A DNA stretch of 62,879 nt, counting the filler, from Stramenopiles sp. TOSAG23-2 (lineage: Eukaryota), in assembly GCA_900128395.1 (NCBI GenBank). It is 8 parts of 8 records of this genome, joined end to end, with 100 filler letters (N's around TTAATTAATTAA, not from the genome) between each part and the next. Parts side by side here need not be neighbours in the genome. Positions count along the whole stretch, not along the records: positions 15,800 to 23,573 come from LT650275.1; positions 23,674 to 31,444 come from LT650276.1; 6 more parts are not named here. One strand, 5' to 3'. A program made the position numbers and the translations under genes. The stretch's first letter is position 1, and each line of letters starts with the position of its first letter. Below are positions 1 through 62,879 of this stretch, in pieces. Below the pieces are notes generated by a model, which had not been told where the DNA came from, did no database searches, and was given only the letters and a program-made list of their open reading frames with translations.

Positions 1-116
1 AAATGTGCAAATACAAAACCAAAAAAATAGAAAATTAATAGTCACAATAATACATATGACAACATAATCATTTTAATTTATTTATTTCTAATTTATTTAT
101 AACAATAACAACGATC

Positions 117-729
117 ATGTCGGATATGAAAAAAAAAACAATGACGGATGAAGAAAAAGCAGCAAGAAGGGCTGAAATTATGGCTAATTTAGCAAAAGCA
201 AAAGCAGAGAAAGAAAAAGTGGAAGCACAAAAACAAATGGAAGCTGAAATTGATCCTAGAAAATTTGGTACACATTCAGGTATTACATGTGATGGTTGTA
301 ATATTGAACCGATTGTTGGTTATCGATGGAGATGTAGAAATTGCAAAAATCATGGTATGTTATACATATATATATATTATTTTTATTTATATACACACAC
401 ATGCACTTTTTGATTTTTTATATAAAATATATTTTTCAAATATACATTATTCTCTAACAATTTTATTTATATATATATAATTTATAGATTTATGTGATGC
501 ATGTTATGACAAATTCAAAAATGGAGAATTAGTACATGCAAATGCACGACGTAATCCAATTTCAATGAAATTATCCGATCATGAATTTTCTGTCTTAGCT
601 GAACATGGATCATTTAAAGGTATGATGGGACCTGCAAAAACGGAAACAAAAAAAAAAATCAAACCAAATGCAATTTGTCCTTTATGTGATAGTGGAAAAA
701 AATATAAAAAATGTTGTGGTAAAAAATAA
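117..729 (+). CDS. ZZ-type zinc finger protein with C-terminal SEC-C-like zinc-binding motif (2 exons: 117..354, 488..729)
   Basis: Exon 1 encodes HSGITCDGCNIEPIVGYRWRCRNCKNH. Removing the intron GTATGT(355)..TTTATAG(487) gives DLCDACYDKF, which completes the ZZ finger. The protein ends KPNAICPLCDSGKKYKKCCGKK* (TAA 727-729), resembling the SEC-C consensus GRNDPCPCGSGKKYKKCCG. Confidence 0.85.
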
Positions 730-1993
730 ATATTTACTTATGTGTATCATCTGTACTGTGTTTGTTATGGAGCGAAGCATTATATATAATATACATATAT
801 ATTATATATTAACTGACTATATATCCCAAATCGCCAAATTTTTACCATAATTTAAAAAAAGTGAAAAGTGATAAAATTTTATTTAGAATATATTTTGGTA
901 TTATATTAAGAAAAAAGGTATTCCATAAGTTCAAGTTGAATTCGACACCAATAAATGCAGTTGCAAATATAAATTCAAATAAACCTGGGGAAAATTTTAT
1001 TTTTAAACGAAAAAAAACCGAAATTGTTAAAGTTATATGGTAACAAAACTTGGACAATTGGTAAACATTTAAATACTCAACCATAGGAGTATTATTTCAA
1101 TTATGGGTCTCATTCAATGTGACATTTTTTAATATTTTTTTTTATTATGAAAAGTGAATAAAGGTATCCTCGTAGTGCTATATAGTGTTACTAATTATAA
1201 GGGAGAAACAAATAATAAATAGAAATAGAACACACAATGAGAAATCATTAATGGAAAACACAGACATAGTTCAAAGTCGAGGAAATATTAAAAATGTCTA
1301 TATATTACGATCGGTTAAACTTATCAAAAGTAGTAACTTTACGATCTATGGAACACAATGTATTGCACATTATATCAGGGGGGTTGATTACCCCCCCGGA
1401 GTTGGAAAACGCAGTAGTTTTTTACCAATTAATCGTAGTGATACGATTTTTTCTACTTGCACAATAAGGAAAAGTTTTTTCAAGGAAAATAGGACGGATA
1501 CGTTTAAATTTACCAGAACTCACCGGCCCAATGGAATTGGGTTGCACAATAGAATCTATATGGATTCACAGGTACCGTAGACTCCGGTTAGGAGTTTGAA
1601 GCGATTGCTAATCTCATAATTTAGGTGTGCACCTAAATGTTTGGTCACGACAGAAATTTGAAAGTACGTGAAGAGAGATTAAGATCGAGTTAGAAGAGGA
1701 GTAAAGGTGGGAGTAGTCTAAAAAGCTCTAATATACTATTATATTTTATACTGGTATAAATCTAGTAAAGTAAAAGATATGATGTCATATTGGAAAAGAA
1801 GAGGTAGATAAAATAGAAACACTTATATAGAATTATAAAATATAAAACTAAATCACTATATAAAATATCAGTTTTGTCGGATTGCGTGTGTTACTTTTAC
1901 GTGATCTATTTTTTTTATATTATTTTATATCACATCAAAGTGAGTATTAATTACATTTATTTATTAGATATCTATAAAAATAATAACTAAAAC

Positions 1994-3361
1994 ATGAATT
2001 ATAACAACGACAACAAACGGGGTAGAAATTCATGGGGGATGAAAAAGTCTTCTGTTAAAACAAATAATGTGAAAGCCAACCAAAACTCTCGAGGGATGAA
2101 AGCTGCTTTATTGGCTTCAAAAAATGAATCAAGTAGTAGTATAATAAATGTTAAAAACTCTAGCGACAGTAATAATAAGAATAGTAGTAGTAGTATTAGC
2201 AGTTTAAATATGTCATCACAAGCTAAAAGAACCAATAATAGTGATGATGATGATGACGATGATGTAAAACTAGTAGAAGTGATGAAAGAACCGACACATT
2301 TGAAAGTCTTATATGCATTTAGTGGTGTTTTTCCTTTGTTAAAAAATGCTCAACAAGATACTAGTAAAGTTATGATTGCATTTACATTATTGTATCCAAT
2401 GCTGGTTTGGATTTTCAATGCTCTTCTATTGTTTATACATATATGTTCAGTTATTAAATCGCCACTTGCATCTCCTTTTGAAAATGGTACCAATTATCAT
2501 CCATCTCTCACGCAAAACTTGGCAGGTATAACACTGTATTTGTTTTTATTTTTCGTCCAATATGGGCTTTACAAAACTAGAAACAATTTTTTAAAATCAA
2601 TCAGTAATTTATCAAGGAAAAAAGTAAATATACTATCACGTCGAAGTGTTATTATAACATTTGTTGGTGGCTTCACACTTGGGACTTTCATGTTTGTATT
2701 TTATATTTGGACCAATGATTTGCCTACGGATGAGCAACACCATGCATTGGGCGTGTTTTTACAACTAACATTTGTTTTATTTACTATTATTCCTATATTT
2801 GGAACAATAAATGTTGTATTGTCAAGAGTTAGATTTTATTTTTCTGTTTATATGAAAAAATATAACAAGTTAGATGCATTGGCAAAAGGTGCCGATGCAA
2901 ATGCATTGCATCATAAATGCGTATTAACGAAAAAAAAAGCCACGGAAGATTATGTGTTATATTTAAATGCACCTTTGTCCGTTTGTTTCACATTAGCAGT
3001 ATTACTTGTTTTTTTTAACATGATAAGCATTTATTTAGACAAGACGCATGGGCCTGGTCAATTACTATATATGATTCTTTTTGGATTGATGCCATTACCG
3101 ATGGTAATATTGCCATTGTTTACATTAATGAAACTGGATGCAAGGTCGGCTATGTTAAAGGAAGCAATTTGTCAAAACATTCAAATGAAACGAGTAGATT
3201 TAACAGCTTTGTTGTTAACATTTGAAATGAGAGTTCCAAGGATTAAAGTCTTTGGTATGTATGTTACAATAAACTTAGTAGCTTCCGCTGTTATACCATT
3301 AGTTGGTGCGCTCATTCCAAAATTGATACGATGGATTATGTTAATGAGTGATGAGGCTTAA
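1994..3361 (+). CDS. Seven-transmembrane protein, candidate gustatory-receptor-like (7TM ion channel) family
   Basis: 455-aa ORF with a low-complexity N-terminus, a pre-TM1 'LYAFSGVFP' motif, seven hydrophobic segments and a split last helix 'IKVFGMYVTINLV', as in GR/GRL/DUF3537 proteins. Confidence 0.55.
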   Translation: MNYNNDNKRGRNSWGMKKSSVKTNNVKANQNSRGMKAALLASKNESSSSIINVKNSSDSNNKNSSSSISSLNMSSQAKRTNNSDDDDDDDVKLVEVMKEPTHLKVLYAFSGVFPLLKNAQQDTSKVMIAFTLLYPMLVWIFNALLLFIHICSVIKSPLASPFENGTNYHPSLTQNLAGITLYLFLFFVQYGLYKTRNNFLKSISNLSRKKVNILSRRSVIITFVGGFTLGTFMFVFYIWTNDLPTDEQHHALGVFLQLTFVLFTIIPIFGTINVVLSRVRFYFSVYMKKYNKLDALAKGADANALHHKCVLTKKKATEDYVLYLNAPLSVCFTLAVLLVFFNMISIYLDKTHGPGQLLYMILFGLMPLPMVILPLFTLMKLDARSAMLKEAICQNIQMKRVDLTALLLTFEMRVPRIKVFGMYVTINLVASAVIPLVGALIPKLIRWIMLMSDEA

Positions 3362-4042
3362 TTAGACAACTATCATACGAAATATAGTATATATAAATAT
3401 TACACACAATTATTAAAGTTTTAAAAAATAACTAAAAATAATAGTTTAAAAGTTTTTCATTAGCTTTTTTTTTTTTGAGCTCAATATTCAGAGGTAAAAA
3501 TTAAAAGAAAGGAAAAAGAAAGTGTTATCTCTGATTTATAAGAAAAATAAGTATTGTAAGAACATAATAATATATAATATTGTATGATTGTGTGGTATTG
3601 ACTTTTGTACACATTCCAAAAAAAATTGAAAAAGAGTGTGTTTGGGTGCCAACCAAACTTCAAATTTATATAACATATTTTCCTCGCATCATCGGTGTGT
3701 GGTGCGTATAGATAGAAATAGGGTTTTGATAGGAGATTCCATTAAGTATACATAATTTAGTAGTAAATTAATTTCGATTCCTTCTAGAATACCAAACTAA
3801 TAAAACTACACACTATTGAAAAATCTCAAATGAAAAAAGAAATGCGTATTTTTATACACCACTATTATTTATATTACAGTTGCTACACATGCTTGCCCGG
3901 CTTGAAAACCAATAATTATATATTCATAATAATATATATATATATAAATTTGTTGATAAACAAATAATATATATATTAAATATTAACAAATATATAAAAA
4001 CGACGTCTGTTTTTATATAAACATCAGAAATAAAGAAAAAAA

Positions 4043-5101
4043 ATGCAACATCAAAAAGATTATTATAAAATATTAGGCATAGGAAGAAATGCAAAACCAA
4101 AAGAGATAAAAAAGGCATATCGTAAATTAGCAATAAAATGGCATCCTGATAAAAACCCAGGTGATAAAGCTGCGGAAGAGAGATTTAAAGAAATATCAGA
4201 AGCATATGAAGTCTTGTCCGATGAAAACAAACGAAAGCAATACGATTTAGGTGGTAATCCATTTGGTGGTCCAGGTGGTGGGGGTGGGAACCCGTTCGGT
4301 GGAATGGGTGGTGGTGGACAACAATTTCATTTTAGTGGTGGTGGGTCCGACCCAAGAGAAATTTTTAAAATGTTTTTTGGAGAAGAAGGGGAAGATCCAT
4401 TTGCTGCATTGTTTGGTGGTGGTGGCGGCGGCGGCATGGGTGGTTTTCCAGGTGGTATTCGCATGCAAATGGGTGGTGGCGGCGGTAATAATGGTGGCGA
4501 TCCATTTCAATCTTTTGGTTTTGGTGGTTCAGGATTTGGTAACTCACCATTTGGTGGAATGGGTGGAATGCATCAACAACAGCAACAACGGCGACAAAGT
4601 CATCAAAGAGAACGTGTTGGTATTTTGAAAAGTGGTACTGCTGTATATATACATAGTTTAACAGGTGCTACACAACATAATGGTCGAATTGGAAAAATCA
4701 AAAGTTTTGATGATAGTAAACAGCGATATACAGTAGAGGTAGGATTGGAAACTGGTCCATTGGCATTAAAATTATCTAATTTACAACAATTGATTCAAAA
4801 CGTTGAAATCATTGGCATTGAATCGAAACCAGAATATAATGGAAAAATGGGTAATGTAGCTAGTTATAAAGATGGCCGTTTAATTGTACAATTAGCTGGT
4901 GGGAAAGCAATGGCATTAAAAGGAGAAAAGATTATTGTACCAAAAGGCACTAGAGTTGTCTTGCAAAATTTATCGAACGATAAATATAATGGCATAAAGG
5001 CAAATGTGATACAATATGATAGAGCAGCTGGTAGGTATTTGGTTCAATTAAGTAGTAATGGTAGTAATATCAAGGTGAAAAGGGAAAATTGTAAATTGTA
5101 A
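4043..5101 (+). CDS. DnaJ/Hsp40 co-chaperone (J domain, G/F-rich linker, three C-terminal SH3/KOW-like repeats)
   Basis: DYYKILG...[16 protein letters not shown] (HPD motif)...[13 protein letters not shown], then a Gly/Phe-rich region and three copies of VxIxxL...(H/Y)NGxxxxV/I...RY/LxVxL. Confidence 0.93.
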
Positions 5102-5155
5102 TAAAAATATAATGCTGCACTACTGCTGTGTTTTATGGAGCAAAGCATCATCATA

Positions 5156-5371
5156 GAAAAGATTATCATACCACAAGGCACGCTATATAGAGTTGTCTCC
5201 TTTGCAAAATTCATCAAAAGATAAATATAACATTGGTATAAATAGCAAATGTGATACAATATATTTAATTATCTAGAGCAGGTTGTATAGATATTTGGTT
5301 TGATTAAGTAGTAATGGTAATAGTAAATATCAAGAGGTGAAAAAGGGAAAATAATTTTGTACAAATTGTAA
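5156..5371 (+). pseudogene. Decayed tandem copy of the 3' end of the DnaJ gene (source ~4924..5101)
   Basis: Collinear blocks shared with the gene end (gaaaagattat, tagagttgtct, gataaatataa, gcaaatgtgatacaatat, attaagtagtaatggta, aaagggaaaat, aaattgtaa), interrupted by many short insertions and frameshifts. Confidence 0.8.
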
Positions 5372-5620
5372 AAATTTGTAAAAAAATAGAAAAAGGGACA
5401 AAAGGTACAGTCGTTAATTTATCATTTTTAACTCAGAGAGAGATTATTTTACTTCTTCTGTGTTACATAACATATGATGTTTTGTAATATTAATCTTTTT
5501 TAATTTATTCTCTCTTCCTTTTCTTATAAATATATTATATTACGAATATGTGATATTCTTTCTTCTATTTGAGTTGTTAGTACGAGAAGTATCAAATACT
5601 TCTTCTTCTCCGTGTGTAAG

Positions 5621-5654
5621 TAGCGCGGCTATCGGTTTCGATCTGATGACCTTT
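5621..5654 (-). pseudogene. Partial degenerate copy of the 3' half of the adjacent tRNA-iMet
   Basis: tagcgcggctatcggtttcgatctgatgaccttt matches 5704..5735 with a 2-nt insertion and one substitution. Confidence 0.8.
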
Positions 5655-5703
5655 TTTACACTTCTTCCTGTCCGTGTGAATGTGAAACAAAAAAAAATTT
5701 AAG

Positions 5704-5728
5704 TAGCGGCTATCGGTTTCGATCCGAT

Positions 5729-5759
<31 letters not shown>

Positions 5760-5775
5760 CCTGCGCCAAGCCGCT
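5704..5775 (-). tRNA. Initiator tRNA-Met (CAT)
   Basis: Minus strand AGCGGCTTGGCGCAGGGGAAGCGTGTTGGGCCCATAACCCAAAGGTCATCGGATCGAAACCGATAGCCGCTA. It has an A1:U72 pair, GGG/CCC in the anticodon stem, a CAT anticodon and the ATCG T-loop typical of eukaryotic initiator tRNA. An oligo-T Pol III terminator lies just downstream (A-run at ~5689-5697 on +). Confidence 0.97.
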
Positions 5776-6229
5776 GTTGCATTATTGCCTTGATAAAGAA
5801 CGATGTGAATTTTTCCATATATGTATGCTTTTCTATTTTACTATGGACATACCATTATTACATGAACATATCATTGGTAGTTTCGGCCTCCAATATCGAT
5901 AGGCACACAATCCCGTCGAACAATTGCACGCACAATTTACAGGTCTTTTTGATGAAATTTCTTGGGAGCGTATTTCTCCGTGCCAGTGGTATTGCCATGT
6001 AGTAGCTAATAAAAATATGAATAATATTTAAACGTTTTGGACCATATTATTTACATGTATATATCGATAGAATCATCCAAGTTGTGTATTATATATACCA
6101 ATATATATATATAATCAATTCACAATCAAATTCACAAAATTGAAACTTCTACAGTGCGTGTTTGTGTATCTACCTTTGTCTGTATATAGTGATATATTGT
6201 TACACCACGAAGTACGAAATACCATTATC

Positions 6230-7249
6230 ATGGGAAATTATAATTCCAATAAACAAAAAAAAGAGAAAATAGCATTTGTACAAACCGTTGAACATTCTTC
6301 GGATAATCCATATTCCAAAACCAATACTGTGTCTTTATTAGATTTACATGAATGGACATCTGTTACAAAAGAATTACAAAAACGTGGGTACAAAGTCATT
6401 CGTTTTACTGGTGAAGAAATGTCGTCACTTGACTTTCGTACAAAGTTAAAGACACCAATAACTATACATACACCTGTTATTGCAAACCGTCCGTCATTAA
6501 CAACTTGTTTACGTCACTTGTCTAAGTTGTCAGAAACAGAACATTTACCAGAGCGTAATGATTACCCAATATCACTAAGACCTTTCTTACGAAGACGAGT
6601 GAAAGAAACATCTTTTGAGGAAATTAAACAATTGTATGAATCTGTTCCTACCTTTAAAGCGTTTATTAAACCACGCGGTGCGCAAAATGTTAAATTGTGG
6701 ACTGGATGTGTCATTAATTCTAAAGATGATTTTTGGAAGTTAACCAATGTAAAAGACAATACACCAATATATGTATCAGAACCGATTGAGTTTTTATCTG
6801 AATTTCGATGTTATATTATTAGAGGATCAGTTAAAGCTATTTCGTGTTATGCAGGTGATAAAGAAAACGCACCATTGGATTTAAAAACTGTATATACTGC
6901 TGTTAGATGTTTAGAAGGTAAAAATAGAAAATTAAATGCATCTTCAATCGTGAAGAGGGAAGCATCACGTGCATATGCTATTGATTTTGGTGTTGTAAAA
7001 TATATTGATGAAACAACTGGTCAGGAAAGTCAACATACTGTATTAGTTGAAATGAATGATGGATATTCATTAGGATTATATCCAGGGTGTTCAAGTAGAA
7101 TATATACTGATGTTTTGTTAGAACGATGGAATGAGCTTGTAGGTTTAAAAATATCACCTGCAAATAGTTATAAACGCGGTTCATGTCATGGTGGAGATTA
7201 TGGTGATGTTGATGGTAATGGTCGGAGTTGTCAAGGTGAATATAAATAG
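6230..7249 (+). CDS. ATP-grasp protein, DUF4343/R2K-like
   Basis: Motifs DYP..LRPFL.R, FIKP...KLWTG, YVSEPIEFLSEFRCYI, AYAIDFG, LVEMNDGYSLGLY. First ATG is at 6230 (MGNYNS, possible myristoylation); the track start at 6140 is a TTG. Confidence 0.75.
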   Translation: MGNYNSNKQKKEKIAFVQTVEHSSDNPYSKTNTVSLLDLHEWTSVTKELQKRGYKVIRFTGEEMSSLDFRTKLKTPITIHTPVIANRPSLTTCLRHLSKLSETEHLPERNDYPISLRPFLRRRVKETSFEEIKQLYESVPTFKAFIKPRGAQNVKLWTGCVINSKDDFWKLTNVKDNTPIYVSEPIEFLSEFRCYIIRGSVKAISCYAGDKENAPLDLKTVYTAVRCLEGKNRKLNASSIVKREASRAYAIDFGVVKYIDETTGQESQHTVLVEMNDGYSLGLYPGCSSRIYTDVLLERWNELVGLKISPANSYKRGSCHGGDYGDVDGNGRSCQGEYK

Positions 7250-7581
7250 AGAAAAGGTGCAGAGATCCTTTTTTTTTTTATTTTGTCCCACCAGCAGAGA
7301 AAAAAAATGTAAAAAAAGAAAGAGAAAAGAATATATAGGGGGACGAGAAAGAAAGGAAATTTTGCATCTAGGAGTGTAGAATGTAGAAAGGGGTAATATA
7401 TATATATATATATATATATGTAGAGTTAAGAATGGTTGTATAGAGCGTTTTCAACTTTTTTGTTAAATACTCTAGTGTGCAAGTGTGTGTGTTTTGTGTG
7501 TTATTTTTGGTAAAAATTCATTTTTTTACCATATAGATATAATAAATATATATATATATTTTTAGTTTCTTTTTTTATATT

Positions 7582-7812
7582 TCAATCAAATAAATGGTTT
7601 AAACTAGGTCCTGGACCACCAAATAAATCTTTTGATGAATCAACTTCTTCATCTACATTTTTCTCCTTTTTCCTATTACTATTATTGATATCCTCCTCTT
7701 TCTTATCCTCCTCTTTCTTTTCCTCCATTTTTGCTTTACCATATTTTCTACCTCTTTTATCTACAGCAGTACCATCATCATTTACTTTTATTTTACCAGC
7801 AACACCATGTAC
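7582..7812 (-). CDS. C-terminal fragment of an unknown protein, truncated by contig end
   Basis: Open frame from the gap: VHGVAGKIKVNDDGTAVDKRGRKYGKAKMEEKKEEDKKEED...DLFGGPGPSLNHLFD*, with coding-like composition. Confidence 0.6.
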   Translation of the reverse strand, partial: VHGVAGKIKVNDDGTAVDKRGRKYGKAKMEEKKEEDKKEEDINNSNRKKEKNVDEEVDSSKDLFGGPGPSLNHLFD

Positions 7813-7912
7813 NNNNNNNNNNNNNNNNNNNNNNNNNNNNNNNNNNNNNNNNNNNNTTAATTAATTAANNNNNNNNNNNNNNNNNNNNNNNNNNNNNNNN
7901 NNNNNNNNNNNN
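7813..7912. other. Artificial contig spacer N44-TTAATTAATTAA-N44 (same at 15700..15799, 23574..23673, 31445..31544, 39316..39415, 47185..47284, 55052..55151)
   Basis: Identical 100-bp spacer with a six-frame stop linker. Contig lengths are 7812, 7787, 7774, 7771, 7771, 7769, 7767 and 7728, i.e. non-increasing. Confidence 0.97.
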
Positions 7913-8535
7913 TAGACAGGATTAATACATGCCACAGTCTCTTAATACACATATTGTTTCGTACAAAGTAGGGAAAAGTATACATATATTACCTGATATA
8001 AGAGAAAGCATACATGTACGTGCGTAGTCTACTGTCAGCGGGGTGATACTGTCTATGATTTATGATGCTTTATTGTTATTATTATTAAAATTATCATCCA
8101 AAAATGCCAATGCTAAAGCCATAATGCAAAGTCAGTTGCTCCACATTCGTAGGTATACAGTTTGTTCCTGTAGCTGCGTTTCTTTCTTACATTCGCTAGA
8201 TTTAGTCTATTTTCGAATATTTTCTCGTTTAAATGAAAAATTAATCATATTTATATATTAAAAATTGCTGTTTTTAAAAATAACGATTATATTCATAATA
8301 TTCGGCAAAAGATCACGATACGCTCCTCGTTGATGGAAAAAAAAAAGTGGGGGAGATTTGTATAAAGTGAATGAAGGTGAAGGCACTATCTACTATAATA
8401 TATATAGCTATATATTACACTGTAATATAGACATTTAGGTAAAACTCCTTCACTAAAAGTAATAAAAGTTATCAAAGAGAAATAAGTGTATAAATCATTA
8501 GATCTATTTACGATTTTCTTTTTTAAAATCAAATA

Positions 8536-11500
8536 ATGACTTCGAATAGATTTACGGTAGCTGTAATCTTTGTATTATTGGCAGTATTAAACGTCGCTTT
8601 GGGGAAGAAAGTACAAAGTAACTTATTACGCAGTAATTTAAATAAAAAAGTTACACGTGATAATAGTGATAAACTTGCGAGTGTTAAAGATTCGAAAGGT
8701 GAATGGATCAAATGTGAAAATGGACAGAGGAAAAAAGGTTTCCAAAGAAGCGCTTGTCGTTTGAAAAAAGATGGAGAAGGGAAAGAGCAAGAGTTTAATT
8801 TCCAAGAATTTCTAGTAAATAAAGGCTGTCCAAAATTTGGTAGACCAGCTATTAAAGAGTCTTTGCTTTGTTTTGGTGACCAATCTCCTTGCAAAGAATA
8901 CGATATGGAAGACCTTATTAATGCATTTGAAGGCTGCAATAAAATTAAAACCGCGCGTGACAATTTGAAAAATAATGTCGAAGCGGGCCAAAATGCGTTT
9001 GAAGTGCCAGATAGAACATTGTCGTTCACAAAACCAGTAACGATCTTTAACGAAAATTTTGCTAATGTAAAAGTTTTGGGTAAAAATATCACTGAAAACA
9101 TTGAAAAGTTAGGAATTTCCAGCCCAGTAGGTGATGTTGATTTTTCTAAGAAATCGAAATGGAGTGCAAAGCTTAGTACAAAGTATGGTGTAAAGGTTTC
9201 GCCAATGTTAGGCAGCAAAGTTAATAACAAGACGAATGGAAATGCTTTAATTTTCTTAGGAAATAAAAAAGGTAAATCTACAGAGACTGACGGTGCACGT
9301 TATATTACAACTAAGCCAATGGATATACGCAAAGGAGGTGTCATCTCTTTTTATTTAAAAGACGGGCCAGATGATGGCGATTATGGTTGCTCAGCGACTA
9401 TGGAAGAATATAGAAGAAAAGAAGCAGCTCGCCTTGCACGTATGCAAAATGAAACTATTGCAAAAGAAAAGTGTGCAAATAAGCCACCATGCGGTGGTCA
9501 TGGCGAAGGTATCTATACATCTAGCTGTTTCAAAAAAGGTAGATGGGTAGTAGGTGCTAGGTTGGCAAAAGATGAATTTACTTGCCACAACTATACAAAC
9601 CAAAAATGCACATGTAAATGTAATGTTGGTTACAAATTGCCTGATTGCAAGGAATCATCCAGACCGAACAATCGTGATGGATACAGTCGTTGTAGGAGTG
9701 TTGGGGATCCACATCCAAATACTGCTAATGGTGCATATTTCAATATTTATGATGCAGGTGAGTTTGTATGGTCAAGACACCCAGACGTCAACGTAGAAGC
9801 GCATTTAATGACACGGCCAGCAGGCAGAGTTGCAGTTAACAAAGGTATGTCGATAAGAAAATGTACCGGTGGTGCAATGGAAGATGGGAAAACGGTGAAT
9901 AAAGATGGTAAAATGAAAGGTCCATGTGAGACTGTATCTATGATTAATTGTAATTTCCAAGTAGAAACTGCAGATGGTAAATGTATGTCCAAAGGTAGAA
10001 GTTTTACAACAAAGCTTGGCATTCGAGTTACTCATAACACTATATCTGTGGATGGATGGTCTATTCAATATAGTTGTGGTCATTATTTTGACTCATATTT
10101 GACAATTAATTCACCAAGAGATGGTAGATCACAAGGTTTGTGTGGTTACTATGGTAAACAAGGTGCAGGGGAAGACAGGAAAAATGGAAATTTCTTATCA
10201 TCAAGTGGAAGTCGAGGTAGGCATTCGATGACATCACGCGCATTCTTTGATGGTCCATTAACTATTAAAACCGGTGAATCCTCGCATTTCAATTGCCATG
10301 GATTTTCAAGGCCTCAAGTCAATGGTAGATATGGTTTTAAACGCATAATGTCTACCATCGCATCTGCAAAATCGATGGCAAAAATGGACAAAGCGGAAGC
10401 AGGCATGGAAATGAAAATGAGAGAACAAGCAACAACTAGAATGTTGAAAAGTTATCGCGCATGGTCAGTTGCAAATAGAAAAGACAATAAAGACCAGGAA
10501 AACGAAGTAACAAATGAAGAGGCTACGAAAAAATGCGAAGAGAAAATATTAGAATGTTCAGGCTTGCCAGTTGCTGATGCAAAAGCTATGGAAGCATGTG
10601 TACAAGATTACATCAAAGTCGGTAGAGAAGCTGGTAAAATGGTACTACAAGGTGCTTGCGATGTCGTTAAGGAAGATGAAGAAAATGCTTTTGAAGACGT
10701 AGAAGCAGATGAAAAAGATGAAAAATTGGAATTAGTTGGAGAAGCAGCATTGCGAAGCCCCAGCAAAAACGACCTTGTAGTTCAATGGTGTGTAGAAGAT
10801 TGTACTTATCCAGAAACAGAAAAATGCAAAGAGGCAAGGCAAACAATGATGGAAAATCCGAAATCAGGCTTAAAAGTTGAAGACGTGAATAAATTGTGCA
10901 TTTGGAAACAATTAAAAGCATTCCCTGCAAAATTGTATGCAGAATCTGGATTAACGAAAGATTGGCGTCATATGACCATGCGAGTGCCTCAAGAAGCAAT
11001 AGATAGAACGCACAAACCTGCCAATCCTAGAAATAAAGGACAACATATGCGTTTACGATTCTATCAACATGCACATGATTGTTTTTGCTGTGATACTTTT
11101 GGTATAGATAATATACAAATTGTTACCGGGGGATGGCCAGTGCGTATCCTTGCTGATTCTAGTTTTACTCTCTACGCCGATGGTAAAAAAATAGGAAATG
11201 GAATTTACAATGAAATGAAAGAAATTTATAGATATCGTGTAGATCCACAATCAAAAATATTTGCAATAGATGTTGAAAGTCGCGGTAAAAATCGTGCTGG
11301 TTTTATTGCTAGTATTGGTGATAGCATTGTTTCTAGTTCAACGTGGAAATGCAAAAATCGTTACATTAATGATAATGTAACGGAATTAGTTCAACCAATT
11401 ATTAGTGATTCTAATTGGGGGAAAGCGGTAGAGTTAGGAACAAATGAAGGGGAAGGTACTGTGCCTTGGGGTTCTGTCCCTGGGATGGCATCAAAAGCCT

Positions 11501-12285
11501 TTTGGATTTATACACATGGTGGTTACATGAAGGATAAGTCTGCGGCTATTTGCAGAGTTGATACCGAAGACGCTTGGCATAGTTATAGTAAAGAACATTT
11601 AGGCGCCAGTCGTTGGTCCTGCAAGAGTAAAAGAAATCGCCAGTCACCTTTTAGCATATCTTTAAATGAAAAGAAAATTAAATTTGCACAGCCGCAGCAA
11701 TCAGCTGATGACAACACCCTAGAACAGAAAGTATCATCAGTCAAAAATTCTGTAATTAGTTATAACGAGACAGGTAAAGTATCGGCAATTTTGATGAAAT
11801 TAGCAATTGGAGATATTGTTGAAAAGACTGAAGAAGGCGCGATGGTCAAAACTGCAATTTTGCGATTATTCGTCACTGATCCAAGCGCAAAAGGCTTCAA
11901 ATATTGTATGAACACACGCCCGTGGAAAGCCAATTCAGTTACATTTAAAAGTTTCAATGCAACAGTTGCAAATGGATTAGCTGATTGCAAAATAGGCAAA
12001 GCAAAAAATGTAGGTGAATTTGCTGCGCTTGATATTTCTGATTGGTTTCGAAATTGGGTTAGTAATAGAAATAATAATTTTGGCATTACCATTTTGCATC
12101 AAGGTAATTTTAAAGATTCTATAGGTTTCAGCACATCAAAAGTGAGTGGTGAAGATGTTGTACAGCGGCCTCGTTTAAATTTAGCATGTCACGGCGATCA
12201 TGTCGCAAGTGATATGGTTTTTAAAGAGAAAAAAGCAAAGTTACTTGTGGAAAAAGCAAGTTCGTTGCGTGTAGTAAAAAAGTAA
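8536..12285 (+). CDS. Secreted mosaic protein: signal peptide, reelin-like beta-sandwich, EGF-like, von Willebrand D, lectin-like and DNRLRE-like domains
   Basis: Hydrophobic N-terminus. Reelin-repeat-like motifs GNALIFLG..GARYITTKPMD and WRHMTMRVP..LRFYQ..FGIDNIQI. EGF-like CGGHGEG..CTCKCNVGY..PDC. vWD motifs CRSVGDPH..GLCG. Lectin/CBM67-like ADSSFTLYADGK..AGFIASI..SSSTWKC..AFWIY. DNRLRE-like AILRLFV..WKANSVT..DISDWFRNW..NNFG..RPRL. Confidence 0.75.
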   Translation: MTSNRFTVAVIFVLLAVLNVALGKKVQSNLLRSNLNKKVTRDNSDKLASVKDSKGEWIKCENGQRKKGFQRSACRLKKDGEGKEQEFNFQEFLVNKGCPKFGRPAIKESLLCFGDQSPCKEYDMEDLINAFEGCNKIKTARDNLKNNVEAGQNAFEVPDRTLSFTKPVTIFNENFANVKVLGKNITENIEKLGISSPVGDVDFSKKSKWSAKLSTKYGVKVSPMLGSKVNNKTNGNALIFLGNKKGKSTETDGARYITTKPMDIRKGGVISFYLKDGPDDGDYGCSATMEEYRRKEAARLARMQNETIAKEKCANKPPCGGHGEGIYTSSCFKKGRWVVGARLAKDEFTCHNYTNQKCTCKCNVGYKLPDCKESSRPNNRDGYSRCRSVGDPHPNTANGAYFNIYDAGEFVWSRHPDVNVEAHLMTRPAGRVAVNKGMSIRKCTGGAMEDGKTVNKDGKMKGPCETVSMINCNFQVETADGKCMSKGRSFTTKLGIRVTHNTISVDGWSIQYSCGHYFDSYLTINSPRDGRSQGLCGYYGKQGAGEDRKNGNFLSSSGSRGRHSMTSRAFFDGPLTIKTGESSHFNCHGFSRPQVNGRYGFKRIMSTIASAKSMAKMDKAEAGMEMKMREQATTRMLKSYRAWSVANRKDNKDQENEVTNEEATKKCEEKILECSGLPVADAKAMEACVQDYIKVGREAGKMVLQGACDVVKEDEENAFEDVEADEKDEKLELVGEAALRSPSKNDLVVQWCVEDCTYPETEKCKEARQTMMENPKSGLKVEDVNKLCIWKQLKAFPAKLYAESGLTKDWRHMTMRVPQEAIDRTHKPANPRNKGQHMRLRFYQHAHDCFCCDTFGIDNIQIVTGGWPVRILADSSFTLYADGKKIGNGIYNEMKEIYRYRVDPQSKIFAIDVESRGKNRAGFIASIGDSIVSSSTWKCKNRYINDNVTELVQPIISDSNWGKAVELGTNEGEGTVPWGSVPGMASKAFWIYTHGGYMKDKSAAICRVDTEDAWHSYSKEHLGASRWSCKSKRNRQSPFSISLNEKKIKFAQPQQSADDNTLEQKVSSVKNSVISYNETGKVSAILMKLAIGDIVEKTEEGAMVKTAILRLFVTDPSAKGFKYCMNTRPWKANSVTFKSFNATVANGLADCKIGKAKNVGEFAALDISDWFRNWVSNRNNNFGITILHQGNFKDSIGFSTSKVSGEDVVQRPRLNLACHGDHVASDMVFKEKKAKLLVEKASSLRVVKK

Positions 12286-12531
12286 AATTAGTGTTTTAAT
12301 ATATTTTTGATTTAAATTATTTTTGTGCAAAATATTATTTAAACATATTATTACGAGTATTTATCGTGCTCGTAATTTCTTGTATTCTGTGGCGGCGGTC
12401 TTTTGGATCGCTTCAATGTGCGTGTATACCTTGTACTGCTACTGTTGTTCATAATAAAAAAAAAATTGCATCTCTACTATGACATACTACCAAGAATATC
12501 TGGTATATGATATTAATACACGTTTTTATCT

Positions 12532-13439
12532 TTAAAAAACAATACCTTGTTGCTCACGTTTCAATTTTCTTATTTGATAATTCTTTGTTGCTAATTTCAA
12601 CTTCTCTTCAATTGTCAATATTATATTATTTTCATCAAAGTTCCTGCTATTATTGTTCTTTGTTGTATTGGTTTCCATTTTTTGTTGTGTCACATCATCT
12701 TCTTTTTCTTCTTTATTATTCTCATCCTTCTTCATCTTATTATTACCCGCCCCATCACTACTATTATCAATAAATATTACTTTGTTATTGTTATTTAGTG
12801 CAGCAGTGCTTTTACTTTTATCCAAAAATCCTATATTTTCTAATCGTTGTTCTTGTCGAATATTATCATCTAACTTTTTTTTATATGCAGCTGTGACAAA
12901 TGTTTCAGTATCTCCATATATAGCAGCTTCTTCATCTTGTCGTCTTTGAATCAATCTTTCTTTTGCTATATTATTTCTAGCTTCTCTATTTTTTGCTGTA
13001 GACAATAGTGTATTTATATATTTACTTCCTTTTTCTTTTGTCACTTTCTGTAGAACAAAGTCCTCTTTTGCTATTTCTGTTTCATACTCGGCAAGACTAC
13101 GTTCAAACTCTTCATCTTTTTTTGATTTTAATCCTACCTCTTGTTGTTGTTTTTCAATCATACGTTCAATTGTTTTTTTTTGAATATCTACATTATTATT
13201 CCTTTTCGTATCATTACTATTAGACGTACCTAAAGCACTAATTGAAGTACGTATTTTTCCTTTTTTCTTTTTTTTACCTTTTCGATCATACGTTCAATTG
13301 TTTTTTTTTGAATATCTACATTATTATTCCTTTTCGTATCATTACTATTAGACGTACCTAAAGCACTAATTGAAGTACGTATTTTTCCTTTTTTCTTTTT
13401 TTTACCTTTTCGTTTATTAAATGTAATTACAGATGTCAT
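12532..13439 (-). CDS. NSRP1: Nuclear speckle splicing regulatory protein 1 / CCDC55-like (DUF2040); frame broken by a 128-bp tandem duplication
   Basis: SKYINTLLSTAKNRE...ERLIQRRQDEEAAIYGDTETFVTAAYKKKL matches the DUF2040 pattern. Removing one copy of the 128-bp repeat joins ORFs 13230..13439 and 12532..13161 into one 259-aa frame. Confidence 0.75.
13157..13412. repeat. Apparently perfect 128-bp tandem duplication (13157..13284 and 13285..13412)
   Basis: Both units run atcatacgttcaattg...taccttttcg; no differences seen by eye. Confidence 0.92.
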
Positions 13440-13738
13440 GGTTTAAGCAATTTGGTTACATATGTATGTATGTATGTATGTATCTGGATCTATATATATG
13501 TATTGTATTATTATATATTATTTTTATTTATTATTTTTTGTATATTATTATTATTGTTGTGCCAGTACTGTTGTATAGTGTGTGTGCCAGTGTGCTTCTT
13601 GTCGAGAGAAGAAAAAATAAAATAAATAATAAAAAATCAAAACGAAAATATTAGAATATTAATATTATACGCACACACATGAAAAATCATTCCTCTCCAC
13701 TCTCTTTCGCCTTTTTCTACAACATTATCATGTATCAT

Positions 13739-15169
13739 TTAATCATCAAAAGTATTACTTTGTTGTTGTCTTGGTATTCCACATATTTTATCTGCTAATT
13801 TTGGTCGATACTTTGATAATGCAACACGACGTTTTTCAATATCTAACATCAATGTACGTAAACATTTTGTACCGTGCTTTTGCCCACCACGCATGACAGT
13901 TGCTTTTTTCCTTGGTGCGGTAAATGATTTACTAAGGCGCCGGTCATATTTACTAATTTCTTTTTCTAATTTACTTTTAATCTTACCTAAACGGTTTCCA
14001 TGTTTTTCCAACCATTCCAACGTGGAACCACTAGTCTGCATTAACGTTGTGCTACGACCAAGTACATTGATACGTGCACCAACATGTAAGTCCCAACATT
14101 GTAATGGTCCATGTAAGCCTTGGATATGAGACAATGTGTACATTTTATCACTTTTATCTAATAAAATTTGGAAATTACCTGTATCAATAATAAATCGTAT
14201 TTCCACATAACGTCTTTCTGATCCTTTATCAAAACCTGGTTTGGATTCACTCCACCAAGATTTGAATTCCATGACATCTATATTAGAAATTGATTTAACT
14301 TGTGTAATCGATTTCCACATTAAAGCACTTGCATTGGAACCTTGCTCATCCACATCATTATCGTCATTTTCATTAAACATTTCTAAAAAATCAGCTGGTC
14401 GTTCGATTAAAATAGCTGCAGATGGTTTTCTTGCTCTTCGTATATCATCCGTAAAGCTATAAAAATATTGTATACCATCCAAGTCATAAAATTTCATCCA
14501 TGCACCATCCAAAGCAACGGCGCCTGGCATAGTTGTTGCTCTTTGTTGTTCGACAATACGACGAGATCCCCTATCTCCTGGGTGGTTGACACTAAATTGA
14601 TCGGTAAAAGTGTTTCTATACAATTCACGCCCTTCCGCTGCATTCCATTCAAATTGCCAATCCGGTGGTAAAGGTGTATTCAACGCATCTTGTGCTATCC
14701 ATAATAAATGAGGTTCGCTGTCTGGTTTTATACCAAGCATATTTTCTGCTATATATAAGATATCCTGCGGTGTAGCCACGTCATCTTTCCCTAAGCGTCT
14801 AGTCGGTGGTCTTTCTGGTAAACTTAAATGTATTTCATGTATTTTCTCTTCATTAATCTGACTCCCACCACTATTTAAGTTATTTTCGTTGGTATTATTA
14901 TTATTCGCTATTCGATGACCAAATGCATGAAATTCCTCCATGGTTACATAGCCATTGTGATTTGTATCCAAATCATCAAACTCTTGTGCATACGTTGATG
15001 GATGCAACAATGCGTTGTAGATGGGATGGTCGTTTAACAAATTACGTACGTTATCATTGGACATAACACCACGTAATATTTCCACTTTTGTTAATTTTCC
15101 ATCATGGTTTGCATCAAATTCATCAAAAACTTTTTTCATAATTTGCAATTCTTCCTCATCATTCGACAT
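13739..15169 (-). CDS. EF-hand + CEP164-type WW + DM10-like protein (probable ciliary/basal-body protein)
   Basis: Two EF-hands (DANHDGKLTKVE, DTNHNGYVTMEE). MLGIKPDSEPHLLWIAQDALNTPLPPDW..YRN....SVNHP resembles the CEP164 N-terminal WW module, followed by a second WW-like segment. DLHVGARINVLGR..TLEWL resembles DM10. Confidence 0.7.
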   Translation of the reverse strand: MSNDEEELQIMKKVFDEFDANHDGKLTKVEILRGVMSNDNVRNLLNDHPIYNALLHPSTYAQEFDDLDTNHNGYVTMEEFHAFGHRIANNNNTNENNLNSGGSQINEEKIHEIHLSLPERPPTRRLGKDDVATPQDILYIAENMLGIKPDSEPHLLWIAQDALNTPLPPDWQFEWNAAEGRELYRNTFTDQFSVNHPGDRGSRRIVEQQRATTMPGAVALDGAWMKFYDLDGIQYFYSFTDDIRRARKPSAAILIERPADFLEMFNENDDNDVDEQGSNASALMWKSITQVKSISNIDVMEFKSWWSESKPGFDKGSERRYVEIRFIIDTGNFQILLDKSDKMYTLSHIQGLHGPLQCWDLHVGARINVLGRSTTLMQTSGSTLEWLEKHGNRLGKIKSKLEKEISKYDRRLSKSFTAPRKKATVMRGGQKHGTKCLRTLMLDIEKRRVALSKYRPKLADKICGIPRQQQSNTFDD

Positions 15170-16650
15170 TGTTCTAGGTGATTTATGGAGACTATAAATA
15201 TATATTGTGTCTAAAATAAATCAATATGACTTCTTGGTTTCCTATACAATACATATAAGTTGTTGAAAGTCAGGAAAGATAATGCTATATATATATCTCA
15301 TATTTAATTTAGAATAATATAAAATAAAAGTGCAAGTTGTACAACGTCTCTTCTCTTCGCAACCTTCCAAAAAGCCACCAGAAGAAAAAAGCACCAAAAC
15401 AACAGAGAGGAGAATTCGCGAGTGATAATACAAGGCACATAGCGTAGAGAGAGCCCATGGTTAAATACCTTAATTCTACAGCTGTTGTTATGTCAAACCA
15501 TATTCTAATTCTAGAAGATATAGGAAATAGATAAAACTTAGAAATTTAAGTTGCTTAAATTGTTTTGAATGAAATGAAAATTCCGCTTAAGCTAAAGCTA
15601 TTATACGCTGCAATTTATTATATTTAGGTGTGTGCCTGCCCAGTCAATTTTTTTTAGAGAACGATACGTTAGCATGGAATAGCATTGAGGTCCAAAATAN
15701 NNNNNNNNNNNNNNNNNNNNNNNNNNNNNNNNNNNNNNNNNNNTTAATTAATTAANNNNNNNNNNNNNNNNNNNNNNNNNNNNNNNNNNNNNNNNNNNNG
15801 GTAGGTAATATATAAATGATTGCGGTTCTATCTGCGTGTATATAGTACTAATAAACTATAATAATATTTTCAATATTATGAAATAAGAGATGGATGTAAA
15901 TAATAATATTATATAGTTCATACATTGATCTATATATCTATATATTCTTGTGAATAATAATCAAGTGCTAAAATGCACAAATGGATATGATAATAAAAAA
16001 AATAATAAAAAATGGCAACAACAACTGATGGAGGCTGATTCATGAACCTAATACAGTGTTATAGTAGTATACCAATGCTATTAGTCGTCTATAGTCTACC
16101 ACCTTGGTGGTATGCCTGCTGCCTGCCTGCTAGACCTATCATATTATTGATAGAAGTCTGCCACACGCCACACACAGTGGAAATTACTCAGGAAACCCCG
16201 CTATGCTATTCGCTGCCCCATATAATACTGTATATTCAGGTAATGAATTTGAATGGCACTATTCTAATATTCTAACTATTACTATGCTTGAGACTTTTTT
16301 TTTTAAATATCGACATCTAAATTCCAAAAATGACATCACTGATTTTAGTAAAATTTAGAGTGAAAATATCATTTCAAAAACTATGATATTACTATTTAAA
16401 TGACGAAAACGACAAATAACTTGAAAAATTAAATTATTTAATCTAATAATATCCGAAAAGTGGAAATATTCAGCACCACCTACCACCTGGTAGATTACCA
16501 GGTATAGCTCTAGCTATTATAGATATTAATAGGCGGCTGCATCACCACCTTTCTTTAGGAGGAGACATAAGCTATGTTAGGCCTTCCGTACACAGACACG
16601 GTCTCAAATTGGCTACTATGTAAATAGCACTGAAAAAAGGACTAAAATTA

Positions 16651-16674
16651 CAAACCGGTTTTAAAACCGGTTTG
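16651..16674. repeat. Perfect 24-bp palindrome CAAACCGGTTTTAAAACCGGTTTG
   Basis: The sequence equals its own reverse complement and lies ~400 bp upstream of the 17077 gene. Confidence 0.9.
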
Positions 16675-17076
16675 AAAAATAAAATAACACTGTTTACTAT
16701 AGACTAAAATAATGTGCAAAAATTGATTAAAAAACTGGAGAAAATAAGGTTTTATTATAATGGCATTACCATACAGACTTCGCAAACTTTAAGGGTCTTT
16801 GCAAACGAAACTTCGCGTGTACTCTACGCCTTAATGTCATTATCATAGGCAAAGAGAATTCTCTTTTTTGTTTTATAGACGACACTAAGCGTCCAGCATC
16901 AGAGTGCAACCACTTACACTACTAATAACTATAGTAGTGGTGTGCTTTATTTTTTTTTTATATATCGAATATTTTATCGATTGATAATTGAATAAAATAT
17001 AGAAGAGTGAGTAGAGTGAGAGATTTTCATTCAGGTAATGTAAATATGTATATATATATATACATGTTTATGTAAT

Positions 17077-18687
17077 ATGATGGATGATAACAATGACGAT
17101 AATCATACTACAATCAATTTAAACATTTTTGATCAAATGGTAGCAAGTGTTGCCTCCATTATTGTCCCAGAATCATTATCTTTAGAAGGTGTAGAGAAAT
17201 GGGGTGCCAACAATAACAATAATAATAATAAAACATGGAAACGTAAACCGAATGTCAATATAGCTAAGAAGAACATTGCAATGAAGAAACATCCAATTGT
17301 CAAAGTTGGAGACATCATATTGACACGTACACCTGGTGCATTTATGAGCATAGCAAGAGATATGGCCAATAATCCATTTGATCATGCCGTCGTAGTTGTT
17401 GAAAATAATATGGTAGTTCATGTTAGTCCGCCCCAAGTTCGATTATTACCTTTACATATTATATTGGAAGAAAAACGATCACCATTGTTGTTAAGACCAA
17501 TGTTAAAAAATGAGGAAATGGAAATATTTATAACTAATGTGAAGAGTGCTATAGGAAAACGCTATAACACTTCCCGTGCTATTGCATTGTTATCACGTAT
17601 AGTGTTAGAGCAACAGTTCGATATTAAATCAACAAAGCCTTTAAGCAATAAAAAAGCAACTTTACTTAGTGGAGGTGCAATTTGTACAGACCTCGTATTA
17701 AGTTGTTTATGTAAAGCTAGTGATTTGTTCCATCATACAATTTTTGAATCAGAATTAAGTAAAGAGCTTGATTATATCAAACAAGGTAGTGCATCATTTA
17801 TGGATCTAGTACGTTTAAATCGATATGTGCCTAAACATTTAAGATATTATCCTTTAAAAGATGTACAAGCAAATAATAATATGGAAAATGTAGAAGAAAA
17901 AACGACAACAACAACAATAATAAATGGCAATACTACTGATAAAAAGCAATTGCCTGATGTTCCCAAGTTATTTTCGTTGGACGATAACGACAAGGATGTG
18001 AAAGACAAAAATTACACAAAATTACAAGATATGGTAGAAACATTTTCTATTCCTTTTCAACAAGTTGCTTTATCATATTTAAATCGATATCGTATAACAT
18101 TGCCTGATAAACGTTTTGAAGAATTAATTTCCATTGATGTTTTGGAAGAATTACCATGTAAAGGAAATTGTATTTATGGACATCGCGTATTTACCATGGA
18201 TACTACCAATAGTTTTCCTAGTATATTGAATTCAATAATTGGACATAATCAAACAAATGCAATTTTTCATGAAGAGTGCATTTTTAATTTTGAAAAAAAA
18301 GAATTAACAATTGTAACGTATAATTCTACTTATACGTCGTATTGCAATCTATATTCGCGTATAGTAATTAAGGAAACGGAGAATTCCAATAACACTAATA
18401 CTAATAGTTTGAAACAATGTATATTAAGAGAAACAGGGCAAATATCTGCTCATGGAATTCCATACTTACTTCAAAGTACAGTGAAAAGTTTTTTATCAGG
18501 TGGTGCTATTAAAAATCACCATCGTACGATTGAAATGTTAAATGACCGCTTGAAACATTTTGTATATAAATATAATGAGAAAAGTAAGAAAATATTTTTT
18601 GTCAATGAAATGGGTGTGTTTGATGATGAAGATACTGATTTATCTAATAATGATAATGGAAGGGTACAACATCGTAGTCGCTTGTGA
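17077..18687 (+). CDS. Permuted papain-like NlpC/P60 (YiiX/YaeF-type) domain fused to a PRELI/MSF1-like domain
   Basis: GDIILTR..FDHAVVVV (catalytic His)..IGKRYN..ICTDLV (catalytic Cys after His, i.e. the permuted order). The C-terminal IDVLEE..HRVF..FHEECIFNFEKKELTIVTYNSTY resembles PRELI. Confidence 0.7.
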   Translation: MMDDNNDDNHTTINLNIFDQMVASVASIIVPESLSLEGVEKWGANNNNNNNKTWKRKPNVNIAKKNIAMKKHPIVKVGDIILTRTPGAFMSIARDMANNPFDHAVVVVENNMVVHVSPPQVRLLPLHIILEEKRSPLLLRPMLKNEEMEIFITNVKSAIGKRYNTSRAIALLSRIVLEQQFDIKSTKPLSNKKATLLSGGAICTDLVLSCLCKASDLFHHTIFESELSKELDYIKQGSASFMDLVRLNRYVPKHLRYYPLKDVQANNNMENVEEKTTTTTIINGNTTDKKQLPDVPKLFSLDDNDKDVKDKNYTKLQDMVETFSIPFQQVALSYLNRYRITLPDKRFEELISIDVLEELPCKGNCIYGHRVFTMDTTNSFPSILNSIIGHNQTNAIFHEECIFNFEKKELTIVTYNSTYTSYCNLYSRIVIKETENSNNTNTNSLKQCILRETGQISAHGIPYLLQSTVKSFLSGGAIKNHHRTIEMLNDRLKHFVYKYNEKSKKIFFVNEMGVFDDEDTDLSNNDNGRVQHRSRL

Positions 18688-19001
18688 AAACATTTTTTTT
18701 CATACAATGCGAGAACATTAGTACGAAGTTCGTACGAGTATGTAGGAACCGTATAAAATATATATTTTATAAAATAGTATACGAAAACGTATATATATAT
18801 ATATGTATATTTATATTCGTAAAATAAATTATATCTCTCTCAAAAATAAATTGGCACACGCATCATATGGGGGTCATATCATAAATATTATTTTTAATAT
18901 TTTTTTTTTTTAAATGTATCATATGCATAGTACGAAAGTAGCTGTTTTAGTATCATACCACACACACGGGCGCGGCACTTTTATTATTTTTTAGAACACC
19001 C

Positions 19002-20429
19002 TTATTTTGTCTTCTTCGCATCATCGCTGTAACTCCATCCTTTTATACCGAGATAACTATTTATTTTTCTTATATTAGCCGCTTCGTAAATGCGGGCAAC
19101 TAAGTCAGCAATAAAAACTGGAGAGTTTTCAAATGCGGCGGTATCGACTTCCTCATACAAATACGAACGAGCAAAACTAATTAATGCTTCTTTTCGTGCA
19201 CTATTGACTGAGTAAGAGTTATCTTTATGAGAAAAGCCAGTATCGCGATGTGTTACTTCAATCGAGTTGTAATACTGTGGCAACATGAAATTATAATATT
19301 TTATTGTACCACGTGGACCAGATGCTTGAACGTTAGCTTCTGGCCAAAAGCCTTTGCCATATGATACTTCGATAATAACACGCCGTTTCTTCTTTAACGC
19401 ACTTTCGTTATATTTTGCATGTTCACCTGTTATTTCTTTAAATATTTCTAATTCAACCAGCATCTTATCATCAATATTTTTATCAACACTTGTCTCTGGC
19501 TCTGCACGTATAATTAACACACAAGAAGGATCTTCTATTTCAAATAAAGTTCGTACCATATCAAGGCAAAATGGACCATATCGTCTAAATGCACCTGCAC
19601 CACTACTCGCAGTAGTATCATCTTCTGGGTTTGTACTCGGCCAATACCATGTTGCCCATGATGGAATCGTTAGAACAATTTTAGAACGAAAAATCGGACC
19701 AACTTGTGCTACAGATGCCATAAAACGGCGATATGCAGGATGATGGCGATGGTAAAGGCCTTCTTTTAAAATTAATTTATTTTCCTTAGCAATACGCACT
19801 AATTCTGCAGCTTCTTTCCCTGTGCAAGCAATCGGTGAATGGCATATTACATGTTTTTTTGAATTTAAGGCATCCCGTGTCCATCGAAATCTTACAATAG
19901 GATTTAAAGCGATATATAAAGCATTTAAATCTTTGTTACTTAATAATTCTCTTGGTGAATTGTAGCTACGTAAAACTTTTGGATATGCTTCTATAAAATC
20001 CAACATGTGTTGGCGATGTACATTTCCATATGCATGTACATCAAAACCTTCTATGGTTTTACATGCTTCCATTAAATTATATTTCAAGTCACTTAAATTA
20101 CCAAGTGCACCAATTTTAAATTTATTTTTTTCCTCCTCTTTCCCACCTTTTTTTCCTTTTTTTTTCTTTGTTCCCCTTTCACCACCGCCGGCAGATTTTA
20201 TTACTCCATCAAACCATCTAAAACGCCCAGTTGCATACCCCCACCGAAATAAAATTGTAAACATAAACATACAAAAAAGTGGGGTCATTTGGTGCGATAA
20301 TACGTAGTCAACATAAAGTATACCAGTGTATGGTGTAACTTTTTCCCACCATGGCTTATTAAATTCTTCTACTCGTCTCCTCATCATTTCATCCTCATAA
20401 TTTGGCGTGTTAAAATCTGTTTCCTCCAT
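19002..20429 (-). CDS. Gfo/Idh/MocA-fold oxidoreductase-like protein with N-terminal membrane segment
   Basis: Y.S..ELL..KDLNALYIA..P....W...AL.SKKHVIC..P.A....EA.EL...A.E..L.L.EG...RHHP follows the Gfo/Idh/MocA N-domain pattern. Hydrophobic segment near residues 35-62. Confidence 0.75.
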   Translation of the reverse strand: MEETDFNTPNYEDEMMRRRVEEFNKPWWEKVTPYTGILYVDYVLSHQMTPLFCMFMFTILFRWGYATGRFRWFDGVIKSAGGGERGTKKKKGKKGGKEEEKNKFKIGALGNLSDLKYNLMEACKTIEGFDVHAYGNVHRQHMLDFIEAYPKVLRSYNSPRELLSNKDLNALYIALNPIVRFRWTRDALNSKKHVICHSPIACTGKEAAELVRIAKENKLILKEGLYHRHHPAYRRFMASVAQVGPIFRSKIVLTIPSWATWYWPSTNPEDDTTASSGAGAFRRYGPFCLDMVRTLFEIEDPSCVLIIRAEPETSVDKNIDDKMLVELEIFKEITGEHAKYNESALKKKRRVIIEVSYGKGFWPEANVQASGPRGTIKYYNFMLPQYYNSIEVTHRDTGFSHKDNSYSVNSARKEALISFARSYLYEEVDTAAFENSPVFIADLVARIYEAANIRKINSYLGIKGWSYSDDAKKTK

Positions 20430-21126
20430 CTTGTATTTTTTTAATCTATCTATCTCTCTATACTACAATATGATACACTATAGATATGGATAAAAATAGA
20501 ATGTATTAAATAGATGATTACATAAATCCAAGACAACAATGTCATTTGTCACAATTAATACAATCCTTACATAGTATATGTGTATATGTACATTATTGTT
20601 ATATGTATCCAATTATTATTTTTTTCGGTCCGTATAAAACTACATATGAGTATAGCTAGCTACTCCTATAACTGGCATCAGTATCACACAGTATAGCACT
20701 GGCTTGCAGTATCACAACACAACTTTTACAACAACACAACACAAAATCATACAAAAGGCTATAGTTAGAATAGTGTAAAGCTCGACTATAAGTCCTATAT
20801 GAATTCCCTGGTGCTAGAGAGCTAGAGAGGGCTTTACCTTTTAAGTATAAATTATTGATAGGTGAAATCGTAAAGCCACATCAAACATCCTTACCTGGCT
20901 TACTGGGCTTACCACCAACCATTTTACTACTGTGTATTTTTATTATTATTACGTGCTTACCACATTTATTCATTTTATTGTGCCATTTTGTAGAGATGCA
21001 AGGAAAGAACAATTGTATCGTTGAATACAATCTCAGAGAAGAATAATAGAGATATATAAATATATCACTTAGGTCATTTGTATTTATATAGGATATGTAT
21101 ATGTATATAAGAATATTTGAAACAAT

Positions 21127-21951
21127 ATGACATCACTTGCATCATCCTCGACAGAAAAAGACGAGAAGAATAGTAAAAATACCATTTTATTAACTGATGA
21201 AATTTATGAAAAACTAGAAAATGGTGTTGAGGTTTTCGAGAAACATGTTATAAATAAGGAGGTAAATGCTGAAGGTAATCCATGGAAAGTTGAAAGAGAC
21301 ACTGGTAATATTATCGTCCGTTATTCCGCTTCAAAAACAAATAGTTGTAGAATATTTCATGTTCAGTTTCGAGTAAAAATACCAAAATCATTTGATTTGA
21401 ATGTATTTATAAGTAACCTAATGGATATGCCAAAACGTGTCTCGTGGGATAAATCCATCAAAAGCGCAAAAACACACTCCACATATAAAAGCACGTTGAA
21501 AAAAGATGTAGCTTTATTAAAGGAAGAGGGTACTCAAGTAACCTATGAACTCTCAGAATATACAACAGCTAGTGCTGCTGGTGGCTTAGTTTCTCCCCGT
21601 TGGTTCCTTGATGCAAGGAAATTCACCACAACTAAGGATGGTACTGCTAGTTGTTTTACTGTCGATGCCTCTGGTAGTTCCCTGGTTGATCCAGAAAGTG
21701 GTCATGTAATAGCTAAAAACTATAATGGTGGTGCTTCTCGTATACAACGTATAGAAATATTGGAGGATGGTTTTGAAATTTGGCAAAGTGATAGTGTAGC
21801 TCATTGTAATATAGGTGGTTGGTTACCCACTGCAATTGTTAATCGTGAAACTGGAGGTGCAATGGCTGGAACGTATGAATCGATGTTGTTGCAATTAGTT
21901 GAAAGTAAAGACAATAGTATCATTCCAACAAAAGATTATAATGGAAAATAA
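21127..21951 (+). CDS. START-domain lipid/sterol-binding protein (STARD4/5/6-like)
   Basis: R.SWDKSI, AAGGLVSPRWFLDAR and NIGGWLPTAIVN are typical START motifs. Confidence 0.85.
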   Translation: MTSLASSSTEKDEKNSKNTILLTDEIYEKLENGVEVFEKHVINKEVNAEGNPWKVERDTGNIIVRYSASKTNSCRIFHVQFRVKIPKSFDLNVFISNLMDMPKRVSWDKSIKSAKTHSTYKSTLKKDVALLKEEGTQVTYELSEYTTASAAGGLVSPRWFLDARKFTTTKDGTASCFTVDASGSSLVDPESGHVIAKNYNGGASRIQRIEILEDGFEIWQSDSVAHCNIGGWLPTAIVNRETGGAMAGTYESMLLQLVESKDNSIIPTKDYNGK

Positions 21952-22070
21952 TAATTATATTATAGGTAAGTTTCATGTGACACACACACACACACACACA
22001 CACACTACATACACACTACATACATACCGACATATTGATGTATATAGCATATTGAAGAAGATCATATTTA

Positions 22071-22162
22071 TTTCAGAATGATTAAGAATTATTTTATCTA
22101 CATTGTGTGAGTCTACGGACGTTGAACTGAAAAACTTAACTTTGGAGACCTAATGACTGAAT
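22071..22162 (+). ncRNA. Box C/D snoRNA, U34/snR62-like, with a second guide
   Basis: Terminal stem TTCAG/CTGAA; box C ATGATTA (22078). Guide TTATCTACATTGT plus D' GTGA is antisense to conserved LSU ACAAUGUAGAUAA (D'+5 gives U). Guide CTTTGGAGACCT before box D ATGA (22153) is antisense to LSU AGGUCUCCAAGG. rRNA sequences are recalled, not searched. Confidence 0.75.
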
Positions 22163-22225
22163 TATTTATGATTCTATATATAATAGATCAACAATATATA
22201 CATACATATATAACGGAAAAGCGAA

Positions 22226-22307
22226 CAAAAGAATGATTAATCTTTTGCCGCCCCAGTCCAACTAAACCGTGGGGATATCGCAAGTTATCTATTTTGTATG
22301 ACTTTTG
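22226..22307 (+). ncRNA. Box C/D snoRNA, U31/snR67-like (P-loop Gm)
   Basis: Stem CAAAAG/CTTTTG, extended by AAAAGCGAA/TTCGCTTTT; box C ATGATTA (22233). Guide TGCCGCCCCAGT plus degenerate D' CCAA is antisense to LSU CUGGGGCGGCA; D'+5 hits the second G, the E. coli Gm2251 equivalent. Box D ATGA (22298) is preceded by ATCTATTTTG, antisense to LSU CAAAAUAGAU. Confidence 0.75.
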
Positions 22308-22368
22308 ATTTCGCTTTTTCTTAATGTTACATTGAAATAGAACATTTTGTATTCCAAAAATATCATCA

Positions 22369-22449
22369 CCAATGAGGATCAAATTCTTAGGACACCTTTG
22401 AACCTATTTATAGGTACTGAAACGTATAAACTGTGTTATCTTACTGAGG
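22369..22449 (+). ncRNA. Box C/D snoRNA, U58-like D' guide plus snR68-like D guide
   Basis: Box C ATGAGGA (22372). TTCTTAGGACACCT-TTGA is as in SNORD58, antisense to LSU AGGUGUCCUAAG. CTGTGTTATCTT-a-CTGA (D at 22444) is antisense to LSU AAGAUAACGCAG. Flanking stem TTTGTATTCCAA/TTGGAATACAAA (22346/22466). Confidence 0.8.
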
Positions 22450-22597
22450 AATGATTGGAATACAAACTATTTATGTACATTTTACCTCACCTATCCCTTC
22501 CATTGAAATGCTTATTGATATTGTAAATAATACGTACCATAGTATATGCATTATGTATACGTGTATAGAAACGAAATATATATTTAAATAAAATAGA

Positions 22598-22709
22598 AAA
22601 TCCAGATGAAGATACAATTTAGATGACGAGTCCGACGAAAGATTAGGCGCGTTATGCGTTTAATCATTCAAAAACTGAGCGACAAACGAGGCATTTGTCT
22701 GATGGATTT
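22598..22709 (+). ncRNA. SNORD15: Box C/D snoRNA U15 (SNORD15) homologue
   Basis: Stem AAATCCA/TGGATTT; box C ATGAAGA; GATGACGAGT-CCGA (D'); internal hairpin GATTAGGCGC/GCGTTTAATC; ACGAGGCATTTGT-CTGA (D). The box C variant and both guides match the recalled U15 layout. Confidence 0.88.
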
Positions 22710-24063
22710 ACATATATATATGCAATTTTTAAATACATACATACATACATACGTATATACTGCAATATTATTAAAGATGTTATGGCATTATCAATCTATG
22801 TAAAGCATTGTTTGTCAGGTTCGGTCTAGATTATTATTTCAATTAGATATATGAATTTGAAACAAGGCAAGAGCAATGTTTGTATCTTGGGATTTGCATG
22901 GAGATTAGATAATCCACGTCTCTTTTTTTGCATTATAGAGCAACAACATTATATGTACCTATATATATTATACACACGCACACACAAAGGACCCTTTCAA
23001 TTTATCTTACACAAAAGGAGTATTTTCTAACATTATATCCATATATATATCCAATTATTGTTTTAAATAATAGAAATGTAAAAATGTGTATGATACGAGA
23101 ATAATATAATGTGATTGTATTTGCAAATGAATGTGTATGTATCATTACCTTATATATATACAAGATATGGTTAAAATCGAAAGTTAAATAAATAATTTTA
23201 CTTCTCGTGGTGGTAATAAGAAAAAAATGTATTGATAATATACACTGATATTCATGTGTGAAAAAATATTTTACATGATATATATAAAAAAACTAGAGGA
23301 ACATAATGATATATTTATCATGTACTCGTACATTATCATAAAATAAAGTACGACGTATAATTTATGGTATAATAAACTTAGATTTTAACCATCAATCTAT
23401 GATATTATGCATAGTTAGAATAGTAATAATAGACATAGATAGTAATAATATTATAAATATATCTCATAAAATAAAAGTAATAATTTTAAATACATACACG
23501 AAGTAATAAAAATATAAAATATATGACCCACCGGCGATAAGATCCGTACGATTTGGGTAAATACCTTACAACGNNNNNNNNNNNNNNNNNNNNNNNNNNN
23601 NNNNNNNNNNNNNNNNNTTAATTAATTAANNNNNNNNNNNNNNNNNNNNNNNNNNNNNNNNNNNNNNNNNNNNGATTTCTACCTTTTTTTGATCAAAATC
23701 AATAGTGAGTAGTTATAAAAATTAACATAGACACAGCATAGTCTAAAGAAGGCGGCACGTGATGATGTACTGTTCTCTGGACACCGAGGCATTTTAATTT
23801 CCTGGTCCAAATCTACGTTTTCCAGATTTAGATGTGATGTGTGCATCATGTGATTTGATGAATGTAAATGCTGGAATGATGAATAATTAAAATAATAATA
23901 AATAGTCTAATAAATATATTAAATTATATAGACTAAATATAAATCAGAGAAAAACAAAGAGTAAGTAAGAAATATATATATATATATACAGTACTAGAGA
24001 TTGGCATTACAACACACATATATACAATAGATATAATAATAGAAGACATTTACACTTGTCAAC

Positions 24064-25338
24064 ATGGTGTTGAATCCAACATTTTTGGCACAACAACAAA
24101 ATAATAATACATCATCAAATGGTACTAATACACCTACTTATATGATAGAATGTGCAGGTCCTGATGGTAAATTAATAACACACTTACCAACTTATTTTCC
24201 CGTCTTTAATTGCATCGATGAATCCATACATGGTAATTCAGATGCATCATCTAATTCAGATCAAGGTATTTGTTTTATATGGGGTTGTTTATTGTCAGTT
24301 ATTTTAACGTTGTTATCGGCTGGCACTTTTATAGCTTTTTTATTATTATGTCGTTCACATATTATTGTTGATGGTTCAAGGACAACTAAATTAATTTTTT
24401 TCTTTTCATTTTCGTCATGTGGTTTATTTTTATTGCAACAAATTTTTGATGGTGATCCACATATAGCGGCAGTAGGCGAATTAATAGAAGGTTCTGTATC
24501 AATTTGTGTTGCATTTGTATTGGCGTCGTTATTATGTCGTATATATGAAAAACCAAAAAATATTGTATATGTTGTCATGCCATTGTTTAGTGTAATTATT
24601 TTAGCAAATTTAATTATCTTCATATGTGGTTCCTTTGGTACTTTTACTAGCAAACGTAATCATGTTTTAGATTGTCATGATCCAACATGGATATTATTTA
24701 ATGTATTAGACTCTATTTTATGTACTTTTAGTTTGCTTGCTGCATATGGTATATCAAGAAAAATGAAAAAGATGTTAATTAGTGAAAATTATCGAAAGCG
24801 AAAGACGAAGCAAATATGGATCGTTGCAATAATATATAGTTTATCTACATATGTTACATTGATTTATTCCATCACTAGATATGTAAATAGTTTTAAAGAT
24901 GAAAATGAAAATATTTGTGATCATTGGGAAATTGAAAAAGTAGAAAATTCAACTGTGAAAGATGCATTATCGAAATTATCGTTTGGGGTATTAATGTACA
25001 TAGTGGATACATTTGTACCCATGTGGGCAGTGGTCATATTGATTCGTGATTTATTTCCAGCAGATCGTTCCTCAAGTAGTGGGCGTAGTTCTAGTTGGAG
25101 TGGTGAAGAATATATTGGTCGGCCTGGTGGTAGTTTTTTAGGACGTACAAGTAGTTTATTAAATGATGATAGTTTATTAAGCACAGTTATGGAAGGTGAA
25201 GAAGATGCTGAGGATGGTAATAATGGTGGTGGTAGAGTATTATCTACCCGTGATTTAATATTAGACAGATCTTATAGTAAAGATGGTGGTCAATATTTAT
25301 CAAGTAAAAGTTCTCAAAGTTATAGTTTAACTGGGTGA
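24064..25338 (+). CDS. Multi-pass (~7 TM) membrane protein, GPCR-like/TOM1-GPR137-like topology
   Basis: Seven hydrophobic segments, a basic loop between TM5 and TM6, and a Ser-rich cytoplasmic tail. Family not firmly identified. Confidence 0.6.
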   Translation: MVLNPTFLAQQQNNNTSSNGTNTPTYMIECAGPDGKLITHLPTYFPVFNCIDESIHGNSDASSNSDQGICFIWGCLLSVILTLLSAGTFIAFLLLCRSHIIVDGSRTTKLIFFFSFSSCGLFLLQQIFDGDPHIAAVGELIEGSVSICVAFVLASLLCRIYEKPKNIVYVVMPLFSVIILANLIIFICGSFGTFTSKRNHVLDCHDPTWILFNVLDSILCTFSLLAAYGISRKMKKMLISENYRKRKTKQIWIVAIIYSLSTYVTLIYSITRYVNSFKDENENICDHWEIEKVENSTVKDALSKLSFGVLMYIVDTFVPMWAVVILIRDLFPADRSSSSGRSSSWSGEEYIGRPGGSFLGRTSSLLNDDSLLSTVMEGEEDAEDGNNGGGRVLSTRDLILDRSYSKDGGQYLSSKSSQSYSLTG

Positions 25339-25523
25339 GAAGATGATGTTTTTTACTTAAATACGAAATCGTATTGATTTTGTCAATTGATATATATATA
25401 TCAAAATATATATTATATTCACAGAATTTTATTGTTTAAAATAGAGAGATATTAATTTTTGAGCTGATAAAAATAAATTAAAAATAAAAAAATACACACA
25501 CACATTCAAAAAAATACGACGTT

Positions 25524-25584
25524 CATATGATATCATATGATATGATATGATATGATATGCATATGATATGATATGATATGATGC
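25524..25584. repeat. (ATATG)n microsatellite between convergent genes
   Basis: catatgatatcatatgatatgatatgatatgatatgcatatgatatgatatgatatgatgcata. Confidence 0.85.
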
Positions 25585-25725
25585 ATACGTATGATACATT
25601 TTAAATTAAATATAAAAAATAAATATATATATATTATATTTAACTGAACACGTACAATTGACATTTAAAAAGAAACACACACACACACACACACACTACA
25701 CACTCTCTTCTTTTTTTTCGCTTCT

Positions 25726-26352
25726 TTACGCATTCAATTGTGCTCTTAATTTACGCAATGCTTCTGTATTTTCTTCTTCTTTCTCTTCACTAAGTTCATC
25801 AACTGCTGTTGTTTTACCAACTACTCCCATATCATCAATTGCACTTGCAATTTCTAAACCATGTTCCGAAGCAACTTGTTCCATTAATTGATCTACTTCG
25901 TCTATTGGTGTAGTAGATGCTTGAACGCCACTCATAGTTTGATCCATATACTCAGCTTTAATATCCAGTTCATCAAACATGGTTTCAAATTGCGACATTG
26001 TATTTGTAAGCTTATCGACATCCATGGCTTTCATAGCATATTCCATACCTTTAACAGTACTTGCCATTTGTTTAGAAACTTGTTTCATTCTTTGTGCAGA
26101 CTCTAACTTTGCAGCGACAGCGTCTAACTTTGACGATAAACCTAACATTTTAATACCTGTCTTATGGTCAGTAATGGCCATTTGTGCATATTGTTTTGCA
26201 ATATCCATGTTTCCGTCTTCAATGGCCTTTTTAACCTCTTGACGACGCTTTTTGCTTTGTTTTTCATATTTTTGATATCGTTTTTGTAATTGTTTTGAAG
26301 TAAATTTCATATTAAATATTTCATTTTGAATATTCGAACCAGAGTTCCCCAT
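25726..26352 (-). CDS. CHMP1: ESCRT-III subunit CHMP1/Did2/Vps46
   Basis: From ATG 26352: MGNSGSNIQNEIFNMKFTSKQL..KKAIEDGNMDIAKQYA..LSSKLDAVAAKLE..STTP.DEVD.LM.QVA.EHGLE. The C-terminus has a MIM1-like EALRKLRAQL (208 aa). Confidence 0.92.
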   Translation of the reverse strand: MGNSGSNIQNEIFNMKFTSKQLQKRYQKYEKQSKKRRQEVKKAIEDGNMDIAKQYAQMAITDHKTGIKMLGLSSKLDAVAAKLESAQRMKQVSKQMASTVKGMEYAMKAMDVDKLTNTMSQFETMFDELDIKAEYMDQTMSGVQASTTPIDEVDQLMEQVASEHGLEIASAIDDMGVVGKTTAVDELSEEKEEENTEALRKLRAQLNA

Positions 26353-27091
26353 AATGATATAGCGAATTAAGACAACAATTATGAATGTATATGTATATAT
26401 ATATATATGCGTGTCACTCACTCTTTGCACATATCTCTTCTTCAAAGAATTAGTAATATATTTATTATATATATTTTGAAAAACGTCAAAAATATGGACG
26501 AACAATACATCATATATATATATACCTTTATTAATTGATGAAAAAATTATTAATACTTTTATTCTCTGTATAGTATTATATACCAGGTAGAGTATAGTAG
26601 TACTGTAGTAATTATGATGTGACCATCTTATTATTATAAATACTAAAAAATGATGTGATGGGTTTTTAGTTATGCCAGTATAAGGTCTGCACGTCTGAAT
26701 GAAAATATGTTGAAGATAGTTCTAATAGTATACACAGTATTATTTGTATTATACTACTTAGTATACCAATATGGCCTAGTAGTATTATCTCGACCATTTT
26801 TTGTTGTGGTGTTATATACCTGGTATTATAGTGCATTTTTTTTTATATAATTATAATAGGTGCATAATATATAGTAGCTTGTTGCAATCATCATTTGGCA
26901 TTAATTCATCCTCCAGGCAATAATTATTTCATACGACTAAAATAAATATATGTATAAAGTTCATTTAAGATGTTGTGTATAGATATATGTACATATATGT
27001 TGGACAATTATAAACATACATAATAACATATTATATATTATAATATAGAACTAATTCAAGAATACAGAAAAGAAGAAAAGCGCGCGTGTGC

Positions 27092-27124
<33 letters not shown>

Positions 27125-27176
27125 GTTATATAGATCGATAGATACTACTATATACTACAATAATATAATATATATT

Positions 27177-28676
27177 ATGTCGTCGACGAAATTACGAGAT
27201 AATGCATTAGATTTAATTGGAAAAGCTATTAAAAAAGATCATAAAAAAGCGACGACGAAGGAAAAAACGGAAGCATTGCATCTGTATATTCAAGGTTTAG
27301 AAGCGTTAAAAAAAGCAATCAAATATGAAAAACTTCCAGCAATTATTAATCAATTGAAAGCATATTCTGATACACAAGAAGAGCGTTGTAAACAACTTTT
27401 GGAAGAAATTAAAAATCCAGGTTCAACATCAGCATCTTCAGGTAGCAGCAGCAGTAGTAGTAAAACGAACAATGATAATGATAAGAAATCATCGGAAAAA
27501 AAAAATGGGAATGACGATAGTGAAAGTAGTAAAAATAAAGATGGCGACAACGATGATGAAGATGGTAAAGAAGCAGAAGCAATTGATCCTGAAATGGCGA
27601 AATTACAAAAAGGTCTAGCTGGGGCTATATTAGGTGAAAAACCTGATGTCAAATGGGATGATGTTGCTGGTTTAGATGCAGCAAAAGCAGCTTTAAAAGA
27701 AGCTGTTATTTTACCAGCAAAATTTCCACAATTGTTCACTGGGAAACGCAGGCCATGGAAAGGCATTTTATTATATGGTCCACCTGGAACAGGGAAATCA
27801 TATTTAGCAAAAGCAGTGGCAACGGAGGCGAAATCAACTTTTTTTTCTGTCTCTTCATCTGATCTTGTATCGAAATGGCAAGGGGAGAGTGAAAAATTAG
27901 TGAAAAATTTATTTGAAATGGCACGTAAACGCAAGCCAGCAATTTTGTTTATTGATGAAATTGATTCTTTATGCGGTGCACGTGGGGAAGGTGAAAGTGA
28001 AAGTTCAAGACGAATTAAAACAGAATTTTTAGTACAAATGCAAGGAGTTGGCCATTCACATGATGGCATATTAGTTTTAGGTGCAACAAATACACCATGG
28101 AGTTTAGATCCTGCTATGAGACGTAGGTTCGAAAAACGAATTTATATTGCCTTGCCAGATGAAGAGGCCCGTGCAAGAATGTTTGATATACATTTAGGAT
28201 CTATGGAAAATACATTGAATAAACCAACAGATTATGATAAATTAGGTGCGTTGTCCGATGGTTATTCTGGTAGTGATATTAGTGTTGTAGTTAGAGAAGC
28301 TTTGATGGAACCTGTGCGTGAATGTCAACGTGCAAAATTTTTTCAGATAACAAATGATCAAATGTTAGCTCCAGTGACAAAATATCCACCATGCAGCCAA
28401 TGTCCAATGAAATTCGATAATGATAATGAGCCGGATAATTGGACATTTGATTTTATCAATCGACAACATCCACGTAGATGCAATAGATGCGGTTGCATAC
28501 GTATGAGGTTGATGGATCGCGCATTTATACCTATGGCAGATAAATTAAAAGTGCCAGATGTTGCTTTTAAACATTTTAAACATGTTTTAGATCAAGGTGG
28601 TGGTGCAACAGTTGGCCCAGATGAATTGACAAAATTTGAGAAATGGACGGAAGAGTTTGGACAGGAAGGAGATTAA
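27177..28676 (+). CDS. VPS4: AAA+ ATPase VPS4
   Basis: N-terminal MIT domain; [62 protein letters not shown]-terminal [10 protein letters not shown]. Confidence 0.97.
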
Positions 28677-29431
28677 AAACCGAAAAGGATTATATTATAT
28701 ATATTTTCTTAGACTAAAAAAAATATTTTTTTTTTTAAAAATTCAATTTAAATTGCAATTGTGAAGTTTTTTAAAGATATTTCCGTAGATCCCCGGAGAA
28801 TATCACGTGCTCACCATAGCTTACCAGCTTAGCTCTACCTTAATCTAGGTCTTAGACTTTTCAAAGAAAAGTCGTCTAAGTTATTACCAGTTTACCTGAG
28901 TTCCTATCGATAGTGTAGCAACGTATATTAATATACGAGGATATAATACCTTAAACATTTCATCACTGTCCACCTCTCTCTGCTGTCCACTGTCGTCTTT
29001 AGTGTCTTAAAAAATATCTTAACCTGCGGGCTGGAGACAAAGTACCATGTGGATCCATATTGACACCTGTTATTACTATTTATTATTATTATTACCTGTA
29101 CTGCTGCTACTAAACTGGTATACTATTATATGATAAATAATAATATATATATATAGTTAGTTGTTATAATAAAATAAATATATATAATAATATTAACAAA
29201 GGAAGAAACTAGATGTACATTCAATATATATATATATATATATATATTTACGCAACAAGATAAGTAAAGAGACGTCAGAATATTAGCATATAAAAAAGGT
29301 AATCGATTAATTCGTTCGCGTATTGTCGGTAAATATAGATATATAAACATTGCCATATTATTTGATTGTTTTTTTTTTATTAATTATAGGCTTAGTCCAA
29401 TAAATTTTGTAATATTTTGTGTGAACCAAAG

Positions 29432-29468
<37 letters not shown>

Positions 29469-29469
29469 T

Positions 29470-31137
29470 ATGACGTCTTTATCAGATGTACCGGAAGATC
29501 GTGCAGATGGATTAATTTGGCATGGTCGATATGATGAAGCAGAAGAAATACTTAATGGCCTACCGGATACTAGTGTGAGAAAAAAATTATCTATGGTATC
29601 TTTAAGATGGAACTATTCAATAACAACGGGAAGTGTTGAAAGTTTAGACGAATGGCAAAAAAGTTTAGATGAGGCTCTTGCACTGTGCCAAGGCGATAGT
29701 ATATTAGGTGCAGTGACTGGATGGGTTGGTGGGATGTTTGCAAACGCGGACGAAACTGAAGAAATGAAAAAATTGGAAAAACAAGCAGCTCGAGTTATCT
29801 GTAATATCAATTATTGCATGGTCAGTTTTTTACGGGATGAAAAATTAAATGCAGGTTTATATTTAAAAAGTGCATTTTCAGACGTTGCTAGTTTGCCTGA
29901 AAATTTAGAAGGCGAAGGTAACCGTGCACGTTTCATACGAAGTGTGCGTAAAACATGGCTTGGATGCTTTAATTTATTTTTAAGTTACATACCAAAAGAT
30001 TCATGGGAAAATTTTATAGTTGGTGCGATTGGTTTTGAAACAGATCGTGAGAAAGGCAAAGACTTGTTAAAAAGAGCATCGAAAGAAAAAGGACAACATT
30101 CCATGCCATATGCAAAAATGTTTTTAACATTACAAGGTTTAATAGAAGCATCGCAAGATTTTCGTGCTGGGAAAGACGAAGCTTTAAAAAGCGCATTCCA
30201 ACGAATGGAAGCAACATGTAAACAGTTTGGAAAGGCTCCTATGTATCATTGGATGACGTCGCAATTGCAACGAGTATCTGGTAACATCGATAAAGCGTTA
30301 GAGGAGATGCAAGCTGTGAGGGAAGGCATACAAGATATCGCAAATAAAAAACCGGTATATAGGATACAAAAAGAAATTGCTTGGTGTTATTTTGTTAAAG
30401 GTGGTGAATTCAATAAAGTAGTTGAATTGACGAAAGACCATGCATTTGAACGGAACCATGTTATGAGAGCATGGGTAACATGTTTGGCTGCATGTGGATA
30501 TGGAATGATAGACGATGAAGAGAATTATCGTAAATATTTTGGTGTGTTTAAAGAGGATGATGAAATGTTACGCACAAATCTCGATAGACAATTACGAGCG
30601 GTTGCTGAATTTTTCTTAACTATGAAAGATACAAAATTAGCATATATGACATTATTATTTCATTTTAACCAGATGAATGGGCAAAAACCGACAGAATGGT
30701 TTCAGCAATGGATACCATATTTAACAGTAAACGATAAAGAGGATGGAAAAGAGAAAGCAAACGAGTTTGATAATTTGGAAGATATGGAAAATGCATTACG
30801 TTGTTTTTTACGATCAGTAGTATATGCAGGGGTAGGCGAGGAAGATAAAGCAGAAGCTGGTTTTCAAGCAATTATCGATCAATATGAAAAATCATCATCT
30901 CATGGAGAGTATTTTTTTGTACCAAACGCATATTATGAATTGGCTCAGTATAAGTGTAGACGTCATATATTTGCTAATGCTAAAGAATTATGTCAAAAAG
31001 GAAAAGCATTTTCTGGATTTCATTTTTACCAAAATTATAGTATGAGACTTAAATCACTAGCAGATTATGTAGATGACATGATGAAAACGGTTTCAGAAAA
31101 AGGTGTTCAAGATACTGGTGGAATTGATGATTATTAA
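29470..31137 (+). CDS. TTC39/IML2-family TPR protein
   Basis: GCFNLFLSYIP..IGFETDREKG..LL and YFFVPNAYYELA match the TTC39/IML2 pattern; helical TPR-like composition. Confidence 0.75.
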   Translation: MTSLSDVPEDRADGLIWHGRYDEAEEILNGLPDTSVRKKLSMVSLRWNYSITTGSVESLDEWQKSLDEALALCQGDSILGAVTGWVGGMFANADETEEMKKLEKQAARVICNINYCMVSFLRDEKLNAGLYLKSAFSDVASLPENLEGEGNRARFIRSVRKTWLGCFNLFLSYIPKDSWENFIVGAIGFETDREKGKDLLKRASKEKGQHSMPYAKMFLTLQGLIEASQDFRAGKDEALKSAFQRMEATCKQFGKAPMYHWMTSQLQRVSGNIDKALEEMQAVREGIQDIANKKPVYRIQKEIAWCYFVKGGEFNKVVELTKDHAFERNHVMRAWVTCLAACGYGMIDDEENYRKYFGVFKEDDEMLRTNLDRQLRAVAEFFLTMKDTKLAYMTLLFHFNQMNGQKPTEWFQQWIPYLTVNDKEDGKEKANEFDNLEDMENALRCFLRSVVYAGVGEEDKAEAGFQAIIDQYEKSSSHGEYFFVPNAYYELAQYKCRRHIFANAKELCQKGKAFSGFHFYQNYSMRLKSLADYVDDMMKTVSEKGVQDTGGIDDY

Positions 31138-31804
31138 TAACTAATTAACGAAGCACCTGGAACGAACTGTTGTCATAAAATTTATTTTTTCCAGTGCTGT
31201 GTGTGTGTGTGTGTATATATATAATATTATATATTTTTATATTAAAATATATTTTTTGAATTGTACTTGGAATAAAAATAATTACGTTTTTCGTACGTCG
31301 AAAAAAGAACATATCTCATCTATTTCATTATTTTACGCATTTAATTTATTTTTTTATTTTTAAATATAAATAAAATTTTAATGATATATTATAATTTACG
31401 CATTAATTTATTTTTAATTTACTCATGATAATTCCTACTCTTCANNNNNNNNNNNNNNNNNNNNNNNNNNNNNNNNNNNNNNNNNNNNTTAATTAATTAA
31501 NNNNNNNNNNNNNNNNNNNNNNNNNNNNNNNNNNNNNNNNNNNNGGACAGGGGTTCCAGCCTCATCGGGCCTTTCAGGTTAGATTAATAGCTAAAAAAAA
31601 AAGATATATATATAATATCTACAGTAGAATATATACATACACATACATCATATTACAATGCAGTTGCTCTATAAAAATATACATCAGTATATACTATCAA
31701 TAAAGATCAAAAGATATAAACTAATACCAAGAAACCCAGATTATTAAATAAAAAGAACAAAAATATTCCTTTGTATTGGCAATCATAATAAACATATAGT
31801 AACA

Positions 31805-34800
31805 ATGTCTTTCAAACGCTATAAATTGTATTGTTTGGTCCCCCACATTGCAAATCTACCAAGATTTATGGAAGAGCAGTTAGATGAATGCCAAAAAATG
31901 GCTGTACTTTCTGATATTGAAAAACCATTAAAAGTACTAGCCGGTCCAGGATCTGGAAAAACAAGAACAATGTGTGAAAGGATACGACACATGATTAATA
32001 ATAAAAATGTCTCCCACGATGATATATACGTAACAACATTTACAAGGGATGCTGTAAAAGAAATTAAGAAACGTTTAATGGATCAACTATCGGGGGTATC
32101 AACTATTCATGGTTTATGCCGATATATTATAAATAAGTTCCAAGCAGAAGGAAGCGATATATTATCCGACGAAAAGGGCGACGATAATATTATGAAAGAA
32201 TGTTGCAAATTTATAACAACAGACGCACGTAATGAAATAAAATTTATTGAATTTAATGATGAAAACAGTCTTAGGGATGAAGTAGGTAAAATTATATTAG
32301 ATTTTTTTGAAGCATTTTGGAGATCGAAAGGCGCCGTACAACATATGTGGACGAAAAAAGAGGACATTTACGAAAAATTTACTCAATATTGTTCAGGAAA
32401 TGCAAAAGAAAGCACGGAAAAAAAAATTAAGAAAATTGTATTGGATAATACCAATGATAGCGTGGAAACGTTGTATAAACATTTATGCTCAAAACAAATG
32501 TTTGAGAAAAATTCACGTTTAATATATTCAAACGAGCATGTGAAAACAATTGCTTTCTCCAAACTATTGCCTAGAGCCTTATATGTCTTTGAAAAATCAA
32601 CAGATGATGAAAAGAAAGAAAAAATGAAGTCAAAATATTATATCGTCGACGAATTCCAGGATACTGACTACGGACAACTAGAACTTTTTAAAGTTTTATG
32701 TTCTGAATCTGGTCGATTTACTTGTGTTGGTGATATTGATCAAAGTATTTATGAATTTAGAGGTGCTAATCCTATTATTCTTCATAAAGGTGTTGATACA
32801 ATTTTTAACAATATGGAAACGATCATATTGACAAGCAATTATCGATCCTCAAAAAACATTGTTAATTTAACACAAGCATTAATCAATAATAATGAGAAGA
32901 ATAGAAGAGCACAGTATGAGGTAAATCCGGTACGTAATGCAGCAGAGAAGAAAGTTGATATCCTGGAAACAACTAGCAATATGATTGAAGCAAAGCGAAT
33001 TTTGCATGTGATTCAAGAAACTGCGAAAGAACAAAATGACTGGAATCATGCTGTACTTTTTTACAAGGAAAAACAATGCGATTTTTTTAGAGCATATATG
33101 AAAAAAACACATTTAATGTATGTAAATAATCAACGTATTAAGAATATCACATGCACAACAATACACAAAGCAAAAGGAATGGAATGGGATTGTGTATATG
33201 TAGGGGGTATAGATGCTGAGTGGATTTTTGGATACAATAGAGACGAGAGGAAAGAGTTAAGTCATAGGGAAATTAATAAGGTAGAGGAAAAACGAAGGCT
33301 TTTTTATGTTGCATGTACTAGAGCAAAATCATATTTACATATTAGTTACTATAATATTGGCAATGAAGTGGGTAATGCAAACGTATCCAATAGTTGCTGT
33401 TTCATAGACGAGATAAAAGCATGCAAAGGCGAATTCATCAACTTCATGAGGATACATGATCAAGATCATACAACAGGTGGACAGAACGCAATAGAAGAAT
33501 TTCTTCAGCGAAGATTTAAAACGGATTGTTTTGCTGTTGATGATGCAATAAATGAAGCATGCAACAACATTTCTCAAAAATATGACATAGGTTTGGATAA
33601 AATCCAGGATGTCGTAAGGAGATATTTACCAGAAAACGAAGGTAATATTCTTCGTATAGACGGTTTGCTCGATGCATTGGATAAAGCCATTCAATGTATT
33701 GAACGGAAAAATATCAACATCCGGTTACTTTTCAAATATAAATCCAGAGAAAATGACGATGCAAAAAGATTAATTATAGATCTTGAGACAAAGCAAAACA
33801 ACGACAATCCTGAAAAAAGTAAAATCATCTCTTCTTTTCTTCAATGTTGCTCCGACAAACACCAATGGGAACAAGGAAAACGAGGAGCTTGGCAAAACAC
33901 TGTTCAATCTTTATTTAAATTATCCCCATCAGGTATTGGATCGTACGTTCATTTTAATCGATGTAACCGCATGCTTCATCGTTCAACAGATCAGATACAT
34001 ACAATAAACGGAAACGGGAGCGAAAAAGTAGACCAAGTACCACACGCATCTAGAAAATCAGCAATTTTGAGAAAAGGTTTAGAATGGGAAGACGAATTAA
34101 ACAAATGTCTCTTTAATGATAATTGGTACATCATTGATATTTTGAATAAAAATGAATGCAATTCGCTGTATAAAGTTGATGGGCAAATAATAGAAAAAAT
34201 ACAGGCCATTGAACGTCCTTGTGAGTTGACAAAACATTTTTTACTTCTTTCACGCGGTTCATATGCACGTATATGCATAAAATTAAATTCTGAATGTAAT
34301 TTGCTTGAAGAGAAAATCTTTAAAGTAGGGAATTCTGACGTAACATTCAAACCTGCCATGTCAAAAAATCTTATTGCCACTGTATTTTACAATGGAGCTG
34401 ATGATATCAATCAATTGAAACGATGGATGAAGAACATTAATCTTGCTCTTTGTTTTGAGGTAGAAGCACATGCTGCTCATGATTTTAGTATTAATATCAT
34501 ACAAGTGGAAAGCAATATTATTTCAAAGCATGAACTTGTGGAATCAGAATGGCAACATCAAAAGACTTTTAATGGAGTCATTCTATTTCAAGCAGAATTC
34601 AATGCACAGGATTCATTTTATAAAGAAAATGATTTAGATCAAAGTGTTTCTAAAAAATTAAAATCGCGTTTAGAAAATGAGAATCTTCAGCGCGTCATTG
34701 CATTTAGTACTTTAAAACCTGATTATATACGGATGAGTGCGCAACCTGCTTATATCGAATTAGAAATTATTGATGCAAAAGCATCGAAATGTATCAAGTT

Positions 34801-37800
34801 GGAGCATAAAGTTCAAGTGGGATTATATTCATTGGTATTACAAGATATAATAGGCCATCTTGCACCAAACGACTATGTTGCTCGAAATTTTAAAATTGCG
34901 CCAAATGGTGGAGTGTTTTTACCACCACATCGAATATTACATAAAGAAGAAAAATATATTCTTGAACAATTTGCATTGAAAGATGTTGAAAAAATACTGA
35001 AGATTTTCTTATCTAAACAAATAAAAAAAGTGCTAAGTGAGATAAATTGGGATGGAGATGGCTATAAGAATCAGTCATGGCAATTTCAACAAACTTGTTC
35101 AGACTGTCAATTTTCTCAAAATTGTCACGACGAAAGCATGAAAGATAAACGTTTATCATTTATTCCAAATTTAAATGAAACATACTATAATTTCTTTCAA
35201 AACAAGCTTCCTGACATTGAAAATGTAGGTGATCATATTGGAGAAAATGATAACCTAGATGAAATTACTAAATTAAGCAAGCATGTTTTAATCCCCCCTC
35301 GCAATGCACAAGAATGGAAAGCTAATCGTTATGGGTTATGTATAAAATATGACATAGACATAATAAATCAAGAAGAAAATCAGAATATTAACAATGCTGA
35401 ACATGTTGTTGCAAATGATAATAACCGGGAACTTTCACCTGCTTTAAAAATTGCCCCAACAGGATCAAGCCCAAAGATTCTAGCAATCCAAAAAAACACG
35501 CCATATTTGAATGGAAATAAATCTACGTCATTTCCAAATAATCTTGATGTTGCTGTATATTTAACATTTGAAACCGATCCTCAAACAGATCGTTTATATG
35601 CATATGCCATAAAGTATTGTGATTCGCATAACGATTATTCAAAAGCATCTGATCTATATGCGCAAGTATTACCAAAGTATGTAACACGTAGTGAGGAGGA
35701 AGTCCATCGAAAGTTGCAAATAAATATGATACGAAATTTGATTACGAAGCTACATGAGTTTATGAAAAGAGCTGAAGGATTACGTACGGCATTTTTTTTT
35801 CAGGATAATGCTGACTTAGCAATATTTCGTAATTTCCTGTTAGAAGCAATCTTATCAGGTGATGATGTAGATATCGAAGGCAATAGCTTGCTTGATCAGG
35901 CATATGTATGTTTATCAGCTTTAGTTCAAGATCCTGGTTTATTGCAAGCATTGTTGATTAATGATTTAACACCGGGTTTTAGACCAAATGCTTTAAAGGA
36001 TAAAAATAAAAAATATTTTGAACAAGAAGAGACAAGGCTAAAACAAGAAATTAAAGCATTATATGGTGAAGAACATGAATTTCAAATAATTGAAGAGACA
36101 TTAAGTAAAATAGAGAAAGAAATAGAGAAAGAAATTAATGATATTGTGGATTTGAACGATGATGGGAAAGAGGAAGAAGTAAGAGACAAAGTGATAGAGT
36201 ATGCGAAACAAAAAAAACTTCCAAAGGGTACGGTAGAAAAATACAAGAAGCAAAAAATTAAAACTATTTTCAATTCAAAGGCGAAAAGCTCTTTGAAAAA
36301 TGAAGTGCTTTGTCGTCGTAAAACTACTTACTTAAGAAATTGTCGCATTGCAGTTGGGTGGCGCCAACTAGGGAAAGAACACAAATTGAATGAATGGAAG
36401 ACAAAGCTGATTGATGAAATTAAAGAAGAAATTAATGATCTTCAATCACGGCAGAACAACATTTATGCCGAAGATGTTTTACCTAGAACAGTTGTTCTAA
36501 TGTCTGAGTTTGAACACTTAATTGCCTTACCAGATTCTCCAGGATTTTATCAAATTGCTTCTATGTTAAAATGGTTTGATCATGCTGAATCTGGATTTAA
36601 AAATCGAGAAAAGTGGCATGAAAAAGCTAAACAAATATCAAATATATTTTCAAATAATGCTGTATTTAGGGATTGGTCTTTTAGTTATATATTTCCGAAA
36701 AATAAGCGTTTGGAAAATCTATTAGAATATCGTTTATTAGCAATGGCAAGCATTACATGTGGTTTACGTAGTCATATTTTAAATGCAGATAGAAGCATTT
36801 TACCCCACTGTGCTGGAAAGTTATATTTAAAACCACCAACAAAATGGAAGAGTCCTTTATTTTCTAAGTTATTTTTCATAACACAATTTGAAGATATTTC
36901 TCATGCATCTAAAGTTAGGGATGAGAGAAAGGGCGATCTTGATGAAAAATTACAAAGTGGAAAAGCTTTTGAAATAATTTACAATAAAGATGAAGATAAT
37001 ACCATGATGTTTGAAGTAAAAACATTTACATTTGCACCTATACCAAAATTGAAAGAAAACTCTTTTGCTTTTGATTTTTTCTTGTTTCCAAAGGGAATAG
37101 AGCAGGGTAAACAAAGCGACGGCGAATTATCATCTTTACGTTTTCCTGACCTAAGTTGTAGCTCTAATTATTATAGCCCGTATTGGAAAAATATGTTATT
37201 CTGTAAAATATGTAAGCACGAATTAAATTTCCATGAAAATAATATTAAAACATCTATTGGATTAAACATTTCAAAATATCCTAAACATCTTTTTTCGAAG
37301 GTGAAAGTAACAAAACATTTTATTTTGCAAAAACGTCATATTTCTATTAAAGTTACAGATACCGTTGCAGTATTACAATTATTAGATAATGCAAATATAA
37401 ATGATGATAAATTTAATAATTTTTACCATTTAGTTTACAATACTGAAACGTGGCGCCCGAACGTGGAAGGAGAAGGAATATTGAAAACGTTCACTAACAA
37501 AGGTATTTTCAATGATGCGTTTCAAGATGGTAGTAACGACAGAAAACTTGCTCGAAATCACTGCAATAGTCTCTCTGTATCCCAACGGGAAGTGTTTGAC
37601 GCAATTTTTACAAACAGATTAATTATATGTTGGGGTCCACCTGGTGCAGGTAAAACATATTTCGCCGCACATAGTATTTTAGCATTGATTCACGCTGCAC
37701 AAAGCGTAGATCATAAATATTATAATGTTTTAGTGACTGCGCAAACGAATACTGGGGTTGACAATCTTAAAGAGAAGTTGGAAAAAGAAATTGAAAAAGA

Positions 37801-38941
37801 ATGTTATGGCAATAATATTCCTGTATATCATAAAAAAACTCCATTAAAAGAAATACCCTCAAAATCATTTATTTATTGTGGAACAGTTTTTAATATACGT
37901 ACTACATTAAAGAAATTTGAGAGAAAAAACATTCCAACATTCGATTTAATAATTGTAGATGAAGCATCGCAAATGAAACTTCAAGAGTTAGCTTTTGTAA
38001 TGCAATACCTAGATCCAGTGAATGGCCGCATACTAGTTGTTGGAGATCATTTGCAACTTCGTCCTATATTTATCAACGAGTATCCAAAAACGTTATTACA
38101 TGAGGATTTAGTACAATTGGACACATCTATACTCACATTTTTCCGTGATAAATTAGGGGAAGATCATGTATTATCGTTGAAAGATAATTACAGAATGTCA
38201 GAAACGTTAGCTAAGTTTACGGAAATAACGTATCCAGAGTATACATATAAACACGTAGACAAACCACGCAATATACTGAAATTACCCTTTGAACACGAGG
38301 AAAATGAGATGAACTCAACATATGATAGTGTTTTTACATCTGAAAAGGCACTTCAAGTGGTCTTTTTGGAATATGAAAAAAACGATGGACAAGATCGAGT
38401 TTATCGCAGAGAAGCTGATTTTGTATGCAAGCTTATTCGTAACGTTTATGATGCATTTGCCGACGATGACGATCGGCAGGAAAAAATGAAAGAAATTTTT
38501 ATTATTACACCACACCATGCACAACAAGATTTGATAAATGCAAGATTACCAACGTTCAAGGTTCCTGAAGAAGTGAAAAATGCTATGGTAATAAAGACAG
38601 CGGAATGCGTACAAGGAAAAGAAGCGGAGCTAGTAATAATATGCTATTCGTATGTAGATTTTCATTCCAATGAAACAGAATTAGATTTTATATACGATTT
38701 AAACAGATTGAATGTAGCAGTCACCAGAGCAAAAGAAAGAGTTATTTTTGTAACAACGAAGAATGTTGTCGAGGACGCTTCTTTGGAACTCCTTGCAAAG
38801 GATGCACGAATTTCAGGATATCATTATATTCAAAATATAGTGAAGCAAGGTGATTGCAGGACGATTCTAGAAAATGAGTATGGGGAACAAGACCTAGGTT
38901 ATAATGATAATTTGTTAAATGACGACGAAGAAAAGGTATAG
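31805..38941 (+). CDS. Giant dual helicase-nuclease: UvrD/Rep SF1A helicase + RecB-like PD-(D/E)XK Fe-S nuclease + RNase_H_2-like + Upf1/Dna2-like SF1B helicase
   Basis: N-terminus: AGPGSGKT, TFT..A..E, STIHG, VDEFQD, VGDIDQSIYEFRGA, NYRS, TIHKAKGMEW, RRLFYVACTRAK. Middle: LSPS..C, KPDY, IIDAK, QVGLY, CSDC.F...C, YLTFETDP. C-terminus: GPPGAGKT, VDEASQ, VGDHLQL.P, NYRM, ITPH.AQ, QGKE, RLNVAVTRAK. Intronless; a second possible start is at 31868. Confidence 0.9.
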   Translation: MSFKRYKLYCLVPHIANLPRFMEEQLDECQKMAVLSDIEKPLKVLAGPGSGKTRTMCERIRHMINNKNVSHDDIYVTTFTRDAVKEIKKRLMDQLSGVSTIHGLCRYIINKFQAEGSDILSDEKGDDNIMKECCKFITTDARNEIKFIEFNDENSLRDEVGKIILDFFEAFWRSKGAVQHMWTKKEDIYEKFTQYCSGNAKESTEKKIKKIVLDNTNDSVETLYKHLCSKQMFEKNSRLIYSNEHVKTIAFSKLLPRALYVFEKSTDDEKKEKMKSKYYIVDEFQDTDYGQLELFKVLCSESGRFTCVGDIDQSIYEFRGANPIILHKGVDTIFNNMETIILTSNYRSSKNIVNLTQALINNNEKNRRAQYEVNPVRNAAEKKVDILETTSNMIEAKRILHVIQETAKEQNDWNHAVLFYKEKQCDFFRAYMKKTHLMYVNNQRIKNITCTTIHKAKGMEWDCVYVGGIDAEWIFGYNRDERKELSHREINKVEEKRRLFYVACTRAKSYLHISYYNIGNEVGNANVSNSCCFIDEIKACKGEFINFMRIHDQDHTTGGQNAIEEFLQRRFKTDCFAVDDAINEACNNISQKYDIGLDKIQDVVRRYLPENEGNILRIDGLLDALDKAIQCIERKNINIRLLFKYKSRENDDAKRLIIDLETKQNNDNPEKSKIISSFLQCCSDKHQWEQGKRGAWQNTVQSLFKLSPSGIGSYVHFNRCNRMLHRSTDQIHTINGNGSEKVDQVPHASRKSAILRKGLEWEDELNKCLFNDNWYIIDILNKNECNSLYKVDGQIIEKIQAIERPCELTKHFLLLSRGSYARICIKLNSECNLLEEKIFKVGNSDVTFKPAMSKNLIATVFYNGADDINQLKRWMKNINLALCFEVEAHAAHDFSINIIQVESNIISKHELVESEWQHQKTFNGVILFQAEFNAQDSFYKENDLDQSVSKKLKSRLENENLQRVIAFSTLKPDYIRMSAQPAYIELEIIDAKASKCIKLEHKVQVGLYSLVLQDIIGHLAPNDYVARNFKIAPNGGVFLPPHRILHKEEKYILEQFALKDVEKILKIFLSKQIKKVLSEINWDGDGYKNQSWQFQQTCSDCQFSQNCHDESMKDKRLSFIPNLNETYYNFFQNKLPDIENVGDHIGENDNLDEITKLSKHVLIPPRNAQEWKANRYGLCIKYDIDIINQEENQNINNAEHVVANDNNRELSPALKIAPTGSSPKILAIQKNTPYLNGNKSTSFPNNLDVAVYLTFETDPQTDRLYAYAIKYCDSHNDYSKASDLYAQVLPKYVTRSEEEVHRKLQINMIRNLITKLHEFMKRAEGLRTAFFFQDNADLAIFRNFLLEAILSGDDVDIEGNSLLDQAYVCLSALVQDPGLLQALLINDLTPGFRPNALKDKNKKYFEQEETRLKQEIKALYGEEHEFQIIEETLSKIEKEIEKEINDIVDLNDDGKEEEVRDKVIEYAKQKKLPKGTVEKYKKQKIKTIFNSKAKSSLKNEVLCRRKTTYLRNCRIAVGWRQLGKEHKLNEWKTKLIDEIKEEINDLQSRQNNIYAEDVLPRTVVLMSEFEHLIALPDSPGFYQIASMLKWFDHAESGFKNREKWHEKAKQISNIFSNNAVFRDWSFSYIFPKNKRLENLLEYRLLAMASITCGLRSHILNADRSILPHCAGKLYLKPPTKWKSPLFSKLFFITQFEDISHASKVRDERKGDLDEKLQSGKAFEIIYNKDEDNTMMFEVKTFTFAPIPKLKENSFAFDFFLFPKGIEQGKQSDGELSSLRFPDLSCSSNYYSPYWKNMLFCKICKHELNFHENNIKTSIGLNISKYPKHLFSKVKVTKHFILQKRHISIKVTDTVAVLQLLDNANINDDKFNNFYHLVYNTETWRPNVEGEGILKTFTNKGIFNDAFQDGSNDRKLARNHCNSLSVSQREVFDAIFTNRLIICWGPPGAGKTYFAAHSILALIHAAQSVDHKYYNVLVTAQTNTGVDNLKEKLEKEIEKECYGNNIPVYHKKTPLKEIPSKSFIYCGTVFNIRTTLKKFERKNIPTFDLIIVDEASQMKLQELAFVMQYLDPVNGRILVVGDHLQLRPIFINEYPKTLLHEDLVQLDTSILTFFRDKLGEDHVLSLKDNYRMSETLAKFTEITYPEYTYKHVDKPRNILKLPFEHEENEMNSTYDSVFTSEKALQVVFLEYEKNDGQDRVYRREADFVCKLIRNVYDAFADDDDRQEKMKEIFIITPHHAQQDLINARLPTFKVPEEVKNAMVIKTAECVQGKEAELVIICYSYVDFHSNETELDFIYDLNRLNVAVTRAKERVIFVTTKNVVEDASLELLAKDARISGYHYIQNIVKQGDCRTILENEYGEQDLGYNDNLLNDDEEKV

Positions 38942-39838
38942 AGGATCTCTGGTATTAATATGATGGTTAAAATCTAAGTGTTATAATAATTTTACACTTC
39001 CCGTGCTAAGTAATATTCCGCTGGTATTAATATAACTTCAATAACATTTATTTAAAAACTAAAAACTATGCATATCATATATATTTTTAAAAATAAAACA
39101 AATAAAGAACAAGTTTTATTTCAAATTTAACTCCCACACGCACATACGGTTCGTAATTTTTTATACACATTTAAACCTATACCTGTTGTCGTTGTCCATA
39201 TTGCTGATGATATTAAAAGATAAAATTCCCTGCCCTGAAGTGTGTGGGTGTCAATAATGTATCTTGTGTTTCTATATGTTGTTTTTAATATTATAAGGAT
39301 CTATTTATGTGTAATNNNNNNNNNNNNNNNNNNNNNNNNNNNNNNNNNNNNNNNNNNNNTTAATTAATTAANNNNNNNNNNNNNNNNNNNNNNNNNNNNN
39401 NNNNNNNNNNNNNNNAGCCTTTTTTTTTTGTTTTCTTCTTGAAGAAAATCTGTTTGTCTATAAGTTATATAATGAAATCAATAATATCTCTAAAATAGAT
39501 ATGATTTATAATTTTTTTAAAAACCATATTTTAGATATTTTTGTAGTCTTATATACATGTTAAGTACATTTAACAAAAATATTATTAATAACAAGCACAC
39601 ACAACAAGAACAACAACAACAAAAAGCACCACAATAACAACAACGAAAAAAAAAAAAATGAATTTTATTATAGAAGAATAAATAACAAAACACTAAATAT
39701 ATATACCTACAAGCTTTACATTCATTGTATAACATAAATTCCGTTCTAAATAATAATGTATAAACATACCGTATGGATATATAATTAATAGAAACAACTG
39801 CGAGATAATTTGTGAATTCGATAAAATTAAAATAGACG

Positions 39839-41107
39839 ATGAATAGTGTAAATAGTAGTGGTTCGTCCAAGCGTTCACCGCTTTTAATACAACAAGATTC
39901 TAGAAAATCAACACCACAAAAAAAAAAAGTTACTTTTCAATTACCACATCAAACAAATAAAGATACAGCAGCAGAAAGTTTTGATGAGTTTAAACCAACA
40001 GATAAAGCATTTGCCCCTGAAATAGGCAATGGAAAAAATTTGCCAAGCTACCGCAAACCATCATCACGCCCGAGTGGATTAGGCATTGGAAACAGTAGTA
40101 CCATGGTGATGCAAGGAAATACAGTATTAGCTCCTGGTTCCTCCTCTGTTGTTGATTTAAATTATGATGATACATTAAGGCGTGTTAGTGTAGTTGTACA
40201 GCAACATGTTGTGAGAGGAGAAAGGCATAAACGAAGGGATATCAATAAACGAACAAAAATGTTACAAGAGGAAAGTAAGAGATACAATGAAACTCGTAAC
40301 AACAACAGCAAGAAAGGAGATGGAAGTAGCATTTCAATGGATACACCAATTGCAAATAATACCAATAATAATTCATATAGTGGTAGTTACAACAATAATA
40401 ATAATAATAATAGCGAACAAAATAATAATAATGATAATGATAATAATACTAGCGAAGATGCTGATATTGCACGTCAATTTGCGATACAAGCTACTGCAGA
40501 TTTCAATGAGTTATTATATGCAAAACCACGTTGGAAATATTCATTTGTCAATGTCCCGAATTCTTTTATAATGCCATATGGTTTGAAGAAAATTGAAAGG
40601 ATTTTTAAAGTTCCAAGTTCAGAAAAAATATATCAATTTTTGAAACATATTTTTGTCCGATGTCAATTAAGTGCTGAATGTAGTGTTGTCTGTTTAATAT
40701 ATGTAGAAAGATTGATGGAAACTGCTGGTATTGATTTATTATCAAATAATTGGCGACCTATTATGCTATGTGGTTTATTGCTAGCATCAAAAGTATGGCA
40801 AGATTTAAATTGTTGGAATGTAGAGTTTGCTAGTGTTTTGCCAGATTTTTCTTTGAAAAGTATTAATCAATTAGAACGAGCATTTTTGAAATATTTACGT
40901 TATAGTTTGTTCATATCTGGTAGTGTGTATGCAAAATATTATTTTGCATTACGAAGTTTAGGTGAGAAAAAGAATTTCCGTAATAAATATAATACGGTTG
41001 TCATGACAAGTAATCGAATGATACCATCATCAAGAGGAAATCAAAAGGCAACCGTGGAACAACGGTCAGAAGCAATTAAAAGTGAATTTTATAGTAGGTC
41101 TATGTGA
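39839..41107 (+). CDS. Cyclin Y-like protein
   Basis: QLSAECSVVCLIYVERL..NWRPI..LLLASKVWQD..WNVEF..NQLER.FL..SVYAKYYF.LR is the cyclin Y box. Confidence 0.9.
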   Translation: MNSVNSSGSSKRSPLLIQQDSRKSTPQKKKVTFQLPHQTNKDTAAESFDEFKPTDKAFAPEIGNGKNLPSYRKPSSRPSGLGIGNSSTMVMQGNTVLAPGSSSVVDLNYDDTLRRVSVVVQQHVVRGERHKRRDINKRTKMLQEESKRYNETRNNNSKKGDGSSISMDTPIANNTNNNSYSGSYNNNNNNNSEQNNNNDNDNNTSEDADIARQFAIQATADFNELLYAKPRWKYSFVNVPNSFIMPYGLKKIERIFKVPSSEKIYQFLKHIFVRCQLSAECSVVCLIYVERLMETAGIDLLSNNWRPIMLCGLLLASKVWQDLNCWNVEFASVLPDFSLKSINQLERAFLKYLRYSLFISGSVYAKYYFALRSLGEKKNFRNKYNTVVMTSNRMIPSSRGNQKATVEQRSEAIKSEFYSRSM

Positions 41108-41432
41108 TCAAAAGAAGATATATATATATATATGATACGAAGCGTATAATATTATATTTTGGATTGTTTGGGGACGACTTTTGTTTTTTGTGTTGTGTTG
41201 AGAAATATGATTACACGACGTAAAATATACTCTCTGTGTTCGTATAATATATATAAAAAAAAATAAAAAAATTTATGACATCTTGATACGTATATGATAT
41301 GACACATCATATGCATAGTACAATTTCTGATTGATATTTTTGTTGATATTACAGTACATATGATATATTTTGTATCGTGTGCCTATCTATATTAATTGTT
41401 TTAAATGTAACACGCACACTGTGTGTATTTTA

Positions 41433-41942
41433 TTATTTTAATGTTTTCTTCTTATTTTTATTACGTAAATTAGATGGTGATGTTTGTTGATAATTTCTTG
41501 GCCTTATAAGCCTATTGATAATTCTACGTTGCTTTTGTAAATACTCGTTTGCATTTTTATCAAATCTATCTTGTTTGTTGTTTGCAATGCCAAACTTTTT
41601 AATTTTCTTTTTCTTTTTTACATGTGGTGTTGGTGAACCTGGATATGCAGGTTGAGATAGTTTCCGTACTAATTCTTCCCAGTATTTTGTTTCTTCTTTT
41701 CTACAACTAAATTCTGGATGCGAAATACCAGTAGTGACACTGTTATTGTTCCCAACGTTATTATTATTATTATTACAATCGATAATTGTACTTGCTGATT
41801 TCTTAATATTTACATTATTACCCTCGTTAGTACTATCATTTATTTTATCCAGACTTTTGTTGATTGTACGACATGCTACTTTGATATACGTTTCAAGTTC
41901 CGATATATTTGTCTCATTATAATTTGATACAAGCAAATCCAT
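41433..41942 (-). CDS. Hypothetical protein (~169 aa)
   Basis: ORF from ATG 41942 (MDLLVSN) with the Asn-run composition seen in other genes here; no family recognised. Confidence 0.5.
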   Translation of the reverse strand: MDLLVSNYNETNISELETYIKVACRTINKSLDKINDSTNEGNNVNIKKSASTIIDCNNNNNNVGNNNSVTTGISHPEFSCRKEETKYWEELVRKLSQPAYPGSPTPHVKKKKKIKKFGIANNKQDRFDKNANEYLQKQRRIINRLIRPRNYQQTSPSNLRNKNKKKTLK

Positions 41943-42589
41943 TTGTACAATAAAAACAACTATATGTAGGATGATGATTCCTAATATATTATCTATATTG
42001 TAATGATGGTGGAATCGATCTACCTTCTTAAACAAGTGTAATTAACAATTGATAACAGGAAAAAAAAAAAACTCAACTTAAACTATACTACTTCTCTACT
42101 TCTATAGACTTTTTAATAATAACTTCCAGACTTCCAGACTTCTTGTGGCACCTTGTTGTGCACTTCTTTTACTATAATATATTGTATACAATGATGTGGT
42201 GATCTAATGCTGTATAGCTGCTTTTTTTTCATTTCTTTTTTTTGAATCGCCGCGAGCCAAGTATAAATTATTGGTCATTTGATAGGCGAAATCGGAATAA
42301 TGGATTCTTTTTTTTCTCGTTTTCTACAATTTTCAAGTATAAATTCTAAATATTAATTTTATCGTCATTTGATAGGTTAAGTCCTTTATATAATGAAATT
42401 AAGGTGCATCTTCAAGAAGATTTTCGAAAAGTTTTTAATAAATAAGTTTTCAATAATAGACGACTTATTAAAACATATACATATTTACATGGACGGCTAT
42501 AGATATTTCTGTCAAACAATACATCTATCTATCTATATCTATATATATTTAATATCCCTCCCACTTTTTTTTTCTTCTTCAATAACATA

Positions 42590-45163
42590 ATGGACCAATT
42601 TGATATTGTGAAACGCATAGGGAGTGGTTCATTTGGCGTTGCATTGTTGGTGAAGAAAAAAAATGAGGATCCATCATCATCACAATATGTTATTAAACAA
42701 ATTAATTTAACTGGTATGTCAGCAAAAGAAATCAAAGAGGCAGAACATGAAGTGTCAGTATTGCAAACGTTATCGGGTGGTAATAGTTTTATAATTGGAT
42801 ATCATGAAGCATTTACGGAAACGAAAAAGTTGCATATAGTATTAGATTATGCAGATGGTGGAGATTTATCAGATTACATAGCAAAAACAAAACGAAATAA
42901 AAATATTATTTCTGAAAAACTTGTATTAAAATGGTTTATCCAATTATGCTCTGCGTTAAAATATATTCACGGGCGTAAAATATTGCATCGCGATTTGAAG
43001 ACTCAAAATATTTTCTTAGCATCTATTCCTAATGAGAAACATTATAGCATTAAATTAGGTGATTTTGGAATTGCGAAAGTGTTGCAATCAACATCAGAAT
43101 GCGCAAATACGATCATAGGCACACCATATTATTTATCACCGGAACTTTGTGAAGATCGACCGTATAATGAAAAAAGTGATGTATGGGCACTTGGTTGTGT
43201 TTTATATGAAATGTGTACTTTAAACCATGCATTTGATGGAAGAAGTATGTGTGCATTAGTTTTAAAAATTCTAAAAGGAAAATATCCACCAATTAAGATT
43301 GGTGGGGCTAGAGGATATTCAAAAGGTTGTGCTGTATTGATTGAAAATATGTTACAATACGATGCTGATAAACGTCCCTCGGTACATAGAATGTTAGAAT
43401 CGAAATTTTTACAATCTTACATACATCAATATGAAAAAAAAGAACGCATAAATGTCCATACATGTATTCGTACAGCATCTGATAGAAATATGAATGGGAT
43501 GCGAACTCGGGAAAGGCAATTGCAGAAAGAATCGAGAGAAAAAGCAATTAAAGCATTATCGCCGAATATACATAAAATAAGAAAACATCAACGACAATTG
43601 AGTTTTGAATTCGAACAAAATAGAAAAGCGAGAAGGGGTAGAATTGATAATAGAAACCAAGGTTGGATTAGTAATAATAATAATAATAATATTCGGCGGG
43701 GATCTGCTCAAAACAATGCCGCTTCAAACAATCCTTATTATGATGGTGCAACAATTGTCAATCATAGATTAGGATATGGTCAAAACAATCGAAGGCGTAG
43801 AAATGTTGGGCAACGACGACAAGAGCATGGCCAACATGCTTCTACAAAGGCAAGAAACGATCTAATTGAATATGAAAGATCTAGACAAGCTAGAGCCCTT
43901 GCGTCTAAAATACGTGCAAACCATAAAAAACCAATTAATTCACACCAAAGCCAACGCCAAAGTCGTTTAGAAACTGAAAGTATTATCGCACGTCAAGTAT
44001 ATGAAAATGAAATGCGATTAAAAGATGAAAAAAAAAAGTTAAAAAGTCAATATAAATCAAAAAGAAAAACATCTCAAGAAATGGCAAAGTTACATGAAAA
44101 ACAATTAAAACATCAAATTAAAAATGTAAAGCCAAAAATAAATATAAAAGAATTGCGAGAAAAGGCTAGATTGTCTAGGGAGGAAGGCAATGAAGATGAT
44201 AATTGGAAATTTGATGGATGTGTCGTGCCATTGAATTACAAAAATTTAACACCGCGTAATGAAGAAGAATTCGTTTCAGAATTTCATGAGAGACATGATG
44301 ATGCTAACATACCAGTAAATAATAATAATAATAACCATAACGAGGATGAAGAAGAAGAGGATGGAAGTTTAGAACAAAGCATACGCTTAAAATTAGATGA
44401 TGAATTTTACAGAAATGTTATGAATAGTAGAGAAGAGAATGGGGAAGAAAATGAGATGGAAACTACGTTTTTACGATCATCAACAAATGGTGGTATGCCA
44501 TGGGAAGATAATACATCTTTAACCCATTTTGGTGATGATGAACGATATTTAAGTGACTTAGCAGAAGCGCACGATTTTACATTGACAATGCAACAATCTG
44601 ATGAATTTAGCAAAAAGTTGAAGGTGTGCGATGATATAGAAGCTTTAAAAGTATCTACTGCTGAGGAGGAAAATGATAGTAGTATTAGTGATGTAGATTC
44701 ATTTGCTGCAGAGGAAGTGTCTAGTTTGTTCTCGTCTGGTGAATTTTCTGATTTAAAGAGTCCATCACCACGTGAAAAAAGAAGATATAAAAGTTCGAAA
44801 GTTGAAAAATTGCGAGTAGAATGTGAAAACAAACTTGGTGATACATTGTTCATAAAAGCATATCGTTTCATTGCTAAATCGATGGAAACTTTTGGCATGG
44901 ATGATGATTTTAAAATGGAGGAAGAATTTTATATATTAGTCTCCAATACTGATTTAGATGAAGATGAGAAATCGGTGATGTTGGCAAAAATCCAATTATT
45001 ATTATTATTGGAGGAAAAATTAAATGAACAGATCAATCATCAATCTACTAATTTAGTGGAAAAAGGCAGCAGGAGGGAAACAAATAATAACATGGCGAAG
45101 AAAAAAACAGAAAATAATAATAATCGTGCTGGTGGTGTTGTTACGTATACATTGAATTTGTAA
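42590..45163 (+). CDS. NIMA-related (NEK1-like) Ser/Thr protein kinase
   Basis: IGSGSFG, YVIKQI, HRDLKTQNIFL, DFG, GTPYYLSPELC..PYN.KSD.WALGC. C-terminal VEKLRVECE.KLG..LF.KAY as in NEK1-type tails. Confidence 0.93.
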   Translation: MDQFDIVKRIGSGSFGVALLVKKKNEDPSSSQYVIKQINLTGMSAKEIKEAEHEVSVLQTLSGGNSFIIGYHEAFTETKKLHIVLDYADGGDLSDYIAKTKRNKNIISEKLVLKWFIQLCSALKYIHGRKILHRDLKTQNIFLASIPNEKHYSIKLGDFGIAKVLQSTSECANTIIGTPYYLSPELCEDRPYNEKSDVWALGCVLYEMCTLNHAFDGRSMCALVLKILKGKYPPIKIGGARGYSKGCAVLIENMLQYDADKRPSVHRMLESKFLQSYIHQYEKKERINVHTCIRTASDRNMNGMRTRERQLQKESREKAIKALSPNIHKIRKHQRQLSFEFEQNRKARRGRIDNRNQGWISNNNNNNIRRGSAQNNAASNNPYYDGATIVNHRLGYGQNNRRRRNVGQRRQEHGQHASTKARNDLIEYERSRQARALASKIRANHKKPINSHQSQRQSRLETESIIARQVYENEMRLKDEKKKLKSQYKSKRKTSQEMAKLHEKQLKHQIKNVKPKINIKELREKARLSREEGNEDDNWKFDGCVVPLNYKNLTPRNEEEFVSEFHERHDDANIPVNNNNNNHNEDEEEEDGSLEQSIRLKLDDEFYRNVMNSREENGEENEMETTFLRSSTNGGMPWEDNTSLTHFGDDERYLSDLAEAHDFTLTMQQSDEFSKKLKVCDDIEALKVSTAEEENDSSISDVDSFAAEEVSSLFSSGEFSDLKSPSPREKRRYKSSKVEKLRVECENKLGDTLFIKAYRFIAKSMETFGMDDDFKMEEEFYILVSNTDLDEDEKSVMLAKIQLLLLLEEKLNEQINHQSTNLVEKGSRRETNNNMAKKKTENNNNRAGGVVTYTLNL

Positions 45164-45282
45164 TAAAAGACGCATTCATAATATTATATAATTAAAATAT
45201 ATGTGCATATAATTTTTACACTTTGTACACATATTTAATATTTAATATGGTCATACGTGTTAATGTGTTTACATATTTTTTT

Positions 45283-45381
45283 NNNNNNNNNNNNNNNNNN
45301 NNNNNNNNNNNNNNNNNNNNNNNNNNNNNNNNNNNNNNNNNNNNNNNNNNNNNNNNNNNNNNNNNNNNNNNNNNNNNNNNN
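45283..45381. other. Internal scaffold gap (99 N, no linker) flanked by poly-T
   Basis: N-run without TTAATTAATTAA, lying between two T homopolymers. Confidence 0.9.
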
Positions 45382-45408
45382 TTTTTTTTTTCACTTTTCT
45401 CTCTCTCT

Positions 45409-47184
45409 CTAGGACAAAGTAAAACCGTCTCCATTTTTACCCTTCATTTGCAATATTGTATCTGCCCATGCATATGATGAATTACGATGGGCTATTACTA
45501 ATACTGTACGCGATTGGCTAACTCTTTCCAGTGTTTCAACTACTATTTTTTCACTAGCTGGATCTAAGGCACTCGTTGCTTCATCTAATATTAATATGGA
45601 AGGATTATTTACAACGGCTCTAGCTATTGCAATACGTTGTTTTTGACCACCACTTAATGTTGTATTTTGTATTTGAGTATCGTATCCATTTGGTAAATTG
45701 CAAATAAAATCATGCGCATTTGCTTCTTTAGCCGCGTTCATGATGTCTTTATCTGTTATATTATTATCTGTTGCACCATATTTGATATTGTCTTTAATAG
45801 ACATAGCAAACAATGTAGGTTCTTGATTAACAATACCAATAGATAAACGCAATGCGTTTAAATTCAATGTATTGATATTTGTGCCATTATAAAATATATT
45901 ACCACTGTCTACCTTGTAAATACCACACATCAACATAGCAATAGTACTTTTACCAGCACCAGATGTACCAATTATTGCTAGAACTTTACCTTTCTTAATG
46001 GTAAATGAAACATCTTTTAAAATTGGTACATCTTGCCTATTTGGATATGCAAAAGAAACATTGCGAAATTCAATTGGCCCACATATACTAGAAGTATCAA
46101 TATCATCCGTATAATTAGTAGTCGTATCATCTAATAATGCTGATGTATTTGCATCATCATTGCTTTGTGGTAGTGATAGTAAACGGAAAATTCCATCACT
46201 CATACCCATCGATTGTTTCATCGATGAATAAATAGATGCTAAATTTGCACTACCAGCACCAACAAGTCCACTGTAAATCGCAAACGACGTTAAGCTACCG
46301 ACAGATAATTCTCCCGTACTTAATAAATTTCCACCCATATACATGACACCAAGTAAGCTAGCATTAATTGCAAATGCTAAACCACCCATGAATGTTCCAT
46401 CAGCAATTGCATTTTCTTTTGTTTGTGCCATTGTAGCTTCCATTGCTTTTTCATATGTTTCGATCTCATATTTATCACGGCCAGCAAGTCGTACGGTTTT
46501 GATATTTGCTATGCGTTCTTGTATACGCGTATTTGCTTGGTTTACATCGGCTTTTAATTTTTTCGCTAAACGTTTTGCTTTTCTAGAAAATAGCATTGCT
46601 ACTGCACCTACAAATGGCACAACTGATACAGTTGCTAAAGTTAATTTTGGGGAAATGTACAATAACATTATTGTACCACCAATTGTGCTATTCAAACCAC
46701 GTAAAAATTTTGCACTTTTATCAGTTACAACTTCAGCTAATTTTTCAACATCATTTGATAAATGTATAATCGTTTCTGCACTGACATTTTTCTGTGTATC
46801 GAAATATGTCATATCTTTGGAAATGACATTTCTCACAATACGTTGTCTTAACCTATTGGCTATCGTCGTTTTTACTATATTAAGAAAATACACTCGAAAA
46901 AAAGATGCGGCAGCACCACATACAAAAAAACCAACGCAGCCTGTTAAAAACGTATGAAATTCCATGCGCCGAGCAGTTCTAGAATTCAATACACCACCAC
47001 TAGCAGCTGCTCTATCTACAACTTCTTGCAAAATACGTGGTACTGTTAAATTTGTTATCGAACTTCCAACTAACGCTGTAAAGGCTAGCCATAAGTTTAC
47101 TCGATCTGTTTGCGTCGCATCATTGTATACCCAACGCCATAATGTTGAAAAAGATGAAGATGAACTAGTTCTTTTCGTAACATT
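45409..47184 (-). CDS. Half-size ABC transporter subfamily B (ABCB10/MDL1-like), 5' truncated by contig end
   Basis: TM domain followed by an NBD with FAYPNR, GTSGAGKST, VNQEP.LF, LSGGQKQRIAIARA, ILDEATSALD, IAHR. The frame stays open upstream of 47031 (LWLAFTALVGSSITNLTVPRI) to the gap. Confidence 0.92.
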   Translation of the reverse strand, partial: NVTKRTSSSSSFSTLWRWVYNDATQTDRVNLWLAFTALVGSSITNLTVPRILQEVVDRAAASGGVLNSRTARRMEFHTFLTGCVGFFVCGAAASFFRVYFLNIVKTTIANRLRQRIVRNVISKDMTYFDTQKNVSAETIIHLSNDVEKLAEVVTDKSAKFLRGLNSTIGGTIMLLYISPKLTLATVSVVPFVGAVAMLFSRKAKRLAKKLKADVNQANTRIQERIANIKTVRLAGRDKYEIETYEKAMEATMAQTKENAIADGTFMGGLAFAINASLLGVMYMGGNLLSTGELSVGSLTSFAIYSGLVGAGSANLASIYSSMKQSMGMSDGIFRLLSLPQSNDDANTSALLDDTTTNYTDDIDTSSICGPIEFRNVSFAYPNRQDVPILKDVSFTIKKGKVLAIIGTSGAGKSTIAMLMCGIYKVDSGNIFYNGTNINTLNLNALRLSIGIVNQEPTLFAMSIKDNIKYGATDNNITDKDIMNAAKEANAHDFICNLPNGYDTQIQNTTLSGGQKQRIAIARAVVNNPSILILDEATSALDPASEKIVVETLERVSQSRTVLVIAHRNSSYAWADTILQMKGKNGDGFTLS

Positions 47185-47284
47185 NNNNNNNNNNNNNNNN
47201 NNNNNNNNNNNNNNNNNNNNNNNNNNNNTTAATTAATTAANNNNNNNNNNNNNNNNNNNNNNNNNNNNNNNNNNNNNNNNNNNN

Positions 47285-50200
47285 ACAAATCTCATTCCTA
47301 TAACAAAATCACAGTCTTCAAATGTCAGCTGATCACCATTTAAATACTTTTTGGATTGCTTTAAACGTTCTTCAAATGGTTCAAACATTTTTAAAACATC
47401 GCCTAATAAGGGTGTTTTCGATGCACCAAAAGGACTAAACAATGCAAATTTATTCAGTGCTTTGTATTCACTTTTAATATTCTTTAAATCAAACATATCA
47501 ATATTTTCAATATTTGGAAAACGCCGAGTCAGTTCTTGAGCAACATTTTCCGTTTCAAATATCCATTTTCCACTACTGTATAAAAATGGTGTAGTAGGCT
47601 TTTCCCCATCTTCTCGCAACGGTTTGTGCCAGCTTTCTTTAGCTTTTCCAAATAAATTAACTGCAATTAATTTATATGGAATTTTACAATGGTACATTAC
47701 CATCTCAACTGTCGCTGAGTATGGGCAAACTTTTAGCAAACGGCCATTTGAATTGTAACAGCAGCCAACACCTAAGACTAATGTTTCTTCATCTAAATTT
47801 GGTATATCTTCGATAGTGACAAACTCAGGACATGGAAGCCTACGATGTTGCTCTAATACAGGCAATTGCATACCAAATCGCCAAGCAACAAAGTCTATAA
47901 CTTCTATTCCTAGTTCAATTTCAACGTCTAAAATTCTTTCCTCACTTTTTCGAACACAGTAGCTACCTCTAGATTGTTGAAAAGCAGGAGAGCGTTTCAC
48001 TCTATCAAAATATTTCCCCAAAGTATCTTCATACTCTTGTATTATATCATGATTTTTGGACACCATAACAACATTATAACCATTCAAAAATTGGTGCACA
48101 AAGTGACAATCTGATAATGACAATGTTGGTCCACAAAGGAATCCCCAATTCAACTCTAGTTGTTTTATAAATGGTTCTAAATCTTCTTTTACTTTTATCC
48201 ACGCCTTTTCCTCCTTTTCAGACCCTTTCTCGGTTTTAGCATAGCCTATCATCCCCATTAAATTAATCCGTTTATCAAATTTTTCGGTCAATAATGTAAA
48301 TGGTTTTGTCATCTGTACATCATCTTTATACTTTATACGTAATTTTTCAAGTATAACTTCCGTATCAAAAACCCATTCATCATCGATTCGCATACATGGC
48401 GTTGTTGGCTTTCCATCCTTGTGAATATCTACAAACCAATCCTCCTTCTTCTTAGCAGTAAAATCTACACAAACAACTTTGTACGGCAATTTCATACCCT
48501 TGATTACCATTTCAATCGTAGAACTGTACGGACAAATTTTTACAAGCTCTCCTGATGATATATAAATACCACCTGTGACTAAAACCAAATGATCTCTCTC
48601 GTATTTTGGAACATCTTTTACAGAGATTATGCTTCCCCATGTGCTAGATGGATGGTCAAATTGTTTAGTAGATGAAATAGACTCGTTGGTAAAGGACATT
48701 ACTCTATCGTAATTTGCCATTTGTAACCCCCATCGATTTATGGCATAATGCAAAAACATCTTTCCAAACTCATATTCAACAAGTTCTACATCAAGTTCCG
48801 TATGTCGTATTTCCCATGCACCCTGTGGAGCGTAGTGTATGAATGAGTGATGTTGATGCGTTAGAGAGGATATACCTTTTTTAAGTTTAGGGGAATAAAA
48901 TTTTACTTACTCTTACGAATTTCCAACTATCACGCATTTTCAATCGTTTTAAATATGAACTTAGCTCTGGAACAGATTCCATCATATCAGTTCCTTTTAA
49001 TACTTTTACAAATACTCCAATACTACACATCTGTTGTGAGAAAAAACAATCACTATAAGAAAGGCTATCGCCACCTAAATATTTATTTGTCTTCAATCGA
49101 TCAACGTATGGTTGTAACAATGCCATCAAATTTGCACGTGTTGTCTTTTCTTCTTCTGAATTATCTTCGCTTCCCGCATATTTAGCTACTGTCATAGCAG
49201 AAAATTTATCATAACCGTCTGTATATGATAAAATTTTATCATTAAATGTATTTTTTTGCAATCGTTTTAATTCATTAATAATATTAATTGTATCAAATAT
49301 CCATTTGCCATCACTATACAAACATGGGACAGCTGGTTTACTTTCTGGATGAACCTTTTTAAACCATTCTGGTTTATTATCCCCACAAAACATATCTGTG
49401 CGTATAATCTGATATGGTATTTCAGCTTCAATCATTGCAAATTCTAAGGCACAACAATACGGACACATGCGCATGTACTCTCCACTACTTCTTAAAGTAA
49501 CACCACCAGCAACAAGTACAACTGTTCCTGGAGGTAAATTTCCTGCAATAACATTTTCATACGTTGTAATTTCTTTATGCTTTAAATTAACAGCTTTCAC
49601 GGCTTTATCATAATTAGCCATAGGTAATTTCCACCTGTTTCTTCCATATGTACAAAATTGTTTTCCAAACTCATATTCAACAAGTTCTACATCAAGTTCC
49701 GTATGTCGTATTTCCCATGCACCCTGTGGAGCGTAGTGTATGAATGAGTGATGTTGATGCGTTAGAGAGGATATACCTTTTTTAAGTTTAGGGGAATAAA
49801 ATTTTACTTACTCTTACGAATTTCCAACTATCACGCATTTTCAATCGTTTTAAATATGAACTTAGCTCTGGAACAGATTCCATCATATCAGTTCCTTTTA
49901 ATACTTTTACAAATACTCCAATACTACACATCTGTTGTGAGAAAAAACAATCACTATAAGAAAGGCTATCGCCACCTAAATATTTATTTGTCTTCAATCG
50001 ATCAACGTATGGTTGTAACAATGCCATCAAATTTGCACGTGTTGTCTTTTCTTCTTCTGAATTATCTTCGCTTCCCGCATATTTAGCTACTGTCATAGCA
50101 GAAAATTTATCATAACCGTCTGTATATGATAAAATTTTATCATTAAATGTATTTTTTTGCAATCGTTTTAATTCATTAATAATATTAATTGTATCAAATA

Positions 50201-50528
50201 TCCATTTGCCATCACTATACAAACATGGGACAGCTGGTTTACTTTCTGGATGAACCTTTTTAAACCATTCTGGTTTATTATCCCCACAAAACATATCTGT
50301 GCGTATAATCTGATATGGTATTTCAGCTTCAATCATTGCAAATTCTAAGGCACAACAATACGGACACATGCGCATGTACTCTCCACTACTTCTTAAAGTA
50401 ACACCACCAGCAACAAGTACAACTGTTCCTGGAGGTAAATTTCCTGCAATAACATTTTCATACGTTGTAATTTCTTTATGTTTTAATGTTTTCAATTTAT
50501 TTACTTTCTTTACAACTTTCTTCTTCAT
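47285..50528 (-). CDS. Tandem array of at least 4 glutathione-S-transferase-fold domains (DHAR/CLIC/omega-like, CPY active site); introns 49724..49811 and 48823..48910; 3' truncated
   Basis: Units with MCPYCC, MCPYCC, ICPYSS and VCPYSA, then KP.WF..P...P.P.L..DG.W..DT and YL.G..LS.SDC.F. Two 88-nt GTAAGT..CTAAC..CAG introns splice in phase 0 (SWKFVR|GAWEIR), joining ORFs 49788..50528, 48887..49621 and 47233..48759. Confidence 0.85.
48761..50480. repeat. 819-bp direct repeat (48761..49579 and 49662..50480), apparently identical including the intron
   Basis: Offset 901 bp, identical translations in the ORF track, and an 82-bp unique linker between the copies. Confidence 0.92.
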
Positions 50529-50552
50529 AATTACCTTCTTCTTCCTCCTTCG

Positions 50553-52136
50553 TTATTCACGAAGAGGTTTATTTCGTTTTGGTTGTAATATTTTTTTCAC
50601 AATTCGCTTCTTTACTTTATTATTATTTCTCTTTGTAAAACCACTTTGCATCTTCGGCGGCGATGGAACTACAATATCATTCGCCTCTGTAATTTCAACA
50701 ATGGTTTCTTCACGTATTGTTTCAGGTTGATATTGCTTTTTTGTAATAGTGTTATTATTTTCAAGATATGCTTTGTCGATATCATTATTGTATTTTTGTT
50801 GCTGGGACATGGTAATATCTTCTTTGACTACGTATTTACTATTACCTGATCGCTCCTGTCTATAAGCAAGTTCTTCCTTCGATGATTGAAAATATTCCTT
50901 TTGTTGATGTTGTTGTTGTTGATACATATGTGGCACTTTATAATTTTGGACGTTATCATAATTTGAATGATATTGTTGATTCTTGAAATTATTATTATTA
51001 TCATCATCATTTTTTCCATTTCCAAGAGTTGACATAGATTGAATATTTTTATAAAATGATGGGCGCTGCTGGGATCCCGATTCAGATGGATAGAAAGTGT
51101 CTGTGCGTCTAATCTCATCGCTATTTACATAATCTTTTGTGGCATTGTTGTTATTATTGCTATTGAAAGAAGGACCTGGTTTAAATGATTTTTCTGATTT
51201 TTTTTTAGGAATCTTCAATGGAACAGTTTCATTGAAACGTGTTGCATCTGAAATTGGATTAGTACCATCTTTCCGTGCAGCTGCACTCGATTTCACAGTT
51301 ATATCGTCAAATCTCATATTATAACCTACATCTTTGCCTAAATTGTAATGTGTCATGGCACGCACAGCGCGTTGGACAATTGGATCCCACACTACTATTG
51401 AAACAAACAAGCTACCTTTCATTCGTTTTAAGTTTTGATTTGCAAAAGGTGAATCCTTATCTATTATATGGGAGATTGAAATAGGAGATTTGATGCATTG
51501 AAATGCTGTTAATTTGACATCAAACAGCTCACCATATATTTCCCCTTCTTTTGATTTCGTTGGTTTTGCCCATTGAGCTGTCAAGTTTTCAACGTCTAAT
51601 AGTGTGCCTTGTGCATTCATTACTCGAAATTGCAAAATAGGTATTCCATCCCTAAAATTAATAACAAGTGACGGGGTAAAAAACAACTTTGGCGAGACAC
51701 TTTCAAATTTTGCAACCATAATGGCTAACGCGATAGATTTAAAGATAACATTTAACAGTGCTGAAGTAGCATATAAAGTACGACAAATTGTCGTTGGTTT
51801 TATATTTTCAAACGACCCAGCGCCTACAATTTCAGCAAACGTTCTCATCATTTGTTGGTCAAACGTAACATCGTTACCACAGTCTGAACCTACATACAAA
51901 GCAGATAATGTAATAATAACAATACTGGTCACAACAGTCACAAGAGGTATTAAATACTTTAATTTCATTGTTTGAGCCTTCGTAACAATATCATAAAATA
52001 AATTTTTCGGCGGAGGCTCAATATAATGCATTCTTAATAAATTAGAATCCTTCATAATTTTGGCTTTTTCCATCACATTATGAAAATGTGGATGTTTATC
52101 TTTTGTACATAACGATTTCAAATATTTCATCGCCAT
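50553..52136 (-). CDS. Inward-rectifier (Kir/KirBac-type) cation channel with atypical filter
   Basis: Two TM helices flank the pore segment FAEIVGAG. The Kir cytoplasmic domain is recognisable: LFFT..LVI..RDG.P.LQFRV.N, SKEGE, ISHIIDKDSPF, RF.DI, D..RFNETVP. Confidence 0.88.
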   Translation of the reverse strand: MAMKYLKSLCTKDKHPHFHNVMEKAKIMKDSNLLRMHYIEPPPKNLFYDIVTKAQTMKLKYLIPLVTVVTSIVIITLSALYVGSDCGNDVTFDQQMMRTFAEIVGAGSFENIKPTTICRTLYATSALLNVIFKSIALAIMVAKFESVSPKLFFTPSLVINFRDGIPILQFRVMNAQGTLLDVENLTAQWAKPTKSKEGEIYGELFDVKLTAFQCIKSPISISHIIDKDSPFANQNLKRMKGSLFVSIVVWDPIVQRAVRAMTHYNLGKDVGYNMRFDDITVKSSAAARKDGTNPISDATRFNETVPLKIPKKKSEKSFKPGPSFNSNNNNNATKDYVNSDEIRRTDTFYPSESGSQQRPSFYKNIQSMSTLGNGKNDDDNNNNFKNQQYHSNYDNVQNYKVPHMYQQQQHQQKEYFQSSKEELAYRQERSGNSKYVVKEDITMSQQQKYNNDIDKAYLENNNTITKKQYQPETIREETIVEITEANDIVVPSPPKMQSGFTKRNNNKVKKRIVKKILQPKRNKPLRE

Positions 52137-53270
52137 AATTAATAATGTATTATTTATTTCACTTTGTATGATATTGATAAATATTATTTCGAAGCTTATA
52201 TCTTTTTTTTAATTCTTCTCTTTATACACTTGTTTTACTTGTAGGTATGTATAAAGCTATTATATATTATTATTATAGATGTATATATGTGCGTTAGTTT
52301 AAAAATTATTTATTAATATTTTAATAGCACAATATATAATGCACTAATGCAACTAATGTGCTAACCTGGCTAATAATAATAAATAATAATAATTATAAAA
52401 AAAAAAAAATAACGAGAAGTCGTCTGAGATCTGGGTGGGAGATGGGAGAGCGGTGTGCCAGGTGTGCTTCTTCTTCAGCTTTTAGAAGATATTAATCAAT
52501 TTTTAGTACCACTTTAAGTACAAATAATCACGCTATTCGATATTGTCAATAAAAATTACAGATTATCAGGTGCTATACCACCTGGTGGTATTATGTTGTA
52601 TTATATATAATACTGGTACAGTATTTCCCGTGCATCATCCTCTCTATCAATTGCATCTGTGTATGTCTTATGTGCATTTAATGCTAAGTCTGCTAACGAC
52701 ATGATGTTTTATATTTACTAGAAGTTGGTCGATGTTGGTTATAATATACATTGGGATGTATACATTGATGCAAAATGTATCCGTATTTGTTAATTGAAAT
52801 ATATATTTTAACAATATTATAATTTAAATTAACGTTTTTTTTATTATTATGATGCCGCATGCTATTTAAGGTATATTTAAGGACAGCCTTTCTATATATA
52901 TCTGGTACTACTGTAAACGAAGAATGGCACAATGGCATATTATATCTTGAGAGAGTAAAAAAAATATTCTTAACACAGACCGAATAGTCGTCCTATGCTT
53001 AAAAAGTCCGAGCAGCTAGTCGTCTATGATAATGTATATTTTTTTCTGAAAATTCGTTTTAATTTAATATAAAATCATAATGAAAAATATTTTTAAATTT
53101 TAAAAACGTCAATTTTCGTATGATACATATCATAAGCGCGTACGAATCTCCATATATATAATAACAAACACCCATATCACCAAGTAGATAGCTTTTCTAA
53201 AAGCGTATTTTTATGTTTTCATCATTTATGAGACATGTATACACAGTGGTGAAATCATTCCATACGATAC

Positions 53271-55051
53271 TTAATCATCATATTCATTGTACATTTCTTC
53301 CATTTCCACTAATCCACGATTTGCTATACGTGCAAGGGTATCTAATACTTCAATATCATCTTGATCAAGTTCATATACTTCTACTGCTGCCATTACTCTG
53401 TCATCGCTACTTAAAATTAATTCTTTTAATGCCGCTTTTTGCACATTATCAATCACTCCTTGGTTGTACAATTGCGCAGCACCTTTTAATGCAACACCAT
53501 ATCGCCGACGCAATTGCGTGGTTTCAGGTGAAAAGTAACGCGAATCTTCATCTAAATATGCAGAGTAACCGGATGCACTTGATATTCTAGAAGTGTTCGA
53601 TTCGGATGATTGCTTTTTAGAGACTACTTTTGCTGCCTTTTGTTGTTGGACACGTCGTGTTGGACTTTGGCTTAAATATTTATTTCCAATATTTCCATCT
53701 ACCAATATAAAATCATCATCTTCCTCATAATCATCATCATCATCTTCCTCATAATAATCATCAGAGTATTCACGTCCATCAACATAATCGTAGTCTTGAG
53801 AGTCATCATTCAATACGCCAACTTGCTGCATTTCAGCTCTTGTTGGCCTATCACGTAATTGTGTAGCTAAAGAATCTTTCACAAAGCTCTTCTTAGATGC
53901 TACTACACCACCAGCTACACCTACATCTTTTATAATATTACGTTGTTTTAAATCTGAAAGACTAGGCCTAGATTCAAGCATATGACCTAAATGATTTGTT
54001 AACATTTGTTTTTCCAACTTTTCTTTTGTACTTAAAATGCTATCCGCAACGCCATCTTTATAAATTCCTTGTTCTCTTAGTTGTTCAACATCTGGTCTCA
54101 TTTCTAACAAATGCCCGACCGTATCTTTATTCATTTTTCGCTCCAACGTTGCTGCTAAACCTTGAATGCGTGGTGCAACGAAATTGCTTTTTTTAATACC
54201 ACTTTGTGTTATGAATTCTTCATTTGGCCTGGTCTCTAACAAATGGCCAACGACATCACCTACCATACGCTTCTCCAATTTACTTGCAACTCCTTGTATG
54301 CGTGGTGCAATTTTAGAATCTTTGTTTCGTAAAATTCCATCAGAAAACAATTGCTTAATATTTGGTCGTGATTCCAATAAATGTTGAACGCTATTTGTAT
54401 TGATTTGACGCTCTAATTTATTTGCTAAACCTTGTATACGTGGTGCAACTTTAGTTTTTTGCAACATACCTTGTTCCAACATCGAATCTTTGTCTGGTCT
54501 GTCAAGCAATAAGTGATTGACCATATCCGAGTTAATTTTTCGCTCCAACTTTGCTGCTAAGCCTTGTATACGAGGTGCTATGGCTAGATCATCTTTTAAT
54601 ACACCTGCATCAATTAATTCCTCCGCGTCCGGTCTTTGCAATAAACTTTGACTCACATTGTCTTTTGCCATCTTTTTTTCCAATTGTTTAGCAACACCTT
54701 GGATTTTGTCTGCAATATTGTTTTGTTGCAATATCCCGCCATTTACTAATGTATCCATCTCTGGTCGTTTATTTAAAGCATTTTTAACATTCCTGGTTGC
54801 TAATTGTTTTTCAAGTGATCTTTTTCTTTCCTCAACTGTACTATGTTGCGACTGAGGTTTACTTTGCTTTAATTGTAATTCTAACTTATTTGCCCTGGCT
54901 GCCATCGACATACTAGAAGTCATGGCAACCGCTGGCACCGATTTCCCATTGAACGTCGTTGCAGGTGCAGGTTTTGGCTTTGCCTTTGAACTATTGGCAT
55001 TAATATTGTTGCTTTTACTTGCCGATTTTTTGTTTCTTCTGAATTTTTTTC
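53271..55051 (-). CDS. RPEL-repeat (G-actin-binding) protein with 8 visible repeats, 5' truncated
   Basis: RPEMDTLVNGGIL, RPDAEELIDAGVL, RPDKDSMLEQGML, RPNIKQLFSDGIL, RPNEEFITQSGI, RPDVEQLREQGIY, RPSLSDLKQRNII and RPTRAEMQQVGVL. The frame is open to the gap. Confidence 0.88.
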
Positions 55052-55292
55052 NNNNNNNNNNNNNNNNNNNNNNNNNNNNNNNNNNNNNNNNNNNNTTAAT
55101 TAATTAANNNNNNNNNNNNNNNNNNNNNNNNNNNNNNNNNNNNNNNNNNNNAATAAAGCTCTCATGCGCCGCCGCAAGCTAATACTCTATAAGCACAAGT
55201 AGGTCTCCGAATCCAGCATATAACACTCTCGATGAAAGTGATGTGAACAGTCCATGGGTTTTCCAAAGTTTTTCCTCGTCAAAAATATCTTT

Positions 55293-58118
55293 TTACAATT
55301 CGTCTTGATATGGCTGTCCAGGATTGCATAGCCATCCACCATCGCCGTAACCAGCTTTCATACTTCGTATACATTGTCTTTCGATCAAGTAATCCAATCC
55401 TAACAAAGCTTCAAAATGAATAATAGGCTCTAAATTTCCTGCATTAAGTGTTGTATTCGCAACATGCCATACATGCGATCCTCGCCAAACATTTACTTGT
55501 TTTGGTGGTGGTGTATCCCATGGCAACATAATAGTAACCATTGTTGGTTTCGATCCAACACTGCTACTATGTATGCGAAGTATATATTGTTCTTTGGAAG
55601 GCGATTTTATTGTCAAAGTCACATTAGCAGACGTGATGATTCGTATTGATTGTTCAGGTAAATCAAGCATCGAAGCTTGTATAAATTCGATATAATCTAA
55701 TCTTTTAGAGGATTGATCCTTAGTCAATCCAATTACAGTAGCCAATCCTTTCAATTTTAGCTGCATTCCTAATAAATAAATTGTATTAACATAAGCAATG
55801 GTGCCACCTGAAGTTTGAACTTCAAAAGCATTTCCATTATTCAATGTTTCAAAAGAATCAATTATGACTTGTGTTTCCGACATGTTGCGTGGTTGAAGAA
55901 GTGTTAAAAACCCAGTACATGAAGTTGACAATTTATTATTCACAGCTGCAGCATTTATACGAATCCAAGTTGCTGTACGTGGCTTCCAATGCGCATTACT
56001 AGGCGCTACATTTTGCGCGGCGTTCCAATCACCGCCAAGGGCGCCCCCGACAGCAGTCTGTCCATACTCTGGGACAGACCCAGCAGATCCTGTCATTCCA
56101 GTAAATTGTGTAGGTAATGGATCTGCTTCGACATGTAACAAGCCAGAAGCCTGTGGGGAGGATGGTTGCAAGATCGTGAAATCGAATTTTAAATCATTCA
56201 ATGCATTGCATTCTAGACGAGTCACATTATCATCATCCCCTGGCACACCTGTTGCAAAGCATCCAATTTTTCCTGGCCAACCTAATTGTGTTACTACATG
56301 CAAATTGTACGTCGCTTGGGAGCATTCTTCGATTGGTGCATTTATATCATCCCATAATAAATATGATCCATCACGACGATTAGCAAAAACACGACGATGG
56401 TAACCATTAACACCTGCAAGTTGAGATGCTTGAACGGCACGAGTTATATTGAGGTCCACATAATCCATGGCAGATGAAAAAATATGAGATTCTACCCAAG
56501 CTGCACCACGCAATCCCCACTCATGTCCAAATGCACCTGCAGGTCGCCAGTTCTGTTTTTCCGGTAAAATGTCCGGACCTTCCTTTGCAAAATTCACCAT
56601 TGAATGACTTTGCGAACCTCTATACCATGCGCCAAATTGTAAATCTTTGTCAAATGCTGTGCCATTGTACCGACTAGGTGGAATTGTTCCAAACCAATTA
56701 TACCCGCACCATCCAACACCTGGATCCAACACAATTGGAGTATTGTGCGAGTACAAACTAAAAGAACCTCTATCAGGATGCTCGTGGCCCTCGGTTTGAC
56801 GTTGTGTGCTGGTAGACATTATAAAGTATGGTCGACTTGCAAGTAGTGGTTGTTCCAATACGGCGTAGCTGGATAATAAAGTTGATTGTCTGTTTTGCTC
56901 AATTGGCAATAAGGCCTGAAATTCAACATCATAATGGTTCTTCTTATCATCATTATTATTATTATTATTATTGCTATTATTATCGCTATTGCTTTTAATG
57001 TTAGTAGCTGTAAATGGTGCAGCAAATTGATCTCCACACTCGCCAGAATGAATACAACCTATAAATAAATAAGATGATAACTGAGCCGGTGGTGATGGCT
57101 CAAGTCCAAATGGAGCACAAGCTCGAAGCCAACTTTTCCATAATTTCATAGCATACGTTGGATCAGATTTGACATACGCAGCTGCTGCCCATCCCAATGT
57201 AACAGACCATACTGTCTCCCAATTACCATCTGATAATGCTGGGGTAAGACTGCAACCTCCCATAGTACGATCTTGTGGGGTTTGTACATGACGATACCAA
57301 CCAACATACTTTTTGAAGTTTGGCATATCATTAAATGCATCCAAAATTCCCGCTTCGCGAAGTGCATAGGCAAATGGAATAAATGCAGCAAGAACACGAC
57401 CATGGTAACGTGTGGTTGGTTCGTGCCATTGACCGTCTTCCATGACACCATTTGAAAGCATCCATTTGAATTCATACACAGCTTGATCCAACCACTTTGT
57501 GCTATTTTCATGATTTGGCAATGTCAATGCGATGAGACCAATTGCTGCTAATCGGTCCGCAGCTGGGTTCATTAATCGAGAAGCCATATCTTTTGCAACA
57601 CCAATTGAAGAATACATGTAATTTGCATTTACAGCAAATGCATGTTCAATCGATTCTTTTTCTTCTGGTGTAAATAATTCTGCCAAGACATCATAAGATG
57701 CTATTAACTGTTCTAAATTTCTCTCACTCCCGGCAAACCAATTGCCAGTTGCAGGGGTGATTGAAAGTGCCTCTTTATACACTAACGTTTTCGCCAGCAT
57801 TCCCCAACTTGTTGAATTTTCTCCAAAATCAGAAATAAACAATGTTGTTGCTAATTCTTGCCTGGTTCCTGGTCCATTTTCGACATCTACCATTACTCCA
57901 CCAGCGCTATAGTTTAGTTGATGTAATAAGGCATCTTCGTATTGTTGCAAAACGTTATGGAAAAATGTATTATCTTTTTTAGATTGTAAGTGTGGCAAAT
58001 CTTTTTTTGAAAAATAAAGACGTGGATGCGTAACTACTTGATCTGCTATTATCAATTTAGTTGCAATGCAAGCGGTTAATAGGATACAATGCAACAAGCG
58101 AATATTTATAAAATCCAT
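55293..58118 (-). CDS. Secreted heparinase II/III-like polysaccharide lyase
   Basis: Signal peptide; HPRLYF; helical domain with DGQWHE...YH; GHEHPDRGSF.L......VLDPG and WY..SQSHSMV, typical of Hepar_II_III domains. Confidence 0.8.
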   Translation of the reverse strand: MDFINIRLLHCILLTACIATKLIIADQVVTHPRLYFSKKDLPHLQSKKDNTFFHNVLQQYEDALLHQLNYSAGGVMVDVENGPGTRQELATTLFISDFGENSTSWGMLAKTLVYKEALSITPATGNWFAGSERNLEQLIASYDVLAELFTPEEKESIEHAFAVNANYMYSSIGVAKDMASRLMNPAADRLAAIGLIALTLPNHENSTKWLDQAVYEFKWMLSNGVMEDGQWHEPTTRYHGRVLAAFIPFAYALREAGILDAFNDMPNFKKYVGWYRHVQTPQDRTMGGCSLTPALSDGNWETVWSVTLGWAAAAYVKSDPTYAMKLWKSWLRACAPFGLEPSPPAQLSSYLFIGCIHSGECGDQFAAPFTATNIKSNSDNNSNNNNNNNDDKKNHYDVEFQALLPIEQNRQSTLLSSYAVLEQPLLASRPYFIMSTSTQRQTEGHEHPDRGSFSLYSHNTPIVLDPGVGWCGYNWFGTIPPSRYNGTAFDKDLQFGAWYRGSQSHSMVNFAKEGPDILPEKQNWRPAGAFGHEWGLRGAAWVESHIFSSAMDYVDLNITRAVQASQLAGVNGYHRRVFANRRDGSYLLWDDINAPIEECSQATYNLHVVTQLGWPGKIGCFATGVPGDDDNVTRLECNALNDLKFDFTILQPSSPQASGLLHVEADPLPTQFTGMTGSAGSVPEYGQTAVGGALGGDWNAAQNVAPSNAHWKPRTATWIRINAAAVNNKLSTSCTGFLTLLQPRNMSETQVIIDSFETLNNGNAFEVQTSGGTIAYVNTIYLLGMQLKLKGLATVIGLTKDQSSKRLDYIEFIQASMLDLPEQSIRIITSANVTLTIKSPSKEQYILRIHSSSVGSKPTMVTIMLPWDTPPPKQVNVWRGSHVWHVANTTLNAGNLEPIIHFEALLGLDYLIERQCIRSMKAGYGDGGWLCNPGQPYQDEL

Positions 58119-58626
58119 TATTATATTGAAGACTATATTTCTATATCTAATACAATTTGTTATTTGTTCTTCCTACATTATAAGCTTAATTCGTTTGTTT
58201 TGGTTTTGTTTTGGTTGAATTGATTTCTAAAGATAGCCAGATAGATACATGTAGCTAATAATATGCAGAATGCTGGAATGCCTATATCAGAAGTGCAGAA
58301 TACCTGGTAATGATGCAAAGAAAAGAAAGAAGTGTGCCAGTGCATGACAACATAAACAATAGTACTAACACCAGGTATAATTTTATTATACTAATATTAA
58401 TACCACCAGGTACCACGTAGTATTAAAGGGCTATTAAGTAGGCGTACTGGTAGTGTCTAATTGACTAAATTCCTATTATTTTTTACAATGGACCTACTGT
58501 ATAAAAGTAATGTTGTATGGAATTTAAATTAATAAAATAATTCTTAATGATAGATCTAAATGATAAAACATTTTTTATCATTACACCGTATACTAGTGTT
58601 TAATCTCTTGTCAGGTCATCACTTCA

Positions 58627-59592
58627 TTACTTTTTCGTGAAAATTTTCGTCGATTCATCTGGTAATCCTAATCTGTTGTAATATATTTTCAATGGTTTTC
58701 TTCCTGGTTTAATACTTGTGCCATCATTTGACATACCCCAGCGAACTGGTAGTAACCAAAACAATGGATTTGGTCCGAAGACGCAAACAAAGTTTTGATA
58801 TAAGCCTTTCTGAAATAAAGATGTTTTATATACGTCTTTAACCTTTTGTCCAGTAGAAAATTGTTTCGCATCTTTTGCACGATATTTTTCGCAAAATTCG
58901 ATAGTAGTATATGCATTGTATATTAACCAACAATGCATTCCTAAAAACATTGTCAATACACCGCTCATAGCAATTGCTAAAAACCATGAAAATATTATAA
59001 TTATATCCATTACAACAATTGGTCCTTTTATTACCTGGAAGAATTTAAATCTCATCAATATTACATATGATATAATACCAGCAACACCGTATACTAACAA
59101 TAAGACAAAGTATTTGTAATTTAAGAATCCAACACAATTACGTATGTATGGACAATGGTGATCCATTTGCAATGTACATTTGCCACATTGTCGGCAATGG
59201 TGCGTTCTATCCGGTTTGAATTTACCACATATTCTACAAAACCGTGGCTTGCCATCCATTTTTCTTTCGATTTGCATGCCGATAAGAGTTGGCGTGCCAC
59301 TGGATTCGTATCGCTCAGAGCTTGGATCCCAAGGCCATTTGGATGGTACTCTTCCTGGAGATGAAAAGTGTGCCAATAACCAATTAATCATGATCATGCC
59401 AAACATGGCTGACATGTACGGTACATGTACTTTAGGATTTCCAATGACGGGTACAAAACCACCTCGAACTTTAACAAGTCCAGGTAAGAAAGACCACATA
59501 AATGTGAAATAACAATTTAAGATTAAAGCCACACAAAAGGCTATGGGAAAGTAATCACGGCAAAAGTTCGTGCCACCGGATCCCCCTGCCAT
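58627..59592 (-). CDS. DHHC palmitoyltransferase
   Basis: [46 protein letters not shown] motif; four TM segments. Confidence 0.96.
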
Positions 59593-60248
59593 ATTTGATT
59601 ACGATACTAAAGACACTTATTAGAATATTTTGTTGTCGGGGAAAGTGATTATTTTTATTTTTGGATATAAAGTATTTCTCCTAAATGACTATGACTATTT
59701 ATGATGTATATTTTGTCTCCATCTTTTAGTCTGTGTCTTTATTTATTTATCTAATAATATTTATATATTTTTATTACAGTAGTATATATTAATAGACTAC
59801 TACTGGACTATAATACTGCACTACTGGACTAATAGATTAGTTGCATTATTATATTTTATCATCTTCTTATCACAATCTAATATTATACATGTAATACCGT
59901 AATAATGCTGATAAAATATCGAGAAAGAGTCTACGACGCAGACGATGCTGATAAAGTGATAAAGTGTAAAGTGACGACGATTTTTAACCTTAAAATATAG
60001 AAGGTGAATAGCAATAAAGGTGTCCAGATCCAATCCCTCGTATAATACCAGGTACATATGTTATTATTGAAATTATTATACAGTAAGTCTTCCAGGTCGG
60101 TCCCAAATCTAATATATAATACATCTATTTTTTTTTAAAGAAACAAAATTTCAAAAAAACGACAACGCATAGAAAAAAAAAAAAGAGCAATCGTGTTATA
60201 AATCAATCAACATATACCATAACTTGTTTGTTTTGAAGATACTAGAAG

Positions 60249-61331
60249 ATGGAGAAAAATATTAGGAAGAAAGGTAAGGGTAAAATGCATGAAAACTTAG
60301 TTGAACGAGCGTTACGGAAAATTATATACAATGAATATGGCAAAATGAATCATATGATTCAAGCAATGGAAAGACAGACGAGGCGTGTGAACGATTTAGC
60401 AAGTACAATAGAAATAAATAATGCTAAAGCATACGCGATGGTAGATTTCGATAGGGTATTGACCCCAGATTCTTCATCAATTGACATTTCTGGCAAAGGT
60501 AATAAAAAATACAATACACCTAATTTTTTAAATGATAAAGACAAACGCTTATACAACGCTATTAAAACTAGAATAAAAATTGCAAATGAAACTATTAAAA
60601 TTGAAGAAAATAAAATTTTTAATTTAATGGATAAAAATGAACAAGAAAAATCCATTTTTATCGATATATTCGACACAGCAAATGATGGGGAATACATGCC
60701 GGTTGAATCTTACTCACCATATCAAACAAAAGAATCAGTAGTGCATTTTTTCGACTTTAAAGAAGGTTTAGGCTTATACAAAAATGTTAATGACAATAAG
60801 AAAAAGCAAAAATTAAAAGCAAATAATAATACAAAAATGATGAAAAATAAAAATACTACAAAAATGACAACTAATAATGATAGTAATAATGAAAATACAA
60901 AAAAATATTATAACATTCTACTATATGGATCACACAAGGACGAAATGAAACTTCAAAAATTGTTACATAATCATATGGGATCATCAATGTGGAACAATAA
61001 TTTTAAAAACTTTGAAACAACAATGGAAAATTACAGACAAAAAACAAGAAATGATAGCAACACATTGGATGAGCTACTTTTTCAAATATATTCTAAACGT
61101 TGTGAGACAACCTCTAATATATTTACGAAATGGATAAATGATGTCATAGAGGAGTTGAATCTTACGTTTCATGGAAATAGAAATGAAACTGATGCCAGTA
61201 ACACGTTATTAAAGTTGCTTTTTTTTGCCACAAAGGTTTTAAATAATGAAATAAATGATATGAAATATAAATTAAGCATGTATAGAAGTTCGGCTAATGA
61301 AAAAGAAATGATGTTCATTCCACGAAGTTAA
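60249..61331 (+). CDS. Hypothetical protein (360 aa)
   Basis: Long ORF with coding-like composition; no family recognised. Confidence 0.6.
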   Translation: MEKNIRKKGKGKMHENLVERALRKIIYNEYGKMNHMIQAMERQTRRVNDLASTIEINNAKAYAMVDFDRVLTPDSSSIDISGKGNKKYNTPNFLNDKDKRLYNAIKTRIKIANETIKIEENKIFNLMDKNEQEKSIFIDIFDTANDGEYMPVESYSPYQTKESVVHFFDFKEGLGLYKNVNDNKKKQKLKANNNTKMMKNKNTTKMTTNNDSNNENTKKYYNILLYGSHKDEMKLQKLLHNHMGSSMWNNNFKNFETTMENYRQKTRNDSNTLDELLFQIYSKRCETTSNIFTKWINDVIEELNLTFHGNRNETDASNTLLKLLFFATKVLNNEINDMKYKLSMYRSSANEKEMMFIPRS

Positions 61332-61623
61332 TAGAGTATATGCATACTATAGTATAAATTACTGGACGACAGTAACATTATTTTAAAATTAAATTAATAT
61401 TTGTGCGTGGTAAATAAAAAATCAAATCTCCAAAAATATTATTTTTTTTTTTATATTTTATTATTCTCTCTCTTTTTTTCAAAAAATAAATACGAAATTC
61501 GTACACATATACGTATGTATATACTTCGTAAAATGTACGGCTTCGGTATAAAACAGAGATCTGGGAGATCTTCTCTCTCTCTCATTTTGTGTTCCTTCCA
61601 GAAAAAAAAATTCTTTTATTTTT

Positions 61624-62154
61624 TTATGTATCATTTCTGCTTTTCTCTTTTTCTTCATAATCCTGTTTCACTACGTTCTCTTCACTATTATTATTATTAT
61701 AGCCTTGTTCATATTCCTTTAAATTTTCCTCAGTCAAAGCAAATGATTTACTATAATCATCGTCATAATGATGATTATCCGATTTCTTGTAATTTTCATT
61801 ATATACTGAATAATTATCTTGTTGATCTTGTCCGTCTTGTTGTATATTTTCACCATTAGTTTTCCCGACAGCTTGTCTTGCTGCTTGCCAACTATCATTT
61901 ATATATACATCAGGATGATTATCAGCGTAGTAAGTTTCCCCAGTTTCTTGATTATACCAATATGTGTTTTCATTGTATTCATCGTAACATTGGATCCATG
62001 GATCATTTCCATTAGCTGTATTTAGATCATGTCGCACCCATGGTGCTGGTGGTTTTTTATCTGGATCTTCGTATGTACATTCTAAAGTCATTTTATCTCT
62101 CCAGTACTTATACCCATGGCTATCAAATAAAATTTCATATAAGTCTTTTGTCAC
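61624..62154 (-). CDS. WW-domain protein (start/upstream exon unresolved)
   Basis: YEILFDSHGYKYWRDKMTLECTYEDP and WIQCYDEYNENTYWYNQETGET are WW-like. There is no in-frame ATG ahead of the first WW, so an upstream exon is likely. Confidence 0.6.
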   Translation of the reverse strand: MTKDLYEILFDSHGYKYWRDKMTLECTYEDPDKKPPAPWVRHDLNTANGNDPWIQCYDEYNENTYWYNQETGETYYADNHPDVYINDSWQAARQAVGKTNGENIQQDGQDQQDNYSVYNENYKKSDNHHYDDDYSKSFALTEENLKEYEQGYNNNNSEENVVKQDYEEKEKSRNDT

Positions 62155-62704
62155 ATAAAAAATAATAACGTTTATAAAACCGTATATAACCTTAATCCTA
62201 CATCCTGACTAAGAATACATTTTTTGATATAATAGGATCATCTTTCTTGCATATTAGCCGCTCTTTAGACAGTACAGCAAATATACTAATAGAGGTTTGT
62301 TTTTCAATTTAAATTGAATAAAAAATGAAATCTAAATCCTTAAAATTTATACCCAGAAAAAGACTATTTACTATTTAATAGTATTATTTAAATAGAGCTA
62401 CTATATACCAGTAGGATAAGTACCAGCTGGCCCAGCTGGCCAGGTATGAAAAGATAGAGAAGTTTCACTAAATCGATTAATAAAATGTATTCTGATCCAT
62501 GGATTATTAGTTTTTTTTAAATAATAATGAAAGAAGTAAGTGATGTAAATATATTGTATTGCAATTCTTGTTGTTGTTGTTAGTAATGAATGATATAATA
62601 CTATATATAAGGGGGAAAATGCATATATTATAAAGGGTTGGAAAAATAGAAGAGAAAATTCTTTGGAGAAACAAAACGCAAAAAGAAATTTGATTAGATA
62701 CATT

Positions 62705-62879
62705 ATGGATGGCAATGATAAAAAATATTGTATGTCATGTGAAAATATAATTCAAGGTACATATCAAATAAGAAAATATTCAAGAAAAGAATATGTGTTA
62801 TGTCAAAGATGCAGTCAAGAAAAACGCCGCGAACAACGGACTCGCGCATCCATCATCGACGATGTATCTTGCGTTTTCT
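62705..62879 (+). CDS. N-terminal fragment of a zinc-finger-like protein, truncated by window end
   Basis: MDGNDKKYCMSCENIIQGTYQIRKYSRKEYVLCQRCSQEKRR.. with two CxxC pairs; open to the end. Confidence 0.55.
   Translation, partial: MDGNDKKYCMSCENIIQGTYQIRKYSRKEYVLCQRCSQEKRREQRTRASIIDDVSCVF

Follow-up and report, generated by a model that had tools for sequence, protein, structure and literature searches.

The window analysed here (the whole stretch of DNA, 62,879 nucleotides long with filler included) consists of separate contigs of Stramenopiles sp. TOSAG23-2, joined by N runs flanking a 12-nt spacer at positions 23574-23673 and at six similar places. It includes a START-domain gene with an uninterrupted reading frame, followed by an intron located in its 3′ UTR; four predicted box C/D snoRNA units and a probable H/ACA unit lie within this intron, all of them on the plus strand (Table 1). 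The cluster is single-copy: a search of the own genome gave no match besides the locus itself, on contig G000:C2441. As this contig ends at 23573, genes past that point need not adjoin the cluster in the genome. The LSU and SSU rRNA genes of this genome are both on contig G000:C689, and the SSU gene includes the exact complement of the MAST4 probe listed in PMC4234645. This suggests a MAST-4-type stramenopile, an assignment based on one probe site, provided that the rDNA stems from the same cell as the locus. All sequencing runs of stated source that contain the stretch are marine or seawater metagenomes (three more are unlabelled), and a phage collection searched with the cluster gave 0 matches.

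Table 1. Features of the START-domain locus, in positions of the window.
Feature	Position	Strand	Description
START-domain host ORF	21127..21951	+	274 aa, uninterrupted frame; PF01852, E 1.9e-9, 37.6 bits (cut-off 22)
3′-UTR intron	21966..23073	+	1108 nt, GT-AG; GTAAGT donor 14 nt after stop codon, AG acceptor
Unit 1, box C/D	22073..22161	+	predicted ends
Unit 1 box C / box D	22078-22084 / 22153-22156	+	AUGAUUA / AUGA
Unit 1 D′ guide	22092-22106	+	D′ GUGA; predicts LSU Um1982 (U34/snR62 site)
Unit 1 D guide	22139-22151	+	box D AUGA; predicts LSU Um1947; U59-like, 2-nt shift
Unit 2, box C/D	22227..22307	+	predicted ends
Unit 2 box C / box D	22233-22239 / 22298-22301	+	AUGAUUA / AUGA
Unit 2 D′ guide	22246-22257	+	degenerate D′ CCAA; predicts LSU Gm2699 (U31/snR67 site, P-loop)
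Unit 2 small GNAA hairpin	22274-22289	+	conserved
Unit 3, box C/D	22367..22452	+	predicted ends
Unit 3 box C / box D	22372-22378 / 22444-22447	+
Unit 3 D′ guide	22385-22397	+	UUGA; predicts LSU Gm2731 (U58 site)
Unit 3 D guide	22431-22442	+	CUGA; predicts LSU Am2720 (snR68 site)
Unit 4, box C/D	22601..22707	+	plant SNOR75/U15-type double guide
Unit 4 box C / box D	22606-22612 / 22699-22702	+
Unit 4 D′ guide	22619-22630	+	CCGA; predicts LSU Gm2361 (snR75 site)
Unit 4 D guide	22686-22697	+	CUGA; predicts LSU Am2354 (U15/snR13 site)
Unit 5, probable H/ACA type, two hairpins	22806..22951	+	conservation and folding
Unit 5 H box / ACA	22870-22875 / 22946-22948	+
Branch-point-like CTAAC	23027-23031	+	sequence motif
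Second, non-coding START mRNA exon	23074..23325	+	covered by X1 record 5 to 23216 and by X3 record 15 to 23325

A preliminary description of this DNA had proposed four box C/D units with LSU-directed guides, and these were found at that place, all on the plus strand. When the plus strand of region 22030-22760 was compared with the rRNA of the organism itself, nine perfect matches of at least 10 nt were obtained. Eight of them adjoin a D or D′-like box and pair with the LSU rRNA over 11–15 nt; the ninth (10 nt, 22707-22716) is an AT-repeat. Seven of the guides, 12–15 nt long and located directly upstream of D or D′, are conserved. The number of matches exceeds that expected from 500 dinucleotide shuffles: five of at least 12 nt (shuffle mean 0.29) and six of at least 11 nt (mean 1.0) were equalled by none of the shuffles, nine of at least 10 nt (mean 3.6) by 5 of 500, and one of at least 13 nt (mean 0.07) by 32 of 500. 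Seven minus-strand antisense matches of at least 10 nt in the region were rejected, as they are without a C/D frame. In all four units, the terminal boxes C and D can fold into a kink-turn with a closing stem. Shuffled flanks gave an equally good stem in 2, 0 and 0 of 300 cases for units 1, 2 and 3; the stem of unit 4 is less clear (20 of 300). Units 1 to 4 are described as predicted methylation-guide snoRNAs, the mature RNAs and the methylation being deduced from the sequence.

The Rfam match anticipated for these units did not materialize at the gathering score, which in the whole window is reached by one tRNA and by no snoRNA. The best score, 35.4 bits where the cut-off is 50, is that of unit 4 with SNOR75 (E 4.7e-5), followed for this unit by snR75 (E 0.0019), both below the gathering cut-off. 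Other sub-threshold hits are snoU31b, SNORD58, SNORD34, snoZ159/U59, TtnuCD6, DdR5 and DdR13. The units share guides and targets with Rfam families SNORD15, SNORD31, SNORD34, SNORD58, SNOR75 and snR75, but are not formal members of them. Human Gm4228 is presumably guided by U58, which fits the SNORD58 hit.

By the D+5 rule, the eight stretches point to nucleotides U1982 and U1947 (unit 1), G2699 and A2004 (unit 2), G2731 and A2720 (unit 3), and G2361 and A2354 (unit 4), in own LSU numbering; the register of the unit 2 D′ guide was taken from Rfam alignments. For six of the eight candidates the prediction falls on an Nm site already known for the respective family (U34/snR62, U31/snR67, U58, snR68, U15 or snR75) in the tables of PMC8583080, PMC11542601 and PMC8817022, sites being mapped by base and spacing and not by direct alignment to yeast or plant rRNA. 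In these tables, own G2699, A2720 and G2731 repeat the spacing of Gm2620, Am2641 and Gm2652 (U31, snoR68Y and the human Gm4228 site), A2354 and G2361 that of yeast Am2281 and Gm2288, and G1945, C1950 and U1982 that of Arabidopsis Gm1855, Cm1860 and Um1892 (U59, U55 and U34). This agreement argues that six guides target conserved sites. The earlier assignments to U34/snR62, U31/snR67, U58 plus snR68, and U15 are borne out by pairings with the own LSU, by sub-threshold Rfam alignments in the same register and by published site spacing. Proximity to the peptidyl-transferase centre, also claimed before, applies to some of the targets, such as G2699, the equivalent of E. coli G2251 according to PMC11542601; the two targets of unit 1 lie in a region which that source links to the exit tunnel. 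U1947 (Arabidopsis 1857) and A2004 (Arabidopsis 1914) are absent from the compared Arabidopsis, tomato, tobacco and Dictyostelium rows of the tables, in which yeast and human sites appear only where shared; a Um at the U1947 position may occur in the Euglena, trypanosome, Tetrahymena or Chlamydomonas lists, which lie outside the tables compared.

Unit 1 has a D′ guide in the register of SNORD34/snR62 (RF00147) and a D guide overlapping that of plant snoZ159/U59 (RF00160), both on one RNA; AtU34 has a single guide and AtU59 is joined with an 18S guide in the tables of PMC8583080. For Ot-CDsno94, the supplement of PMC7671301 yields U55- and U59-register guides and, in the part available, no U34-type guide. 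Unit 2 shares with SNORD31, snoU31b, snR67 and DdR13 the D′ guide and register for the P-loop G, but differs from SNORD31-type RNAs in its degenerate D′ box, in a swapped C/D pair and in a conserved hairpin that replaces the second guide. Unit 3 has the U58 guide at D′, as related to SNORD58 (RF00151), snR68/snoR68Y, Tetrahymena TtnuCD6 and Dictyostelium DdR5, the consensus of the latter including sequence like both unit 3 guides. The two guides of unit 4 address LSU positions 7 nt from each other, an arrangement shared with AtU15, and the unit is to be compared with plant SNOR75/U15 (RF02539), yeast snR75 (RF01185) and snR13, and SNORD15; relative to the SNOR75 model it has an 18-nt insertion. 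AtU15 targets Am2271 and Gm2278 in the table of PMC8817022.

The region had also been regarded as ORF-free. There is indeed no ATG-started ORF of at least 120 aa in 21951-24064, yet the region forms an intron of the gene before it. Contigs from four RNA runs of three studies, RNA runs only, were placed on 20400-23570. The START ORF is covered by contigs in three of the four runs, X2 being the run without cover of the gene. In X1, the contig of record 5 extends from 21120 to 21961 and resumes at 23070-23216; in X3, from another study, that of record 15 extends from 21869 to 21961 and resumes at 23070-23325. Owing to a 4-nt repeat, the junction 21961/23070 is movable to 21965/23074, and it is seen in two of four runs and two studies. 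These contigs show transcription of the host gene and splicing of the 1108-nt intron, which begins 14 nt past the stop codon. Contigs of X5 end at 21965 or extend to 21970, in a fork-like manner. Other contigs of lower depth (4-5, compared with 9-13 on the exon) lie on portions of the intron and extend over several units; they may represent DNA or unspliced RNA. The contig of X1 record 7 diverges at 22797 with 112 unlike letters, not at a splice motif, which may reflect a strain difference or a chimera.

One scan of metagenome contigs with a pattern for the two guides of unit 1 yielded eight loci. Two were dropped before conservation was counted: L007, with no box C frame and no cluster, and L012, the antisense of an rRNA gene. 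The six other hits have the same four-unit order, L006 being cut by the contig end after unit 3. The seven copies correspond to about five independent lineages, because L010 hardly differs from the window, nor does L006 from L009. In L006, L009, L010 and L011 the cluster is preceded by a START gene of 71-99.6% identity, and in all four the donor follows the stop codon by 12-37 nt. In the available flanking sequence of L005 and L008, neither a START gene nor a plausible same-strand upstream gene was found; neighbours of L008 match other contigs of this genome at 64% and 39-44%, and the neighbour of L005 at up to 29%. All five complete loci have donor, branch-point and acceptor motifs around the cluster, delimiting introns of 782-1111 nt, and these motifs suggest that splicing takes place in the relatives too. 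Regardless of the presence of START, the donor is located 97-132 nt before the unit 1 guide in all related loci. Compared with L011 and L009, the units are 84-100% identical and the spacers 33-80%. Flanking stems could be scored for 20 of 24 unit-locus pairs (the search pattern did not pick up unit 1 in L005 and L008, and units 3-4 of L006 are cut off); in 17 of the 20, at most 15 of 300 shuffles were as good, with letters changed. The preservation of stems with changed letters supports the previously proposed role of the stems in processing. That proposal, one precursor processed through its flanking stems, was incomplete insofar as the precursor is the spliced 3′-UTR intron of a START-domain mRNA.

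The preliminary description ended the cluster at 22710, after the four C/D units, and so left out unit 5. This probable H/ACA snoRNA has the layout hairpin-hinge-hairpin-tail, with an ANANNA box and an ACA or AUA box. Four different ANANNA variants are present in the window, L011, L009 and L008, with variation at free positions only; the tail box is ACA in the window and in L011, and AUA in L009. The unit is conserved in L009, L010 and L011, and L008 keeps the first hairpin and the H box. Identity in L009 and L011 is 84-95%, compared with 33-80% for spacers, and two-sided covariation was found in 0 of 44 pairs among the four close copies. Rfam gives a weak H/ACA hit (E 0.43). The best target scores, 9.5 (SSU U308) and 11.5 (SSU U529), were each reached by 14 of 25 shuffled rRNA sets, and candidates SSU U308, U453, U529 and LSU U1607 were rejected as not better than shuffled rRNA; we take SSU U308 to be possibly the yeast snR49 site. 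The lack of RNA contigs at 22838-23049 is not evidence against unit 5. In L005, the predicted acceptor precedes the place of unit 5, so the cluster of that locus would have four units.

Two guide stretches admit different readings. All 7/7 copies retain the D guide of unit 1 together with box D AUGA and the one letter between them, and the earlier prediction of a Um from this guide applies to each of them, at a site absent from the table rows compared. In front of box D the RNA is 2 nt shorter than the U59 consensus, and its target thereby moves from G1945 to U1947; the simplest reading would be a U59-like guide that slid between these positions on the same RNA as the U34 guide. It is also conceivable, although we hold it for the less probable option by a good measure, that there is no new Um1947, and that the guide is read from the CUWA before AUGA to C1950 (the U55 site), still modifies G1945 (the U59 site), or acts only as a helix chaperone. 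CUAA and CUUA are one change from CUGA and would place C1950 at +5, a register which is that of Rfam Afu_294 and a mapped site in plants and human in the tables cited above. Pattern scans of the own genome detected no convincing separate U55- or U59-register snoRNA: of the hits of these searches, two were rRNA and a chance-level match, and four more comprised three within long open frames and one at a contig end without box C. The patterns were narrow and the assembly is fragmented (9146 contigs), so the absence of a U55 or U59 gene proves little. Against the CUWA reading, CUWA is without the GA that a kink-turn needs, and the terminal stem starts directly after AUGA, with a matching U in box C, in 7/7 copies; in units 1 and 2 alike, AUGAUUA/AUGA form a compensated pair (U-A for G-C in the kink-turn stem) in 7/7 copies. 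That the stretch before box D in unit 2 is a lineage-specific guide for LSU A2004, as had been proposed, appears unlikely, in spite of an 11-nt duplex in the window and L010 and of 9 nt in the same register in L006 and L009. Its duplex is the weakest of the eight (-11.1 kcal/mol), and its 5′ half is an arm of the conserved hairpin. Judged on the LSU of this genome, the pairing next to box D is lost in three of six relatives: L011 has the break at D+6, and L005 and L008 show a break or a shift. The weak duplex, the breaks and the hairpin overlap together indicate that the match is probably due to chance. By the same LSU, the D guide of unit 3 selects A2720 in the START-hosted copies; in L005 and L008 its target lies at A2716, a difference from the families named above.

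As to the locus as a whole, we consider it highly probable (about 0.88) that it is an intronic polycistronic snoRNA cluster in the 3′ UTR of a START-domain gene of a MAST-4-type marine stramenopile. Another reading is that the joined contigs reflect a genomic deletion in some populations or an assembly artefact. The join, consisting of two pieces of one record, is known from RNA runs alone and is missing from the listed contig joints; the same join nevertheless occurs in two studies, the sequence at its ends reads GTAAGT and AG, accompanied by a branch-point motif, and the motifs are conserved in diverged loci, so that we give a deletion or artefact hardly any credit. A cluster with a promoter of its own, of the independent polycistronic type of plants and yeast, merely located inside the intron or made both ways, is improbable as well. 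The absence of START from the available flanks of L005 and L008 speaks for it, meaning that the cluster does not need that host, as do intron-internal contigs starting near 22018 in X1 and X5. Those starts coincide, on the other hand, with a skipped simple repeat (21971-22017), the constant distance from donor to unit 1 guide is unexpected for a cluster independent of splicing, and the cluster lies within the spliced intron of a host transcript and not outside any intron, as an independent intergenic polycistron would.

Under the preferred reading of a spliced 3′-UTR intron, the excised intron would carry four box C/D RNAs and one H/ACA RNA. By analogy with established snoRNA biology, each C/D unit would form a kink-turn closed by its long flanking stem and bind Snu13, Nop56, Nop58 and fibrillarin. 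The units would be parted by endonucleolytic cuts in the spacers and then trimmed, the stems being candidate RNase III-type signals. The resulting RNPs would methylate, according to the D+5 rule, the conserved LSU nucleotides U1982, G2699, A2720, G2731, A2354 and G2361, and in addition U1947. Junction-triggered decay has a limit of 50-55 nt from the stop codon, and the short stop-to-donor distance (12-37 nt) would keep the mRNA below it.

Intronic clusters in which one precursor yields several snoRNAs per intron are described for plants, Chlamydomonas and Ostreococcus tauri (clusters 3 and 5) in PMC7671301 and PMC11028025. The present locus likewise has several different snoRNAs in one intron, but it is carried in the 3′ UTR of a START gene whose ORF is uninterrupted, and not by a ribosome-biogenesis gene, it belongs to a stramenopile lineage, and related loci retain the intron without the START host. 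Mobility of snoRNAs between hosts is established, and the idea of "constrained drift" was put forward in this context (PMC3511168); the host change fits it, here for the whole cluster. More tentatively, the entire snoRNA intron may be a conserved module that changed hosts in marine stramenopiles, with a non-coding host in two lineages and the START 3′ UTR in the MAST-4-type one, at so short a distance from the stop codon that the mRNA would escape decay; guides would slide by a few nt (U59-like to U1947; snR68 A2720 compared with A2716), towards methylation sites unmapped in model species. Protist snoRNA annotation is thin according to PMC11028025, and introns are not mentioned in PMC8237690. 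A literature search found no report on snoRNAs in MAST-4 or on stramenopile intronic snoRNA clusters, and a broader one, judged from listings and with most subscription journals outside its coverage, no cluster in a 3′-UTR intron. The observation is real and mostly conventional; distinctive are the 3′-UTR host, the retention of the intron through a change of host, the compensated C/D boxes and the conserved guide for an unlisted site. The locus provides testable guides, missed by Rfam cut-offs, for an abundant uncultured marine grazer (predator). It also presents a 3′-UTR intron as snoRNA carrier in a gene without other ORF intron, in a region that gene finders would label intergenic, and through the predicted Um1947 it can be tested directly whether sliding guides give rise to new rRNA marks.

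Further snoRNA-like sequences were observed elsewhere. Locus L015 (G000:C5502:320-3350, minus strand) includes U14 (48.4 bits) within a putative GTAAGT..CTAAC..AG intron, with a C/D-like unit before U14 and an H/ACA-like stretch after it; a second donor and further C/D-like units follow. No clear protein-coding or ORF-bearing host is apparent there within 3 kb, and L015 is likely a non-coding multi-intron snoRNA host. Since U14, too, is flanked by a donor and a branch point and accompanied by other snoRNA-like units, intronic clusters may be a habit of this genome. In L008, a U61-like C/D snoRNA (3774-3848, plus strand; 49.8 bits, E 5.9e-9) occurs on the strand opposite to the cluster, at a distance of about 1.9 kb, and weaker hits nearby are SNORD87-like (615-695) and U6-53-like (3584-3667). 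On the contig next to the cluster in the window, a box C-like motif at 23755-23880 is followed by a 9-nt piece resembling the unit 4 D guide, and no D-adjacent guide was found there.

The rest of the window holds several unrelated features. A tRNA-Met(CAT) with the look of a eukaryotic initiator is located at 5703-5775 (minus strand). Two adjacent, divergent ESCRT-pathway-like genes occupy 25726-28676, one being VPS4, named from cluster members, and the other presumably CHMP1-like by resemblance. At 48887-50528 (minus strand), two near-identical tandem ORFs of 244-246 aa, which by eye we assume to be glutathione-transferase-like, lie beside a related 508-aa ORF and represent a duplication or an assembly repeat. 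Finally, a 2378-aa ORF at 31805-38941 seems, by eye, to begin like a UvrD helicase and to end with another helicase-like region.

What the first reader, a model, noticed from the sequence alone, without database searches (positions are those of the whole stretch)
31805..38941. Single-chain bipolar helicase-nuclease (UvrD + Fe-S RecB-like nuclease + Upf1/Dna2 helicase) in a eukaryote
Seen: one intronless 2378-aa ORF carries two complete SF1 motif sets and an intact PD..D.K..Q..Y nuclease. The nuclease has one upstream Cys plus CxxC-x5-C, and is followed by an RNase_H_2-like segment whose first acidic residue appears replaced (YLTFETDP). Established: UvrD/Rep motors move 3'-5' and Upf1/Dna2 motors 5'-3'; this Cys layout forms the Fe-S staple of AddB/Cas4/Dna2; nuclease + RNase_H_2 + Upf1-like helicase is the bacterial TM0106-type architecture. 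Inference: opposite-polarity motors and a nuclease in one chain would act like a one-polypeptide RecBCD, plausibly an antiviral or foreign-DNA degradation effector of horizontal origin. The gene fills its contig alone and lacks the Asn runs common in neighbouring contigs.
Basis: partly seen in the sequence, partly recalled or inferred. Interest (0 to 1): 0.85.

Follow-up and report, generated by a model that had tools for sequence, protein, structure and literature searches.

The report
Eukaryotic UvrD-plus-Bad dual-motor nuclease
A marine protist gene encodes one 2378-residue protein that joins a UvrD-type DNA helicase to a complete Bad-type (DNA2-like) iron-sulfur nuclease-helicase, so two motors expected to run in opposite directions and a DNA-cutting domain sit in one chain, an arrangement also present but unstudied in a few early-diverging fungi.

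Summary
Window 31805-38941 (+) is one uninterrupted 2378-codon ORF that fills a 7.7-kb contig. It has an N-terminal UvrD/PcrA-type SF1A helicase and a C-terminal Upf1/DNA2-type SF1B helicase, both with Pfam scores far above cut-off. Between them lies a Cas4/AddB/Dna2-type nuclease with its catalytic residues and all four cysteines.

Residues about 700-2378 match, end to end, the "Bad" family (bacterial DNA2-like helicase-nuclease, studied biochemically in Geobacillus), including Bad's central domain of unknown fold (hhalign probability 100%, 1104 columns). That central domain models as a DEDD/RNase H-like exonuclease fold without a conserved D-x-E motif. It does not match Pfam RNase_H_2, and TIGR03491 (TM0106) scores far below cut-off.

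The gene looks like part of the eukaryote: its composition matches the neighbouring contigs and independent marine metagenome contigs bridge the domain junction.

Named relatives of the Bad-like module are 8 eukaryotes against a separate prokaryote clade, so recent bacterial transfer is not supported.

The UvrD + nuclease + SF1B fusion recurs in Spizellomyces, in one unnamed protein and, as a fragment, in Paraphysoderma. I found no paper describing it.

A RecBCD-like two-motor mechanism and any antiviral role remain inference. Verdict: new variant of a known kind.

The parts
31805..38941 (+). Whole gene: a single intronless ORF of 2378 codons plus the stop
   Evidence: The other five frames have 95-272 stops each.
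31886..33355 (+). UvrD/PcrA-type SF1A helicase (residues 28-517). Walker A is GPGSGKT at 47-53 and motif II is DEFQD at 282-286. Only 108 residues lie between motifs IV and V, so the 2B subdomain is largely missing.
   Evidence: Pfam PF00580 E 6e-47 and UvrD_C E 5e-22. Solved relatives: PcrA 1pjr E 1.5e-30, Rep, UvrD. Motif spacing.
33356..33901 (+). Linker (residues 518-699) with no recognised family
   Evidence: No Pfam or NCBIfam hit of note. Bridged by independent contigs: X3 32838-34042 and X5 33065-33666.
33902..35179 (+). Cas4/AddB/Dna2-type PD-(D/E)XK nuclease (residues 700-1125). Key residues are C720, D973, D990-x-K992, Q1004, Y1008 and C1098-x2-C1101-x5-C1107. A lineage-specific insert at about 788-897 is modelled poorly.
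   Evidence: conservation; model, pLDDT 71; Cas4 Z 11.7, AddB Z 9.6, Dna2 Z 8.1; Foldseek best E 2e-3, Cas4.
35537..36814 (+). Central Bad-type domain (residues about 1245-1670). It has a DEDD/RNase H-like exonuclease fold, interrupted by a helical insert at about 1400-1555. The beta-1 motif is YLTFETDP, and the family consensus is L-[ST]-L-x-x-[DE]-P rather than D-x-E.
   Evidence: model, pLDDT 72; Pol alpha exonuclease-like domain Z 12.9, 3'hExo Z 10.8, ExoI, RNase T, TREX; motif conservation.
36854..37447 (+). Helical and beta-rich region before the helicase core (residues about 1684-1881). Inferred to be the Upf1-like stalk and 1B barrel.
   Evidence: Secondary structure of the model. Foldseek rows for Upf1, Sen1, SETX, Dna2 and IGHMBP2 have probability about 0.9 over 183-209 columns, but the ranges are not printed, so placing them on this region is my inference.
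37571..38758 (+). Upf1/DNA2-type SF1B helicase (residues 1923-2318). Walker A is GPPGAGKT at 1944-1951 and motif II is DEASQ at 2051-2055.
   Evidence: Pfam AAA_11, AAA_12, AAA_30. Solved relatives: IGHMBP2 E 2.6e-12, DNA2 E 1.2e-8, UPF1.
38960..39016 (.). High-copy dispersed repeat of about 55 bp just 3' of the stop codon. Whether it belongs to the gene is unknown.
   Evidence: Summed contig depth is 988-5869 in the bin 38825-39084 that holds it, against about 1-14 over the gene in X3, X4 and X5. Contigs diverge on both sides of it.

Best explanation
The gene encodes a eukaryotic fusion of two known modules. The N-terminal module is a UvrD/PcrA-type SF1A helicase that lacks most of the 2B subdomain. 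The C-terminal module is a complete Bad-type (DNA2-like) helicase-nuclease. It comprises an iron-staple RecB-family nuclease, a central DEDD/RNase H-like domain that is probably not a canonical exonuclease, an Upf1-like accessory region and an SF1B helicase.

Shown: the domain order, the intact catalytic and ATP-binding residues, full-length homology to Bad, and the physical continuity of the gene.

Inferred from family behaviour: UvrD/PcrA/Rep motors move 3'-5' (recalled). Bad and DNA2 move 5'-3' and cut ssDNA, with a preference for 5' flaps or overhangs (PMC7430649, sections read). At a DNA end or fork the two motors would therefore sit on opposite strands and travel the same way, while the Fe-S nuclease degrades the 5' strand ahead of the SF1B motor. 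That would make a covalent counterpart of RecB+RecD in RecBCD, or of the BLM/WRN-DNA2 resection pair.

The likely job is processive unwinding and degradation of linear or forked DNA. Whether this serves break repair or the destruction of foreign DNA is open. Confidence in the anatomy is about 0.95. Confidence in the two-motor end-processing mechanism is about 0.55.
For: - Domains by Pfam and by solved relatives.
- Nuclease residues and cysteines kept in 97-100% of 66 family rows, with structural matches to Cas4, AddB and Dna2.
- hhalign of a 12-row bacterial profile against residues 700-2378: probability 100%, E 2e-74, 1104 columns, running from the nuclease through the central domain to the helicase.
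- That profile's first row is the Anoxybacillus protein P0205. It carries D150 and K815 at exactly the positions mutated in Geobacillus Bad, D150A and K815A.
- Bad is reported to contain Fe-S, to be a 5'-3' ssDNA motor, to unwind DNA and to cut endonucleolytically.
- The paired use of a 3'-5' helicase with DNA2 is described as a functional analogue of RecBCD (PMC5030094, passage read).
- The same three-part order occurs in Spizellomyces punctatus SPPG_07704 and in the unnamed P0301. UvrD + nuclease occurs in a Paraphysoderma fragment. That is 3 of 140 family hits mapped.
- In 1 of 8 full-length prokaryotic Bad-like loci (L004), a UvrD-Cas4 gene overlaps the start of the Bad-like gene, followed by a NERD-UvrD-like gene and a RecQ gene. 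In another (L006) the SF1B half is fused to an SF2 helicase. So Bad-like enzymes recur beside a second motor.
- Gene continuity: X3 contigs tile 31673-38977. X3 (32838-34042) and X5 (33065-33666) bridge the junction between the UvrD domain and the linker.
Against: - No activity, polarity or iron content was measured for this protein or for any eukaryotic relative.
- Polarity is assigned by family only.
- Nothing shows that the two motors engage the two strands of one duplex at the same time. A 180-residue linker and large inserts leave the geometry open.
- The profile of the nuclease region finds no solved nuclease by sequence. Foldseek E-values for both models are weak: best 2e-3 and 1.8e-2.
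- Upf1-like helicases often act on RNA, and one relative is annotated 'Regulator of nonsense transcripts 1-like'.
- Within this protein's own 8-row clade, none of the other 7 rows carries a UvrD domain. The fusion is therefore rare and may be young.
Confidence: 0.6

Rival explanations
1. Genome-maintenance reading. The enzyme is a lineage-specific break-resection or fork-processing factor of the host. It does in one chain what Sgs1/BLM with Dna2 do in other eukaryotes, and has no role in immunity.
For: DNA2 with BLM or WRN is described as a RecBCD-like resection machine. L004 places a Bad-like gene beside RecQ, and L006 places one beside a Y-family polymerase and an RNase T exonuclease. The module sits in a clade whose named rows are all eukaryotes, spanning fungi, a labyrinthulid and an amoebozoan. 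That fits an old cellular gene.
Against: The distribution seen here is patchy. The named eukaryotes are few, and none is a standard model organism. Prokaryotic relatives lie next to a DNA methyltransferase (L009) and an AbiEii toxin (L011), and the Bad paper reports a Type III-like methyltransferase neighbour. Both facts point towards defence.
Confidence: 0.3
2. Defence reading. The enzyme is an innate-immunity effector that unwinds and destroys foreign linear DNA. It descends from prokaryotic UvrD-Cas4 and Bad defence genes.
For: UvrD-Cas4 fusions are predicted defence components beside Type III R-M and Dcm genes (PMC5704561, passages read). Bad is proposed as a subunit of a new restriction enzyme. 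L004 has UvrD-Cas4 directly upstream of Bad-like. L026 has an Eco57I-type methylase, then a UvrD-like gene, then an AAA_11 helicase. The helicase parts resemble GajB, MkoA and DpdJ models.
Against: No PADLOC or NCBIfam defence model covers more than a helicase domain, and every NCBIfam score is far below its cut-off. The eukaryotic gene has no informative neighbours, since it fills its contig alone. L001 adds only an ankyrin-like ORF downstream. The tree gives no sign of recent transfer from prokaryotes. No viral relative of the nuclease or central part was found.
Confidence: 0.25
3. RNA reading. The Upf1-like motor and the RNase H-like domain act on RNA or RNA:DNA hybrids, for example in R-loop removal or RNA decay, rather than on duplex DNA ends.
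For: The closest solved helicases include IGHMBP2, UPF1, Sen1 and SETX, which act on RNA. A Hondaea relative is named 'Regulator of nonsense transcripts 1-like'. The central domain has the fold of RNase T, 3'hExo and oligoribonuclease.
Against: The one member of the family studied biochemically, Bad, is reported as a DNA motor and DNA endonuclease. The nuclease is of the Cas4/AddB/Dna2 DNA-end type. The D-x-E motif of DEDD exonucleases is not conserved in the family. UvrD-type motors are DNA enzymes (recalled).
Confidence: 0.08
4. Artefact or foreign DNA. The contig is a chimeric assembly, a bacterial contaminant or a viral fragment mis-binned with a eukaryote.
For: The gene is alone on a 7.7-kb contig whose two ends are high-copy sequence. 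The exact protein is not in the 15-billion-protein collection, and only five short near-identical fragments were found. Some of those fragments diverge at their ends.
Against: Tetranucleotide and codon usage are the same as in the eight other contigs. 20 runs from 12 studies hold the sequence or a part of it, and 9 hold half of its sampled words or more. Two small runs labelled with one organism hold 0.94 and 0.86 of the words. Contigs of other studies tile the ORF and bridge the junction. L001, at 99% identity, runs on into an ankyrin-like ORF. Named relatives lie on fungal scaffolds of 0.3-2.2 Mb.
Confidence: 0.03

Closest known systems
Bad, the bacterial DNA2-like helicase-nuclease of Geobacillus stearothermophilus (Wilkinson et al. 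2020, PMC7430649; abstract and sections 14 and 22 read)
   Same: Same order of parts: an iron-staple RecB-family nuclease with four Cys, the family-specific central domain, and an SF1B helicase. Residues 700-2378 align with a Bad-clade profile over 1104 columns at probability 100%. All nuclease and Walker residues are kept.
   Different: This protein is eukaryotic and carries an extra N-terminal UvrD-type helicase. It also has large inserts at about 788-897 and about 1400-1555. In the tree it lies outside the clade that holds all 7 named prokaryotes. No biochemistry exists for it.
Eukaryotic DNA2 (mouse Dna2 structures 5ean, 5eaw, 5eax; PMC4716839 seen in a search listing only)
   Same: An Fe-S nuclease followed by an Upf1-like SF1B helicase in one chain. 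The nuclease model matches Dna2 at Z 8.1, and the helicase matches at E 1.2e-8.
   Different: This protein has the Bad central domain, which the Bad paper says no eukaryotic DNA2 has, and an added SF1A motor. It is not a DNA2 orthologue by architecture. I built no tree against DNA2.
RecBCD and the BLM/WRN-DNA2 resection pair (PMC5030094, passage read)
   Same: Each combines a 3'-5' SF1A or RecQ motor, a 5'-3' SF1B motor and a RecB-family nuclease for processing DNA ends.
   Different: Those are multi-subunit assemblies, whereas here everything is in one chain. There is no RecC-like scaffold and no Chi recognition. The SF1B is of the Upf1/DNA2 type, not the RecD type. The resemblance is functional inference, not membership.
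Prokaryotic UvrD-Cas4-like fusion proteins (Hudaiberdiev et al. 2017, PMC5704561; passages read)
   Same: A UvrD-type helicase followed by a Cas4-family Fe-S nuclease, like residues 1-1125 here. One such gene lies directly upstream of a Bad-like gene in L004.
   Different: Those proteins end after the nuclease, at about 900-1030 aa, and match PF12705 above cut-off. Here the nuclease belongs to the Bad module. Whether the UvrD part descends from that family was not tested.
Spizellomyces punctatus SPPG_07704 (P0282/P0311, 'hypothetical protein', UniRef name 'DNA 3'-5' helicase')
   Same: The same three-part order (UvrD 297-727, nuclease 970-1122, AAA_11/12 1635-2055), the same short spacing between motifs IV and V, and the same invariant nuclease and Cys residues.
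   Different: It has a 290-residue N-terminal extension and only 25% identity. Its nuclease-helicase module falls in a different part of the tree. The AU test for a single clade of the three fusions gives p 0.064, which is neither rejected nor shown. It is uncharacterised.

Membership tests
Bad (bacterial DNA2-like helicase-nuclease) | RecB-family nuclease motifs at the N-terminus of the module | tested here: met
   D973 is kept in 97%, and D990, K992, Q1004 and Y1008 in 100%, of 66 rows. All are present here. The fold matches Cas4, AddB and Dna2.
Bad (bacterial DNA2-like helicase-nuclease) | Four conserved Cys in the iron-staple pattern (one upstream, then CxxC-x5-C) | tested here: met
   C720, C1098, C1101 and C1107 are invariant in alignments A1, A4 and A5 and in the 66-row alignment. 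Actual Fe-S binding cannot be tested with these tools.
Bad (bacterial DNA2-like helicase-nuclease) | Family-specific central domain that is absent from DNA2 | tested here: met
   The hhalign match runs through the central domain (profile 103-1251 against residues 225-1655 of the query piece). phmmer pieces 'RNH' and 'mid2' hit many members.
Bad (bacterial DNA2-like helicase-nuclease) | C-terminal SF1B helicase with 5'-3' motor activity | tested here: inconclusive
   The domain and its motifs are present. Polarity and activity cannot be tested here.
Bad (bacterial DNA2-like helicase-nuclease) | Bacterial or archaeal protein with a single motor | tested here: not met
   The context is eukaryotic and the protein lies outside the named prokaryote clade. 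It also has a second, UvrD-type motor.
TM0106 family (TIGR03491) with Pfam RNase_H_2 (PF13482) | Score above the curated cut-off of TIGR03491 | tested here: not met
   The score is 17.9 bits against cut-off 97.45, over profile positions 186-230 only. Homologues score 25-36 bits, over the nuclease half only.
TM0106 family (TIGR03491) with Pfam RNase_H_2 (PF13482) | PF13482 domain after the nuclease | tested here: not met
   There is no PF13482 hit at E up to 10 in this protein, or at E up to 0.1 in 7 of 7 homologues. An RNase H-like/DEDD fold is nevertheless present, so distant kinship is not excluded.
UvrD/PcrA/Rep SF1A helicases | PF00580 and UvrD_C above cut-off, with the helicase motifs | tested here: met
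   161 and 79 bits against cut-offs 23 and 25.6. PcrA E 1.5e-30. The invariant motif residues are kept in a 32-row alignment.
UvrD/PcrA/Rep SF1A helicases | Full 2B subdomain between motifs IV and V | tested here: not met
   There are 108 residues here, against a median of 267.5 in 30 bacterial-like rows. That the missing stretch is the 2B subdomain is recalled knowledge.
Eukaryotic DNA2 | Nuclease joined to the helicase without the Bad central domain; an orthologue of the ubiquitous replication factor | tested here: not met
   The central domain is present. The Bad paper states that it is absent from DNA2. No orthology tree was built.
RecBCD/AddAB-type end-processing machines | Two motors (or one motor plus a dead one) and a nuclease acting together on a duplex end | not testable with these tools
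   The domain inventory fits. Concerted action is inference.

The most novel reading that the evidence does not exclude
Marine protists and early-diverging fungi carry a one-polypeptide, RecBCD-like dual-motor nuclease. It arose by fusing the products of a prokaryote-type gene pair (UvrD-Cas4 next to Bad, as still seen unfused in L004). It acts as a cell-autonomous immune effector that loads on the free ends or forks of viral or other foreign DNA and shreds it. If so, the uncharacterised eukaryotic Bad-like clade would be a new branch of immunity conserved between prokaryotes and eukaryotes.
Probability: 0.15. Interest if true: 0.8.

Novelty: new variant of a known kind. Interest (0 to 1): 0.58.

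Why it matters
Every known bipolar DNA-end processor is built from separate subunits or partner proteins: RecBCD, AdnAB and Sgs1/BLM with DNA2. A natural single chain holding an SF1A motor, an SF1B motor and one Fe-S nuclease would be a compact model for asking how two motors of opposite polarity are coupled to one nuclease.

The work also adds three points about the Bad family, whose cellular role is unknown:
- It has a sizeable eukaryotic branch. Named members include chytrids, a glomeromycete, a labyrinthulid and an amoebozoan.
- Its central domain, described in 2020 as having no detectable homology, models as a DEDD/RNase H-like fold closest to the exonuclease-like domain of DNA polymerase alpha.
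- Its members recur beside or fused to a second helicase.

If the defence reading proved right, this would join other prokaryote-type defence homologues reported in aquatic eukaryotes (OLD-like and Tiamat preprints, seen only in the listing).

Tried and rejected
- Close or full-length relatives by word-index search: none beyond a 1347-aa nuclease-helicase at 23% identity.
- Search with the four-row fusion alignment: it returned only ordinary 450-1530-aa UvrD/PcrA proteins and not even its own input rows. It says nothing about how common the fusion is.
- ESM Atlas look-up of residues 1-1930: only UvrD clusters at 0.81-0.83, below the level that counts.
- Viral collection: no relative with the protein itself.
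- Own-genome search: no genome is held for this window.
- Sequence profile of the nuclease region against solved structures: no nuclease found. The single sequence of residues 700-1930 also found nothing.
- Terminal repeats around the gene that might mark a mobile element: only chance-level matches. The 3' repeat does not recur in this window.
- A contig in X4 that joins 31617 to 38969, skipping the gene, has only 26 letters on its shorter side and ends in the high-copy repeat. I do not read it as a gene-less allele.
- The Rfam hit RF03531 at 33261-33355 is below threshold and lies on the coding sequence of helicase motif VI.
- RNA evidence: three contigs of one metatranscriptome run (X18) lie on the gene with 0-2 differences. 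The tool warns that DNA may be present in such libraries, so this is a weak hint of expression only.
- Earlier-findings look-ups gave nothing relevant.
There is no result.
- Literature searches for the fusion or for eukaryotic Bad relatives found no description. Supplementary Figures S1-S3 of the Bad paper, which list its homologues, could not be seen and might include eukaryotic sequences.
Full report
**What is there.** The window is nine contigs of about 7.7 kb, sorted by size and joined by N spacers. Contig 31545-39315 carries a single ORF, 31805-38941 (+), of 2378 codons. The other five frames of that stretch hold 95-272 stops each and have no open run longer than 131 codons, so the long frame is not chance.

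**The two helicases.**
- Pfam places a UvrD/PcrA-type helicase at residues 28-517: PF00580 at 161 bits against cut-off 23, and UvrD_C at 79 bits.
- It places an Upf1/DNA2-type helicase at 1923-2318: AAA_11 at 63 bits and AAA_12 at 84 bits, both against cut-off 27.
- The nearest solved relatives are PcrA, Rep and UvrD for the first (E 1.5e-30 and weaker).
- For the second they are IGHMBP2, DNA2 and UPF1 (E 2.6e-12 to 1e-7).
- The Walker A and other motif strings of both are intact.

**The nuclease.**
- Single-sequence models are only suggestive: PDDEXK_1 E 0.005, Cas4 E 0.03, TIGR03491 E 0.0012.
- An exhaustive HMMER search with residues 700-1899 found 143 proteins at E up to 0.001. Four are near-identical short fragments and the rest are distant.
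- In a 66-row alignment of those that carry both nuclease and helicase, D973 is kept in 97%, and D990, K992, Q1004, Y1008, C1098, C1101 and C1107 in 100%.
- The upstream C720 is invariant in three separate alignments.
- An AlphaFold model of residues 700-1240 has mean pLDDT 71. The core is above 90 and an insert at 788-897 is poor.
- That model aligns with Cas4 (7mi5_A, Z 11.7, rmsd 3.8, 197 residues), AddB (Z 9.6) and Dna2 (Z 8.1). The alignments span from the first Cys-bearing helix to the CxxC-x5-C cluster.
- Foldseek ranks the same families first, but weakly (best E 2e-3). A sequence profile finds no solved nuclease.

**The family.**
- Mapping domains on 140 hits shows a common plan: nuclease, a central region, then the SF1B helicase.
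- Names could be obtained for 9 of the 20 proteins looked up. One, P0205, is an Anoxybacillus 'bifunctional RecB family nuclease/DEAD/DEAH box helicase'.
- In P0205 numbering, the invariant nuclease Asp is D150 and the Walker Lys is K815. These are exactly the residues mutated (D150A, K815A) in Geobacillus stearothermophilus Bad, the bacterial DNA2-like helicase-nuclease (PMC7430649, section 14).
- A 12-row profile of this clade aligns with residues 700-2378 of the window protein over 1104 columns, at probability 100% and E 2e-74.
- The C-terminal two thirds are therefore a full-length Bad-type module.
- The Bad paper reports an Fe-S cluster, 5'-3' ssDNA motor activity, unwinding, endonucleolytic cutting with a preference for 5' overhangs, and a central domain of 'completely unknown' structure (section 22).

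**The central domain.**
- A model of residues 1200-1930 has mean pLDDT 72.
- It aligns best with the exonuclease-like domain of DNA polymerase alpha (8g99_A residues 537-777, Z 12.9, 200 aligned).
- It also aligns with DEDDh exonucleases: 3'hExo Z 10.8, then ERI2, ExoI, RNase T and TREX1/2.
- The fold is split by a helical insert at about 1400-1555.
- Across the family the first strand ends in L-[ST]-L-x-x-[DE]-P, not D-x-E. Only two acidic positions in this domain (1258 and 1337) are conserved. A canonical DEDD active site is therefore unlikely.
- PF13482 is not matched here or in 7 of 7 homologues. TIGR03491 matches only the nuclease half, far below cut-off. Membership of the TM0106 family is not met.
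- Foldseek also lists the N-terminal accessory parts of Upf1, Sen1, SETX, Dna2 and IGHMBP2 (probability about 0.9). I assign these, by inference, to the helical and beta-rich stretch at about 1684-1881.

**Is it really one gene, and whose?**
- Tetranucleotide frequencies (r 0.968 against 0.897-0.983) and codon usage (r 0.936 against 0.77-0.96; GC3 0.244) match the other eight contigs.
- Those contigs encode plainly eukaryotic proteins: Vps4, PRELI, TTC39/Iml2 and a protein kinase.
- 20 public runs from 12 studies hold the stretch or part of it, and 9 hold half of its sampled words or more. Most are marine metagenomes. Two small runs labelled with one organism hold 0.94 and 0.86 of the words. 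One of those two may be the source.
- In a run of another study (X3), contigs tile 31673-38977, and one (32838-34042) bridges from the UvrD domain across the linker into the nuclease. A contig of a further study (X5, 33065-33666) crosses the end of the UvrD domain into the linker.
- Three contigs of a metatranscriptome lie on the gene. This is only a weak hint of expression.
- A 99%-identical metagenome contig (L001) continues downstream into an ankyrin-like ORF.
- I see no support for a contaminant, a virus or a chimera.

**Relatives and origin.**
- Named members of the module outside the bacterial clade are all eukaryotes: Spizellomyces (two genes), Phlyctochytrium, Fimicolochytrium, Acaulospora, Hondaea and Rhizamoeba, plus a Paraphysoderma fragment.
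- In a 72-row tree, the 8 named eukaryote rows and the 7 named prokaryote rows lie on opposite sides of one branch (99 SH-aLRT). The prokaryote rows are six genome loci from Chloroflexota, Bacteroidota, Pseudomonadota, Thermodesulfobacteriota, Methanobacteriota and Bathyarchaeota, plus Anoxybacillus.
- The window protein is on the eukaryote side.
- The tree has 57 unnamed rows and no root. It does not show who gave the gene to whom, but it gives no support to a recent bacterial acquisition.

**The fusion.**
- A UvrD domain before the nuclease occurs in 3 of 140 mapped hits: Spizellomyces SPPG_07704 (2112 aa), an unnamed 2846-aa protein, and the Paraphysoderma fragment.
- All four such proteins, counting this one, have 108-122 residues between helicase motifs IV and V. 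The median in 30 bacterial-like UvrD/PcrA rows is 267.5, and only 1 of those 30 is as short. The 2B subdomain is thus largely missing; its position there is recalled knowledge.
- The four UvrD modules group together, but weakly (79) and on long branches.
- The nuclease-helicase modules of this protein and of the other two full fusions lie apart. An AU test of their union gives p 0.064.
- One origin or several cannot be decided.
- In prokaryotes, 1 of 8 full-length Bad-like loci (L004) has a UvrD-Cas4 gene overlapping the start of the Bad-like gene, followed by NERD-UvrD-like and RecQ genes.
- Another (L006) has the module split, with its SF1B half fused to an SF2 helicase.
- Others have a D12 methyltransferase (L009) or an AbiEii toxin (L011) next door.
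- A second motor beside Bad is therefore a recurring theme, and an unfused counterpart of the eukaryotic fusion exists.

**How it most likely works.**
- Shown: the parts, their order and their intact residues.
- From family knowledge: UvrD-type motors move 3'-5' (recalled). Bad and DNA2 move 5'-3' and cut ssDNA.
- Inferred: at a duplex end or fork the two motors take opposite strands and move in the same direction, and the nuclease cuts the 5' strand ahead of the SF1B motor. This resembles RecBCD or the BLM/WRN-DNA2 pair.
- A UvrD motor without 2B may be a constitutively active monomer. This rests on recalled work on Rep lacking 2B and was not checked here.
- The biological role is open. I put repair at about 0.3, defence at about 0.25, RNA-related at about 0.08 and artefact at about 0.03. 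The remainder is undetermined.

**Novelty.** The pieces and the Bad family are known, and the fusion already stands in fungal proteomes as a hypothetical protein. Five literature searches found no description of the fusion or of eukaryotic Bad relatives. The supplementary figures of the Bad paper could not be seen. I class it as a new variant of a known kind, of moderate to good interest.

Noticed in passing
window 38960-39016 (and the contig's left end, 31545-31580): A roughly 55-bp element just after the stop codon lies in a depth bin (38825-39084) with summed contig depth 988-5869 in three metagenome runs, against about 1-14 over the gene. Contigs diverge on both sides of it, so it is a dispersed high-copy repeat. 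The contig's left end is also deep. It does not recur in this window and has no Rfam match.
   Followed up: partly
L004 3254-14273: A Syntrophorhabdaceae MAG has four co-directional genes: UvrD-Cas4 fusion, Bad-like nuclease-helicase (the starts overlap), NERD-UvrD-like helicase, and RecQ with an HTH. It looks like a multi-helicase cassette of unknown function.
   Followed up: partly
L006 5953-14588: In a Caulobacterales MAG the Bad-like gene is split into a 776-aa nuclease/central ORF and a 2102-aa ORF. The second ORF joins the SF1B helicase to an SF2 DEAD/Helicase_C helicase, which is another two-motor chain. A Y-family polymerase and an RNase T exonuclease lie upstream.
   Followed up: partly
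window 35537-36814; Bad family in general: The central domain of Bad, reported in 2020 as having no detectable homology, models as a DEDD/RNase H-like fold. It is closest to the exonuclease-like domain of DNA polymerase alpha (Z 12.9) and has no conserved D-x-E.
   Followed up: yes
window 33261-33355: A sub-threshold Rfam hit to RF03531 (a Clostridioides sRNA that lies inside a helicase gene), at 40.8 bits against 65.2. It falls on the coding sequence of UvrD motif VI, so it reflects coding similarity, not an RNA gene.
   Followed up: yes
proteins P0168-P0171 (metagenome fragments of this gene): Short fragments at 91-99% identity match for 68-113 residues and then run into unrelated sequence at one or both ends. 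These may be chimeric short contigs, frameshifts or other copies.
   Followed up: no
window 31617 / 38969, run X4: One contig joins the upstream flank to the 3' repeat and skips the whole gene. It has only 26 letters on its shorter side, lies inside repeats, and carries 26 unrelated letters between the two sides. It is more likely a repeat artefact than a gene-less allele.
   Followed up: partly
L026 62-7062: A Hydrogenophilales MAG has an Eco57I-type methylase, then a 994-aa UvrD-like helicase, then an AAA_11/12 helicase without a nuclease, all co-directional. This is a defence-like context that pairs SF1A and SF1B motors.
   Followed up: partly
window 5703-5775 (-): A tRNA-Met (CAT) gene on the first contig. 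It is the only tRNA found in the window.
   Followed up: no

Follow-up and report, generated by a model that had tools for sequence, protein, structure and literature searches.

A probable Kir–GST fusion gene in Stramenopiles sp. TOSAG23-2, interrupted by a stop codon apparently private to one assembly

Does a stop codon in the genome assembly of Stramenopiles sp. TOSAG23-2 (GCA_900128395.1) mark the end of a gene, or does it interrupt one? The stretch of DNA analysed here, referred to throughout as the window, is 62,879 nucleotides (nt) long and consists of chained contigs of ~7.8 kb, with joints of the form N44-TTAATTAATTAA-N44. On the minus strand of the contig at positions 47285-55051, a Kir-like open reading frame (ORF) of 527 codons extends from an ATG at 52136-52134 to the residues ..KRNKPLRE and a TAA at 50555-50553. 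Past the TAA the frame stays the same (CGA AGG AGG AAG..) and is open for 254 codons (50552-49788). An earlier note had described this channel ORF, its TAA, and the continuation of its frame into a first GST unit, and the ORF coordinates bear that description out. Nowhere else in the 62.9-kb window, all six frames considered, does a single stop divide two open frames of 150 codons or more, and so the split arrangement is more than chance. We conclude that positions 47285-52136 (minus strand) are very probably the 5' part of one Kir–GST gene, and that the TAA reflects either an erroneous base or a rare nonsense allele. In the gene product a Kir-fold subunit comes first, a low-complexity linker of ~215 residues follows, and four or more Cys-type GST modules form an array in the C-terminal part.

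The gene is laid out in four exons, all on the minus strand. Exon 1 (50556..52136), defined by the ORF, encodes the Kir-like channel subunit (residues 1-312) and an N/Q/K-rich linker (residues 313-527); P0001, a predicted protein of 781 aa with 98% identity, begins at the same Met (ATG 52136). Exon 2 (49812..50552) encodes a polybasic stretch and GST unit 1, identified by Pfam, PDB and Foldseek matches. Splicing of intron 1 (49724..49811; 88 nt, GT..AG) is seen in poly(A) RNA from run X16: one contig lacks precisely these 88 nt, whose plus-strand ends read CT..AC, and the join is in frame (..KFVR to GAWEIRH..). Exon 3 (48911..49723) encodes an inter-unit linker and GST unit 2, recognized as a repeat of unit 1 with a period of 901. 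Intron 2 (48823..48910), also 88 nt, is identical to intron 1 (blastn 88/88), and the protein P0156, from another assembly, has the same spliced join followed by unit 3. These two are the only copies of the 88-nt intron in the window. Exon 4 (47285..48822; Pfam) encodes units 3 and 4, the latter cut by the contig end. With both introns taken out, the model comprises 1,558 codons with a single stop, at codon 528. It is incomplete: 47285 is where the assembled contig stops, with the N linker starting at 47284, and not the end of the gene. The tandem array had earlier been described as simply in frame; at least four units do share one frame once spliced, but in the DNA two identical introns interrupt them.

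Other sources consistently read a sense codon where the assembly has TAA (50553..50555). At plus-strand position 50555, contigs of runs X1 and X16 differ from the assembly by A>T, which gives AAA (Lys) in place of TAA; these are both of the contigs that cover the stop site (2/2), none from X2 or X15 extending over it. The Logan contigs of X2, which may be the source run, leave 50487-50573 uncovered. The X1 contig (5,165 nt) is otherwise identical to the window: base 50555 is the only difference over 50451-52366 (1,916 nt). The X16 poly(A) RNA contig bridges the Kir/GST junction (50500-50717), and P0001 reads ..LREK RRRK.. across the site, with Lys at the stop position. The source strains of P0001 and of the X16 contig are slightly different. 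Among the sources compared, none besides the assembly has TAA at this site. Judged from these sequences, the TAA is a single-base difference private to this assembly and the normal codon is AAA (Lys). Its origin may be either an error of amplification, sequencing or assembly, or a rare nonsense allele. The gene is expressed: poly(A) RNA contigs of X16 take in portions of the Kir region and of unit 1 as well as the junction, and show the spliced intron.

Three other readings of the stop deserve comment. Programmed readthrough, in which a genuine and conserved TAA would allow the cell to make both Kir-only and Kir-(GST)n proteins, draws on the continuous frame over the stop, the polybasic composition that persists beyond it and the absence of intergenic space. 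We consider it very improbable: the stop is not conserved, AAA or Lys occurring in the otherwise identical X1 contig, in the X16 RNA contig and in P0001, and the relatives P0003 and P0007 are fused without a stop. In P0003 (62% identity) Pfam finds IRK_C together with GST_N_2, and in P0007 (39% identity) the C-terminus matches GST unit 1 (BLASTP E 7e-10, 193 residues). Because AAA is found in X1, X16 and P0001, and distant relatives are also fused, one fused gene accounts for the locus rather than programmed readthrough. Alternatively, the Kir gene might end at the TAA and a separate gene for the GST array start at an ATG nine codons on (..VIMKKK..), and an ATG is indeed present at codon 537 of the model. 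This Met, the only one nearby in the window, is Thr in P0001; a mere ~25 nt would be left for terminator and promoter; an RNA contig spans the junction; and P0003 and P0007 are fused. Two genes are thus highly unlikely. A reassigned genetic code, with TAA as a sense codon in this organism, would explain the open frame and nothing more, and we give it almost no credence, since one TAA occurs in 1,558 codons of an AT-rich gene, TAA terminates 19 of the 27 window frames of at least 250 codons, and other strains have AAA at the site.

The earlier note had weighed expression by stop readthrough against a nonsense allele or base error; the former fails for want of a conserved stop even in the otherwise identical X1 sequence, and the latter agrees with AAA in X1 and in X16 poly(A) RNA and with Lys in P0001. 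Its view of Kir and GST array as one gene for a Kir-(GST)n protein is upheld by the RNA contig over the junction, by P0001 and by the fused relatives. The checks it proposed have turned out positive for RNA running across the Kir/GST junction (the X16 contig over 50500-50717), for an orthologue with a sense codon at the stop (Lys in P0001), and for fused orthologues (P0003 and P0007, both Kir–GST fusions). The TAA at 50553-50555 should be annotated neither as a gene boundary nor as a readthrough site.

The channel part is a Kir protein by architecture, and its pore is unusual. Its cytoplasmic beta-rich domain (residues 153-312; 51201..51680, minus strand) matches Pfam IRK_C (PF17655) with E 2.3e-8 and 34.4 bits, against a cut-off of 22.5, and has PDB sequence matches to Kir3.1, Kir2.x and KirBac. 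The Pfam IRK transmembrane model finds no match at E<=0.01. An AF2 model of residues 1-330 (mean pLDDT 86.3) places the M1 helix, pore helix, pore loop and M2 helix at residues 59-146 (51699..51962, minus strand), with DSSP helices H59-83, H92-104 and H116-146. In Foldseek, this model matches KirBac3.1 7n9k (E 7e-20, TM 0.57/0.64), and ~280-305 columns align to chains of KirBac3.1, Kir2.2 and Kir6.x with probability 1.00. A slide helix, a 2-TM pore module and the overall Kir subunit fold are all found (AF2, Foldseek). At the position of the TxGYG filter, hmmalign with canonical relatives places the five codons G-A-G-S-F (residues 105-109; 51810..51824, minus strand), and phmmer to a Kir3.1/KirBac chimera moves the match by one residue, to A-G-S-F-E; the K+ signature TxGYG/TxGFG is absent from the pore loop in both readings. 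Close relatives have GAGTA or GASSS there (hmmalign). The earlier designation 'Kir channel' consequently needs dividing: it holds, on the predicted model, for the fold only (AF2, Foldseek, IRK_C), the signature of K+ selectivity being absent.

Comparison with known channels helps to interpret this pore. In common with Kir and KirBac proteins (Pfam IRK PF01007 plus IRK_C PF17655), the window protein has a slide helix, M1, pore helix, M2 and a beta-rich cytoplasmic domain; unlike them, it lacks TxGYG, with GAGSF or AGSFE in its place, and continues after the cytoplasmic domain into a 215-residue linker and a GST array. NirBac channels are reported to be prokaryotic, with Kir architecture, non-canonical P-loops and non-selective cation conduction (PMC4607889). 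They likewise keep the Kir architecture with the filter sequence replaced, and are the best available guide to the pore. NirBacs are bacterial and have no fused GST. Their P-loops are reported to be unrelated to any known filter (PMC4607889); the likeness to the pore described here is one of description. By analogy with them, the pore is probably a poorly selective cation pore; its sequence is so divergent that a non-conducting state could also be its lot. Just two cysteines of the Kir core are conserved, C86 and C118, and they flank the pore loop on the expected outer side, as the pair Cys122-Cys154 is reported to do in Kir2.1 (PMC10274791); by this analogy we infer a C86-C118 disulfide.

Pfam recognizes GST_N_2 and GST_C families in all three downstream frames; exon 4, the last of them, contains two units (two GST_N_2 stretches, GST_C and GST_C_3), for a total of four, the fourth cut by the contig end. 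Unit 1 matches GST_N_2 with E 1.3e-10 and GST_C with E 4.6e-5. Its best PDB sequence match is the dehydroascorbate reductase (DHAR) 7f8s (E 1.7e-11), with CPY against CPF, an identical NKPEWF, VP, and D-T against D-S. Its predicted model (pLDDT 65.9) matches DHAR structures in Foldseek at E about 1e-8; the nine best matches are DHARs, and CLIC1 stands at rank 48 (TMq 0.64). The CLIC-like N domain PF22441 has no Pfam match in the window's units at E<=0.01, and PDB sequence matches to CLIC2 and CLIC5 reach only E 0.12-1. By sequence, the units are closest to DHARs; their similarity in fold to CLICs, judged from the predicted model, is that of GSTs in general. Within the earlier label 'GST/DHAR/CLIC-like', DHAR is thus the closest term. 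CLICs are reported to have both glutaredoxin-like and DHAR activity (PMC4291220). The units share with Cys-type GSTs (DHAR, CLIC, omega GST) a fold of GST_N and GST_C, a Cys opening helix 1 (CPY-), and glutathione-site positions KPEWF, cis-Pro and D-T/S; in contrast to those proteins, they occur in tandem (at least four) and are covalently joined to a channel. Units 1 and 2 have the motif CPYC, a dithiol typical of glutaredoxins, and units 3 and 4 have CPYS. The G-site motifs and the catalytic Cys are kept in all four units, and the Cys column is kept in 13/13 aligned Kir-attached GST units.

Units 1 and 2 are identical over about 830 nt. The tandem junction recurs in Logan contigs of X1 and X2, where the joint 'goes back 887' with 14 letters between; we matched these 14 letters by eye to window positions 49586-49599. 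The protein P0154 starts within the same inter-unit linker as exon 3. Contig depths of 29.1 versus 8.88 (X2) and of about 61 versus 18.1 (X1) give a hint of more than two identical CPYC units.

What might such a protein do? K+ channels governed by separate redox or glutathione components are familiar from the Kv-beta aldo-keto reductase subunits and from KefC/KefF, and channel sensors have usually been gained by domain fusion (RCK, CNBD, PAS, Kv-beta). Kir6.1 is reported to be gated by S-glutathionylation at Cys176 (PMC11631806). These systems resemble the present one as an idea, that of a cytoplasmic module which handles redox or glutathione and sets channel activity. The folds in Kv-beta and KefC/KefF (AKR, KTN/RCK, flavodoxin-like) are unrelated to GST, and Kir6.1, as reported, undergoes free modification of a channel Cys (PMC11631806), whereas the GST-fold module of the present protein is joined to the channel in cis. 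That glutathione or redox state controls this channel is plausible. Four subunits would form a Kir-type tetramer around a pore without the K+ signature, with at least 16 tethered GST modules hanging below it. The active-site cysteines of the modules would react with glutathione, GSSG or dehydroascorbate, and the cytoplasmic domain would pass their redox or glutathionylation state to gating, coupling conductance to the glutathione/ascorbate redox state. Such feedback on gating is the reading we prefer, with confidence somewhat short of even.

The array could instead be a working enzyme, a dehydroascorbate reductase or thiol transferase, merely anchored and multimerized at the membrane by the Kir-like tetramer, with no gating and a degenerate pore that may not conduct. 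Intact G-site motifs and catalytic Cys in four units, best matches that are active DHAR enzymes, the loss of TxGYG, and a core without a conserved cytoplasmic Cys all suit this explanation. So does the long, low-complexity linker, which shows no conservation from the window to P0003 and for that reason is more in keeping with loose tethering than with a fixed interface for regulation. It is at odds with the cytoplasmic domain, where the window and P0003 agree better than anywhere else in the protein and share long identical stretches, since this points to strong selection on the channel module as more than an anchor. Also against it, GST fusion recurs where the Kir core has retained a K+-like filter (G[LFY]G). 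We regard an anchored enzyme as unlikely, if well short of negligible, and continue to favour feedback on gating. One variant, catalysis by the GST of glutathionylation of the channel core in the manner of Kir6.1 Cys176, was set aside; in the alignment with relatives, the Kir core has no conserved cytoplasmic Cys comparable to that residue. A complex prediction for GST unit 1 and the Kir cytoplasmic domain in four copies, run without controls or alignments, scored 0.00 and speaks for neither side.

Among 150 Kir relatives, seven carry GST domains (Pfam), and two distant clades have Cys-type GSTs attached to a Kir core. A search for longer (fused) relatives of the Kir core left all 1,524 candidates without a score, 313 pattern matches to related loci in metagenome contigs yielded no confirmed case, and a search of the ESM Atlas with P0001 gave no usable match. 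Among the papers listed in literature searches for a Kir–GST or Kir–DHAR fusion and for phytoplankton Kir channels, subscription journals excluded, none describes this architecture, and as far as these searches reach, a GST-fold module on a Kir core lies outside described cases. The fusion is expressed in the ocean, its conservation extends to 39% identity, and it is present in a second Kir clade. It may, though this is less likely than not, represent an as yet undescribed class of Kir-fold channels of marine protists in which Cys-type GST (DHAR/CLIC-like) modules serve as cis-acting sensors of glutathione/ascorbate redox state, placed to the N-terminal or the C-terminal side or to both, with an array of at least four in this lineage and one of the two clades without a K+ filter. 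If so, gating by a GST-fold domain would be seen here for the first time in any channel family. Should the array gate the pore, it would link glutathione/ascorbate redox state directly to membrane conductance in abundant plankton, and provide a template from nature for channel tools under redox gating. The lineage also adds a eukaryote-type Kir architecture without a K+ filter, a condition so far characterized, to our knowledge, only in bacterial NirBacs. A hydrophobic-Cys-hydrophobic tail is seen at the protein end in relatives.

The eight ~7.8 kb contigs of the window, all of similar length, are joined by N44-TTAATTAATTAA-N44 linkers, which are artificial and carry stops in six frames; the two sides of a linker are therefore not genomic neighbours. 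One extra N99 gap occurs at 45283-45381. The gene discussed here lies on the contig at 47285-55051 (~33% G+C). On the minus strand, a Kir-like ORF runs from the ATG at 52136 to a TAA at 50555-50553, ending ..KRNKPLRE, and with the codon directly after the TAA the unchanged frame enters a polybasic stretch and then a GST-fold unit. Pfam identifies the Kir cytoplasmic domain (IRK_C; E 2.3e-8) in the first ORF and, in the downstream part, four units of GST_N_2/GST_N_3 with GST_C/GST_C_3. Units 1 and 2 form a 901-nt tandem repeat, 100% identical across ~830 nt. Two identical 88-nt GT..AG introns, also on the minus strand, separate unit 1 from unit 2 (49811-49724) and unit 2 from unit 3 (48910-48823). 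Without them the gene model comprises 1,558 codons and a single stop, at codon 528; the contig end falls inside unit 4, and the model is open there. In a scan of all frames, the Kir-GST site was the only place in the window where one stop alone divides two frames, each of 150 codons or more. ORFs, Pfam domains and frame scan thus bear out what the earlier note had described: a Kir ORF and at least four GST units in one frame, with one TAA between.

TAA behaves like any normal stop in this genome, and that of the Kir-GST gene is, in itself, ordinary too. It closes 19 of the 27 window frames of at least 250 codons, and the 1,558-codon gene contains it in frame a single time, which argues against a variant code in which TAA is sense. 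Logan contigs of four public sequencing runs (X1, X2, X15 and X16, the last a poly(A)-selected metatranscriptome) were compared over 49600-52450. The contigs of X2, possibly the run behind the window's own assembly, have a gap over 50487-50573 and those of X15 also do not extend over the site; the base was read from X1 and X16. In both of these covering runs (two of the four), plus-strand 50555 is T, not A, and the coding strand reads AAA (Lys). The X1 contig (5,165 nt, depth 18.1) differs from the window at this base only, across 1,916 shared bases. The earlier note had looked to RNA across the junction and to an orthologue with a sense codon, and both exist. An X16 contig of 218 nt (50500-50717) bridges the site, with a shorter flank of 56 letters, and P0001, a predicted protein from another assembly (781 aa, 98% identical, 51-member cluster), has Lys at the TAA position in an uninterrupted frame. 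These readings disfavour programmed readthrough, one of the explanations originally offered. An independent GST-array gene beginning past the TAA is likewise disfavoured, since the frame reads through in P0001 and the only Met near the stop in the window is Thr there. The frame downstream of the TAA lacks signs of decay, and the TAA is therefore either a nonsense allele that arose very recently or an error, whether of amplification, of sequencing or of consensus, in agreement with the other explanation that had been put forward.

Kir-GST is one gene, and it is expressed. X16 RNA contigs map to parts of the Kir region (51266-51983), to the junction, and to unit 1 (49811-50452). In one, 88 nt bounded by GT..AG on the coding strand are skipped, joining ..KFVR to GAWEIRH..; this is the spliced form, and hence RNA rather than contaminating DNA. 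The identical join, followed by unit 3, occurs in P0156, from another assembly; P0154 starts within the linker between GST units, and the tandem junction of the repeat is present in Logan contigs of X1 and X2. The duplication is thus no artefact of this assembly. Repeat-unit contigs have ~3.3x the depth of Kir contigs in X1 and X2 alike, which, contig depths being no copy number, hints at more than two identical units, collapsed. Units 1 and 2 (49661-50491 and 48760-49590) are identical to each other in this assembly, and in a short stretch before CPYC both differ from P0001 unit 1 and from P0154 (another strain); the comparison suggests that the tandem units have been homogenised. Across the window, no copies of the 88-nt intron were found beyond the two in this gene. 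Several other contigs of the four runs resemble it over 33-57 nt, at 2-5 differences, and the likeness breaks off at the intron borders or close to them (loose ends at 49721-49724 and 49804/49811); summed depth at the intron is ~139-309, versus ~9 in X2. These matches suggest that it belongs to a repeated intron family; it may be an introner-like element.

An AF2 model of the channel part (residues 1-330, 45 sequences, mean pLDDT 86.3) comprises a slide helix, M1 (59-83), a pore helix (92-104), a loop, M2 (116-146) and a beta-rich domain. Foldseek matches it over its full length to KirBac3.1 (E 7e-20), Kir2.2 and Kir6.x, and a PDB sequence search finds a Kir3.1/KirBac chimera (2e-7). The Pfam IRK transmembrane model does not match the first ORF, and the K+ signature T-I-G-Y-G is absent: its positions read G-A-G-S-F (hmmalign) or A-G-S-F-E (phmmer), and GAGTA or GASSS in close relatives. 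The name 'Kir channel' thus holds for the fold only, by model and IRK_C; compared with K+-selective Kir channels, the protein is without one defining feature, the filter. The only precedent that we found is the bacterial NirBac group, which likewise has Kir architecture without the K+ filter and was shown to be non-selective (PMC4607889). Given the absent signature and this precedent, we name the protein a Kir-fold channel subunit, probably of low selectivity.

The best PDB match to unit 1 by sequence is a plant dehydroascorbate reductase (DHAR; 7f8s, E 1.7e-11, residues 32-219), and its best nine by fold (Foldseek) are DHARs, from an only moderate model (pLDDT 65.9). CLIC1 is a weaker fold match than these, and the CLIC-specific Pfam model is silent on the window's GST units; of the names in the label 'GST/DHAR/CLIC-like', DHAR is the closest. 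Unit 1 shares with DHAR the catalytic Cys (in CPY, aligned to CPF), NKPEWF, the cis-proline position at VP and the D-T/S position. The active-site motif is CPYC in units 1 and 2, and CPYS in units 3 and 4.

With the Kir core as query, an exhaustive search without a profile returns 188 proteins at E<=1e-3, 30 of them at E<=1e-10. Pfam was run on the 150 listed (cut-offs E 1e-3 or E 1e-4), and GST domains accompany IRK_C in seven: N-terminal to the channel in P0053, P0104 and P0147, C-terminal in P0067 and P0099, and on both flanks in P0095; P0043 has a Pfam GST on the N-terminal side and a C-terminal region GST-like by eye. This is 7/36 among listed proteins of at least 400 aa; in the 104 relatives of <=357 aa Pfam finds no GST domain (E 1e-4). 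P0007 (core 39% identical) has no Pfam GST match, and its C-terminus aligns to unit 1 (E 7e-10); an HMM from the window's units detects GST in P0001, P0003, P0007, P0053, P0067, P0095, P0099, P0104 and P0147. The catalytic Cys column is retained in 13 of 13 aligned units. Other relatives carry an LtrA-family membrane domain before a canonical Kir (P0082, P0085, P0088, P0116 and P0123) or a PH domain before the core (P0051).

A maximum-likelihood tree, quickly built from 77 Kir cores, retained 14 canonical TxGYG rows and omitted the rest of these, P0001 and poorly covered cores. GST-bearing proteins form two well-supported groups, far apart. One unites the window's core with P0002, P0003, P0004 and P0007 (support 99; P0002 and P0004 are fragments), among tandem-Kir proteins. 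The other has nine rows (support 97; Pfam GST in 7/9; filters of the G[LFYW]G type), with the canonical KirBac-like rows as its sister. Constraining the two groups to join lowers the log-likelihood by 41.4 units (p-AU 0.031), a test that is only suggestive because the groups were named after the tree was seen; it suggests two origins of Kir-GST, or one with many losses. The closest neighbours of the window's clade—P0011, P0012, P0015, P0017, P0019 and P0046, of 880-1,176 aa—have two tandem Kir core modules per chain, the second only partially covered in P0019 and P0046.

A full-text literature search, with most subscription journals outside it, found no description of a Kir-GST or Kir-DHAR fusion. 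We class this one as a channel of the Kir superfamily to which a sensor or enzyme module is fused. Kir subunits assemble as tetramers, and the product would thus bear at least 16 Cys-GST modules, flexibly tethered below a divergent pore. That these modules act as a redox sensor regulating the channel is a tentative reading, somewhat short of an even chance in our estimation. Recurrence and conservation of the fusion, universal retention of the catalytic Cys and very strong conservation of the Kir cytoplasmic domain speak for it, as do precedents: S-glutathionylation gates Kir6.1 (PMC11631806), and CLICs show both Grx-like and DHAR activity, with a conformation altered by oxidation (PMC4291220). 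Against it, however, the aligned relatives have no conserved cytoplasmic Cys in the channel core, and the Kir-GST linker is long and without conservation. That the array is instead an enzyme, anchored by the channel part, we think somewhat less likely than the sensor reading.

All eight full-length relatives inspected, with GST on either side, end in hydrophobic-Cys-hydrophobic: P0007 (FCL), P0043 (VCI), P0063 and P0104 (LCL), P0067 and P0095 (ICI), P0099 (FCV) and P0147 (VCF). Such an ending may be a tail for lipidation or of PDZ type; the window's gene has its own end beyond the contig. Upstream on the same contig and strand (minus) lies a 592-codon frame with RPEL repeats (53274-55049; PF02755, E 1.9e-14), cut at the contig end.
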